From Lepidodermella squamata (Eukaryota > Animalia > Gastrotricha): a DNA stretch of 64,000 bases. The stretch spans positions 2,356,001-2,420,000 of the forward strand of contig JBLDXI010000017.1 of NCBI GenBank assembly GCA_047495785.1. The letters run 5' to 3'. Positions 1-64,000 of this stretch are shown piece by piece. The notes beneath the pieces were generated by a model, which did not search any database, was not told the origin of the DNA, and was given only the letters and a program-made list of their open reading frames with translations. How positions within the stretch are numbered: the first letter of the stretch is position 1; the number at the start of each line of letters is the position of its first letter. The position numbers were made by a program, and so were the translations under genes.

Positions 1-3000
1 GATTCCAGAACCTCAGCCAAGGCTGCAACCAGCTTCGAAACTGCGTACACAGACTCTAGCACGTTTTGTCCAAGCTTATTTTTGATAAGCATCGATGCCC
101 CAAGAGCGGCAAGGAGTGTAATGAACCTCAGACTCTGTTAATTTCCTCAATAGATAAAAATTCGGTAGATTAAAGTAAATTTACCGGCGTTGGCAGCGTA
201 ACAAGGAAATGGAGGATAGTATTGCCTTCGCCATCTTGCGTATCGAAAACATTCGGCATCTTTGTCTGCCTCTCAGATTCTTCTCGACTTTTAGGGTTGT
301 TGAAGCTCTTCGCAATAAAACGTAAACAAGCCTCAAGTCTGTCTTCGAGCTCAACTTGACCCGTCGTCGTATTTTCGAACTGATAACTATTCGCGTTTTC
401 AATCAAGTAGTGCAACGGCGTTTTGCCCGATGCATCGGGTTTGGTCACCTGGGAACCTCGATCAGCTAGAAGTTGAACAATAGTAGTGTCAGCCTGGCGG
501 CAAGCAAAATGCATAGGGGTAAGTCCAGTTTTATCGGCTTGGTTGGAATCGGAGCCCAGTTTCAACAGCTTTTCTACAACATCTGTTTTCTTCTTCTGAA
601 TCGCGTATATCAGGGCCGTCCTGCCGTCGTTATCTGGCACGTCCAGCATTGTGCTGGACTGCTCGAGTAAAATCCTGGTCATGACGTCGTCGTCTGCGAG
701 TATCGCCTTGGTTAGCAGCACCTGATTGTTTGATTCGACATCTTTCACGTTGAGAATACTCGCGCCCTTTGACAAGAGAACAGTCAACGCTTCTTCGTTT
801 TGCTTTCCGACCAGGACACCCAGACACGTCAATCCCCTGACGTTGGGAATGGCAGGGTCAGAGCCATGAGAAAGCAAGTATGACATCATGTCGGTGTCTT
901 CAAGCTCCGTAGCTAAGAAAAGAGCAGTTCTGCCAAGCTTATCTTGAGCATTCAAAGGCTGCCTGGAAAATGTTCAAAAAAATTGATGAAAAATAAGCTT
1001 ATCAACAGCTGAACAGAAGTGCAGAAAATCGATCAACACGCAAGTGCTCACAAAATCTAGTGACATGCAGAAGAGTGAGAAACACTACAGTTTCATACCT
1101 GACGTCAATATCAAAGCGGCTGTTTCATGAAAGATGAATTTGAGAAAAATAAAATGAACGAAGTAAATAAACCATTTTTGCAATGTTTTCCCACGACAAG
1201 CTTCAGATGTAAAAATAAATTTCGAAGCAGTTAACTATCCTGAGCTGTAGCTGTACCAGTATACTTCGGGTGCGTATCTATTTTGGCCTCAAAAGCGATC
1301 ATTACCTTCCAGCTTCGATCAAAGCTCTAACCATGTCCAACCTCCGCATCGTTACCGCTTTCATCAAAGCAGTGAAACCGGTTCGTTTAACAGGTGTCGT
1401 CATGAGAACGTTGAACTGCGTTGCAATGCTTAGAATATAGTTGAAACACCGTTCCGAGTTATTTTCGATAGCAAGGTACATTAATGTGTGACCCGCAAAA
1501 TCAACTGCGTTCACATCAGCCTTGCATTTTTGCACGAGGAACTTCAATAGTTCATCGTTATCTTCGACCGTTGCAAACATCGCCGGGGTACGGCCGTTAA
1601 TTTGACGCCCATTTACATTGGCGCCATATTTGATTAGTAGTTGGATGCAAGCGGGATCGTTGTTCAATACCGCCGTGTGCAATGGCAAATATTCGCCCCG
1701 ACCTTCCCATATTTCGGCTGAAATTAAAATAGCCGAATTAGTTTATGGTGATAATCATTGGAAAATTCCTACTGTTGGCGCCTGCTAGAAGCAGACTTTG
1801 CACAACCTTTGCATAGCTTGATTGAACTGCCAGATGCAAGGCTGTGAAGCCATAGTCGTCGCGAGTGTTCATTCTGATTTTCGAAGATTTAACCAGCAAT
1901 TCGACAACTACTCATCGGCACTACTTATAAGAGAATTTAGCACGTAAATCATTACATACCTTCGTTGTGATTTCTGTAAGCGGCAAGATGTAGTGCGGTC
2001 ATGTTGTTATAAGCCTTCGCATTTATCTAAAAAACCACAAATAATAAGTGAAACAGCGAAAATAATCTCTGTGTACGTTTGCTCCGAATTCCACCAAAAA
2101 TCTACACGCATCGTAATGGCCAAACCAAGATGCTACCATAAGAGGCGTCCAATGGTTATTGGGCAACTCGTCGTCTTTCGGGGCCCCGGCCTCGAGCAGC
2201 TTTTTCACTGTCAAGCCATCGCCTGTTTCAGCGGCGTACATCAAAACAGAAATACCTGGGGGAAATGTTGAGGCTGGGAATGAATGCTGATAGGAATGGT
2301 GAAGTGCTCACCGAAATCATTCCTCTGCTCTTTAGCATCCAATCCTTTAGACAGCAAGGTAGTAATCGCGCCAGATTCCCCAGATTTTGCTGCCATAATC
2401 AGGGCATTATTGCCGTATCGGACGTCTTTGGTTGGTGGCAATGTCTTCATTCGGCTGGCTAGAATTTTGACAATATCAGTGTGTTTGTTTTGACAAGAAA
2501 ACATCAACGCATCGAAACCGTCACTCTGAACTGCGTTCAGGTCAACTTGACCTATTGCGGGGAAAAATAGCGCAGAATTCCGAATGAGCCATGTTCCACC
2601 GAATCTAATCAACGGCTTACCAGTTTTCAAGAGCGAATTTACAACAGCCGTGTGACCTTTAGCTGCTGCAAACATCAAAGGAGTGTGGCCACGGCTATCT
2701 GTTGTATTCACATTTGCCCCCTTGGCGATCAACAACGAGGCGACCGAGCCTCTCCCTTCTTGAGCAGCAACCTTGAATAAATATATATCCGGTTAGTTAT
2801 AGTTATATAAGACTTCATCACGAGGAACATACGGATAAAGGAGTTGCGCCATCTTTGTTGTTCGCTTCGATTTTGCCCCCAGCTTCGATGAGCAAAGCAG
2901 CTATTTTGTCGTAGCCGAAGTAAGCAGCAAGATGCAAAGGCGTCCACATTTCATTGTCATGAACGTCGACAAATGCCCTCGCTACTAACAAGGCTCTGAC

Positions 3001-3760
3001 GTTATCTTCGCAACCACCTTAGCAAATCAATATTGGTAGTAGGATTCAGTCCGATATTGAGTAATCTTACATTTCACTGCGTACATTAGAGGTGTATAGC
3101 CGAATCGTTGGATTATGTTGACCTCAGCGTTGTAGGATATCATTTCTTTACAAAGGTCGATATTGGACGCATGTGCACCCTGGCATATGAACATGAAAGG
3201 CGTCATCCCATAAAGGTCTAATTCAATATTATAAAGTTTATGCAAGTTTCAAAAAAGTTGGTTATCTTACCTTGAAAGTTTATCAAAATCCGCGCTCTAG
3301 GAGCAAGGTATTTGACCAGCTCAATATGATTATACTCGGCAGCATAATGCAAAATTGTCTTGTTCATGCCGTCTTGGGCATAAATGTCTGCACCCTGTTT
3401 CTGCATTTCTTGTATTAACGCCTGGCGATTGAACCGAGCTGCATAATGACAGGCTTTCCACCAATATTCCAGAGGACGTTTAGCCATTGCTTTGCGAGGA
3501 AACGGCGTTTGGAAAAACAACCGCGCTTGTTGTACTGTCGACATTCTTTTGAGCCATGCTTGCATCTCATTTTTGCGGTCGAAGTATATGATATCGATTA
3601 GTTGAATAAGTTCCGGAGTCTCATTCAGATCGGGATCAGAAAAATCGACTTCAAACATGTTAAGCCCAGCATCGGCAATCTCAGCTCGCTTTGTGGCATC
3701 TAAGATAGTTCCCGGGCCGATTTTTCCGCCAGTCGATCTTTTCTGAGAAAGTGGAATCAT
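1..3760 (-). CDS. Large ankyrin-repeat protein (~24 ANK repeats visible), multi-exon, 3' end runs off the left edge
   Basis: ORFs 3218-3790, 3027-3245, 2241-2735, 2023-2244, 1302-1688 and 170-955 join through GT-AG introns (e.g. 3270-3218, 53 nt) into one frame of TPLH-type repeats (KTILHYAA, WTPLHLAA, HTPLMFAA, RTALIYAI, LTPMHFAC, KTPLHYLI). Start is ATG 3760 or the in-frame ATG at 3775. The frame is still open at base 1, so the C-terminal domain is unknown. Confidence 0.9.
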
Positions 3761-6700
3761 GATATATGCCTGCATATACCATAGAGACAACTAAAAATCG
3801 CAAGGCAACAAAAAAAAATCACAAGCAAAGCAACGTAAATAATAGGTGCGTCTTATGCATAAATCGACGAAAATTTAACAGCTCGAATACCTTTCCAAGC
3901 TTATTCATTGCTCGAGATGCCATAATTAAGCCGCGTCTAGTTTGCGCCCAAAAGTTCGCTTGATTGCGAAAGAAATGCAAGCACAATTCAGTCCAATTTC
4001 AGTCTAGTTGAATTTCTCAAGAGAAGAGGTTAAATGCCTGCCGTTTCAGCCTTAAGAGAGGACAACTACCGTTGGAAACATGCTTCTTATTTCTTTGCAT
4101 GCATAATTTAGCGCTTCCAAGTTTACAACAAGCAGCACAATGAGCAGTAGATCAATATTCTGTCGATCGCAACGTAGCGGCAATATCAAGCTCAACTTAA
4201 ATATCATAAATATCATTAAGATGCGGCAGCACCAACGAATATTTTTCTCCCATCGTTATGTTCAGAAAGCGTTCAGCCTATAAAATAGGAAGGTGTTGAC
4301 AAATTTACAACTCGGTATAGTATTGATGCTGATGTGTCTATGTCTCAATGGAGTGAATACGTCATTTCTTTGAAGCTCGCGGGCGCACTTTTTGAAGGCA
4401 ATAAGTCGCATGGGCTTTCACATAGGATAACGCATGAAATCTTAGCATAAAATGTTTTCAAAGAGGACTGAAGTGCAGAAAGCCGGTTACTGTAAAAGAT
4501 GCGCTCATTTCGACAACAAATGTATCTCATTCTTGCCTTTCCTGCCGATGATGAGATGAATGACTTTATAACTGAGGCGCAGCTGCGTCGCATGGCTTAT
4601 TCTTTCTGTTATCTTAGGAGATGTCTAGCAGCGGCTCTTGAATTTTGCAAATAATCATCCACCGACGTCCGGAGTCAAGTGCTGTTAACAAAATATCTTA
4701 TGGAAAGCAGAGATAGCAGCAGATTGAAAGGATAAATATTGAGAATTAACAACGCCGTAATTTTTCGGAACTTTTTTGCTTGTGCATTTCAACTTCTCGA
4801 CACAAAAAGCATTCGTCTCCCGGCTTCACACGACAGTGTAAAATGTATATTTGTTGATCAAGCTGATTTGTATCAAGTTTTCTCTATAAGCTATAAGCTA
4901 TAAGCCCTTGAGCCTTGCAGGTTCCAGCACGAGGCTTGGCTTCTGCATTCCTCTTTAAACCTGAAATCAATGCGGCAAAGAAAATAGCCCGTATAATCTT
5001 TATTATTTCAATTGTTATTTTTTTACAACAAGAATACTAATTTTTAGGTAAAACTTTTTTGGCGGAAAATCAAGAAAATTCAAACGCACGCGGTACTGCT
5101 CATCGTGACTTTTGACGTTTCTTGTCTATATTCTTCTCCGAATGTAACTGAGCAGACAGTCGACAGTCACTGGCTTCAGTTTCTGCCAGCTGCCAGTCAT
5201 CACTCAGCGAAACTGTGATCGATCAGTGGCCAATTTCTTAGCGCATTTTCGGTGACGAGGAGCATATTGAACTGAGGGGGACTCTTTTTGATTCGTGCGG
5301 CTTTATAGAGTATGCCAAAATAAGTCAGGTTTTATTTCTCTCTCCCACGGCTAATGCTGAGGAAGAAAAAGACAAGGAAACCCCTATCACTCACCTAGCT
5401 CCGCTCTGCGAACGCTGTGAAGTTTGCTCTTTTTGTAAACTGAACGAATCGAACAATTCAAGGCCATTCGTTTCGTTTAAAGGCTGTTGCTTCGGTAAAG
5501 TTCCAATGGTTTTATTTAGCTTCCATTACATTACATTACTTCCATCTTTACGAGGTCTATAACGAGGTGCCATCTGTCATCTGTCTATTTCTTGACTCTT
5601 GATTACTTTAACTTGGTCCTACTTTCTTATGCATGAGACTCAACAATCGGTCATGAGTCTGCGTCGTTCGTTATTTGTTATTTGTTGAGTCTTATCTTGT
5701 CGAATCTGCTGACAAGCTACCCATTGGCTGAACTTGGAACTCGCTAATAGTATTGACTAACCACTAGCCTAGCCAAGTCATGTCTTAATGCATAATTCAC
5801 TTTCGGCCAAAAAGATCCGACCACGTTAGTTTTTGAAGTTGTTAGTTTATTTTGATGATATCTATCCAATCGTTTTCAAAATAACAGATAAATTATTAAT
5901 ATATACATATTAAGGAGTATTTTGAGCCGAGCGGAGCTTATAACGTCTAACGTCTAAAAGCATTCTCGCTTTCAAGATCGAGTTCGATTATACGCGTGCG
6001 CTAAGTCATTCATAACTGTAAATAAACTCATGACCCAACTAATCAATTGGCTATTTTTTCCTAATTCAAAGATCAATTTTCGAAATTGAGTAAACATACC
6101 GAGCGCCTTACTGAATTGCCAATTTTTTATAATTCGTTTTGCGATTATAATTTTTCAGCTTGACTGTTATCGTCAAAACAGTGATAACTGCCAATTTATC
6201 CTCCTGCTACTTGACATCTCTCATGGTAGTTAGCTATAAGATAGTGGGTGCAAGGAATTTTTATGGTTCGTTTGACGTCACCCGGGACTTATCTTATTTA
6301 CTTGGTATCGCGGGTATTAATTAATGATTTGGGGGCTAGCGCGTTGCTTGAGGTTATTTCTGCTGCCATAGCGTAATGACCTGCAACCTGCAATCCTTGA
6401 GAGATGTCAATAGCTTAGTCTCTCGTTTCTCAGTTGTTGTTTGCTCAACGTTTGAGGCGTTCAGTCCGCGGCTGCCCGCTCTTTCTGCGCATTAGTTTTG
6501 ACGTTGTGTGACCATCACTTGTGGCAGATTACCTTGCACTTCCATTGTTTTTCAATGTTTTTGTTACCATTTACCATAATTTAGGCAAATGACATTGCGC
6601 TGGTAGCGGCGAGCTAGATTGCGGCTTTTTACCGTGTTCCTAAGATTTGCGGAGAGGATATGTAAACCATGAATTGAGCTGATAGTATTACTTATACAAA

Positions 6701-9700
6701 ATGTTCAAATTTTAATTGCTAGTTTTAATTTGTAAAAACTAATGTAGCTCATAGTCTCACAAGCTAAATAGTCGCTGCTAATTTATTACGCACTAATTAG
6801 CTAGTTCTCATGACTGATTCGCAGCTTTTACCTTGAGCTATTCTGTTAAAAACAACCGATTAATTCCATGTGTCTTTGTGATAATTTCGTTTTCCGGAAG
6901 TGCGCTTTATTAGCGTAGGCGTTGTATGCAATATAACTTTTATCTTGGCGTCGAATGCGCGACCCTAACGCTCACGAAACGATAACAGATAATTTACCAG
7001 TGCATGGGCGCAGATTTTCCGTTGGTGTATAGTATTATACTCTCATATGTTTGCCTTAGCGACTGCAACTAGGCGTAAATTTTGTTGTTCTTGCGCGTCG
7101 GCTTTAATTTTTGCCGTTGGGCTGTCTATGATAGACTTCTTCTCATCATCTCCGGTGTGCTCTTGACGACTGGGCCATTATTAGAGGGTCTCAAGTTCAA
7201 TATTGGATTAAACTCGCGACAAATTGAATCGCCCCTGCTCTCGAAGGTGCACATTGCTATTGGCGAGGTGAACTAGCCCGGTTATCGTAAGAACTGCGTA
7301 AGAATTCGTGCGGTCTTGCGCCGTATTTCGTAATCTTTGACGATATTGGTGTTGGGCTGCTATGCCTCTTGACACTATGGCGAGTTGAATAGCGAGACGC
7401 CAAATCAGCTGTACGAATCACGTTCTAGATGAGTATACTTTTTGATAATTTTCTTGCCACTTCTATTTACAGAATTTAGCTAAATAGGTTTAATAGTTTT
7501 AAAAGGGCTCATTTTAACCGTAAATGAGCTTTCTCTTGTTTTTGCTATTGATGCGTTAGTTTTTGCGATTATGCTTTTAAGGCGAACCTTTTTACCTGCA
7601 CGTTTTAAGTGACAGTAAACAATCAACAATTTTTCAGACACATCTCACCATTTCTCCGCCGTGCACTCGAGTGCAAAATTACGATTCGAAGAAGCCTGCT
7701 GTTTACGGAATTGATTTGCTACTACTTCGTGCCGAAACGCCTGATTTCTTATCCATCTCCGTTCCGATTGTTTACAGATTTTCATAGTCAATGTTTGTGA
7801 TCTTTATTGTGTATAACGCGGGAGCTGTCATTATTGACTACCAGCACGCGTGTGTGATGTCATGGTAAGAAGCCGCCGCGCCAAGTTCAGCGCCAGTTTC
7901 AACAAGTCGGTCGGTCGGGCGCCCTCCGAAAAATTCTGGGTGATGCGCGATGCTACTAATACATAGTAGTGCCAGCTCTAGAGGCGCTTTAATTAGCGTC
8001 GGTTTCGTCTGCGCACATATCTAACCAGAGAAGAATCATCAAATAATAAATAATCGCAGTGATAATATTAAAACACGCGCATTCCATCAACCCGATTTAT
8101 TCTACACTGCTGCTTTTTCTTCGCGCATTCCACAGGGTGTTGGCAGTGGTCTTTCGCGCTTCCCGTAGTGCCAAGTACCCGATTTGGCCGTTGTATCGCG
8201 CGCATCCGTTTCGTCTATTAAATCGCCATTTGTTCATTCAGTGGTAATTGCGCGCCGCTGCTCTGTTTTTCGCAGCGTGTGTTTTGATCCATTTCAAATT
8301 GTTAATTTATTTTTCTTAGCAATCTGCGCTGCCCACACTGTACGTTTTTGTTATCGTTCTGGTGGCAGCAGTTATGATACTACTTCTACTACTGGTGGTG
8401 TGTTGTTTTTGTTAACGTTTTCTCCGTTATTTACGTTGAATGGTATTATTAGCCGGCTAATATCCTCGGACTTTTATTGTCATCTGGCGGCGGCAGGCAT
8501 TGTAATACTACTACTACTGCTTTGCAATATTCATTATTTTAGCTGGCAGGGTGGCAAAAATATACACATGTTGTTTCTCCTTAGCCAGATTGAGCCTGCG
8601 AAGTAGTTGTAGTACATTAAGGCAGAGGCTGAGATGAGCGTCGCTCGGCATCTTTGCCCAATAGCGTATAGTAATGTGAAACAAGCTGAAGAAAGTGAGT
8701 GTCCGCTCGTGCTGTGGCGCGCTCGATGCATTTTTAGTTAACAATTCTTTTGTTTCGGCCCGCAGAACTTTTTCCTCAGCCCTCCACACCGCTGCCGAGT
8801 AGGTAAAATCCCAACATGCTAATTCGCTATTATTTGTATACCTATCCACTCGGTCTTATGAGTTCGCGTGCAACCGGCCACCTCTAACGCCATTTATCTC
8901 ACCATGTTTCTTTTTCCGCAAAAATAACATATTATTGTTTCAGTTTCGCCCGTTTTGCGACCGCGCGGCTTCCATGCGATGTAGTACGCCGAATGAAAAT
9001 GCTATGATAATATTGATTCGCGCGATCTTGCGATGAAAAAGAAATTTTCAACCCGCTGAGGGACTGCTGCTGTGGCATGTCCATTAAACAGCCGGGATTT
9101 CCACATGATAGCCATCATCATTTTATTACGTTATTTTTACTACATTCAGCTATACTAGCTCCCACATGACACGCCATCGCGATTTCTTCCGGAAAACGCC
9201 ACGCGAGCAACAAAAACACGTTAACGTGATATTATTGTGACGATGATGTTGAATTTTGCATACACTGCAAAATATTTCGCTCAATTTCACTCCGCTCATA
9301 ATTTAATTCAAAACCACTGATGGTACTCGCGCGCGAGTTGCACGTGCCAGTTACGAGTAAACAACATTTTCTCGTTTACAAATTATAATGCGCCGTCGTT
9401 GAGATGAAGATGTCGTTTAAGGCAGACAACTTGCGCGCCTGTTATCTTATTTTTTCCACCGCAACAACTGTTAAGCCGTAATAAAAACCTAAAGTGCACG
9501 TTATTTTATTGCTCTTTTTCGTTTTTCAAGAAAGTCCTTAGCTACTCGTGTTTAACACGGCTAGTATCATGTAGATATTAGTGAAAATTGATTATTAGAC
9601 CGCGCACACCTCAGACTTCTAAAATGCGTGCGAATTTTCTCCCCCAAAAAAATTCACGGTTGTAAAGCCGTGCTATTAAGGTGGACACGTGCTCGGCGAT

Positions 9701-12700
9701 GCTGTTAAGTTGCGTATAGCACCTCGCCGGCTCGCTTCAAACGTAACTTTCTGCACCTTCACTAAAACTTGCCTTTGTTCTTCATAGCAGTTGTGTTAGT
9801 AGTGTAGGCTACCTCACTAAGTCTCACTATTTTCGCGCCCTTTTTTCGCTCTATTATGCGGTAATGATTGTTATTTTCTCTCGCCGTTGTTACCTGTTTG
9901 TGTTACTCATTTTCAACTTGAAAAGGGGCTTGATAATACGACGTGCCAGCCGCTCTTGATTCATATTATTGCCGGCTTTCGGGAGTTCCTGGTTTTAAAT
10001 AATTACATAGCCTAACATATATGCCGAGACTGCCTCTTAGCGTTTTGCGAATAAAGTGAAGGAGGAAAGGTCGGGTAGAAAACACCATTTCACACTTCAG
10101 CCGCGCGCTTTCTACCGCATTGAATCCTGGCTTCTTTAGACATTACGACTCGCCGAAATAACGGAGACTCTTACCACACCACTTCCAGCCCGTGTTTTCT
10201 GTTTTCTACATCACGGGCCAATGGCTTTGTGTTACGCTGCGGTTAATAATAGATATTAGACGATGATGATGATGATGGTACATGTTCTGCGTAGCCCGCG
10301 GCTTCGTTTTGCCAAATTTTCAATAATAATATGCTATCAAAACTTGGCGTGGCTGCGTTTGTTTAGTTATTTAGACGCGCACGGGCATGTTTTTCTAATA
10401 AAGCGCGCACTTTTTTAAACCACTCGGGCGTGATCCGGGGCGTATTAGCCGACTATGATCTCTTCCGCATCCACCTCTCGTCTTTTTTCGACGCGCGTTT
10501 CCTTCCGCCGTGAAAATACACAGCTGGGTCTTCCTTATAATACGTTAGAACAACAACAAGTGCACCAACGAAAATGGGCGGCGGAGCGTCAAAAACAACA
10601 AACTTCTTAGCAGCACGTGTTAATCAATTCAGCTGCCTGGTATTGTCGATGACCAGGGGCCCAGAAAAATCAACCTTGTTGTTTACTCGTTCTTAAAAAT
10701 TGATCGGATGCAATGTTAAAAAGCCAACACCAGCAATTTGTTTATTGTTTGCCTTTCGAGTTCTTTTCGCGTTCGCAATTTGACCTCATCGTTGGATACA
10801 CTTGGAACCGGACGCGTGGCGCTGTTTAGGGTCTAATCACTACATTTAGCCGCGAAAAATCGATTCCTATTATCGAGAACAGACGTTGCGTAACCCTGGC
10901 GGTGACCCACAACAAATTTAATTGGAAACCCCTTGTTACTACTGTACTGCATGAAACAAGACAGACGCGCCCGCTTTCTAATAATGAATGCATCGATACA
11001 TCATCTCGCAGTGTATTTTGAGGGCGTTCGCCGGCGCTTGCGCAATCGAGCGCTCTCTCTAGGATGTAGCGCCTCTTCGTGTTTGTGGATCTTGTCAGGC
11101 ACCACAAACATATCATCGAACACAGGAGCAGTCGTTTTGTAATTTGGTGCCTTGATGTTTGCTTTTGTTTCTCTTCTACGTGGCGGTATCTTAACGTTAT
11201 TACTGCGGCAGCAAATTATTAGCGTAACTTAATCTAGGCCCAATGTGTTATATTTGTACACCTAGTAACTAGAGGAAGAATAGCGAAACAAGTAAATGTT
11301 ATTACAAGTCTAGATGGCCAGATCAGATTCACCGTGTTTGTGCGCTTTTCGCCTGGCGTGTTCCATCCGTAGCAGCTTGGTAGGTGAAATCTTCCTGCTG
11401 CTTCGTGACCTTGGCGGAGGTGAGCGGCTTGTTGCAGTTAATGTGCGCGTTCCGGATAGATCATTAGCCTGCTACCTTGTTTGAACACACTTACCACCAG
11501 CACCACCGGCACCGCTTGTCTTGTTGTCTGCGCGGTGGCCTTTTTGTTACAACCATTTAATAGTTTATCTATAACGCACTTGTTTGCCATATTTACGAAT
11601 GTTCACGATTTAAATCTGCGTGACTTTTGTCACTGCCTAGGATTTTATGGTTCGCCGCTGTAAGCCTACGGAATTTTTATGAACAAAACGTTCTTCCTTA
11701 TTATTATTATCATCATTGGCAATATGAGGAGATTTTCCGTCGAAAGATGATTTGTTTCTTCACCGTTTTATTTGTCCGTACTCTGTGGCTTTTATTACGC
11801 CGTCTGCGCTGGCCCGTGCAACATATTATCCCCTGCTCTGCTGCTTCAGCCACTGCTTACGATACAACAGCGAGGCGCACTGTCAGTTACGCTTCGGTTA
11901 TATTGTTTTTTTATATCCCTCGTACTGACAGACGAGCGCCTCTCTTTTTTCGCCATGCGCTCTCAATTTTCACTATATTATGATTAACGCTACCGTTTTT
12001 CGATGAACTGTATACCGCTGGTTATATCTAGTTTTCGTACACAAAATACGCACGCAATAATGCCTGGCGGTTATTCAGCACAGCCCGGCGTGGTTACTTT
12101 TTGAACAAGTATCGTTGTTATTAGGCCTCATTACGTCTTGATTTCGTCAAAACACGTACCTCGAGTGGGGAGGGGGGTGAAGTGTCGACTGATACAGGTC
12201 CCATAATTTTGTTTATTCCGCGCCTAACTTCCCTCGCAGTCGGTGCAGCTACGTTTTGATGCAAATTTTGGCGTCGCTGTTGTTTAGCGGTGTCTATTCG
12301 CAAAGCCGCCTCATCATTCAGAAAGTGTCACGCCATTAATTGTTTCGCGCCGTTTCACGATCAAGTTGAAATGTCTCAAGCGGGTCTATTACCTCCTTTC
12401 AAACGCTTTATTTATAAACATTAAATTTTGGCGTGAGTTTTCGTTTTCTAGGGATTAGTTGAATATTACTATGATGTCGTCTTGGCGGTTTAATAATTTG
12501 TCACTTTACATGAATAAAATTAAGTGCGAGCAGCGCGGAAGTGGTGCATCTTCAGCGCGTGTCTGGTACATCTCATTTAGGCTCGTGCTTTCGATTTTTT
12601 GACAGCACGCGTTTAATAAATTGCGAGCGCGTGTTTCAGTACTACGATAATGATGATGTTGCAAGATTCTTGACTTTTTTTCATCAGACAAGTAGCTGCA

Positions 12701-13147
12701 TTTACTAGTCGATTGGATGCATTTTTTCTCGCCACTGCGATCATCACACTGGTATCATCATCAGCAACGATATCGATTTTTTATTATTGCGATTTCAATA
12801 ATAACTTGAATAATAACGTGTTACTCGTAGCTTCTTATCCAAAAATCATTGTTTATTTTCTTGTTTCCCATGAAATGAGTCGTTGATTTCCGCACGCCGA
12901 AGTGGCGCCGGCCATTTGAAGATTTCATCTCGAGTGGTGATGTCAAATATTTATTTTTCCTGCCCAGCTATTGTTTCTGCTTGTAATATTAATTCTTGAA
13001 TATTTTCTCTAGGATTTATTGTGTTAATTTATTGCGGAATTATTTTTCAACACAAAAAATGGATTAATTCGCTGGTTTCTCGTTTGCCGTTGCTTTGTTG
13101 GGTCGTTGTTATTATTAAAACTTATTACTATCATTAATATCACCACC

Positions 13148-16100
13148 ATGGATCCTCTTTTGTTGGTCAACGGTTGCTCATGCGACTCGCTGGTGTTGAA
13201 CTCGCCGGAGCACAACAAACGGCGGTTATCTTCGAAATCTTACGCTTGCGCCCTGTCTGAGTTGGAAAACGTCGAGGCGGAACAGCGGTTGATTAGCAGC
13301 AAAACCAGTTTGACAGACGATGATCAAATCAATCAGCAGCTGAACGTTCCCAGTTCTCCGTTGAAACGGCCGAGACTGGCGATGGCGGCTAATGCGAGCC
13401 CGTTGATACCCGGTTCGGAGGCGGCGAGCACAGAAGACGTCTGGCAGGCGTTCAATGGCTTTCTAGATGACGATGCAATCATCACCACTTGTCAGGTTCG
13501 TGACTTGGAGTGTTTACCCACGAATTACATGCTTCGATTAAGTAGCATGTTATTACAAGTAGAGGTCAAGATATACCCCCAGAACCGGCCAACCTAATTA
13601 GCCGGATATACTCTGATATAAATAAATGAATGAACGAGTAAATTGCGGCCTCGTTTCCACTAGACACACCGTGGCATGTGTACGCACCCTCGCTTGCTGC
13701 ATGGTTAATGAGCTAGACAGACCGCAAATTGTTATCTCATCTCATCCTAAATCTAATAATAATAGCTAGCTTTTGTTTATATCGATGAACCTTGTCGGTG
13801 TGGTGGTTGCAGATTGTAGCTGTAGTAGGGCTACCTGTTCAGCAATAAATTTCCCCCTTGTTTTCGAGGGTTTTGGCGGGATAACAAAGAGCGTTGTAGC
13901 GATGAGTAGGCGTCAGTGACAAACCGCCTTAATTGCAGCTATCTATTACTCGACACTTGCTTATTTTCTTAACGTCGTGGAACGAGCGCGCGATTCCATG
14001 TTCGAAAAGAGTAAACACTGGAGCGCCCGCAATTCTTTTATTGTTCGCGCGCGCGCATGAAAGCCAGCTGAGCAGCGATGCTTCTTGTTCGTCTGCTCAA
14101 GAAGCCAGTGATATCTCTCTTTTCGCTCTCTATGTTTTATATCCCATCAACCGTGCCGCCGCTGCTACAAATGAACGCGCTGCCTGCTGCGAGAGATGAT
14201 TCGGCTCTCTTTCGCCTCATTCTGGCAATAAATGCATTTTATGGCCGTAGATTTGCTGCTGTGTAGCTATAAAAAAGCGGAAATTGCATGATAAGTGAGG
14301 TAGTGGCCTTTCCGGGCATGGCTAAGGAGCCGGCTTAACTTCGCGATGCCGCCTATCAGTTCTTGACGTAAGGCTCTACGGGCAGGCGTTGCCACCTTGG
14401 CGGCTCCGCGCGTATTTTGCTCTTGATTCCACCACAACTCAGTCTGTAAACAATTATTTTCTTCGCGGCTGCCGAGCAAAGTGCGCCAATAAAATATGTT
14501 TCAGATATATATTTTTGCAAATGCCCACTTGTAATAGCCGTTTAATCGTCGTTGGAAAATCGGCGCGTCGACGGCTGCCTGCTTGAATCTTTGCCAGCCG
14601 TTAACTTTCGCACGCGCCTTTGCAATCAAAAGTTGGCGTGCAGTCGGTTAAATTTTAATTCACAGTAATTGCACCTCCTATTTATGTTACTGTCATTTGT
14701 TAAACAGACGCCGCGTGCCATATTGATGCGTTGAATGCGATTTTAGCAGCGCCTATTATCGTTTGTTGCTATTATTTAGAGACAAAAATTTATTCGCTTT
14801 CGTCCGTTTTGTCACTTCAAAAATTTGAATGATTTGACTATGTTCAAACGAAGACAGATTATCAGATCAGCTTCCTCAGAGGTACGATCATTTACTTCGA
14901 TTTTGAGTGATTAAGGTGGTGTTTCATGTCAATTTTAATTTCCAATCGATTTTCAATTGTCCATGCTATAAAATTAATCTAAATTGGTGGTTTTTGTTGA
15001 ATTTGAACCCTTGACTTTGGTTGATCGATTGGCGTTTCCGATTACCTTTCTCAATAGCTAATAAAAACTCACCATCTCGATTAAATCCATGGGATGTTGA
15101 TTAGAGCGGAACTTGAATTTTCTCGTTCATTCAGAGTATAGCAGCTGTATTGAGATTATATCAGCCATTTCCTAACCTTTTTTTCTATTTTAAGGAGGAA
15201 TCTGGTATGCAGCAGGCTACATCGAGCAGCAATTTATCGTTCAGCGAATTCGTGAGGCGATACAACGAGCTCAGCGAATGGCTCGGCCGCATTCAACAGA
15301 GCGTAACGACTACTGTTGGTGTGTCACGGGCCGAGATCTACCTGCACCAGACAGTACATGCCGACCTGTCTACTCGCCAGGCCGATAGACGCGCCCTCAA
15401 CGAATACGGACGCGCGTTGCTGGCTCAACGCTGCGGGCCATTGAGTGACCCGGCTATGCAACGGGAGATTGCCGGGTATCTTCAATCACTGGCTCATCGT
15501 TGGCAAGTGGTCGAACGGGCAGTGACTTCAGCGTCAAATGGGGGTAGTCAAAGTAACGATGGCACCCCATCGATCGACCAAGTTTTCATCGACCTCGAGT
15601 CTGATCTTGAACGCCTTCGATTGTGGCTCGACGATACTGAAGAAAAGCTGGCCTCGTGTCGTCTCCCGCCATCGCTATTAAGCCGAAATGGTGCTATTAG
15701 GACGGAGAGTGAGGAGAAGCACATTCAAGAATGCGCGTCGCTTCTCTTCGAGCGTTGTAAGGTAAGTAGCAGGGCTATAAACACCGTAATAACTATGCAT
15801 TAGCGACGCCACTTTGCCGCGGTTTTTCAAGAGCTGTTATCCGCGTTTGAGATTTTGCGAAATTTATCGCACCGACAGTTATTGTTTTATGTTCTCACCT
15901 GAAAACAACATTAGCGCGTTGTTTTTGCAAAGACTGTCGCGCGCTCGCGTGCTCAGTATCAGAAGCCACTTGAAACAACGACTTGCGGTCTTTGTTTCAG
16001 GTGACATTTTTCACTGTGTTGATTTGCTGTTTTCCCACCCTGTGTTGAGACCACAGCGCGTTAGATAGTACCTACTACGATTTGTCTCTATGTGTTTTGA

Positions 16101-19100
16101 CGTAACCTGGCGGTGGCCTCGAAACGTATAGCGACTTCCTGGCCTCTATCTCCGCTTAGGGTGTTTCCATTAACACACGCCAGGTTCTATTACAAAGGTG
16201 GCCACACGTCAGTTTCATGTGACCTCGATAAAGTTCACCAAGTGGTCACACAGCCGCGTGCGTCCAATAATATTATAATTCGCCTATTATTCTGTTATTG
16301 TATCATGCATGTAAGCCGGAGTTGAGAAACTCATCAATCTTATATGCATGTTATCATTTGATGCTTTTCCTCATCTGCATTTGCGCCTCTTGGTATATTT
16401 GAAACCTCACGCTATTTTTTCATACCCACAATTTATTATTTAGCCGGATTATCCCGTTAGGCGAACTTGTCAGAAAAAACGCGCGCCAAGGATTTGCATA
16501 ATCATAATGTTTATTTAAAACTGTTAGACGTGCCTAACGCGCGTTTTTTCCCGCGCCCTCGATGAAAAATTGCTGGTTTACTGTAATATAATCGTGCTTT
16601 TTTTCTGCATAGGCTATTCAAGTTCAAATCCAATCGCAACAGCGACTCGTCTCAGCTGTCCGTCGTTTGTCCGACCGGTTAGCCAACGGATCGCAAGAGT
16701 TCTTGCCGTCGGACGCTGATAACCTCAACGGTGCTAGCTCCGCCACTGCGGCTGCCCTGGTCCAGGAAAAAGCGGACGCGTATCGCCAAGTCGCGGAACA
16801 ATTGGAAAATCGCTGGCAGCAGCTCTGGCTTGTCAGTCTCGAAGTGCACTGTCGATTGGAGAACGTATTGTCCGGGCAGTCTGCGCCGCGAACTGAAGTA
16901 AGTGTAATCAATGACACGTTAATCGGCTCGTTGTTTATTCGATAGCCAAGCCTCAAGACGAGTCTTTAATCAAGTTTTCTTCCTGCCTGACTTATTACAC
17001 CACAACTGCGCGCATTTTGTTGTTGTTATTAGCTTGTTTTGATGTTTTCTTGTGTTTGCTTTCAATCGCCTCGCCTCGTTCGCGTTTTCTACCGCTATAA
17101 ACATAGTGTAAACATTGTATTGATCTAACTATACGCGGCCCTTGTTCACCTGGACGCGATTTGTAGTAGTAATAAACCCAACTAATATTGCAGTCTTATC
17201 ATCACCCGGCTGAAAAAGGCTAGGTGGGCGCGCCGCCGCCTATAAATTTCACCGACCTGCCTTGCTTTTGGCGTCGCCAGGTAAACAAATTCTCATCATC
17301 GTCGTCGCCTACGTAGGTTATTAGCTAGATTTTTGCTAAACAACAGAAGTTGGCCGAAAAACGGCTCGATTACTATGCGTGTTTACGATATCTCTTGTGA
17401 TAAAATGCTCGTTTTACGTTTCTTTTGTAGTATCAAAAACGGCACCTTTATTTTTCTCAGCAACCGGCTTTGTTATTTTAATCTGTTTATTTTTGAAAAA
17501 TTCACCTCAATTTTTTTTTAGTGTTCTCGCTTTCAAAAAGCCGCTCGCGCGCGCGTTGATATACTCTCAATAATTGACTGTTGGCTTGTTTTTGTAAACA
17601 AGAGTGGCGAAAAGGATAGTCGTGGTTTGGAACCTCGCGCGACACGTGTAGTCTATGTGTGTACGCTCCCTCGACACTTGACATTTCGCAGTCGATGTTT
17701 TTTATTCATTATCATCATCACGGTAATAAATATTACTTACAGTTTTATTTATCCGGCGCACGCTCATTAACCGCTCAGGTAGCCAAGTGTATGGTGAAAA
17801 GGGGCACCTCTCCAAAAATAATGACTCGTGAAGCACAACCAGACAGACAGGAGCGCGATTTCACAGATAGGCGCCTTTTATAGCCGCGTGTCCGCAGCTG
17901 CGCTTTCTGAGCGCGCACGCTCATAAATTCGGTTGTAATTGCATTGGTAATTTGCCTGGTCTGCGCTTTTTTCGACACGTTCGTGTGTTTGCATTTATAA
18001 ATAGGCAGTTCGGCATCTTCTTTCCCGACTCGTCGTCACCTTACATCTCACATTTTCGTGCCGCTTTTTCGTTGCCGCTCTTCTTTCATTTATACAAAAC
18101 GATTTTTAATAATTACATTACCGCAGAGCACCTTCAGGTGTTTACTTCGCGCTAGGTACAACGAGATCGGCTACATACATGCCATGTAAAAATCTTTTTT
18201 GATTGCACCTTTTGACGCGCACATGCATCGTATAGCAGATAGTTGCCAACTTTGCCGCTGTGTTTTGTGTCATCGTAATGCAGGTAGTTGTTTTAAGGCA
18301 TAAAACTTCTTCGGCGCACGGAATATTGCGTGTCTTATATTATAAGCCTATATTAAAACTCTCGTGCCGCGCTTCATCTCATTAAACGAGTTCTTTATCA
18401 TCTGCGTCGCCTCTCGCGACCCATTAGGTGTCTTTTTTCTGCTTTCTGTTTCCGTGCGCTGATTTTGACGTGCCGCGTGTGCGCTATTTGTCGCAATTTT
18501 GGCATGTCTAATTACCAGTTTCTTTGCTACTTTGCGTTCGGCCAGGTAATAAAACTCTGGCCGGGCCATTTTCTGGCCTCTTCTAAAAACGGAAGCTTCT
18601 TCTGGTCCATTGTCATGCGCGCATCTTATTTTTGCCCTCACGCGCGCTGTCAATAAGAGGCGCCTTGGCACGTACTATTGTGATGATATCTTTGTTATAG
18701 TAAAACAACATAATTCGCTTGTGCTGCCGTTGCTGCTCAACTGTTTCTCGGCGAAATAGATCTGTGTTGCTTTCACGCAGTAATTATCATTCCACCTGGG
18801 TACCAAGTACTCTGCTGTTTGCGTTGATCGTGACCAAGTTATTCGGCTATCTTTTTATGCGCCTTCGTTGTTTACGAACCGTACCACCCTCGTTTTCGCA
18901 TTTGCGATTTCATAGGCAGTGTAGCGTACCTTACTGGCCTAATGACAAGGACTACCCGCGTTTCGGCTCGTTTTGTGGTTGGCTGGTGGTGAAGGTGGTG
19001 GTGGTGGGAGAGGACAATCTCTATTTATTACACTAAACCAGGCCTAGAATCCCCTCCTACACGCTAATTAAGTCGAGCAACAGCCGCATGTAAAATTGAT

Positions 19101-22100
19101 GAATGGTCGGTCTCAGGCCGGTTTTCCCATCTTTCACTCACTAAGCGACCAACCACCTTAACTTAGCGCGCTGATTTATTCATGCTGTTTTGGCATCGGT
19201 ACGTTGTACCTACGCAGCAATTTAGTTGCTCATTTTTATGGCGCTGGTCCATCCAACTTTATATAGTTGGGCGCGAAATCGGACACCAGTCTAATTGCTT
19301 GTAGTTTGCCAAACACCTCGTAAAACTACAGCTCTAGCAATGAGGTGCTGACCTCTTAAACATATCACCGTCTCGACAGTAAATAATAATATTTGCTGCT
19401 AAACGCTAATAAAGGCGGGGTGGCCTTTTACTTTAATAGCCATCGCCGCCGCCGCCTTTGCCGTTGCTGCTGCTGATGATGATGATGTACGCGTGCAAAC
19501 GGCGACAGCTGTTTGTTCAAGCGCATCGTTTATTCAGCTTGTCAATCGGCGGCCTTACCTAGATATATCACAATTTTGATTATAATTTACACCCACCCTA
19601 TACGCCTCAATTTTACAACATAAACAGTGCAGTTCATGAAGAAGCCACCAAACGACTGCGCCTTATCAGCGGCAGCAGCAGCCTCCTTAATACTGTTTTT
19701 GGGCTATCCGGTGCGTCGGTCGCGTGTCTTCTTGTAAAATCGCCTGTGTCACGTTCGATCGGCGGCGGCGCCACCACTCGAGAAGCGCGCGCATCTTTTG
19801 TCTCTATTTATCTGTGCGTCTGTGTCCGCATCTTCTTACTCTTCATCGGTATACTACCTAATTGAGCTCATAAAACGATGTCATCGTCTGTCACTACGAC
19901 AATTCACTCGCAACAATACTTACCTAGTTCATTTGCGTTAGGAAGCGAAAAGAACGCGCACCCCCGCCGCATAACGACAGTAGTATTGCAACTTGTTCAG
20001 AGTGAAGAGCGGCTCAGACGCGGTAATCTTACCAGTTTCTACATTACCTCAATCCCGGTCACGTCCAGGTGCGCGGTGCGGATTTTCGGATTCAGCTAAT
20101 TGCAGTTTACATAGAATACCAACCTACCAGCGATGAACGCTCCATTTTCGTCATCCCAAGAACAATGCATAGTTTAAAACAATGCTCTGCGGCTTTTACC
20201 TGGCTACGAAGGTGTCGCATTATAATATTTTGCAAATTTTCCAAGGTTCTCTTTACTCAACCGCGAGCGCTTTTTGTTTGCGGAATGCTGTTTGCTCTTG
20301 TTGGCAAAACATCGTCTTGTGCAGTCTTACACCTTTTTGCAATGCGCTCACGTTTTTGCTGCAATATCGAGGTTATACTAGTAGCCTGTTTGCTTTAGGC
20401 CATTTTTCCAGTCGTATTTTATTCGGGAGATACTACTTGTTACTAATATAGTCGCCGCTGTTTTTGAAAAGCGTGCAAAGATAGAAAGTTCTCGCTCGCG
20501 CGCACCGTTTTTGAAGCGCGACGGCAATCTTACTTACTTCCATGCTTGTTTACCGTCCGTATTTCCCTACCTTTGTTGTGCGTTTCCGCTCGTTTTTGTC
20601 AAGCTAAATAGCGCCACTGCACTTGCGGTGCTAGATTTTATTGCAGCTATCGCTGACGACATCGACCCATCCTTCCTTCCGCTTTCACGCGCGCGTGATA
20701 TTGCCGATTGTTTTTGGCCGCGGCCGCGCTTATTTATTGACTGACTCGCGTTTGAGTTGTCGTAGCATTTCTGCACAATAAAAATCGCCACAGCCACAAC
20801 ACGTCGTCGTCGTGCATTATTCAGTGCGATTGTGCGCGCTCATGGTTTTTGGCTCACAGTCATCCAACTCCCAATTTACCGCGTGTTTGTTTCTATGTAT
20901 AATATATCGGTCTTTTAGCCTTTAATTTAGTGGAATTTGCGAAAACAGCGGGCGCACTCGACATTATCGCAATAAAAGAGTGGCGAAATCCTCTCCACAT
21001 CTCTCGCTCCCACCTGGCCATAAATTTTTTCATTGACGATTTAATCTAGCAAACATGTTTTTAATGCAACTTCCTGTTTTTTCACCTAGGTAATTCGTCC
21101 CTTGTCCGGCAACGATTTATTCGCGGCCGCTTACTCTGAATCGTGTTCTGAATCGCCCGGAAGCCGGTCCCCGTCGTCGACGCGATCGATTGGCTTTACC
21201 TCGGCATTTGCACCAAACGAATCGTCGGCCAGGCACTACAAGTCCGACTCGTCGTTCAGCCACCATTACTACCGCCACTTTCTCAGCCACAAGAATAGCC
21301 ACTTTGCCGCCGATTCGGAAGCCCACACCACAGCCAGCAACAGCCTCGACATTCTGCCTTTCTCGGAAAACGAGTATGAACACATAGGCGGCGGCGGTGG
21401 AGGCATGATGGAAAGCTCTGATCATATACTGTTAACCGACCCGACAACTTGCCAAACTCTGCGAAGAACCCATTCTGAGGCAGACTGCAGCCTCGACCGC
21501 ACGCCGGTGAAGAAGGATCCGAACTCGCATGGCAGCGAATTCGGCGTTAACCGCAACAATTACTCACCGAACGGCCGCAGTCAGCAGAAAGCTCGGCGTG
21601 CTAGAAGCGAGACCTACGGCTCGCAGTACCAGATGTACTTCGCAGTTTCGGACGACTCGGATGGCCATTATCTGGATGAAATGGCTGCCGAGGCGATCCA
21701 CTCGCATTGCAGCCATCAATTGGCGCTAACTCTACCTCGAACCGCATCTTCCGACTCGCCGCTGCCAACTTCGGCGGACTTCATCTCGACGAACGACACG
21801 CCGAGTAGTGGGTCGGGAGGCGGGGCGGACAGCGGGCGTGGGCGGAGGTTACCTAGCCAAACCACCGCCTCGTCGAATGGTGCAGAAAACGGTAGCCAAA
21901 AGCCGCAGAAACGTTACCGACGTTCGGCTAAAGACAACCGGTACCGCCGGCGTCGTTACCAGCAACACGCGGCGACAACGGCCGACGTCTCGGGGCAGCA
22001 CGCGCTCAACTCTCTGATGCAACGTAGTCATACCTATAACGAAAATTTGGTCCGTGAAACTAGTAATCCGACTGATTTCAACGGCCGCGCTTCCTCCCTG

Positions 22101-24571
22101 GACGGAGTCGAAGCCTCGAATTTAGGTGTCGTGGTTCGCCGGTCCAAGTCGCACCGTCGCCACTCTCGAGTCATGGAACACTCATTATCCTCGTCTGTCT
22201 ACTCGTCCGAGGCGAGTGGTACGGAATCAGGGTGTTCGGCGGACGGCGAACCGGGTGAGGATTGCATCGAAGAGTCGGACCGACTTCATTCGACCGATGC
22301 CGTTCGAGCGGCTATGCATCGTTTCCGATGGAAGTACTGTCGACGTGGCGCTGGTCGCAACGCGTCGAACTACCGCTCCTCCTCGTTATCATCTGTCGAT
22401 GCCGCGCATAAGTTTTCGATTTCTGAATCAGCTATTCAAGAGCTGCACGAAATCTACGAAGCTTACTGCGCGAAATACAGCTCGCCTTCGGTTAACAACA
22501 CTGGCAATAACAGTGCTCGATCGAACAAAAACCAGTCTGAAACCTGGGTCAGTGCTACCGCGAGTAGCACCACTACGACCATGCTATCCCCGGAAGATCA
22601 ATTAGCAATCGGACTTGCGAATCAAGGTGCTGCTCCTTCCTTAAAACAGGCTGCTTGCCGGTCTTGGGAGAGTGAAAACTCGACCCTGAATAAGACGTGG
22701 AAACGGCTCATCACCCTGGGCCAAGACGTCGCCGCCCCGGCCAATTTCGAAGCCGCAAACGACGACCAGTCGCCGAAAATTTGCGAAACCACCCTCGTGA
22801 CAGAGAACGAGCAGGGCCTGTTGTGTCTAGCGACGAATCGCCACGCTGAGGAGGCTGAATCATCTTCGGATGGTGGGTTGCTATCGGCAAACGAAGCTCG
22901 AGGTGCGAATGGGGAGGATGTTGACTGGGATGCGTACCAGCCGCCTGTTTACACAGCAAGCTCAGACGAGGATGAAGACCACCGTCGTGCTAGGAATTTA
23001 CTACTATCGGAAGAGGGACTGACTGTTGACGACGAAAACTTCCTGTTCAACGGCAATAACGTTGCAGTCGGTGAGGAGATGCAAGACTTGAATGCTACGC
23101 TGAATGATCACGACGAGTGGTCACCACGCCGTCGCCGAATTCACCAGAGAAGACGCCGGTTTCAGATGCACCAAGCCCCGTCTTTGACCTCAATTCTCGA
23201 ATATTCAGCCGCAAGCCTCGACGAGGTGACCCTCGGTCTCAGCAGCATCCGCCTCGCTGTTCGATCGTCCCCGGCTGTTGAAAATCTCGCAGCTGATTGC
23301 CGGCAGTTACTTGAGATTGCTGACGACAATCTGGCGCAACTTCAGGATGTCTACCGGCGATTGGCGGAGAGCAATCAGGCGCACGATTTGATCGATCGGG
23401 TTGATGCTATCGTCAAAGTTTGGCAGCGTGTCCTCGCCGATTTGTTGGGCGAACAGCGCCGCGCTGATGATTTGATTCGAGCTCTGGATGAGCTTCACGC
23501 GATTAACGATGTTGTTCCAGCTATCGAGCAACGACTGGGCTACCCGAGCAACGGTGCCGCCTCCTCGACCGAAAGCGACTCTAGTATCGGCGCCGGGTCG
23601 ATGAACGGAATTTTCCGTTTCGACTCAGCTGCGTCGATGCTAGAGGCGTCCGAGGAGTCACTGCGGGTGGCTATGTCGATCGCTCAGTTACGGGCTCGCG
23701 CGGCGTCTATTCATGTCGCCATTCAACAGGCCGGAAATGAACCGCTCCTAGAGCAAGTTTCGCTGGTCATCTCCTCGTTGGACAGAGTAGCTGATTGGAA
23801 CGACAACATGCGTGCGAAATGCGGCGAGTTACACGCAGCGATGTTGGACTCGTTATCTGCGATGGAAAACAGCGAATCCCAGCTGTTGAAAATCGAACAA
23901 ATGACGAGCAGCCTTCAAGCTGACCTCTCTCGCTGGGCCTCGTCGTCTTCGCCGGACTCGAATGAAACAGCTAGACTCTCTCGCCTGGTTGAGCAGTGCG
24001 AGAAAGACCTGAACCGCCTCATCGAACCTAGTCTCTCTGATCTCGAATCAAGTTTTATGGAGCATTTATCGCTGGCGGTCACCGACCAGGCGATGGCTGC
24101 GTTCAAAGCACGGCTGGGTGCAGTTCGTGCTCGAATGGCCGGTGAACAGGGTCGCCTCGACACGCTACGGGTCGCTATTTCACTCGCAACATCTCCGCCT
24201 CGAACGCCAAGCAAGGATAGTACGGTGCAGACCTCATCCACCGGTAAGATAACAATCGCTTTCATAATCGCCGTGATTAACCTTATTAACATTTTCTACT
24301 GTTTCTATTACTAGCATCCACGAGTGTTGACGCGCAAACCTTGCCGCTTGAACCGGAGCCAACTCATGAAGAAAAGGAACAGGAAACCGCACCTCAACCC
24401 GCAGTTCAACCTGGCCGTACCTCTTGGACTCGCCGTTTCGCCAAGCTAATATTCCCCGCTCAGTTGGCCATTGTTTCGATTTTTCTTATTTTGCGTTTCT
24501 TCGAACCTTTTGAACTCCCGATCCGAGTTACGCCTCTGCTTAACTTCAATCACGGACCCCCGCCAGTATAA
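13148..24571 (+). CDS. KASH-domain outer-nuclear-membrane protein with spectrin-like repeats (Klarsicht/nesprin-like), ~1536 aa
   Basis: Exons 13148-13495 (ATG in ACCACCATGG), 15195-15761, 16613-16897, 21090-24243 and 24315-24571 are all phase-compatible GT-AG. Spectrin-like helices are present (FVRRYNELSEWL; LERLRLWLDDTEEKL; LENRWQQLWLVSLEVHCRLE). The C-terminus is a TM helix followed by TPLLNFNHGPPPV*, the KASH PPPX end. Linkage of the first exon is the least certain part. Confidence 0.85.
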
Positions 24572-24681
24572 AACTGGCTTCTTCTTGTTTTGACTTTACA
24601 TCGTTGTGTTTTCTCGGTAAAATGCAAACTTCAAAGTTGATTTCGGAGCAGTTTGCTCGCTTTAGGCCTGATAAAAGTATC

Positions 24682-24687
24682 AATAAA
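24682..24687 (+). terminator. Polyadenylation signal of the KASH gene
   Basis: AATAAA 110 nt after the stop, with a GT-rich tract (gtgtgcgtgtgtgtgttg) downstream. Confidence 0.55.
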
Positions 24688-26773
24688 GTTAGAACTTCAT
24701 GAAACATCTGAACTCTGATACTTCTGACAGTGTGCGTGTGTGTGTTGACGGCTAGATAAAAGGAACGATATTTGCCTAATCAAAACAAAAAGATCGGCTG
24801 TATTTTGCACTCTCCTGCAACGCTTCCTTTTTGTGACGGAATTTATTTGTGAATCGATTTGCGTTCATCACGCCTTGGAACAAGCAGCTGAACCTTGCAT
24901 TTGGCAATCTGGCTATTATGCTGTTTCGGATTTGAATGTATCGATCTTCTTATCGTCATTTCATTTCCGAAAACGCTTGCGCCGTCATATGAACACTATC
25001 ATCATCGTTATATAAGAAATAATTATTATTGATGCTTAGAAGGATGAACCTGAAACGATGTACTGGTTCGGCATTAATCGGCCGTTTTCTAATGAATAGC
25101 TCTAATTTTGTTTATAAATCTTGTTGGAAGTTCAGAAATAAAGGAAAGGCGATGTTTCGAAAAAACCGGGTTTTTTTTATGTTAAATGAGTTTGCCTTTA
25201 TTGCTTCGCAGGTGCATTCAGCGAGACCGCGCGCAGTAGATATGACTCCACATTAAAACATTAGCTTTTGAACTACAAAAGCTATTTGACCGATACAAGT
25301 AGTAAAATAGAGCCAGTTACATTTATAGAATGATCTCGTTCTGATTTCCCAATTCGCGAATCCTTTTCAGCACGCTAGTTTCTTTGAGCAGTAAAGTAAT
25401 CGCAGCGCCGAATGAGTTACCAATAGTTGCACATTAAGTACTCATTTAATATTTACTTCATACTTTAGATGAGAAGTGCTAGAAAATGACCGACATATTC
25501 ATGAAAAATTGAAGGCTGGTTTCCCGGTACTAGTAAGCATTATCGCTAAAATCTTGATGGACAATTTAGGCCTCACACTCATATTTTCAGTTGCGTATTT
25601 TTGGAGCGGTCTTTCGCAGGATATTTCCTTGAAATCCCTGATTTAGCGCGTAGTGGAGGCCAAATAAGCGTAGGACATGTGGAAATGGTTGCCTGAAGGT
25701 CGAGGATGCCTATTTAGAGCGCGACTATCTCCAGATATAACTAAACGCCATTAATATTACTTTTAACAGCTGAAGCAATGCAAGCTTTCAATCAGGGTGA
25801 GCACAGCCAATGTTCTGATCACGGCTCAAAGCATCTACAGTTTTCATTTTCGTTTATTTCTCGGCCAGGAGGTGACTTTTTTTAATAGGGAAATCTTTAT
25901 CGTTGAAGAATCGTGAGAAACAACACAAGCGCAATAGCGACTTTGCGACTCGTAGAGGTCGTCACTACTCGTTAGGTTGTAATATCTATAAAATTTTCAA
26001 CGACAGAGATCATACATCCCAGTCTTGCATTCGCTTAATGCCCTTAATGCTTAGGGTAAGTGTCAAGCGCTGGCAAACATTTTACAGCTGACTTGGCTTC
26101 ATAAATTGTCAGACCCACGCAGTCAGACCCGCTTGCTTTAAGACTGCCGGGCGATTTCTTGGGTGGCAATGTGCATATTGTAGTCTATAGTCCATTGCAT
26201 TTTTTGACATTACAAGTGGCGATCGCGCATGGTTGTTTGCACAGAACGCCAGAACCTAACAAATATTTTTTACATTGTCAACAGTTCAATTTAACCCCTT
26301 ATTACAGGCAGCAGCTTCCATGCCGCAGCCGCAGTACAGCAATTCGTGCAGCTGTGGCAGTCATATCACAATTTATTTCCAAAATTTAGTGCCATCTAGT
26401 CATAACGACAAGGTAACTATTCTCCTGATACTTAGTCAAGTCTTTTTACAAACGTTTTGACAACATTCTGATGTAACTTTAGATTGTAATATGCAGTATC
26501 TTGCCGCCTAATATTTCTTCGGCCAAGATTTATGGGATGACTTCGCAATAGAAAAAATGCTTTGGCTATGTAACACTTGAAAGCCTAGCATGAGATATTT
26601 GTAAGCTCAGTTTGCCTATGTGACATCGTTTCAGCTACTAAAGGTAGGATAAATTCCGTGCTCAATATGTGCTTGCTAGCTAGCCAGAGTCCACAGAATT
26701 TCCAAATATTTTGCGCAAGAGCTGAGAACAGAATATCTCTGTTGCTTGATCGGTTGCAGATATGCTTTAGCGT

Positions 26774-26846
26774 GTACTGGCACGTACTGGCACGCTCTGG
26801 GCTCGAGATCTGGGCTCGGCATGGCGCACAGGCTGGTGCTGGGCTC
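26774..26846. repeat. Small GC-rich direct-repeat cluster
   Basis: GTACTGGCAC x2 in tandem (26774-26793) and CTGGGCTC x3 (26797, 26810, 26839) in otherwise AT-rich intergenic DNA. Confidence 0.5.
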
Positions 26847-27277
26847 AGAGTCCTCGAGCCATTTGGATTTACCATATTGCATAGAAGAGAGATCGTTCTC
26901 TAAGCCGTGCAGTGAGTTTTCGCCCTCTCGGCCTTTGGGAAATGAAAGGCTCTGATGCCTTTTTTCTTTCAAAAGCAAAAGTTAGACGCATTTTGTAACA
27001 TAACATCATCGACTTGGAAGTCGGTAAAACGGCAAAATGAAAAAAATAGCAAAACTTCCGAATTTTTCTTTTAAATGCGGCATCATGAGGCCAATCTTGT
27101 TCTCATATATTTTTTATTTTTTTTATTTTAATAATATTATTTATTCCATAATTTTCTTATATGACCTTGAAGTCTAATAGTGCGCTAATTTTTCAAATTT
27201 TTGATGGTTAAACAAGTTCAAAATGCGTTTGTGCAGATTTTTTACTGTTTTACAAAAAATGACTTTAGGCTTATGCT

Positions 27278-29961
27278 ATGTGTTGTAAGCGGTTATTTTC
27301 TCATGATTCTGAAGCCAAGCCAGCAGATTCGCCTAAACGAGAAGTTTGGGGGAGCAAGGTGGAATTCTTCTTGGCATCCCTAGGTTATTGCGTCGGTAAG
27401 TCGACATGCTTGACACCTGTTGTTTACTGACTCTCTACTTTGCTAGGATTGGGAGCGCTCACTAGGTTCGAATGAAGTTCTCATGAGAAATATCGCTATT
27501 TAATGTTTTCAGATTTCCCTATCTGTGTATGAAGAATGGGGGCGGTGCATTTCTGATTCCTTTTGTCATTTGCATGGTTGTTGCTGGTGTTCCACTCTTC
27601 TACCTCGAAATTTTACTGGGACAATTCAGCGGCCGCAGCCCACTTGCCATTTGGGCGTTATGTCCAGCATTCAAGGGACTTGGCTACTCAATGAGCCTAT
27701 TATCAGCAATAGCGGCGATATATTATATGCCCTTTACGTGGTCAACATTATTCTTGGTTAATAGTTTCAACGCGGATGTCCCATGGCGATCATGTGGAAA
27801 TTATTGGAACACTGATGCTTGTGGTCTCAGGGACACGGTTAACTCGACGAGCTACCTCAATTCGTCGACTGTTCTACACGTCATATCGCCGGACTCAAAC
27901 TATACCAATGAAATTGTTGCTCGAGATTTGGTCTCCCCTGCTGAAGAGTTTTGGAAGTAAGCTAATTTTGTCTCACTTACATATCGTCGCATCCTTTCCT
28001 TAGCTATCAGATTCTAGGAATTACTCACTCTGGCCTGTCAGATATTGGGTCTGTGCGATGGCCAATGGCGTTGTCCCACCTTTTTTGTTGGACAATTGTG
28101 TTTCTTTGCTCAATGGGGGGCGCAGTTACGGCCGGAAAAGTAACCCCCTTGGTTTATTTAACTATTTCCTATTTGATAATACCCGATTTTAATCAAGGTC
28201 GTTTATGTCACTGCCACGTTGCCGTATTTTCTTTTGATAATGCTTTTGGTAAGAGGATTGACTCTGGAAGGATCCTACGAGGGAATCATGTTTTTTCTGA
28301 AACCTGACTTTGTAAAACTGGCTGACTACAACGTCTGGCTTGAAGCTTGTATCCAAGTTTTCTATCAGGTGCGAAATTATTTTTCATCTGATTCTTCTGA
28401 TAACATTTCTATATCTAGCTTGGGCCAGCTTGGGGAGGATTGATCACAATGGCGTCCTACAACAAGTTTCGTCATCGCTGCTACTGGTAATTTTCATTAG
28501 TCCTACTTGTGATTGCATTTATGGACGAGTTTTTGTCTTTTTTCATCAGGGAAGCAGCTTTCATTCCTATCGCAAATCTGCTCACGGCATTATTCGGGGG
28601 TCTTGCCATATTCTCAATCCTTGGATTCATGGCGCATAGGTATGGCGTTCCGGTCAAAGATGTTGCCAAGGTAATTGCGGTTACGAGTAACTAAACCTAA
28701 TTCTCTAATTTTTCTATATTTTTAACATCAGTCTGGACCTGGTCTTGCTTTCGTTGCATACCCAGAGGCCATAGCACAGATGCCATTGTCGCCGCTGTGG
28801 GCCTGTGTGTTTTTTCTAACCATCATCTCTGTCGCCATTGACAGCCAGTTCGGGATGTTTGATACCTTCGTAAGCGGCTTTCTGGATTTGTTTCCGAAAC
28901 TTCGCCGCTGGAAAGTGCTTGTGACTGCTGTATTTGCGTCAGCATGTTTTCTCATCAGTCTAACGTTGTGCACCGAGGTAAGCTAATAATTACCCTTGAC
29001 GGGCTTGTTTTAAAGTTGCTTATTCTATCTCAGGGAGGAATGTACATATATCAATTACTTGACTGGTAAAGTATTCACAAATTTAATGTCGATGACTTTA
29101 ACCATTATTTTTTTTAATAGGTACAGTGCCTCGCTGACCTTCACCATGATCGGGTTTTTGGAATGCATCGTTATCGGGTATATTTATGGTAAGTTGCGCT
29201 GTTTGCATTGAAATAAAGAGGGTATATCTGAAACTCAATTATTTATTTTTGTAGGACTTCGGCGGTTTTACAGGTTGGCGAATATGTTTGCTTTACGAAT
29301 GTGCGAATTTATCGATTATTTCTCAGCGACGTGAAGCTCATGCTTGGTTCGCCGCCTAATAAAATTATCGCAATTGCATGGCTTTTCGTCACCCCTGCGC
29401 TTATGGCCGTATGTTTCCTCGTCACACTATAATGTTGATCAATATTTAAATATACCTATAAACTAGATCATTGCCTTTATCGGAATATGGAATTTGGAGC
29501 CACCTTTTTACGCGTTCACGAACTATAAATATCCTGGTTTGTCGACTGTTATTATTTGGTTGATCACTATAGCTTAGTATTTAGATTGGGCAATCGGTGT
29601 TGGATGGATGATTTCACTAATTTCGTTCTTACCCACTCCGATAATATTGATTTACGTGGTCATCACGACCCCCGGAACAATTCGAGAGGTACGTCGCGTG
29701 ATTCATTATGCTTTGTTTGTTTCATGTTTTTTGATATTGTAGAAATTTATCAACTCGTTTAAGCCTGATAAAACTTGGGTTCCGAACTGCCCCGAGCTCG
29801 TCGATGCTTATCGCCAGCGATGGTACGGCGAAAAAGCATCAGAAGCCAAATGTGAAGCTTCTCATCCGCTCAATGGTCACGTCGATAATTTACCGGAAAT
29901 GCAAGAAATTAACCATCCTGTGCGGGAGTCGAATTTTCCCTTGAAAGTGACAAAACTATGA
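27278..29961 (+). CDS. SLC6/NSS family transporter, paralog 1 (atypical ion sites; 14 introns)
   Basis: Spliced product contains [41 protein letters not shown]2 C-x8-[57 protein letters not shown] and GGMYIYQLLDWY, ending KVTKL*. It includes a 19-nt exon at 27447-27465. The start codon is tentative. Confidence 0.92.
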
Positions 29962-30262
29962 ACTTTTTGTGACTGAACTAGCCGTTTACTTCATGTATTT
30001 TTTAAATTCATTATTTTTTTCGTCGGTGATCATGATTGTGCATTTTGCGTGCAATTTTACCGGTATATTTTTTGCGTTTCCCTATGGGGTTTCTAACGGT
30101 GAATTAATATCTCAAGTAGCCTCTAAAATAACATTCCTCAAATCCTCAGTCTGTTGAGATCTAAGTAAATGTATTTTTACGCTGCCGCATTTATAAATTT
30201 TTTTTGCTAATGAAAGCGAACTCAAATTCCGTGAAAGTATGCCTTTTTATTTATAGGATAAT

Positions 30263-31903
30263 ATGATATTAGCGTGTTGTTTGCTGCTGTTGCTGGGTTT
30301 TGAATCAATCAAAGCCGCAAAGCAACCTAATATAGTCCTAATTTTTACGGACGATCAAGACTTGTCGACGGTGAAGTATATTCCAGCAATTAACCAGTTA
30401 TTTGAAAAAAGTCCGATTCACTTCGAAAACACCTTTACAACCACGCCGGTATGCTGCCCTAGCAGGTCAACGTTAATATCTGGGCGTTTTATGCACAATA
30501 ACGGGGCTATAAACAACTCAGTCGAAGGAGATTGCGCTTCAAATGCTTGGCAGTCGCGAAACGAATTATTATCTCTACCAGTAATAATGCAAAAAGCTGG
30601 TTACGATACTTTCTATGCAGGGAAATATTTGAATGCTTACACTTATGACTCCACTGGAGGAGCTCGTGTCCCGCTTGGATGGGACGATTGGCACGGAACT
30701 GGTGCGAGTATTCAATACTTTTACAATATGTCGGATAACGGGAAAATGACAGAACATCTCGGAAGATACCCTGACGACTATCTGCCGCTAGTGGTTGAAA
30801 ATCACGCAATGAATTTTTTAACCAACCGAGAAAATAGCGATAGGCCATTTTTTATGATTCTCGCCGTAACAGCTTGCCACTTGCCGAATGACGCTGAGCC
30901 GCAGTACCAAAATGAGTATGAAAATATAACATCTCCCAGAGATCCTTCGTTTAATACCGGCGTCGAGGGAAAAGAGTGGATAGTAGCCATACAACCTGAA
31001 ATGGACGAAAATAAGATAAAATTTACCAATTTGGAGTATCGGAAGCGACTTCAAAGCCTGAAAACTGTTGAAGTTATTGTTTTGAATATGGTCTCACGCC
31101 TTGAAAAAATGGGCGTTTTGGACTCTACCCATTTATTTTACGCTTCTGATAACGGCTTTCACACCGGTCAATATCGGATGGTTATGGATAAAAGGCTGCC
31201 TTACGAATGCGATATCCGCGTCCCGTTGAAATGGCTGCCACCGAAATCGTTCGCGCCTTATGTCGAGAAGAAAGTTGTTAAAAATCCCGTTTCAATTATT
31301 GATTTTGCACCAACTTGTGCTGAACTAGCCGGGGCTCATTATGACGCAGATATATTTGATGGCCAGTCGCTGGTGAGATTCCTACGCGATGAGGACAACC
31401 ATCATGACAAAGCTCGCAATATTTTGCTGCTTCAATATCGTGGCGAGGGTGATTACGAATTTCACAATGGGTGGGAACTTTCCGTGAACCGATCTTGCGG
31501 CGAAGAGAAAAATCTCGTTTGCACGATTGTGACCAATGGCTTTTATCCGAATCCACCTAAATGGCAGGGAGATGATTTTTGCTTTTGCCAAGACGCTAGA
31601 AACAATTCTTATGACTGCCTTCGAATTATTGCCCAATCGGATGACGAGTTGAATGATGCCGAAGATACTGTGGACTTGCTGTATTGTGAATTTCTAAATC
31701 AGCCATGTGAATTTTACGACTTGACTCAAGATCCTTTCGAATTGAAAAATATTTGCTCTTACTTGAAGCCTAACCTGAAGGATTACCTTCACCATGAGTT
31801 ATCCAGAATGGTCAAATGTGTCGGTAGAAAGTGCAATGCCAGATTGCCCGATGATTTATTGGCCCAGTTTCAGTCTTTGTTGATTTCTTCCGTTAATATT
31901 TGA
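30263..31903 (+). CDS. GNS: N-acetylglucosamine-6-sulfatase-like sulfatase (secreted/lysosomal), intronless CDS, 546 aa
   Basis: Signal peptide, PNIVLIFTDDQD, formylglycine motif CCPSR, GKYLN, SDNGFHTGQ, DKRLPYECDIRVPL, the metazoan GNS-type CQDARNNSYDCLR and EFYDLTQDPFELKNI. AATAAA at 32019-32024. Confidence 0.88.
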   Translation: MILACCLLLLLGFESIKAAKQPNIVLIFTDDQDLSTVKYIPAINQLFEKSPIHFENTFTTTPVCCPSRSTLISGRFMHNNGAINNSVEGDCASNAWQSRNELLSLPVIMQKAGYDTFYAGKYLNAYTYDSTGGARVPLGWDDWHGTGASIQYFYNMSDNGKMTEHLGRYPDDYLPLVVENHAMNFLTNRENSDRPFFMILAVTACHLPNDAEPQYQNEYENITSPRDPSFNTGVEGKEWIVAIQPEMDENKIKFTNLEYRKRLQSLKTVEVIVLNMVSRLEKMGVLDSTHLFYASDNGFHTGQYRMVMDKRLPYECDIRVPLKWLPPKSFAPYVEKKVVKNPVSIIDFAPTCAELAGAHYDADIFDGQSLVRFLRDEDNHHDKARNILLLQYRGEGDYEFHNGWELSVNRSCGEEKNLVCTIVTNGFYPNPPKWQGDDFCFCQDARNNSYDCLRIIAQSDDELNDAEDTVDLLYCEFLNQPCEFYDLTQDPFELKNICSYLKPNLKDYLHHELSRMVKCVGRKCNARLPDDLLAQFQSLLISSVNI

Positions 31904-32104
31904 ATTCCTACTTCCTTTTTCTACTCTCAGACGGTTGCTATGAAATGTCAAAATTAATTATATGTCGGTTATCGCTCTCGGTTTTTCAGCTAAATTGTTT
32001 TTTTTATGGATATCATGCAATAAATTGAGGAACAGCAAGTAAACCATGTTTTTTGGGTTTACCAGGCCAAGCGAAGTCCGAACTAGAGTTCACGTCTGTG
32101 CCAG

Positions 32105-32144
32105 AGATAAAATGATAGTACTGATACGAGCAGTAGCCCTATCA
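32105..32144 (+). promoter_or_regulatory. Cluster of GATA motifs upstream of SLC6 paralog 2
   Basis: AGATAA, TGATAG, TGATAC and CTATCA within 40 bp, followed by TATAAG ~30 bp later and the ATG at 32250. Confidence 0.4.
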
Positions 32145-32249
32145 GTCACCAGCATAGTTTTTTGGTGGTCAAAGTATAAGATATTAAATAATATCCAACG
32201 CCAATTATTAAGCTTAATTCCGACCTATATCCACATCTATATCTATTTG

Positions 32250-35200
32250 ATGTCTGCATCGGAAAGCCAGCAGAAGGAGCCCGAGAAGGAAGCAGAGCGA
32301 GAGCGATGGGGTAATAAGGTTTGATCAAAGTTTTCATGCTGAAATTGCAGTCTAAATTTTCATTTAATTTAGGTCGAGTTCCTTCTTGCTACACTGGGGT
32401 ATAGTGTTGGTAAGGAATCTTTAAGTAGTTACCCATCATGAAATCCTATGTCACTTCGCCCTATAGGTATGGGAGCCATCACGCGGTTTCCCTATATTTG
32501 CATGAAGGTAGACAATTTTAGCAACCCGTGGCCAAAGTGAAACTACCTATTCTTGTTTCAGAACGGCGGGGGAGCTTTTCTAATACCATTCATTCTGTGC
32601 ATGATTTTTGCGGGCGCTCCGCTTTTCTACCTTGAGTTGATTCTTGGGCAATTCAGCGGTCGTAGCCCGTTGGCTCTCTGGGAGCTCAGCCCTGCGTTCA
32701 GAGGCATCGGACTTTCTTGTACGCTGCTCTCTGGTGTTGTGTGTAAGTTTCAACGTTGCCTTTCGAAGTTCGTGGCTTTTCCATTTCTATTCAGGTGTCT
32801 ATTACATGTCGATGCCATGGTCACTCTTCTATCTCGTCGCAACCTTTTTTGATCTACCAAGTGTACCTTGGGCGACTTGTGGCAACGAATGGAACACATT
32901 TAGGTTAATTATTTTAAATAATTCTTTGTTTTCCAACTATTGCAATTTTTATACTATAGGTGTTCGGAAACTGGCAATCCGAGTTTCAACAGATCGATTT
33001 TCAATGACACATCGTTCGGCGGGAGAAATTTTACGTTTAACGTTACCTCTCCGGCCGAAGAATTTTTCAAGTGAGATAATGTTGGGACTCGCAACAAGAG
33101 TCGAATTATGAATTATTATCAAATTTATTTATTAAGAACCCCTAGTTAGTAAACCGTACATCATTCGGTAGGAATTTGGTGCTAGAATATCCTTTAGAAA
33201 TCGAAATTAGTTGTTTTACGCAATTTTTAGTGTACGTATATAAAATTCAGGTAAATAGTAACAAAGCATGGGAATTGGTTTAGTATCTAGGTCAGTCATT
33301 AGGTCGCTTTCTCATACGCAATTTGGCCAGAACTCAACAGATAATAACTCATAACTTATCGAAATCTTTATTTAACATTAATTTAGTGAGTATATACTTG
33401 GGATTTCGTCAGGGATTGACGATGTCCGTGGATTGCGATGGCAGCTTGTAGTCTCACTAGCGATTTGTTGGATCGTTATTTTCCTTTGCACAATGAAAGG
33501 AACAGTCTCAGTAGGAAAGGTGAATTATCTTTTTAGTTTTGTAATTTTATTTCTAGCATTTTGGGTTGATTTTAGGTGGTCTATGTGACCGCTACCATGC
33601 CTTTCATTCTAATTGGAATTTTGCTCGGCTATGGCGCTTCACTTGAGGGTTCATTGAAAGGAATAGAATTTTTCATGATTCCCGAATGGGAAAAGCTCGC
33701 AGATCCAAATGTTTGGCTCGAAGCGGGGATTCAAGTATGAGAAAATTTATTCGCCATATTTCAGCTGTTTACTATTGTCATCCAGGTTCTTTTTCAACTT
33801 GGACCGGCATGGGGTGGCCTAATTACTATGGCATCCTATAACCCATTTAATCACAAAGCTTACCGGTAAGCATTTTGATGCACGATCTGCATTAATTTTT
33901 TCAATTTCTACAGCGATACAATTTTGATAACGGCATTGAACTTCTTTACGGCAATTTACGGAGGGTCTGTTTTCGTTTCATTTTATACCAATCGATTCTC
34001 ACCGTATATTTTTAGGTTTGCTGTATTCTCTATTCTCGGTTTCATGGCTACGAAATATGGCAAGGAAGTAGATGAAGTGGCGAAAGTATTTTTCTCTAAC
34101 CTCTGAATCTATATCAAGACAAATCTGTGTTATTACAGGCTGGTCCCGGGCTGGCTTTTGTAGCTTACCCAGAAGCCATCGCCCAAATGCCAGTGGCACC
34201 GCTTTGGGCGGTAATATTTTTCCTGACTTTGCTTACCATTGGCGTCGACAGCATGTTTGGAATGTTTGACACCCTAGTTTCTGGGCTCATTGATATTTTC
34301 CCGAAACTTCGCACGTGGAAAGTCTCATTCACGGCATTTTGCGCCTTGATAATGTTCTCGTTGGGATTGCCATTTTGCACTAATGTAACTAGTCTCTTTC
34401 ACTTGTAATCTGATTTACATCGTAATTAATCCAGGCTGGAATGTACTTTTACCAAATAATCGACTGGTATGCAAGCGCCCTGACCTTTTGTATGATCGGG
34501 CTCCTCCAGTCGATCGTCGTCGCTTACATTTATGGTTGGTTTAATTTTCGACACCGAGACATTAGGCATTTTCACCTTTACGATAGGGATCAATCGATTT
34601 TGCGAAGACGCTGCGTTGATGTTTGGCGCGAAGCCAAATGTTCTGGTGAAACTATCATGGCTAGTATCGGCCCCTGCGATCACAGGGGTTAGCGCTTTAC
34701 TTCATCGTGTTTCCGACCATTTTAATCTATTAAAATTGTAAGATTCTCCTGTTTGTCGGTGTTTGGAACCTTCAAGCGCCAACTTATTTTTATCGGACCG
34801 AGTACAGCTATCCCGATGTAAGACTAGGTTCTTTTGTCTCTGTATTATTTAATTTGACACTTTAATAGTGGGCGATTGGAATGGGCTGGGCTGTGGCTGT
34901 AGTTTCCTTCATTCCAACCCCGATTGTATTTATTTACACATGCTTCAAGTCGAAGGGTACATTCAAACAGGTAATTACTGCTTGTATGAAAATCAGGATA
35001 TTTTATTATTTTCATGGTTTTTAGCGATTGCATTATTGCTTCAAACCAACGGAACATTGGCTTCCAAATAACCCGGATCTAGTTGAAGCTTATCAGCAAC
35101 GCTGGTATAATAAGAGCCCAGAAATTCTTATGGTAGTGCCGCAGATTACCGTGAGTCCTGCCGAGGCGACTCCCGGCTTGGGTGATCCACCGAGGTACTA

Positions 35201-35261
35201 TGAAATACCCTCTTTTGTGAATCCTAAAAGCGAAAAAGCTATCGAGTTTTACGAACTATGA
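32250..35261 (+). CDS. SLC6/NSS family transporter, paralog 2 (16 introns)
   Basis: MSASESQQ...[63 protein letters not shown]; ends IEFYEL*. AATAAA at 35321-35326. Confidence 0.92.
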
Positions 35262-35683
35262 TGAAACTCTGGATTTTGTAAGCTTTTATATAATTTGCTC
35301 GCAACGTTCAAGTATTTTGAAATAAATTTCAACTGTGTTCATTTGACGCTAAACGCTTCGTCGAGTACCGCCTCGCTCCACAACTTCAAAAACGTTTTTA
35401 TGGCAGGATAATAATCTAGTTGAAAAATTGGACCGCACTGTGAGTGGGGAAAAATGTGAATCTATCAGTTCATTGGATTTTTATTGATGCGACTTGGTTG
35501 TTTGTAACCTGTCTACACGCTCCAGTGAACATAGCCCTATTCACCATGTTTACACATCCTTGTTTACAACCTGTAGCTTCTATACCTATAGCGTAATCCA
35601 GTATTTTATGCCCTACTGGTGGCTTTTTCATTTTTTTTTACCCAAAGATGCATTTCTGAATTTTTCGCTGTTTAGCTTCCGAT

Positions 35684-38358
35684 ATGGCGAAAGAAAACGC
35701 GCCAAAAGCGCCGCGTGAGCAATGGGGTTCGCGGGTTGAGTTCTTTCTCGCAACCCTTGGCTACAGCGTGGGTATGGGAAGTCTCACAAGGTAAACAAAC
35801 TTGCCGCCTCTTTTCTAGGTCAAAAGACGATTTTCGTGACAATTTTAGATTCCCTTACATGGTGATGCGTAACGGTGGCGGGGCATTTTTAATACCCTTC
35901 GCGATTGCTATGATGCTCGTCGGAATCCCTCTATTTTACTTGGAGGTCATTCTAGGGCAATTCAGTGGCCGAAGCACCCTAACGGTTTGGGCGATCAGTC
36001 CTGCATTCAAAGGAATAGGTTTGAATGTTTGTTCCTTAAAAACTGAAATATACTTTTTTCTTCAAATTTAGGCTATTCAATGACGGTTAGAATTTTCAAG
36101 AATTTTAGGGCCAAAAATGACAATTTAGGTTGAATACAGCTGCTAACCTTGTTCGCAACCTGTTACTACATGCCTTTCACTTGGTCGATTGTATATTTAG
36201 TGGCTAGCTGCAAACCAGACGTTCCTTGGAGAGGTTTGATTTGATTTGAAGCTTAATGCCTTGTCTATTCTTCGAATTTCAGGTTGCGATAACCCGTGGA
36301 ACACACCTAATTGTGCCGAAAGAGCTGTCATGAGTGAAAATGTTTCTATGACTACAACGATGAATTCTTCGGTGCGCAGATATTCTCCAGCTGAGGAATA
36401 TTGGAAGTAACCTATCCAACGATCTATTTATTTGGAAATATTTTAATTGTTAATTTTAGTGAATTCGTGCTTGATATTAACCACGATGGGGAACTGGGCT
36501 CGATGAAATGGTATTTGGTTGTAGCTCATTTTTCGACTTTTCTCCTCGTATTCGCGTGCGCAATCAAAGGCACTGCGTCTGTTGGGAAGGTTCGTTCCTG
36601 TGCCAGTTTTTCATTTCCAGCTTCATGTTAATGACCCAAATAGGTTGTCTACGTCACCGCAACTTTGCCATACGTGCTACTGACGATTCTTCTCATACGA
36701 GGAATTACCCTGGAGGGTTCTCTCAAGGGAATAATTTATTTTCTGGAACCTAAGTGGGAAAAACTGGGCGATTTCAATGTATGGCTCGAAGCTACGATTC
36801 AAGTCGTGTTTCAATTAGGCCCGGCTTGGGGGTCTCTAATCACCATGTCGCGGTGTAGCGGCTTTCATCACAAATCTTACAGGTTTTTTTAAGGATTGCC
36901 GTATTGGATTGAGTTTATTGTGATTTTTACAGGGATGCGGTCATTGTTCCTATCGGCAATTTATTAACTGGTAAATTGATAGAGGTACTTATTTCGAAAA
37001 TTATAATATCAGCGATTTTTCAGCAATTTACGGCGGATTAGCTTTGTTTTCTGTTTTGGGTAGGCTTTCCTTCTTAATTTTGACCAGTCGAGTTTAAAGT
37101 AGTTTCCTATTTTCTTTTAGGTTACATGTCCGAGAAGTACAACGTTCCGGTTGATGCTGTAGCCGGTGCCGGACCCGGCCTGGCGTTTGTTGCGTATCCA
37201 GAGGCCATAGCTCAACTTCCTATATCGCCTCTATGGGCCATAGTGTTTTTCCTGATGCTCATCTCTGTTGCAGTCGATAGTCAACTTGCCTTTTTCGAAA
37301 CTGTCGTATCCAGCATTATCGACATTTTCCCAGTTTTACAGCGATGGCGAATGCAATTGGCCGCTACTGTGGCCTCACTTATGTTCCTAGTTGGCCTGCC
37401 TTTATGTACCGAGGTATATTTTTAAAGTAAAGAACAAAAATTCATGGTAATGATTTTTCCATTTTAATAGGGTGGAATGTACATTTATTTGATGTAAGAA
37501 TTCTCCGTTTTCGAGTCAGTTCGGATTTCTTTCTACTTAACTAGACTCGACTGGTATGGTGCGGTGTTGACGTTTACATTCATCGGCTTTTTGGAATCTA
37601 TTGTTATTGCATATATTTATGGTATTCTAAGTTGATTGCCAAATTATTTGTTTCTGATTTTGATAACTATTTAGGCATTCGAAGATTTTGCCATGATGCA
37701 AAGCTGATGTTCGGCAGTCCGCCTAACAAATTCATTCGCTTAATTTGGTTCTTTGTGACACCAGTTATTATGGCTGTCAGTTTGATCACTTTGATATCTA
37801 CCTCCTTAAAGAAAATATTTTCAGGTGTTGGCCTTTATCGGTTTAGGAAATCTCTCAGAGCCAAAGTATCCATATACCAATTTTACCGTAAAATTTCCAT
37901 CAAACTTTACACTTTTTTCATAAATTATATATCTTCCTAGTACGCTAATTGGAGCATTGCCATTGGATGGTGCTTTGCATGTGCCTCGTTCGCCCCGATT
38001 CCTCTTACAATGATCTATATAGTATTTAAAAATCGCGGCAATATCAGAAAGGTCTGTTTTTCCCTTCTCAAGTCTGTTGCTCTAATCGGGAGACGTTGTT
38101 ATTTCTCAGTGTTTCAAAGCAAGTGAGGACTGGTTGCCGATTAAGGATGAAGAAGTGGACGCTTATCGCCAACGGTATTATTCGGACCAGAGTAGCGCAA
38201 ACTGTAACAACGTGCTGTGTTTCCTGTCCGATGATGAATTCCACAAGCACGATGAAAAATCCGAAATCAAAATGAATGATGTGAACTCGAACTTTGACAA
38301 GAAATCCCCGGTTAGCTCACCTTTTGATGATAACATTATTATTTCTACTCCGCTGTGA
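35684..38358 (+). CDS. SLC6/NSS family transporter, paralog 3 (15 introns)
   Basis: [39 protein letters not shown]; 14-nt exon at 36072-36085; [25 protein letters not shown]; ends IISTPL*. AATAAA at 38387-38392. Confidence 0.92.
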
Positions 38359-38661
38359 ATTTCCTATACTACTTATTTAAAAACGGAATAAAATTGAACA
38401 TCAAGTCACGGTTACTGACTCGCTGTGGTGCAGAAGTACCAACTCTGTTAGAGAGCCGGCGTACGCATTGTATTCTCGGCCGCTTTATGGTTTCATTGAA
38501 TCATGTTCACCGCGGAGATAAGGACTAACTGTGATACTTTTATCTTTATTCTGCGTGTAATATTCGCATTGCAGTTCTTCCGCGGCGGCCAAAGTCCATT
38601 ATTTTATTAATTATGAAACTCTAATTAATTGTTTTATTTTGAAGCGTTTTTTTTTATAAAA

Positions 38662-41090
38662 ATGCCGCAGACTGAAAGCCGCGGAACATGGGGAAATCGG
38701 TTCGAATTTTTCCTATCGACTCTGGGCTACTGTATAGGATTAGGCACCCTAACTCGTTTCCCTTATGTTGTTATGCGAAACGGAGGCGGAGCTTTCCTAA
38801 TTCCTTTCACGATTCTGATGATCATTGGCGGAGCGCCTTTGTTCTACCTGGAGCTTTTACTGGGTCAATTCAGCGGCCGTAGCCCGATGACAATGTGGAT
38901 AATATGTCCAGCCCTGAAGGGTATTGGCTATTCGATGACGTTGTTGACGTTCTTCGCCTCGATTTACTACATGCCGTTTACGTGGTCAATGGTCTACCTT
39001 GTCGCAAGTATGAATTCCGATGTGCCATGGAAAACTTGCGATAATTCGTGGAATACGCCGCGTTGTGCTGATAATATCAATGAAACGTTAGCCAGCACAA
39101 CGAGCTTTGCGCAGAAAAAAGTAACCCCAGCTGAGGAATTCTGGAAGTTAGCTTTTCCGTTACTCGACTTGAATCACGCTAATTTCCTTGTGTTTATAGC
39201 GAATATGTTCTTGGAATTTCCCAGTCGAGTGGAATCAGTGATTTAGGTGATATTCGATGGCAGCTTGCGGTTGGCCATCTAGCGACTTGGATACTCGTAT
39301 TCCTCTGCTGTATGAAGGGCACAGCCTCGTCAGGAAAAGTGAGATGATAATTTTGTTCAAATCTCTTCAATGTTCCGCTATTTCTAGGTTGTCTACGTGA
39401 CTGCGACCTTACCCTACGTTTTACTGACCATCCTCGTCATTCGGGGTGTTACACTACCTGGTGCCGAAAAGGGTCTCCTATTTTTCATAACCCCCAAGTT
39501 CGAAAAACTGCTCGACACCAGTGTATGGATTGAAGCCGCCATCCAAACTGCCTTTGAACTCGGACCTGGTTGGGGGACATTGATCACAATGGCGTCTTTC
39601 AACAAATTTAAACACAAATGTTACAGGTTGAATTTCGATCAATTCAGTCGCCGATAATTTATCAAATTTTTTTACGCAGAGATGCTATTGCAGTACCATT
39701 ATTAACACTTTTTACCGCATTGTATGGTGGTGTTGCGGTATTTTCAGTCCTCGGTAAAAAAAATCTAGCAATTACAGCAACATATGTAGATTTCTTCTCT
39801 AAAACAGGTCATTTAGCGGATAAATATGGCGTCGAAGTAGAAGATATAGCTTCAGGTGGTCCCGGGCTTTCATTTGTCGCATATCCGGCCGCCATTGCTG
39901 AGCTACCGATTTCCCCGTTATGGGCTATAATATTTTTCCTGACGCTCATAACCGTGGCTATTGACAGCCAGTTCGCGTCATTCGAAACATATGTCAGCGG
40001 TTTCCTCGACTTCTTCCCAGAGCTGCGACCTTACAAGGTCCTGATATCAGCCTGTTTCGCAGCTTTTTGTTTCCTAGTTGGATTGCCACTTTGCACAAAC
40101 GTAAAACATAAAAGTTTCGATTAAATTTGTTTAAGGAAATATTTTTTTTAGGGTGGAATGTATTTATACCAAATGTGAGAGTTTGAAAGTTTTATGTTAT
40201 GTTTGACATTTCGAAATTGCGTTTAGACTCGATTGGTACGCTGCTGCCTTAACGTTCACAGTTTGCGCGTTTTTGGAGGTCATAATTGTTTGCTATATTT
40301 ACGGTATTTTTTTGTTGAGTATAAATGATTTATCGCTAAAAATTATTCCTCAGGACTGAAACGTTTTTTCAGCGATATCGCTCTCATGTTCGGCTCGTCG
40401 ACAAATTACGTGGTCGGATTTTGCTGGTTGGTGATGTCTCCTGCCTTGATGGCGGTAAGTAATTCGGTGTTGCCAATAAAATTTCCAAGGCGATAATTGT
40501 CATAAAAATTGCTTATCTTGCGACAACCTTAGTTGTTGATAGGCGGTCTCACATTCAGCAAAGATAAAACCATTTGGGTCGAATATTAAATGATTATATT
40601 ATTCATTAGTGTGTACTATTTACTTGGCTCGATATGAACTCGTTTCTCGTTTTTGCTGTACATATTATATAGTTCATGACTTTCTATGGACTTGCGAATT
40701 TGCAACCGCCTAATTACGATTACACCAACTACACTTACCCAGACTGGGCAATAAGCCTCGGATGGTCAGTTGCTGCACTATCGTTCGTGCCTACGCCTAT
40801 TTTCTTTGTATATCTTATCGCGAGAAATGTCAGATCTCGCAAGGTAAAGAGCTGTCATTCATTATTGTATTTCGTTGATATACAGCCGATATTTACGTAT
40901 AAAACAGACCTTCTTGCAATGCTTCACGCCAACTGATGGGTGGCTTCCGAATGATCCGAGCCTTGTCGACGATTACAAAGCGCGGTGGTACACATCGAAA
41001 AAACAAGTCGTTGTTATGGAAGAAAAATTCGCGATACCAATGGCTTATCTGCCGGCTCGAAATTTCATCGAAAATTCCACTCGATTTTGA
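38662..41090 (+). CDS. SLC6/NSS family transporter, paralog 4 (9 introns)
   Basis: [35 protein letters not shown]; [18 protein letters not shown]; TLFTALYGG; AIDSQF; ends ENSTRF*. Confidence 0.92.
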
Positions 41091-41218
41091 TGATTTGTTT
41101 AGCTTTCAATTTCACCCCATTATTGCCTTTCACAAAAGTTATTGTTTTTGTTTCTCAACATATTTCTCATCATTTTTTAGGGCCTTCGTCTTGCGAGACG
41201 AGGCTGTTTTTTATTAAC

Positions 41219-43825
41219 ATGACAGCGAGTAAAGACGCCGCGGAGAAGAAACCTCCAAAACGCGAGCAATGGGGCTCGAAAGTCGAATTTTTCCTCGCAA
41301 CGTTAGGCTACAGCGTAGGCATGGGAAGCCTAACCAGGTAAACCAGCCCTCTACCCGAATTTCGAGCTTGACCAGGTTTATTTCTGAAGATTTCCGTACT
41401 TGGTGCTGAGAAATGGCGGTGGAGCGTTTTTGATACCTTTTGCTATAGCTATGATGGTTGTTGGAGTTCCGTTATTCTACCTCGAAGTCATTCTAGGCCA
41501 GTTTAGTGGTCGAAGTCCCATGACGATGTGGGCGCAACTCAGCCCTGCTTTAAAGGGGATCGGATATTCCATGACAGTAGGATTGATAATTTTTTCCCGA
41601 TCGATTTGAAAAACGATATTTTTGCAGTTGTTAACTCTTGTTGCTTCATCGTACTACATGCCTTTCACCTGGTCAATGGTATATCTTGTCGCCAGTTGTA
41701 ATTCCGATGTTCCATGGAGAAGTATGTTGAAATCAGTTGTCAATATCTGATATTAACTAACCCCCAAATAGCTTGTGATAACGAATGGAACACCCCAACC
41801 TGTGCCGAGCGTTCTGTGATGAATAGTTCCTTAGCAAACACGTCATCAACAACCACAGATATTTATAATCGACCAACTTCACCCGCGGAAGAGTATTGGA
41901 AGTGAGCCCTTCAGTTCCTTTTTCGATATTGGAAAATCTAAATTTAATGGAAATTTAGTGAATTTGTCCTGGACATATCGCGTGACGGCCTTTCAGATCT
42001 TGGCTCTCTCAAGTGGTATCTAGTCGTTGCACATTTCTCAACTTACTTTCTGGTATTCCTATGTGTGATCAAAGGAACCGCTTCGGCGGGAAAGGTTGAA
42101 ATCCACCTTATTTTACTCCAAGTTTTTAATTTTTGTTTAAATAAGGTTGTGTACGTTACGGCAACTCTGCCTTACGTTTTGTTGACGGTGTTATTGGTGC
42201 AAGGGATAACTTTGGAAGGCTCCCTCAACGGGATAATTTATTTTCTTGAGCCCAAGTGGGAAAGGCTAGGAGACTACAACGTATGGCTTGAAGCTACGAT
42301 TCAAGTCGTCTTCCAACTTGGTCCGGCGTGGGGGTCTTTAATTACCATGTCTCGTTACAACGATTTCCATCACAAATGTTTCCGCGAGGCTATTGTCATT
42401 CCCATCGGCAATCTGTTGACAGGTATGCTTTGGGATTTTCAGGTTGAATACCTTATTTTACCAATTTTTACAGCAATTTACGGAGGATTGGCAATATTTT
42501 CCGTGCTGGGTTACATGTCTGTGAAATATAATGTTCCCATTGAGGAGGTCGCTCAATCCGGACCTGGTCTAGCTTTTGTAGCCTACCCTGAGGCCATTGC
42601 GACTCTACCAGTATCACCGCTATGGTCAATCATATTCTTCCTAATGTTGATTACCGTCGCTATCGATTCGCAACTAGCTTTTTTCGAGACTGTAGTCAGC
42701 GGCATAGCAGATATGTTTCCAAAGCTCCGGCGATGGAAAGCTCTAGTCGCAGCATGTTTAGCCATGTTCTTGTTCTTAGTTGGCCTTCCCTTGTGCACAC
42801 AGGTTCGATTTTTGAGAATGAGCGCAATTATTCCTATTAAATTTATTTTTTTGATTTTAGGGTGGAATGTACGTCTATGTGATGTAATTTTCCCACAATT
42901 TCTCTCAGCGAGACATATAAATTAGTTTTTTTCTTACAGACTAGACTGGTATGGAGCTGTTTTGACATTCACATTAATCGGATTTTTAGAATCTGTTACA
43001 ATTGCCTATATCTACGGTAAAGCTGTCCTATTTCCTATGGGTTTACAAAATAATTTTGGTATTCTAGGGTTGCGAAGATTTTTCAACGACGCAAAATTGA
43101 TGTTCGGATCACCGCCCAATCCGTTCATAGGCTTAATTTGGTTTTTTATAACTCCTCTTGTGATGGCGGTAGGTTAATTTTCGAGTAAGGTTCCTTCTCT
43201 CATCGATAATTTTTCAGGTCATCGCGTTTATCGGCCTGTGGAACCTTGACACTCCTTCTTATCCTTATACGAATTATACTGTAAAGATATTTTTTGAAAT
43301 ATTTTTGAAAAAATATCTACTTGATTAAAATTAGTATCCAGATTGGGCGATAATTATGGGGTGGTGTATCGCTGTCTTCTCGTTTTTACCTGTCCCGGCT
43401 GTATTGATTATAACGGTGATACAAAATGAGGGAAATCTTAAAAAGGTAAGATCTTTCCGGTTCAAATTTCTGCTAATACAAGTTTTCATCTTTAGAGCTT
43501 TTGGCCGACTGAAAAATGGGTTCCAGCCAAGCCGGAGGAAGTGGAACCTTATCGGAATCGCTGGTACCGTAAACCGACAGACGTCTACAATAATCTACCT
43601 GGCCAGGAGGCCTACGAAGACGTGTTTTGGGACTATTTTCTATGCAACAGTCGAGCGAGGAGCGAACAACTCTTCGGCGGCCGTTCCCAGCCGCCTCCAC
43701 CAGCCTACGAAGACGACAGTATTAACGTGGTCATGTTTAACAGCGACAATCTAAACCTCCACGGGCAACCCGTTATGTTAAAGTTTCCACACAAAGGAGG
43801 GGCGGACTCTTCAACTGCTTTTTGA
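41219..43825 (+). CDS. SLC6/NSS family transporter, paralog 5 (12 introns)
   Basis: MTASKDAAEKKPPKREQWGSKVEFFLATLGYSVGMGSLTRFPY; VWLEATIQVVFQLGPAWGS; AIDSQL; ends DSSTAF*. Confidence 0.92.
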
Positions 43826-45866
43826 ATTTGGACTTGATGTCCTATTTCATATTTATGTATCCAAAGGTGCCAATTTATTTGTTGAGAGCTATTTTTAGAC
43901 ATCAGATTATTTATTTTATGAGAAGCTTGTTAAATGCTTTTCAGTGACCTAATGCGGCGAATCTTCCACGCGTTTTCTATAAAACTTTGTTCAATTCATC
44001 ATTTTTTGCCTGTATTTGAAGAAATCCAGCACGAACGTAAGTTTCAGTACGTGCCGGATCAATGTCAATATAAAGAAAACATTTCAATGGTTGCGAAAAA
44101 AGCAGCGGGTGTGTGAGGAATGAAAAAAAGTTCTTTGTGGAGTTCTGGGACGTTCTCGGTTGAAAATAACCACAAAAGACGCAAGTCTTCAGAAAAAATG
44201 GGAAAAAATCCAGGAGAATTTACTAAGCCTTAAGCAAAGCCGCTTGTACGGAATTATGTGTTTTACCGCTTCAATCTTATTTGAGATTATTATTTGTTCA
44301 GCCGTTATGAAGAAATAAAACAGCGAGATCCAAGTCACTGACGAATATGTAAGATTTTTATATCATTTTGTAAAATAGCGCTGTGATTTTCGGATGTTTA
44401 AATGACCTGCAGTCATTATCATTATTATTTCATGCCGCATCAATTCTCAGATTAATCCCACCCGATTTCTTTTCACTTAACGCCGATGGCGCTATCGATT
44501 TTTTAGACAGTTTTTCACGGACGCGAATAAACATCACTTGAATTTTCAGCGGTTGAGTACGCGTTAAAACGAAGCCACATCTTCATTAAGGAGCAGGTAC
44601 GTTGTGTAATTGAAAACCGCGTCGAGATTAGCTCATTTTCATCTTACGATTTTTGCTAGCTGTCAGCAAAATTTGTAGGGCAAATTTAAATATGACCGAT
44701 AGCATATGTTTTACGCTCGTGGAATATAGATAGACACGCGCGCAGCATGTGTGTCTGTCTCTGTCCAGTTAAACTGAGATAATTCTACCATTTGAACTCA
44801 ATTTATATCATAGCCATTACGTAATATTTATTAGATGGAGTAGGTCCGGCCATGGGTCGTAATTATTGCACTGGCTACATCGCTTGCGTCATTTATTAGT
44901 ACCATAGCCGTCGTCTCATCGCCGAGACTGGCTTTTTGAGTTACTGCGTCTCAGTCTATGGGGTCATTGATGACACCTGTAAATGCATCAATAGCTAATT
45001 GAGTTCTGAATTACACGCCTGAATTCACGCCGTCTCGGCGTTTTCAAGTTTAGGTTTTAGTGTAAAATTTGCGTATAAGAAACGGGGCTGCAGATCAATT
45101 AAAAAAATTGACCGACATTATGAATTCTAGCGCTACCAGTCAATGCCAGTAAATAATTCATGCAGTTTTGCAGTCGCGAAAAAAACAGGTAATATCAACG
45201 CCTATTTTAGATATTGATTATTACTACGCCACGTGGCTGCAGCAGTACTTCTTAGCATGAAGTATTATATAATCATAAGGCGGGCCTAGCATCTATGTAC
45301 CTGGCCATGCTGATATATACCTCAATGCGCGCTTTTGTATAGTACCTACCCATGTGCTGGCCACACTGCTATACGTAGAAAATGTATACAAGCATTTTTA
45401 TGACGAATCTCGTTCATCTTTTCACTCGCATATTATTCATTGCTGCGTTCTCGCTACCGGTACTGAATTGCACAGCCGCGCCGATATCTGCATATTACTA
45501 CTTGGTTAACAAGTTTATCGTACTATCGAGTCTCGCCTTTCTAGTTCAATCGCTGCAATGTCTGAATTTTTTGCTCAAAATTTGCTGTTGCATTCGTGAT
45601 ATCGATTTTTTCTTAGCGTTGCGACGTTATCGATTTATTTTTGTCTGAAAGAGGATGCATTCATTTCTGACGCGCAAAAAGTCGGTCATTTTTTTCATTG
45701 CTATTTAGTCAGTTATATATAAACCGGCATTTCTCTCAGAAAAAATGCGTCTCTAAATTGCATAACCTGTTTTTTACGCAAACTTGACGATTCATATTTT
45801 TTTTGGAATTCTGCTCTAGATTTTGTTGCATCTCGATTTTATGATAGTACGGATAGGCAAGAGGTG

Positions 45867-48413
45867 ATGAAGTTGAAAAAGCGTGGCGACCGGGGTGACG
45901 AGATGGACGACGACGACCCGGTCGTCCTGATGTCGCAAAACTCGAAAGAGCGAGAGACATGGAAAAATTCTGTCGAGTTTTTCCTGGCAGTTCTCGGCTA
46001 TTCCGTTGGCATGGGCACATTAACAAAATTCCCCTACGTTCTTCTAAAGGTAAAAATAATTTTTTCCTCATTTTGATGAAATTGACGATATATTTTTTGA
46101 ACAGAACGGCGGTGGAGCATTTTTGATTCCGTTCACTATTGTTTTGATAATCGGTGGCATTCCGCTATTTTATCTTGAAGTGATTCTTGGCCAATTCAGC
46201 GGTCGCAGCCCGTTGACTCTTTGGGTCCTTGTGCCAGGTAATTTTCGCCTCTTCTAGAGAAATTTTAGAAAAAATATCAATTTTCCCTACAGCTTTTAAA
46301 GGCATCGGCTATTCGATGACCTTGGTTACATTCGTCGCCAGTATCTACTACATGCCTTTCACATGGTCGCTTGTGTATCTTGGCGCTAGTTTTAGCGGCA
46401 GTAACGTGCCGTGGGCTACTTGTGACAATTGGTGGAACACCGAGCGATGCGTTGATCGAAACTTTCAATCACCGAATTTTACCAGATCAACAGAAAATTT
46501 CACTCAGCTAAATGACAATTGGACCATGTCGGCAAATTCTTCAGCTTTGAGGGGACGAGCTGTCTCGCCGGCGGAAGAATTTTTCAAGTAATTCTCAGAA
46601 TTTATCGTAGTTTTCAAATATTTTGAATTTTTAATTTACAGTGAATATGTGCTCGATATATCTGACGGTATTCTAAGCATCGGAGGGCTAAAATGGCACA
46701 CAGTTCTGGCTCATGCGTTAAGCTGGGTCCTAGTATTCCTGTGCAGCTTCAAGGGCCACATTTCAGCTGGCAAGGTATTTCCGAATTATATCAATAATTT
46801 TTATTTTTTTTCAATTATTTTTTATGATATTAAGGTTGTGTACGTAACGGCTACTTTGCCTTACGTATTGCTGACAATTCTACTGATCCGCGGGCTCACG
46901 TTAGAAGGCGCCTGGGATGGCATTGTGTTTTTCCTAACCCCTGATTTCTCGAGATTACGACATGTTGGCGTTTGGATTGAGGCCGCTATTCAAGTTGTGT
47001 TCCAACTGGGCCCGGCTTGGGGCTCTTTGATCACCATGTCTCGCTATAACGAATTCCACCATCGCTGTTATCGAGAAGCAATAATCATACCGATCGCTAA
47101 TCTCTGCACTGCGATTTACGGTGGGCTAGCAATATTCTCCGTCCTCGGCTTCATGGCCCATCGACAGGGCGTGCCGGTTGCCGAGGTTGCCAACAGCGGC
47201 CCGGGCTTGGCGTTCATCGCCTACCCTGAAGCCATCGCGCAGCTGCCCTTCCCTCCAATCTGGTCCATAATATTTTTCCTCGTTCTTGTCACAGTCGCCA
47301 TCGATTCTCAATTCGCATTTTTCGAAACTATCGTCAGCGGTTTAACGGACATGTTCCCGAAATTGCAGCGCTACAAAATCCCAGTTTCAGCCGGATTTGC
47401 TATCGGTCTTTTCCTTCTCGGTCTGCCATTGTGTACTCAGGTATAAATTTCAAATAATTACTTGAAATTATTAAATTTCATCCTATTTTCTAGGGTGGAA
47501 TGTATATATACCAACTGCTTGATTGGTATGGAGGCTGTATAACCTTCGTCACCGTTGGATTCCTCGAAAGCATAGCAATTGCTTATATTTATGGCTTGAA
47601 ACGGTTCCGTTACGATGCTTCTCGTAAATTAATTATCAAATATCGAATGCCTATCGCTTATCATTTCTGTTTTAGTTCTCTTCGGAAAGCCTCCTAATAC
47701 TCTCGTTACAATTGCTTGGTTCGCTGTCACTCCAGTATTAATGACGGTAAGTCAGGGAAATTTTTAAAAATTTCTTTAATTTTGGATTTAATTAGATAAT
47801 GACCTTTTTCGGGCTCTCTAATCTGGAGATGCCTGATTACGATTACACCGGTTATTCGTACCCGAAATGGGCTGTTGCAGGTGCTTTGCTAGTCGGAACG
47901 TTCTCCGTTTTGCCTATTCCTATCACTTTCCTCTTTGTTTTCATCCGAGCGAAAGGCTCGCTGTTGCAGGTAAGAACGAAAGTCTATTCTAGCTCAATAA
48001 AAAAATATTAAGGAGGATTTTTTAATAATTCAATTTTTATTTTCCAGCGCATTCGAAAAATCTTCAAGGCGACTGAGGAGTGGCTGCCGTCAAAGCCCGA
48101 GTTGGTTGAAGCATATTACCAACGCTGGTACGCGAACCGGCCGAGCAGTGCCAAGGATAAGCCGATACTTGACCGGTTGCGCAACTTCTTCCTCGATACA
48201 TTCGTGCGAGATTTGTATAGCGAAGATACGGCACTTCTGCGAGAGAACAAAAGCGAAGAAGTATTCGCCTGTGAACAAGACGTGCTAATGGCGTCGACGA
48301 ACAACTCGAGTGATGGAATCAGCGGCAAGTCTGGCATGACGACGGTGATGATGAAAAGCAATGATCTCGATAAATTCTCAGCTAAATTGAGCAATGGTAA
48401 TCACGTTGTGTAG
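45867..48413 (+). CDS. SLC6/NSS family transporter, paralog 6 (8 introns)
   Basis: MKLKKR...RETWKNSVEFFLAVLGYSVGMGTLTKFPY; [19 protein letters not shown]; NLCTAIYGG; AIDSQF; ends NGNHVV*. The start could be a downstream Met. Confidence 0.92.
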
Positions 48414-49239
48414 CGACTAATTTCTGCATATATATAAACATTTGAAACTCCTATCTATACGCTTTTCTTTCAAGCACGCTGCTTTCTGCAGATGGCAAAA
48501 AAGATTTATGATAATTTTTTTCGATACGCCGGTGGATGTGAACCTTGATAATTTAGTCTTTTCATCATTATTAGTTCCTAATCAATTTTCGTGCGATTGA
48601 TGTCTGATTCCTCGCATCACTTCGTAGATATAGCCAATTCATTCACTCTTCACTTTGCTGATTTATATGACAATTTCGTGTGACCGCGTCGGAAAATACG
48701 TGAAGTGAAATATAGCGGGTTTTTTCCCCTTTGATCGGGATGAGAACGATAAGGCGGCTTGCTCACTTGCCATACCGAATGAATTGCGCTGGTTTTACCG
48801 TTATATTTTTAACAACAAAAAATTGGATCTTGGTCCGCGAAACTCGCGTGACGCTTCACTGCTATCTGTACTCAGTGTGTTCTGTTGAATCTACCTGAAA
48901 AAAGGTGTGATGTAAAACAAAAAATGTGGGATCTTGAGTTTGATTTCTCTGGAGGCATATTGCGTTGATCTATATTACATACATATTTTTATCAACTGCG
49001 ACAATCTTCTGCCATAATATTTTGTTCTGAGGTTTGTATAGTTGACAAAGTTTTTGATTACATTGAAAAGATATTGAAATTTGCGTTGTGGCGTGAAGAT
49101 TGAGTAGTAGCTTTTCTATGAAAACTTCAAGAATTCGCAAACGCAGCAATATGAGCACTTCGAATACAGAAAACGAGATGAAAAATAAAACGAGAAATAT
49201 TTTGACCGTAATTCTGGCCCTTTTATTCACGAACTGTGG

Positions 49240-49485
49240 TTACAACTCGCCATCGCCACTGGTTTTGTATTGCATGTAAGCGATCGAAGCAGACCAGTAA
49301 GCCAAGCACCCGACAACGAAAATCACAATATCTGATAAGAAAATGAATGAAAATAAATAGGGCAAGGTTGGACGAAAATTCTCACAAAATATGCGCCTTT
49401 CCCATTCTTCGAGCACGTATAACCCACTTTCTACCTCGAACGACCAACGTAAGCGTTGGACGGCGCGCTTCAGGTATGACAGCAT
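49240..49485 (-). CDS. SPTSS: Serine palmitoyltransferase small subunit (ssSPT), 63 aa, two exons (49485-49386, 49331-49240)
   Basis: FEVESGLYVLEEWERRIF matches the ssSPT signature LYMLEPWERxxF. A 54-nt GTGAG...TCAG intron follows the Phe, then a hydrophobic segment. Minus-strand AATAAA at 49227-49222. Confidence 0.8.
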   Translation of the reverse strand: MLSYLKRAVQRLRWSFEVESGLYVLEEWERRIFCENFRPTLPYLFSFIFLSDIVIFVVGCLAYWSASIAYMQYKTSGDGEL

Positions 49486-51798
49486 GGAGAAATGAAAATG
49501 AAAACAGCAGCTTGAAAATTTAATTAGGTTTTTTTGCTGCTTTATCTCAACTGAGCTTTCGGCTAGTATGTACTCATTTTAAAATTGGGATTGGTTTACC
49601 GGACGAGTCACTTTGTTTACAGTTTGCTATTATCATCGGCAGACATCTAATTTGTTAATTTTATTTTCAAAAATCATTTCGCAGGCAGAGAGTTAGATTC
49701 CTGGTTATTTATAGCTTATAGTGGGGCATGCTCTATTTGCGATGAACCACGCAGTCGAGTGTATTGTGCGTCAAGATGGGACACTGCTATGGATCCTTGT
49801 TGCCTTGGTCCATTTTGTGGCTGCCTTTCGAGTGGATCACGAATAATGGGCATGCCTACACGTGAAAGATGCCCTCACCACGATATGGGTTATCATTTTC
49901 AGCGAAACCTCTCGTCCGAGACATCTCATGACTTGGCTTGACATAAAACAGTTGTTTATACTGACTCACTTGTTCAGGGGCCAACGCGCCGGGCTAAGCT
50001 CCACCTAGCCAACAATAACGGCGCAGCCAACTCAACGGCGGAGATATCAGAAACAGTTTTTGTTTGCCGTCGCGTGCTCTCGCATTTTGTCATCATTATC
50101 AGCTTGGCCGCGCAGCGATGATGTGCCGTTGTGTCGCTGCTGTCAACCCGCCCATCCGGGAACGGTACACAGTCGCCGTGGCCTTTTCGAGAGCGCCTTA
50201 ATACCCAGGTATTAATATGCAAATGATATGGGTTAGATGAGACCGCCGAGCAGACTACACTATACCTACGCTGAGACACTGCAACTACTGTTTTGTTTGT
50301 TGACAGCGACAACCGTGCTAAAAACCCGAACACGCTGCAGTTTTTCTTACATAGCCGTATCATGGCAGGGCTCTAATTTACAAAACATCCTGGCGACGCT
50401 TTGCCCGGCGCGACAAGCAGGCCCCGCCCTGGTTTCTATCATTGCTAAAAGATGTTTTCTGACGCCACACGACTTTATTGACAGGCAAACAAAGTGATCC
50501 ATACGTTTCACCTAAACGGCTAAACGGCGCGTAATAAGCGCTTGTAATAAAATAACGCATAGTTTTCACGGGGATTTTAACAAGATGCGGTCATTTTTTA
50601 ATTACAAATTCAAGAGACGCCTCTCAGTTTTTGACGTACAGTATCGAAATAACGCGTGTTTGCGGCCATTTACCTTATGGCCGGCAGCAATTACTGCATT
50701 TTCGGGCGGTGTAAAAGGAGAACCCGGAGGAATGCGCGTGTTTGTTATCTTAAAAGATATTTATTAGCCGTAATACCCTCTAGGCCTTTATCCGAAACGT
50801 CGATATGTTTATGAGGCGGTCGAAGTGGCCGTTTTTCCATGCAAGCCGCGCGGCCTGTTACCATCGTAATCGGCCATAATCATTGTCAAACGTAAGCGCC
50901 GCGCGAGTAAATAGTAAATATTGCCAGGTTTTATCAATCTAGCCCGATGTCACGTCGACTTTGGCGTAACCGCATCTCACTGCACACGTGGAAATTTGAC
51001 TTCTGCAATTAACCGACGACGGCGACGGGTTTATTCCGCGCGCAGCCGCATCGCTCCTTGACCTTCAACGCCGGGCACATATGCGCTCGCGCGCGCAGTG
51101 TCAACAGCGATACGAATTGCGCGATTTTATAACCTGTATCGCGCCGCGGCGATCCCATCCGTTCGTTATGTGCGCCCGTTCCTGTTTGGCGAGCATTTAT
51201 CGCCAAGGTGCCCATGCTGGCCCCTGAGTAAACCACTTGACAGGGCGAACCTGACAGGGGTTGGCTCGTGCGCGCTTATGTTCAGCACAGCACAGTTTCG
51301 GAAACCCGCGCCCGTTACCCACCCCCACACGGCCGGCGGGCCGGTAGTCCGACTACTGTCGTCAAGTGCCAGGAGTCGAGCGCGAGGCCATTTGCCGATG
51401 AATTAGCGCGCCGGTGTGTCTCAATTTCTTAGGCCGCGCTTGTGGACCGGAAAATCCCACTGTCGCTTATTTTGTCGGTGGCACCAACTTGGCGTCGGCA
51501 CAGCTTTCGCCGCGCGTGTTTGGTCACGTTCCCCTCTTACTTTTATCTCATCCCGATTTATTTTACTCGAACGCTACAAAACGGTAGTCGCGTATAAACA
51601 ACTCGATTAATTACTTTTGATTTTGCTAGGATTTCCAACATGCTTAGCTGTTGTTATACGTGAAATATGTGACGCAGTTGTTTCGATAATACTCAGAGAT
51701 ACGACACCAGTTGATTATCAAAACTTCGAGTTGAATTGACTCCCAACTGGCATCAGCTAATTTGCAGACTATTTTATACTAATTATTATTCTATTAAA

Positions 51799-54700
51799 AT
51801 GTTTGAAATAACTGCCTTGGTAAGTTCCACCTTAACCATTTAACTGGTTAATGAAACGCGACATTTATGTTTAGCTTCTCGCCCAATTCATTGTACACTG
51901 CTCAGCCTTTCCTACATCGAATTCTCTTTCGGGCAATGCCGGCGCCGGTCGGCACGACTTGTTTCGCCCCGAACCCGCAGCGCACGAACCAGGCCGGTTG
52001 CACGCCGTTCGGGTACCAGCTGCGCCACCAGCAGGCGACGCCATAAAAGCTGGCGCGTTTTCTGACGAAACTTTCGACGCAGTAGATGGCGAGGATGCCG
52101 CTACAAATACGAAGTTTTTCGCTGATCACTTCATCCATCCGTCGAAGTGAGATTTATTTGAAAAAACATGGTTTGATTAGCATTGTTTACATTGAACAGG
52201 TTAAAACATGGCAGCGATAAGCGAGGCGTCGTACACGTGACGGTACCTGACGCAGATGCGTCGACAAAACAGCCGCATCACGTCCACCACCACCTGCACC
52301 AGCCGATGCCGTCCAAGTCGAAATTTCATTGGGCGAACAAACATTCGACAACGCCACAATGGCAAACAGCGACGCCCTCGACGCCGCCGTCGACTCAGGC
52401 GCCTACTACAACGCAAAAACAGGCTGTAGCACTGCCAGGAGCTGGGCCTTCATGGCTTGTCGATGACTGGGATGATGATGACGACGATGATGGCATGACA
52501 CCCGAGACCGCCGTGAAATTGGAACCAGTTGTTCCCGTGACGACAACTACAGCTGCGCCTGAGACTGTGCCAACTTTACCGCCAACTGTTGCGACAGCGG
52601 CGCCGGTCATGGTCCCGCCTGTTTCTTACGAAATTAATAATTCGAAGATGAAAACGCCGAAACATGGCACGGGTCACTTGCTAGAACCCGACCACAGTTA
52701 CTCAATCTTCGACATTCCCACTGGTAGCGCTACTGAGAGCCCCTTTACTGGTGCAAAGCATAAGATTCATCAACCAGCGGCTCCATTGCCAATGGACATA
52801 GTTAAACCCGCAATACTACAAAAGCCGACGTCGTTCCATTTTCCAAGCAGTAACTTGAAAATGCTGAATTTAGACGCCGGGGAAGATGAGCCGGGCAAAA
52901 CCAATTTCCACGGTGGTATGATGCGGCCAGATAGTGACATCGCCGATCACGTGACCGATGATGAGCGGCTTCATCTTGGTATGGAGCTGGACGGCGCCGT
53001 GGGGTCTGACATTTTACCTGGTACCCGCCATTTCCCGGGAATGGTCGAGACAAAACACGCGCGAGTTGACGAGCAGCCGTATTTTCACAGCAAAACCGAC
53101 TATCTTGAAATGCCGCATGCGTTTCCAACTCGAGAAACTGAACTAGCGACGTCTCTACCTCCGCTGACAGATGACACCGATGATTTACAGCCGATGTTAT
53201 CTGCTGGACCGGGTGGCGATACTTTTGTTCTGAAGATTCCGGACGAAGGTAGCGCTGGATTGGGTGCTGCTGATTTAGTGCCGATTGTCAGCCCTGTTTC
53301 GAGTCATCGAAAAGCACACGAATCAAGCATCAAGCCGGAACTGGCGAAACCAGCTCATTTCCAAACAACAGGTGCGACTTTTTCCCATTTTATTCCATTT
53401 TGTTTATAATCTTTTTCGATATTTAGCGGCTCCTTATTTGAGGACTGAGTCTTCATTCCGCAGACCTGTTACTGACTCAGACGGTGGAATTATGCCCCAG
53501 TTTACGGCATCGACAGCTCCACCGATGCCGATTGTTGATGAGGGCGACTCGGCAGTTGGCTGGTCTGAATGGAAAATTAAGAACCACTGCTCTCGCTCGT
53601 GTGGCATGGGCATCGAAATGTATGAGAGGTTTTGCCAGATGCCAAGTGGCTGCGGGAATTCGTCGACAATTCGCTACAAATCTTGCGGTCTTACCGTATG
53701 CGCGACCCCGAGTTCCGACGCGACAACTGCCACCGATGACCCTACTCCACATGGCGCTGCGACGTATTCGTCACTGGCTTATTCAAGCCGGCATCGGCAA
53801 TGCTCGCAGTATAACACGCAGCCATTTGACGGGCTCTTCTACGAGTGGACACCGTACTACACTACAACAGGGCAGTGCGAGCTATTCTGCCTGGCTAAGT
53901 CTGCGAATTTCTACCACAAATTTGCCGATCAGGTCGAAGATGGCACAGCTTGCGATCCTTACTCAGAATCTTCCGTTTGCATCAATGGTTTGCTTTATTT
54001 AATAATCAAAAAATTAGTGTCCTTAACATTACATTTATATAGGGAAGTGCCATCCTGTTGGCTGCGATAACATCGTTGGTTCGAAGTTGAAACGCGATCG
54101 ATGCGGCGTGTGCGGTGGCTTGAACGAATCTTGCAACGCTTTTGATGGGCTAGTTTTAAGTGGCGATTTTACTCTCGGTTATCATGACATCATCCGGCTG
54201 CCGATTGGCGCCACCAACATTTTCGTGCATGAGATGGCGCCGAGCATCAACAACTTGGCGCTGCATCTCGAGTCGGGCGAATACGTGTTGAATGGTGACT
54301 ACCACATTGGCCTTTCAAAGAAGGTCTTCGCTGGAAATGTCCTGTTCATCTACGTCCATAACGATAAGCAGGAAGAATCCCTATACGCCGAGGGCCCTCT
54401 TACAGAACCTGTTATCGTCGCGATGCTCTATCAAAGTAATAAAGAATTTCTTAATTCAAAAGCTATAATTTCATATCCTATTTTTAAGGTGACCATGTTA
54501 ATATTCACTACGAATACTCATTGCCAAAACCTGGTTTCGAAGCGAGAACTCCAGCCTACGCTCATGGACCCTCTGCTACAGCCCCGGTTCCTGTCGAAAA
54601 GGTTCCAGTTGCTCATTTAAAAGAAGTGCCGCCCATGTTTAAGATGGCAGCCACTACTACCCCAGCTGAGGTTGTGACAAAAGCGCCGGCGAAGGTCTAC

Positions 54701-57700
54701 AACTGGATGGCTGGTGACTGGTCGGCCTGCAGCGTGACTTGCGGCACTGGTAACCGACTTCGCGTAGTCACTTGCATCGACTCAGTCACTGGCACCGTTG
54801 TCAGCGACGATTTATGTCCGGCCGCCTCTCGGTTGGAGAATGTCGAAAAATGTCACATGGAGAGCTGCACCGTTCGCTGGAAGGTTGGCGAATGGTCGGC
54901 TTGTTCGAAGAGCTGCGGCGCCGGCGGTGTTCAACGGCGAACAGTTGAATGCGTCGAATTCGCTTGGCCTAACCTGCCGACAGTATCTATCGAACTCTGC
55001 GAACGCCTTGGTCAGCTGAAGCCTCCGAGCGAGCAGCCATGCCATGGCGTTGGCAAGGAGTGCCCAGTTTGGGTCACCGGCGATTGGACATCCTGCCAAT
55101 CAGTATGCGGCGACGGCAATCAAACGCGTACAGTTTCTTGCTCAGTCGCGGATGAAACGTTATGTGAAAACGGCACAAAGCCAATGGCGGTTCGAAAGTG
55201 CCACGGTCGGCCTTGTAACTTCATGGTAGACTGGATTGTCTCGGCTTGGTCACCTTGCGTCGACTCGTGTGGTGGCGGTGTTTCCACGCGAAAAGTTCGT
55301 TGCGCAACTCCGAAAGGTCAACAACAACCGAGCACGTTCTGCCGATTCAAGCCACGCCCGTCCCATCTTCGAAAGTGCCAGCCTAACGAAAATCTGTGCC
55401 GACCTCGCTGGACTGCGGGAGCGTGGAGTAACTGTTCGGCAGCGTGTGGCACAGGTGTTCAAACTCGCTCTGTTGTCTGCGTCCATGTCCAGCAAGAGGT
55501 GCCGTATGCCCTAGAGGACGAGTACTGCCACGAAACTCGGCCTGAATCCGAGCAGATCTGCAACGGAACTTCTTGTGGCTACACCTGGTTCATTGGGCCT
55601 TGGACAGCTTGTTCGGCGACTTGCGGAACCGGGCACCGAACTCGAACGGTTCTTTGCATTGATGCAGCAGGGGAGCAGATCGAAGGCAAAAACTGCCCTC
55701 AAGACTCGAAACCGCACTACAGGCAAAAGTGCGAAGCGCCAATCAAGCATTGCAGCTTGAAAACCACGGAGCATTCATCGCCGTCACCCGGCTCGCCGAG
55801 CATCTCCTCGCTTCAGCAGAAAGCGATTCAACACAGTCGAGGTGACTGCTCGACAGAAGACTACGGCTGTTGTCCGGATGGCTTGACCCCGGCAACTGGG
55901 CCATTCAATGCAGGATGCCCAAACACAACTTGCGCGGATAGCCGTTTCGGCTGCTGCCCAGACTCTGTCGTACCTGCTTTGGGACCTAACGGTGAGGGGT
56001 GCCCAAGTGTTAGCGCTGCATTCGCCGACTGTGCTGAGTCAATGTTTGGCTGCTGCCCTGATGGTCTGACGCCGGCTAAGGGTCTCGACCTTCGCGGTTG
56101 TGACGGTCTATGCCATGATACCAGGTTCGGGTGTTGCCCAGATAACATTCACCCGGCAGCTGGGGTTAATTTCGAAAACTGTCCTGGTTTGAACTGTTCT
56201 GAGTCCCAGTTCGGTTGCTGCCCTGATGGCGTCAGACCAGCCCCGGCTCCGGATGGCAAGGGCTGCCCATTAGATGGACTAGATGGCGTAGCGGTGAAAG
56301 CTGATATTGTGCTGGCAATAACACAAGAGGTTGATGTTTTGACTACGACCACCCGAGCACCGAAATCGACTGCAAAGTCAACCACTACGACCGAGGCAAC
56401 TACTACGACAGAGCCATCAACAACGACAACTACTACTACTACTACGACAACAACTACTACGACTACAACTACTGCACCTACTACTTCTACGACTACGACA
56501 ACTGAAGCTACAACCACTACAACAGAACCGACAACGACAACTGAGGAGATTACTACGACAACGACAGAAGAAATGACTACGCCTTATAATCCAAAGGTGA
56601 ATGAAGACGAAATGCGCACGCCTGAGGTCGAGGAAGAGCCTGAAGAGTCGTCTTGCTCCACCTCAGAATACGGTTGCTGCCCAGACGGAGAGACTTCTGC
56701 TCGAGGTCCTGGCATGGAAGGCTGCCCTGACGTCCAAGGAAACTGTTTGACATCGAACTATGGCTGTTGCGACGACGGTGTAACAAGCGCAACTGGCCCT
56801 GAGGGTGAGGGTTGCCCCGAGAATACTGAGGGTGAGCCTGAGGAAGAGGGCGAGGACGGCGAACCTGAACACAGCGGCCACGAACCAGCTCCATTGGAGA
56901 TCGAAGAAAATAACGAGTTAATTACGACTCGAGCTATGCCGGATAAGGGCTTTGACAGTTCACTTGAATCGGGGTATCTTACTAGCAGTGGCTACGCCCC
57001 AGTCGATGAATTTGCTTCCGAACCGAGTACCACCGAAACTCCACAAGCTATCCACATTGATATCGCATCCTCGGCCACAACGGCACCAGCAGAGGAGGTA
57101 GGAAAATTTTGTAAAATATTGGTACAGTTTAATTATAATTTATTTTATTCCTAGCCCGCATGTCGCAGTGAGCGCTACGGCTGCTGTCCGGACGGCAGGT
57201 CTACGGCCCAAGGTCCCAACCTCGAAGGCTGTATTGTCAACTGCACGGCGCCTTACGAGTCTGGCGAATGTGAAACTCACGAGCTGGCATGGTACTACGA
57301 CGGGGTTCATGGCGTGTGCGCTCGTTTCTGGTATTCCGGCTGCGGCGGTAACACGAATCGATTCGCAACCGAAGAACACTGCAAAGCTAAGTGTGTACAG
57401 CCGTCAAGCGGAGTCGAACGCTGCTTACTCCCTGCTATTCGTGGCCCATGTAACCGCCAGACTGACAAGGAGTGGCACTACTTCGATGTTGACACCATGT
57501 CGTGCCGGCCGTTTGAATATGGCGGCTGTAATGGGAATAACAATCGCTTCGAATCGAAGGAACACTGCGAGGAGCACTGCGTTGAAGCTGTCAAGCAAGA
57601 GATCTGCTCGCAGCCTGCCCATACCGGACCGTGTCGAGCCGCTGTTCGCCGCTGGTTTTTCAACATGCATGAGAATCGATGCCAGACTTTCACGTACGGA

Positions 57701-60386
57701 GGTTGTGAGGGCAATATGAATCGATTCGCCTCGGCTGATGCTTGCCACTCGTTGTGCGGAGGCGAGCGGCCTGATCGCAATCCCCACTCTCCCTCGGTCA
57801 GCGCGATCAAAGCCTTGGCTAGGTCAAAATCTGACGACAGACGCTGCTCCGAGCCCAAAATGACAGGACCCTGTAAGGCGCATAATAAGCGATGGTTCTA
57901 CGACTCGGACACTGCGACTTGCCGGCGTTTCGTCTACGGCGGTTGTCAAGGTAATGGCAACAACTTCGCCACAGTTGAAGATTGTCAGAAGGTATGCGGT
58001 GGTAAGGCTGAGAAATCGGCCGAAACAGCCCCGAAAAAGAAGCCCCTTCGTGCCAATCACCCAGCCTGTCTCCTCGCGGCTGACCCAGGTCCGTGCAGCG
58101 AACATGTCGCCCGCTTTCATTACGATGCAGAGGCACAGCGTTGCCAAACTTTCTGGTTCGGAGGTTGTGGTGGAAATCAAAACAACTTCCCCGATGAAAA
58201 GCATTGCGAGTCTGTCTGCAAACCAGACGAAGCAGCTGCTGAAATCGCTTACGATGATGGCGATGACGAGGAGGAGGAGGATGACGAGCTTGAAGATGAA
58301 GTTGCAGTCGACACTGGTGTTGCTCCAACCGAAGAAACCCGTCCGGAAGATCCGCCTCGAAAAATCATCCAAGAGAGTGTTGTTGCAGATACGGCAACAG
58401 CGGCACCTTACGATTCAGAGGACGATCCGTTGGACTGCCTTGAAGACTTCTCATACGGCGATTGTTCCGAACATGTTGAAGTCTGGTCTTTCGACCAATC
58501 TGCTGTAGAATGCGTTCGTCGTGACTACAGCGGTTGTGGCGGGACAGCTAATCGCTTCTTGTCTCGAGAGTCGTGTCACAGGACTTGTATCGAGTCGTCG
58601 CGAGCCCAGCAACGACAGACTACCCCAATCGCAATCGACGACGGCGGTTCAGGCGCGTACGATGACCGAAATCGCGACCATCGCGAATTGGTTGCGCAGG
58701 TTGTTGAAGCGTGCAATTTGCCACGCGCGACTGGCACATGCTCGAAATCGCTCCTCAGGTTCTTCTACGACCCTAGCCTCGACGCCTGCCGGCCATTTTT
58801 CTACACTGGCTGTGACGGTAATGATAACAACTTCGTTAGTGAAGCCGAGTGTCTGCGGACCTGCCTTCGCGATTCTACTGGGGAGAAGTTGAAGGAACTC
58901 CGTGAAACTGAGGACTGCTTCCAGTTACCTGATCAAGGACCTTGCGACGGCCAAATGCTGCGCTGGTACTTTGATTTCGAACACGACCGGCGGTGCAAGA
59001 CCTTTTACTACGGCGGGTGTGGCGGCGGAAAGAATAACTTTGCTGCCCATGACGATTGCACGGCGTTCTGCTCGCAAGCTAAATGCCCATCTCTCAATCG
59101 ATGCGCTCTGGCTTCCACAGCTGGAGCGTGTCCTTATGGTCTACTGGTCGACGCCAACGGCTGCGAGCTCTGCCAATGCCACGACCCGTGTCAACGGACG
59201 CAATGTGCGACAAACGAAGTTTGCAAGGTCACGGCTAGCGAAGGGAAATACGTCGGCAGTTGCGAGCCAGAACCAGAGTCAGATTCTTGCTCCGAGTCTG
59301 ACTACGGCTGCTGTCCGGATGGAGTCACCCTATCGCAAACGCCCGATCATAGCGACTGCCCTGAGATGCCGCCAAGAATCGTGACTACTGGTCCTACGCA
59401 TTTCGAGCTTGCAGAGGGTGAAACAATCACGCTTCACTGTAAAGCTCGAGGCTCGCCCACCCCCGAGATTGTTTGGTACAAAAACTGGCGCCACATTTCC
59501 TACAATGCGGAATTATCTAGTCGGTTACAAAACCTGCCAACCGGAGCTTTGGTAATTCCGAACGTAACCGCTAGCGATTCCGGCAATTACACGTGCCGCG
59601 CTCATAACAGTGTTGACAACGATGTTCCTGATGAAGAGAGCAGTACCAGGACTTACGAGGTTCTTGTTCTTGTCCCGGCTAAAATCACAAGCCGTGCTGA
59701 TCAAGGCGTTGTCGCAAAGCTTGGCTCAACAGTCGTGCTACCCTGCACTGCAGATGGTAGTCCAACGCCGGAAATTCGCTGGCATTTCGGGGAGAATGTA
59801 TGTATCCTTAAAGCATGTATCAATAATCCATCATGTTATTCTCATTTCTAGCTTGTAAAATCTGATATTCCGGATGTCCAACAGACCCCCGAGGGTCTGC
59901 GGATAGGTCCAGTCGAAACAAGGCACATTGGCACGTACCGCTGCACTGCTGAGAATACAAATGGCCAAGATGAACGCGTGATTCGGGTTGATATGGAGGC
60001 CTCGCTAAGAGTCCGAATTCAGCCTCATAATATCAGTTACCAGGTCGGTGGTGAGCTGACACTGACCTGCGAGGGCTCAGGATTCCCACGGCCTAGGCTG
60101 CGGTGGCAGAAGAATGGCGGCCACCTGAAACAGTGAGTTTTTTCTAAAATTTTGTTCTATTCAGCATTATCCTTTGTTTAAATTTAGTGCGACTATTGTG
60201 GAGCAAATTTCTGAAATGGGTGTTGTTGCCAAGCTGACAATCGATTCGCTGCAAGTATCAGACTCCGGCAACTACATCTGCACAGCTAACAACGGCCATG
60301 AAGAGGAACGGCAACAAACCGCAATCAGGGTCAAACAAGCAGGTCAGAATCAACACCATTTTTATTGGCTACAAAATAATCATTGA
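51799..60386 (+). CDS. Ppn: Papilin (ADAMTS-like ECM protein): signal peptide, long low-complexity N-terminus, TSR + Cys-rich + spacer, 6 more TSRs, 9 GCCPDG-type repeats, mucin stretch, 8 Kunitz, antistasin-like module, 3 Ig; 3' end uncertain
   Basis: The signal peptide MFEITAL|LLAQFIVHCSA is split by an intron. Papilin cassette motifs (CSRSCGMG, VEDGTAC, VGCDNIVGSKLKRDRCGVCGG), WSACSVTCG TSRs, YGGCxGNxNxF Kunitz domains and Ig motifs (DSGNYTC) are all joined by phase-compatible introns. No PLAC domain is seen in the window. Confidence 0.92.
56342..56581 (+). repeat. (ACN)n poly-threonine mucin-like coding repeat inside papilin
   Basis: Mixed ACT/ACA/ACG/ACC run encoding TTTTEATTTTEPSTTTTTT... 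Confidence 0.9.
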
Positions 60387-60478
60387 TTGACAAAAAAGAG
60401 AGAAAAATTCACCGCATAAAATCAGCAAAAAAACCACCGATTATCATTCGCAATCACAATAACAACAAAAAAAGCAAG

Positions 60479-61383
60479 TCACAGCGCTTTCTTTTTGCGC
60501 GGGGGAGGTTTGCTTGATGATTCGGTAACGGGATTTGACGAGGCACTCGAGCTAGGCAGAGTAGCTGCCGACGCTTGATTGGTAGCTGCCGATTGATGTG
60601 GGCTATTCTGCTGATTGTTTGTGGCAGTGTCGTGACTTTTGCAACCAGTAGGGCTGCTAGGCTTCGGAATTGCATCGCTGAATCGCGGAAGTATTGCACT
60701 TAGACTCTAAATAGCGAAATTCAGGTTAAGATGAAGTGCTCAACTTAGCTAAATCAAAATACCGTAGAAATTGCAACTTCCGCGCTAGAAGGGTAGTAAT
60801 TAGCACTTTTAGAAAACAAATTTTCGTCGAATTTCTCGCATTTTCGCTTAGGCCACTGCTTCAGCTGGCCGTACTGAATTCGGTACTCGGCCAGCTCTTC
60901 ATCCCTCTCGCGAATCAGTTTCTTGAGATCATTCTCGCGCTTATTAAAGGCAAAACATGCAGTTGCGAAAGGCACTAAAACTGATAGTAAATCATTTGCC
61001 GCTTGCAGGGTCATTTCCCATGAAATCCCTTCCAATGAGTCTAGAAAGCTGACATGTATCGTATCATCCGATTTCACCAGTGATTCCACCGTAATGCCAT
61101 CCGATTCGCCAGCTTTTTGTAACATTTGAAGAACTTGGTCAAAAAAGTCGTGAAAATGCTCCTCAATCGCTGGTTCTGAATTATCGATACCATTTTGAAT
61201 ACAAAATTGTTCGATAAAATCAGCGTCTTTAATCGCTAGCCGATACTGACGTCCAGGAGGCGATAGATCCATAATTTCGAAAATGGTCTCCATCCCCATA
61301 TGATTTGCCCGATAGAAACACGGTGATTTCAAACTTCTCGCCAACCCAGGTTGTAAATGCCAATTATTTACGTTATTCGTCAT
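60479..61383 (-). CDS. NHEJ1: XLF/Cernunnos (non-homologous end-joining factor 1)-like, ~282 aa, two exons (61383-60763, 60706-60479)
   Basis: Head domain followed by the XLF coiled-coil pattern (WEMTL...VLVPF...LKKLIRERDEELAEYR...FDENLF). A 56-nt GT-AG intron adds a disordered tail ending PPRKKKAL*, resembling the basic C-terminal Ku-binding motif. Minus-strand AATAAA at 60366-60361. Confidence 0.72.
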
Positions 61384-61502
61384 TTTTAATATCTACCAAA
61401 AAACCACAATTAAGTGAAACAAGCATTCATTCTTCTCGGATAGCAATCGGTCATTTTTAAAAATAAGCTATAATAAACGAAAAACACAAGCAGTAAATAT
61501 TG

Positions 61503-62600
61503 CTATTTTACGCGTTTGAATAGACGATTAGCAAGCCCTACGAATAGCCGCTTTGGAGTGTTTTTCGGCAGCGAAGTGATCAGCTCGCGCGTTCGCTCTA
61601 GGCTTTGCTCTTCGAATCGCGCGTACTCCTCAGGAATGTTCAAATCCGCGAAAATCCGCACGACCGCCGCAACATTCTCCGCGTTTGGTTTGCCATAATT
61701 AGCGTATAACTCATCGGCTTGACGCGGGGTAGCCAACTCCATGGCCCGAACTATCGGCCAAGCGCATTTGTTGTCTTGAATATCGGTGCCAATTTTACCA
61801 GTTATTATAGGATCGCCATAGACGTCGAGATAATCGTCTTGTACTTGGAAATAAATCCCCAAATGAATCAGTAATTCATCGATCACATCCAAAGCTTCCT
61901 TCTCCATTTTAGTCATTGATAGCGTTATGCCCAAGTGGACCGGAAGCAAAAGGGTGTAGAAAGCAGTTTTCCACTTGACAATAGCAGTGTAGGTAGACAT
62001 GGTAAACTTCCTGCAATCGTTGGAAGCATTAGATGTCATTAAATCAATTTCTTGACCATTGATTGTGCGGCGCGTGCAATCGTGGAAAAGCCTCATTAGA
62101 GTCACATAACCGGGATGGTCAGCTAAATACATGTTCAGCAAGGAATAAACTGTCGACTCTAGGAAAAATGCGTCATTAAAAGCTGACAGGCCGACACCTT
62201 CGACCTTGTACCAACAAGGCTGGCCTCGGCGGGTGTTAGAGCCATCCATGATATCATCGGCCACTAGAAAACTAGCTTGCAAAAACTCGACACACCATCC
62301 TAGGACCACGGCGCGCATAAAATCTTCTCCAGAGGGGAAGGGCTTCACAAAACTCCGATAAGCTTCAACAACCAATAGCCCTCGAATCTTCTTGCCATTT
62401 GAAACATTGTACTCCAAAACTTTATGAAATCGATCAAAAACACCTGTACATCTCAGCTCAAGGATTTCATTTTCGGTGCGATCCTCATGAACACTCGCAG
62501 ATATTAGCGTAGGTAGGCAGCGATCAAACACTTCCAAAACACTTTTAGAGCTAGCAACCTTCGAAATCTCGAGCAGTAGTTTGCACTTTTGCAACGACAT
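61503..62600 (-). CDS. FDPS: Farnesyl pyrophosphate synthase family trans-prenyltransferase, intronless CDS, ~365 aa
   Basis: YNVSNGKKIRG, LGWCVEFLQASFLVADDIMD (FARM), RRGQPCWY, GQEID, KWKTAFYT, FQVQDDYLD (SARM), GKIGTDIQDNKC and a basic C-terminus FKRVK. The start is placed at MSLQK (62600), downstream of an acceptor-like TTTTGTTGTAG. Confidence 0.93.
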   Translation of the reverse strand: MSLQKCKLLLEISKVASSKSVLEVFDRCLPTLISASVHEDRTENEILELRCTGVFDRFHKVLEYNVSNGKKIRGLLVVEAYRSFVKPFPSGEDFMRAVVLGWCVEFLQASFLVADDIMDGSNTRRGQPCWYKVEGVGLSAFNDAFFLESTVYSLLNMYLADHPGYVTLMRLFHDCTRRTINGQEIDLMTSNASNDCRKFTMSTYTAIVKWKTAFYTLLLPVHLGITLSMTKMEKEALDVIDELLIHLGIYFQVQDDYLDVYGDPIITGKIGTDIQDNKCAWPIVRAMELATPRQADELYANYGKPNAENVAAVVRIFADLNIPEEYARFEEQSLERTRELITSLPKNTPKRLFVGLANRLFKRVK

Positions 62601-64000
62601 TTCGCAAATATAAATAATTTGTTTTTCTACAACAAAAATAAAATGTGTCTTTTTCAGAAAATGAACTCTCAACAAGCTGCGTTGACAAGCCGCAATTCGC
62701 AAACTGTGGGTTGATAGTTGCTGCTCGGTTATGTGGACATCAGGCATTTGCTAAATTTTGCTGCGAATCGTGTTTCAAAGCTGGACAACTACGGCAAAAA
62801 CTGCTGTCTTGAACAATCAAGGTGTCAAATATGTAGATGAATATGGCCATCATTCCATTGATCAAAAATCACTTAAATTTGCTTGTAAACATGTTATTTA
62901 TGTAATATTGCAAAGGTTGTGCAGATAATTTGAACTGGGAAAACAGAAAAAGGAGATAAAGCTAGTCGTCGCTCTTCGATCAAGACTCGCTTGTGGTCAG
63001 TGAGCTCTAAATCGAAGGCGAACGAAAATCGCTATGATGTAATATAAATGTATGCCTAAAAGATTTGCGGCAAAAGCTGGATTCAAAGCAGACATCTAAT
63101 GAGGTTTATTATAATTATCACTATGACTTGATTCGTTTGTAATAATTTTTATACATTTAAATGCACTACTCTCCCTTCTCAACAGTGCTGGTGATGAAAT
63201 GTGCTTGTACAGAATACTGCATGATCGAAACAATAAAAGACCACACTCTCATGTATGGCTGTTTTGTCTATAATACAATGCTATCAACGCGGTTTACAGT
63301 TCAAATGCGACATCAGAGTTATGAGGTACTATTACACAAATTTGACAAATACTACAACATACTAATACACAACATCAGCCGTGCCTAAAACCGCCGTGCC
63401 TGATCTTGAAAGTATTGCAATATAAGAGATAGCTGACAGCTTTGAAGAAATGAAAAGACGGACTAAATCAGATGAACGCGGCTGTAAGACGGACGGCCAA
63501 GTGTGAGCTTAAGACTTGAGGTAAACTTGGCATGCATTCTAAAATTGTTGGCAATTTGAAGCGGTCTGGGACCAATATTTACTCCGCATAGCTTCATTTC
63601 TATTATTACACTTAAACTTCAGTCGTAAAAGAGGCGGTATCGATCAAAACTTTAGTAGATTAAATTAAATTACGAGATAGTTTCAAAGGCTCAACTTATA
63701 GGGTGACAAGTGACAAGACTTGAAGAGTTTTACAGCGCTTTGTATCGCTAATCTCACGTTTCTCGATTGCTATGGGCTATGGCTGCCTATCTAGATCCTA
63801 CATCTTTTTAGAAAATGCTATCTGTTCATTGTAAGTTCATTAAAGATACAATTAGAAAGTAACATCAAGATTTAGTATTGAAGATCGAGAGACAGTTTTC
63901 GAAATCGTCTGACCGGTTACGAGACAAACCCAGTTTTTTGGAGCACTGGGAGAACCTTGATTTCTACAAATAAAACGTCGAACAAGCGCTTTAACCAGCG

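Follow-up and report, generated by a model that had tools for sequence, protein, structure and literature searches.

Six tandem SLC6 genes with a remodelled Na1 and chloride region in Lepidodermella squamata, candidates for chloride-independent amino-acid carriers

Can members of the SLC6 (NSS) family give up the chloride site and the canonical Na1 ligands and still work as carriers? This question is raised by a locus on the + strand of the window (64,000 nt of the Lepidodermella squamata contig JBLDXI010000017.1, positions 2,356,001 to 2,420,000), where six complete SLC6 genes, resolved as spliced models, lie in tandem between positions 27278 and 48413. Studies of the role of Na1 and chloride have so far relied mainly on crippling single mutations, and that role is still debated (PMC6829555; bioRxiv 10.1101/2025.05.20.654092). 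The clade to which the six genes belong is a branch of the sodium-coupled neurotransmitter/amino-acid transporter family that had not been described before. From their sequences, we lean towards regarding them as members of a lineage-specific SLC6/NSS subfamily of chloride-independent, Na2-driven amino-acid carriers, in which Na1 would have been replaced or rebuilt by a Gln or Glu residue.

The spliced models bear out the six-gene SLC6 array of the original prediction, running from the ATG of copy 1 to the stop codon of copy 6, with all six genes intact (Table 1). They contain no stops or frameshifts, their introns are GT-AG and about 50 nt long, and four intron positions are common to all six copies. 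In copy 1, the intron 28369-28418 separates the YQ codons from the LGP codons. Exons of every copy match Pfam SNF (PF00209) at 80-254 bits against a cut-off of 27 bits, the match in copy 1 being on exon 27514-27954, and no further SLC6 copies or remnants were found in the window outside the six genes.

Table 1. Spliced SLC6 gene models of the array and positions of their TM1 and TM6 motifs (window coordinates; residues in SERT numbering)
Feature	Position	Strand	Product and exons	Type and site residues	Evidence
SLC6 copy 1	27278..29961	+	638 aa, 15 exons	Q-type: A101, T103, F121, Q336, N368, A372	spliced alignment, site table
SLC6 copy 2	32250..35261	+	633 aa, 17 exons	Q-type: A101, T103, F121, Q336, N368, A372	spliced alignment, site table, Pfam SNF
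Copy 2, TM1 motif	32472-32495	+			
Copy 2, TM6 FQLGP	33792-33806	+			
SLC6 copy 3	35684..38358	+	622 aa, 16 exons	Q-type: S101, T103, F121, Q336, N368, A372	spliced alignment, site table, Pfam SNF
Copy 3, TM6 FQLGP	36809-36823	+			
SLC6 copy 4	38662..41090	+	594 aa, 10 exons	E-type: T101, T103, F121, E336, T368, A372	spliced alignment, site table
Copy 4, TM1 motif	38743-38766	+			
Copy 4, TM6 FELGP	39553-39567	+			
SLC6 copy 5	41219..43825	+	658 aa, 13 exons	Q-type: S101, T103, F121, Q336, N368, A372	spliced alignment, site table
Copy 5, TM6 FQLGP	42311-42325	+			
SLC6 copy 6	45867..48413	+	696 aa, 9 exons	Q-type: T101, T103, K104, F121, Q336, N368, A372	spliced alignment, site table, Pfam SNF
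Copy 6, TM1 motif	46014-46037	+			
Copy 6, TM6 FQLGP	47000-47014	+			

Residues are numbered here as in SERT, their positions being fixed by HMMER alignments to the solved structures of NET, GlyT1 and GlyT2; colinear alignments to NET, SERT, GlyT1 and GlyT2 span TM1-TM3, TM5-TM9 and TM10. D75, N78, W80, R81 and Y98 of NET (8hfe_A, native numbering) align with G, T, T, R and F of copy 4. In the alignment to GlyT1 (8wfj_A), the TM6 Ser stands against Q, the TM7 N-x-x-x-S against N-x-x-x-A and the TM8 site against D-S, and the TM10 gate Asp of GlyT2 pairs with D. GMGTLTKFPY is one of the TM1 motifs of the array, TM2 reads GGGAFLIPF in all six copies, and TM6 reads Q..[FY]QLGPAWG in five, with a Glu form in copy 4. 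The substitutions that define the clade are few and clustered at the ion sites. The alignments to NET, GlyT1 and GlyT2 uphold the substitutions originally predicted for all six copies: A, S or T replaces N101, Thr replaces W103, Phe replaces Y121, Ala replaces S372, and Gln replaces S336 except in copy 4, where the residue is Glu. Beyond the prediction, F334 is V, L or A across the clade, and copy 4 has also lost N368, to Thr, while the other five retain it. The features that had been listed as retained are likewise found in the alignments and the site table, namely Q332, the EL2 cysteines of the disulfide, the Gly at the D98 position, the Trp at the F341 position, the Na2 site and both gate pairs. 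The Na2 site (G94 and V97 carbonyls, D437 and S438 side chains) is G, V/I, D and S in all six copies, which also share the TM3 Tyr, the outer gate (R104-E493/D) as R, or K in copy 6, with D, and the inner gate (R79-D452) as R with D.

How unusual these changes are can be read from the 159 nearest full-length SLC6 proteins, in which position 336 is Ser in 154/159, position 101 is Asn in 129/147 and position 103 is Trp in 130/146. Because these three positions are largely conserved in the nearest neighbours, the ion-site changes are, as far as sequence comparison goes, not due to chance. Y121F is different: although it is present in all six copies, as had been claimed, it is not diagnostic of the array, since 56 of 148 neighbours also carry Phe.

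The consequences for the two ion sites are not equally clear. The chloride ligands Y121, Q332, S336, (N368) and S372 (the list of PMC10707687; Na1 and chloride ligands are also listed in PMC6829555) have become F, Q, Q/E, N/T and A, leaving Q332 only, plus N368 in five copies. The original prediction spoke of a concerted loss of the Na1 and chloride sites, and for chloride this is a sound inference, because three of the hydroxyl ligands of the site are gone (Y121F, S336Q/E, S372A). The same loss makes it very unlikely that the six proteins are ordinary 2Na+/Cl--dependent transporters with functionally silent substitutions; such a reading agrees with the retention of Q332 and of the family signature overall, but Ser336 is replaced throughout, and single mutations at these positions alter Cl- dependence in SERT and GAT1 (PMC4607855, PMC8310414).

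For Na1, the side-chain ligand set N101, S336 and N368 is complete in no copy. Its loss is nevertheless not established, because N368 persists in five copies, four of the six have Ser or Thr at position 101, the site might be re-formed by Gln/Glu336, and SERT N101A/C remains a transporter that works without Cl- and binds Ca2+ at Na1 (PMC4607855). An alternative, which we regard as possible but doubtful, is that Na1 has been rebuilt from backbone carbonyls together with the side chains of residue 336 (the Gln amide oxygen or the Glu carboxylate), residue 101 (the Ser or Thr hydroxyl) and residue 368 (Asn, or Thr in copy 4), so that two Na+ and no chloride would be bound. Apart from the residues just named, it is favoured by the copy-4 lineage, in which Glu and two Thr form a plausible Na+ ligand set that is conserved in the orthologue, and by the cation that SERT N101A still binds at Na1; on the other hand, copies 1 and 2 have Ala101, and Gln, with two more carbons than Ser, may not fit geometrically.

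Several observations indicate that the genes are under selection. Transcription was seen for copies 4 and 5 only, in spliced contigs of runs X2 and X3, where X2 is taken as RNA by guess. Four introns of copy 4 (39339-39387, 40304-40353, 40455-40672 and 40844-40907) are matched by spliced contigs of X2 and X3; in copy 5, X2 contigs have GT..AG joints at all 12 introns and X3 contigs at three of them, and the last intron (43446-43495) was placed from the contig joints. Exon variants in the two copies amount to 29 synonymous versus 7 nonsynonymous, copy 4 accounting for 26 and 5, respectively. The proposed dN/dS check yielded dN values of 0.24-0.42 for paralogue and orthologue pairs but no ratio, as synonymous sites are saturated in every pair (NG86 returns no dS), and selection was therefore gauged by polymorphism and by orthologue identity relative to FPPS.

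That second gauge comes from a distant uncultured relative (ENA), whose FPPS is 73% identical, compared with 42-49% for named animals (molluscs, hemichordates and fishes). It carries the same clade, also in tandem and with the same residue changes. The orthologue of copy 4 (L011, 2658-4761) is 74% identical and keeps T101, E336 and T368, that of copy 6 (L001) is 62-64% identical, and copy 2 forms one orthologous group with L005 and L010, the L010 paralogue having D368. At 62-74%, these identities are on a par with that of the housekeeping enzyme FPPS. The earlier view that the shared changes reflect selection rather than decay is thus well supported by intact frames, splicing of copies 4 and 5, the 29:7 variants and substitutions kept in distant orthologues. 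Decay is refuted for the six window genes on the same evidence, and a pseudogene reading retains a negligible probability, even though the second gene of L007 in the array of the relative is highly degenerate, with a branch of 2.0.

The tree that had been suggested as a check places the clade, monophyletic with a support of 100, among spiralian GlyT-like transporters. Its stem measures 0.47-0.65, its terminal branches do not exceed those of the canonical proteins in length, its sister is the protein P0023 of the relative, and the enclosing GlyT1-like group is spiralian only, comprising mollusc, annelid and nemertean proteins with 40-46% identity. In this tree, built without vertebrate GlyT, the clade does not group as a GlyT orthologue would: amphioxus SLC6A5, insect GlyT1 and the deuterostome GlyT-like proteins all lie elsewhere. 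The best solved-structure matches for TM5-TM9 are GlyT1 (1e-65), GlyT2 and PROT. The pattern Q-x-x-[FY]-Q-L-G-P-x-W-G, run against the DNA of JGI metagenome contigs, returned 12 matches, all chance and without SLC6 context, and the literature search brought up no relevant account of an SLC6 subfamily having such motifs or of parallels with SNF-10 or blot. A gene with introns, belonging to the spiralian GlyT-like amino-acid-transporter group, would have duplicated in tandem to give the subfamily; the region shared by Na1 and chloride would have changed in a single burst when the subfamily originated, and ordinary purifying selection would have followed.

Mechanistically, the TM6 residue that normally bridges Na1 and Cl- (336) is now long and polar, being Gln or, in the copy-4 lineage, Glu, and bulky neighbours of the ion sites have been made smaller (W103T, F334V/L). 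The favoured reading is that the proteins are alternating-access carriers powered by Na+ at Na2, with chloride neither bound nor needed. Their substrates would be small neutral amino acids, judging from two residues common to most neighbours. The side chain of Gln/Glu336, whose orientation is conjectural, may fill the vacated Na1/Cl space, either replacing Na1, with one Na+ per cycle, or re-forming it from new ligands. The copy-4 lineage (T101/E336/T368) could supply a fixed carboxylate and would then resemble the chloride-independent NSS proteins of prokaryotes in its behaviour, except that its charge lies on TM6 rather than TM7.

The impairment of Na1 mutants in LeuT deserves mention here. 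Both Na+ binding and transport by LeuT suffer strongly from N27S and T254A (as cited in PMC10707687), and changes of the kind seen in the array might abolish coupled transport. It is nonetheless improbable that coupled transport has been abandoned in favour of amino-acid sensing (transceptors), uncoupled uniport or leak. Replacement of the canonical Na1/Cl coupling residues in every member and the severe impairment of the LeuT mutants would fit such a change of function, and a tandem array of diverging paralogues does recall receptor families; but purifying selection has strictly conserved Na2, both gate ion pairs, the glycines of the unwound TM1 and TM6 and the Tyr of the substrate site, the mark of an alternating-access cycle that still works. 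Moreover, the closest relatives are ordinary amino-acid transporters, and no signalling domain is appended. None of the results lends support to the sensor reading or to the comparison with SNF-10 and blot drawn in the original prediction.

A carboxylate at the chloride site makes NSS proteins Cl-independent (PMC10707687, PMC8310414), and negative charge at this site has been called a 'unifying' feature of NSS transporters (PMC10707687). None of the six window copies has a TM7 carboxylate at the positions of LeuT E290 (S372) or N286 (N368), where they carry A372 and N/T368. Five of them have neither the chloride ligands nor a carboxylate, which contradicts that generalization and, as to charge balance, speaks against the favoured reading. 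More tentatively, and with less confidence than we place in Na2-driven, chloride-independent carriage as such, we suggest that the five Gln-type carriers might have no Na1 and no charge at the anion position, the Gln336 amide pairing with the substrate carboxylate and coupling being strictly to one Na+ at Na2, with the Glu-type copy 4 as a charged, possibly proton-linked counterpart. If true, such anion-free coupling to a single Na+ would be a mode undescribed for any SLC6 member.

The clade is a natural experiment in which the whole Na1/Cl region was re-engineered under long selection. Gln and Glu types adjoin in one array, orthologues from a second species show which residues matter, and the proteins lend themselves to electrophysiological and cryo-EM studies of ion coupling. 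A caution also follows, in that invertebrate genes labelled 'sodium- and chloride-dependent transporter-like' may be neither.

Among known systems, GlyT1, GlyT2, PROT and the uncharacterised spiralian 'GlyT1-like/betaine-transporter-like' proteins share with the clade the Gly at D98, the Trp at F341, the EL2 disulfide, Na2 and the gates, but they keep N101, W103, S336 and mostly S372, which the clade does not, and a long, fully supported stem sets the clade off from the spiralian GlyT1-like proteins. Other SLC6 proteins with N101 or S372 replaced occur in spiralian expansions (Seison nebaliae KAI3387219 and KAI3378116, Helobdella HELRODRAFT_192511, paralogues of Mactra and Argopecten, and P0023), where N101 recurrently becomes A, V, S or T and S372 becomes A or G, often together with Y121F; none of these has Gln/Glu336 or Thr103, several have Asp368, and all are uncharacterised. 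The laboratory mutants SERT N101A and N101C carry a small residue at the same position and transport without chloride (PMC4607855), but each is a single change engineered into a monoamine transporter, whereas here the replacement is ancient, arose naturally and goes together with S336Q/E, W103T, F334V/L and S372A. Finally, the NSS proteins that carry a fixed carboxylate and are independent of chloride (LeuT E290, Tyt1 D259, MhsT D263, TuriSERT D262, and B0AT and insect NAT with Asp at the N368 position) lack a usable chloride site, as the clade is predicted to, and copy 4 and its orthologue also carry a carboxylate in the Na1/Cl region. They differ in that the charge of copy 4 is on TM6 (the S336/T254 position), not TM7, that the other five window copies have an uncharged Gln, and that N101, replaced here, is kept in them. 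TuriSERT, which works with Na2 only, provides a precedent for coupling through Na2 alone (PMC10707687, PMC8310414).

Six SLC6-like loci lie on the forward strand of the window, as found by a six-frame motif scan and by tblastn with a mollusc SLC6 protein as query, and a search for further SLC6 remnants across the window yielded none beyond these six genes (c1-c6). Gene models were built with a purpose-written protein-to-genome spliced aligner, with the canonical protein P0008 as the first template and copy 6 as the second, and they end at exactly the array limits of the original prediction (27278-48413). All six reading frames are complete, with no stop or frameshift, and comprise 9 to 17 exons; their GT-AG introns measure 47-78 nt, apart from two longer ones of 218 and 316 nt, and the last intron of c5 was set from joints in sequencing-run contigs. 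Four intron positions are common to all six copies and further ones to subsets, and pairwise identity is 51-71%, so the array arose through ancient tandem duplication at the DNA level, with intron turnover afterwards. By profile, colinearity, Na2 site and gates, the predicted proteins belong to the SLC6/NSS family.

Genes and open reading frames located in the window
Feature	Position	Strand	Remarks
Ankyrin-repeat ORFs, several	170-3790	-	probably exons of a single gene
Large gene, possibly nesprin-like	13106-24314	+
Spectrin-repeat match in the large gene	15150-15803	+
Low-complexity ORF in the large gene, 1070 aa	21102-24314	+	hydrophobic tail at end
SLC6 c1	27278-29961	+	spliced alignment
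Sulfatase, intronless, 546 aa	30263-31903	+	inside array, between c1 and c2
SLC6 c2	32250-35261	+	spliced alignment
SLC6 c3	35684-38358	+	spliced alignment
SLC6 c4	38662-41090	+	spliced alignment
SLC6 c5	41219-43825	+	spliced alignment
SLC6 c6	45867-48413	+	spliced alignment
GC-richer region (about 0.50-0.53), long ORFs	52183-59851	+
209-aa ORF	60754-61383	-	after FPPS; no Pfam match
Farnesyl-diphosphate synthase (FPPS), intronless	61503-62747	-	Pfam polyprenyl_synt

The sulfatase has Pfam Sulfatase and SGSH_C matches, a CCPSR motif and an N-terminus resembling a signal peptide; being intronless, unlike its 9-17-exon neighbours, it may have arisen by retroposition. Judged by eye, the long ORFs of the GC-richer region include thrombospondin-type, Kunitz-type and Ig-like stretches as well as Thr-rich ones reminiscent of mucin, and the region resembles a gene for a papilin-like protein of the extracellular matrix.

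Residues are given in SERT numbering, which was fixed unambiguously by HMMER alignments to solved structures. D75, N78, W80, R81 and Y98 of human NET (8hfe_A, native numbering), equivalent to SERT D98, N101, W103, R104 and Y121, align with G, T, T, R and F of copy 4, and the TM3 Tyr is retained. In GlyT1 (8wfj_A), TM6 Q..FYSLGCAWG aligns with Q..VFQLGPAWG of an array protein, TM7 N-C-A-T-S with N-L-C-T-A and the TM8 site with D-S, the TM8 inner-gate Asp being retained; the TM10 gate Asp of GlyT2 aligns with D. According to the full residue table, drawn from a 174-sequence alignment, N101 is replaced by A, A, S, T, S and T in c1-c6, respectively, and S336 by Q, Q, Q, E, Q and Q, with W103 being Thr, Y121 Phe and S372 Ala in all six copies. 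R79, G94, V97, the Gly at D98, R/K104, E136, Q332, the Trp at F341, D437, S438 and the Asp at E493 are retained throughout. All replaced and retained residues listed in the original prediction, the EL2 disulfide among them, were correctly read there, and to these we add that copy 4 also lacks the second Na1 Asn (N368 is Thr there and Asn in the other five).

An unbiased screen for columns where the clade (the six genes and the kindred sequences of a distant uncultured relative) departs from a conserved canonical residue returned only twelve positions, of which five are ion-site residues and one is a conserved TM4 His in place of the usual Leu. Position 334 is V, L or A throughout the clade and Phe in 95% of neighbours. 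Since 56 of the 148 canonical neighbours likewise have Phe at position 121, Y121F is not diagnostic of the clade. S336 is Ser in 154 of 159 full-length neighbours and Gln or Glu in none, and among the best 150 matches listed from a HMMER search against 1.84 billion representative proteins, only six carry Gln there (P0001, P0004, P0005, P0007, P0017 and P0026), all fragments from ENA metagenome assemblies. Other spiralian SLC6 expansions also have N101 and S372 replaced (for example in two Seison nebaliae proteins, one from Helobdella, and paralogues of Mactra and Argopecten, several with Asp at 368), so the general direction of change is not unique to the clade. The combination of S336Q/E with W103T, found in none of the 159 neighbours, is unique among the sequences compared. 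The TM6 motif, sought as a DNA pattern in JGI metagenome contigs, gave chance matches only, and our literature search found no described SLC6 subfamily of this type.

The ENA contigs, run through the same spliced aligner, all derive from the same four samples, which also contain an orthologue of the window FPPS, pointing to a single uncultured animal distantly related to the window organism. Its FPPS is 73% identical and is followed by a 215-aa gene, as the window FPPS is by the 209-aa ORF, which shows conserved microsynteny. The relative also carries the subfamily in tandem: on contig locus L011 a c4-like gene lies between two c3/5-like ones, and L007 and L012 have two genes apiece. Its motifs are G[ML]G[ST][LI][TS]RFPY, GGG[AS]FL[IV]PF and [FYD]Q[LF]G[PT].WG, with A372 in all members except L010, where D368 and S372 occur together with Q336. 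The copy-4 orthologue (74% identical) has LLTLFTA in TM7 and shares T101, E336, T368 and A372 with copy 4. The second L007 gene (2505-4837) is highly degenerate (TM1 IDITSLTFLPF, TM6 QALLMVLPCGG, N368 to R, TM8 D-S to S-T), yet has an open frame; its branch length is 2.0, and it is an incipient pseudogene or else has neofunctionalised.

Two trees, one of 76 rows and one of 49 rows with a monoamine-type root, both unite the window and relative sequences in a single clade (SH-aLRT 100). Its stem measures 0.47-0.65 substitutions per site, and its terminal branches (0.2-0.9) in general do not exceed those of canonical rows in length. Cross-species pairings (c6 with L001, c4 with L011, c2 with L005 and L010, and the c3-c5 group with L011_2, L012_1, L003 and L007_1) show that at least four paralogue lineages are older than the species split. 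The clade is nested in a 'GlyT1-like/betaine-transporter-like' group of mostly mollusc, annelid and nemertean proteins; the array proteins do not appear to be GlyT orthologues. The sister of the clade, P0023, is an intronless 628-aa SLC6 gene of the relative (L017 5002-6888) whose site residues are intermediate, with N101 and S336 unchanged alongside W103V, Y121F, N368D and S372A.

Saturation of synonymous sites in all pairs (dN 0.24-0.42; NG86 yields no dS) makes a numerical dN/dS meaningless here. Constraint is shown instead by orthologue identities of 62-74%, comparable to the 73% of FPPS, by retention of all ion-site substitutions across the species split, and by variants: when contigs of three public sequencing runs were compared over 38600-44000, 36 of the variants listed fell in c4 and c5 exons, 29 being synonymous and 7 nonsynonymous (five in C-terminal tails and one each in EL2 and the TM8-TM9 loop). 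Together with the open frames, this bears out selection as originally proposed and leaves decay a negligible prospect. Contigs of X2 (organism B; guessed to be RNA) and X3 (organism A) skip exactly the predicted introns, with GT..AG ends, at every one of the 12 in c5 and at four in c4, evidence that these two copies are expressed. In the DNA run X1, a second contig version covers copy 4 exons over 39459-39642 and 40020-40142, with about 9 differing sites per 184 nt, nearly all synonymous, and a 1-nt intron indel, indicating a divergent second haplotype.

Na1 of SERT is coordinated by three side chains (N101, S336 and N368) together with two carbonyls (A96 and S336), and Cl- by Y121, Q332, S336, N368 and S372 (PMC10707687, PMC6829555, PMC4607855). 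SERT N101A/C is chloride-independent, in agreement with the original prediction for N101A, and allows Ca2+ binding at Na1 (PMC4607855); TuriSERT operates with Na2 only (PMC10707687). In sequence, the array proteins' chloride site is stripped of three hydroxyls. The TM6 bridge residue is enlarged (Ser to Gln/Glu) and the residues around it are reduced (Asn to Ala/Ser/Thr, Trp to Thr, Phe to Val/Leu, Ser to Ala), in a coordinated pattern. The Gln/Glu side chain would occupy the Na1/Cl space. We slightly favour the reading that these are Na2-driven, chloride-independent carriers of small neutral amino acids. That Na1 has been rebuilt from new ligands instead of lost is a tentative second possibility, and a sensor or uncoupled role is unlikely, since Na2 and both gates are strictly conserved. 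The array proteins have neither the ligand set that defines the Na+/Cl--dependent subgroup, canonical behaviour being very improbable, nor that of the TM7-carboxylate chloride-independent subgroup.

The array of putative Na2-driven carriers is of real interest for transporter mechanists. A carboxylate in the anion site renders NSS proteins chloride-independent. The Glu-type copy-4 lineage resembles the prokaryotic chloride-independent NSS proteins, but with the charge on TM6. Most intriguing is the complete lack of such a charge in the five copies of the Gln type.
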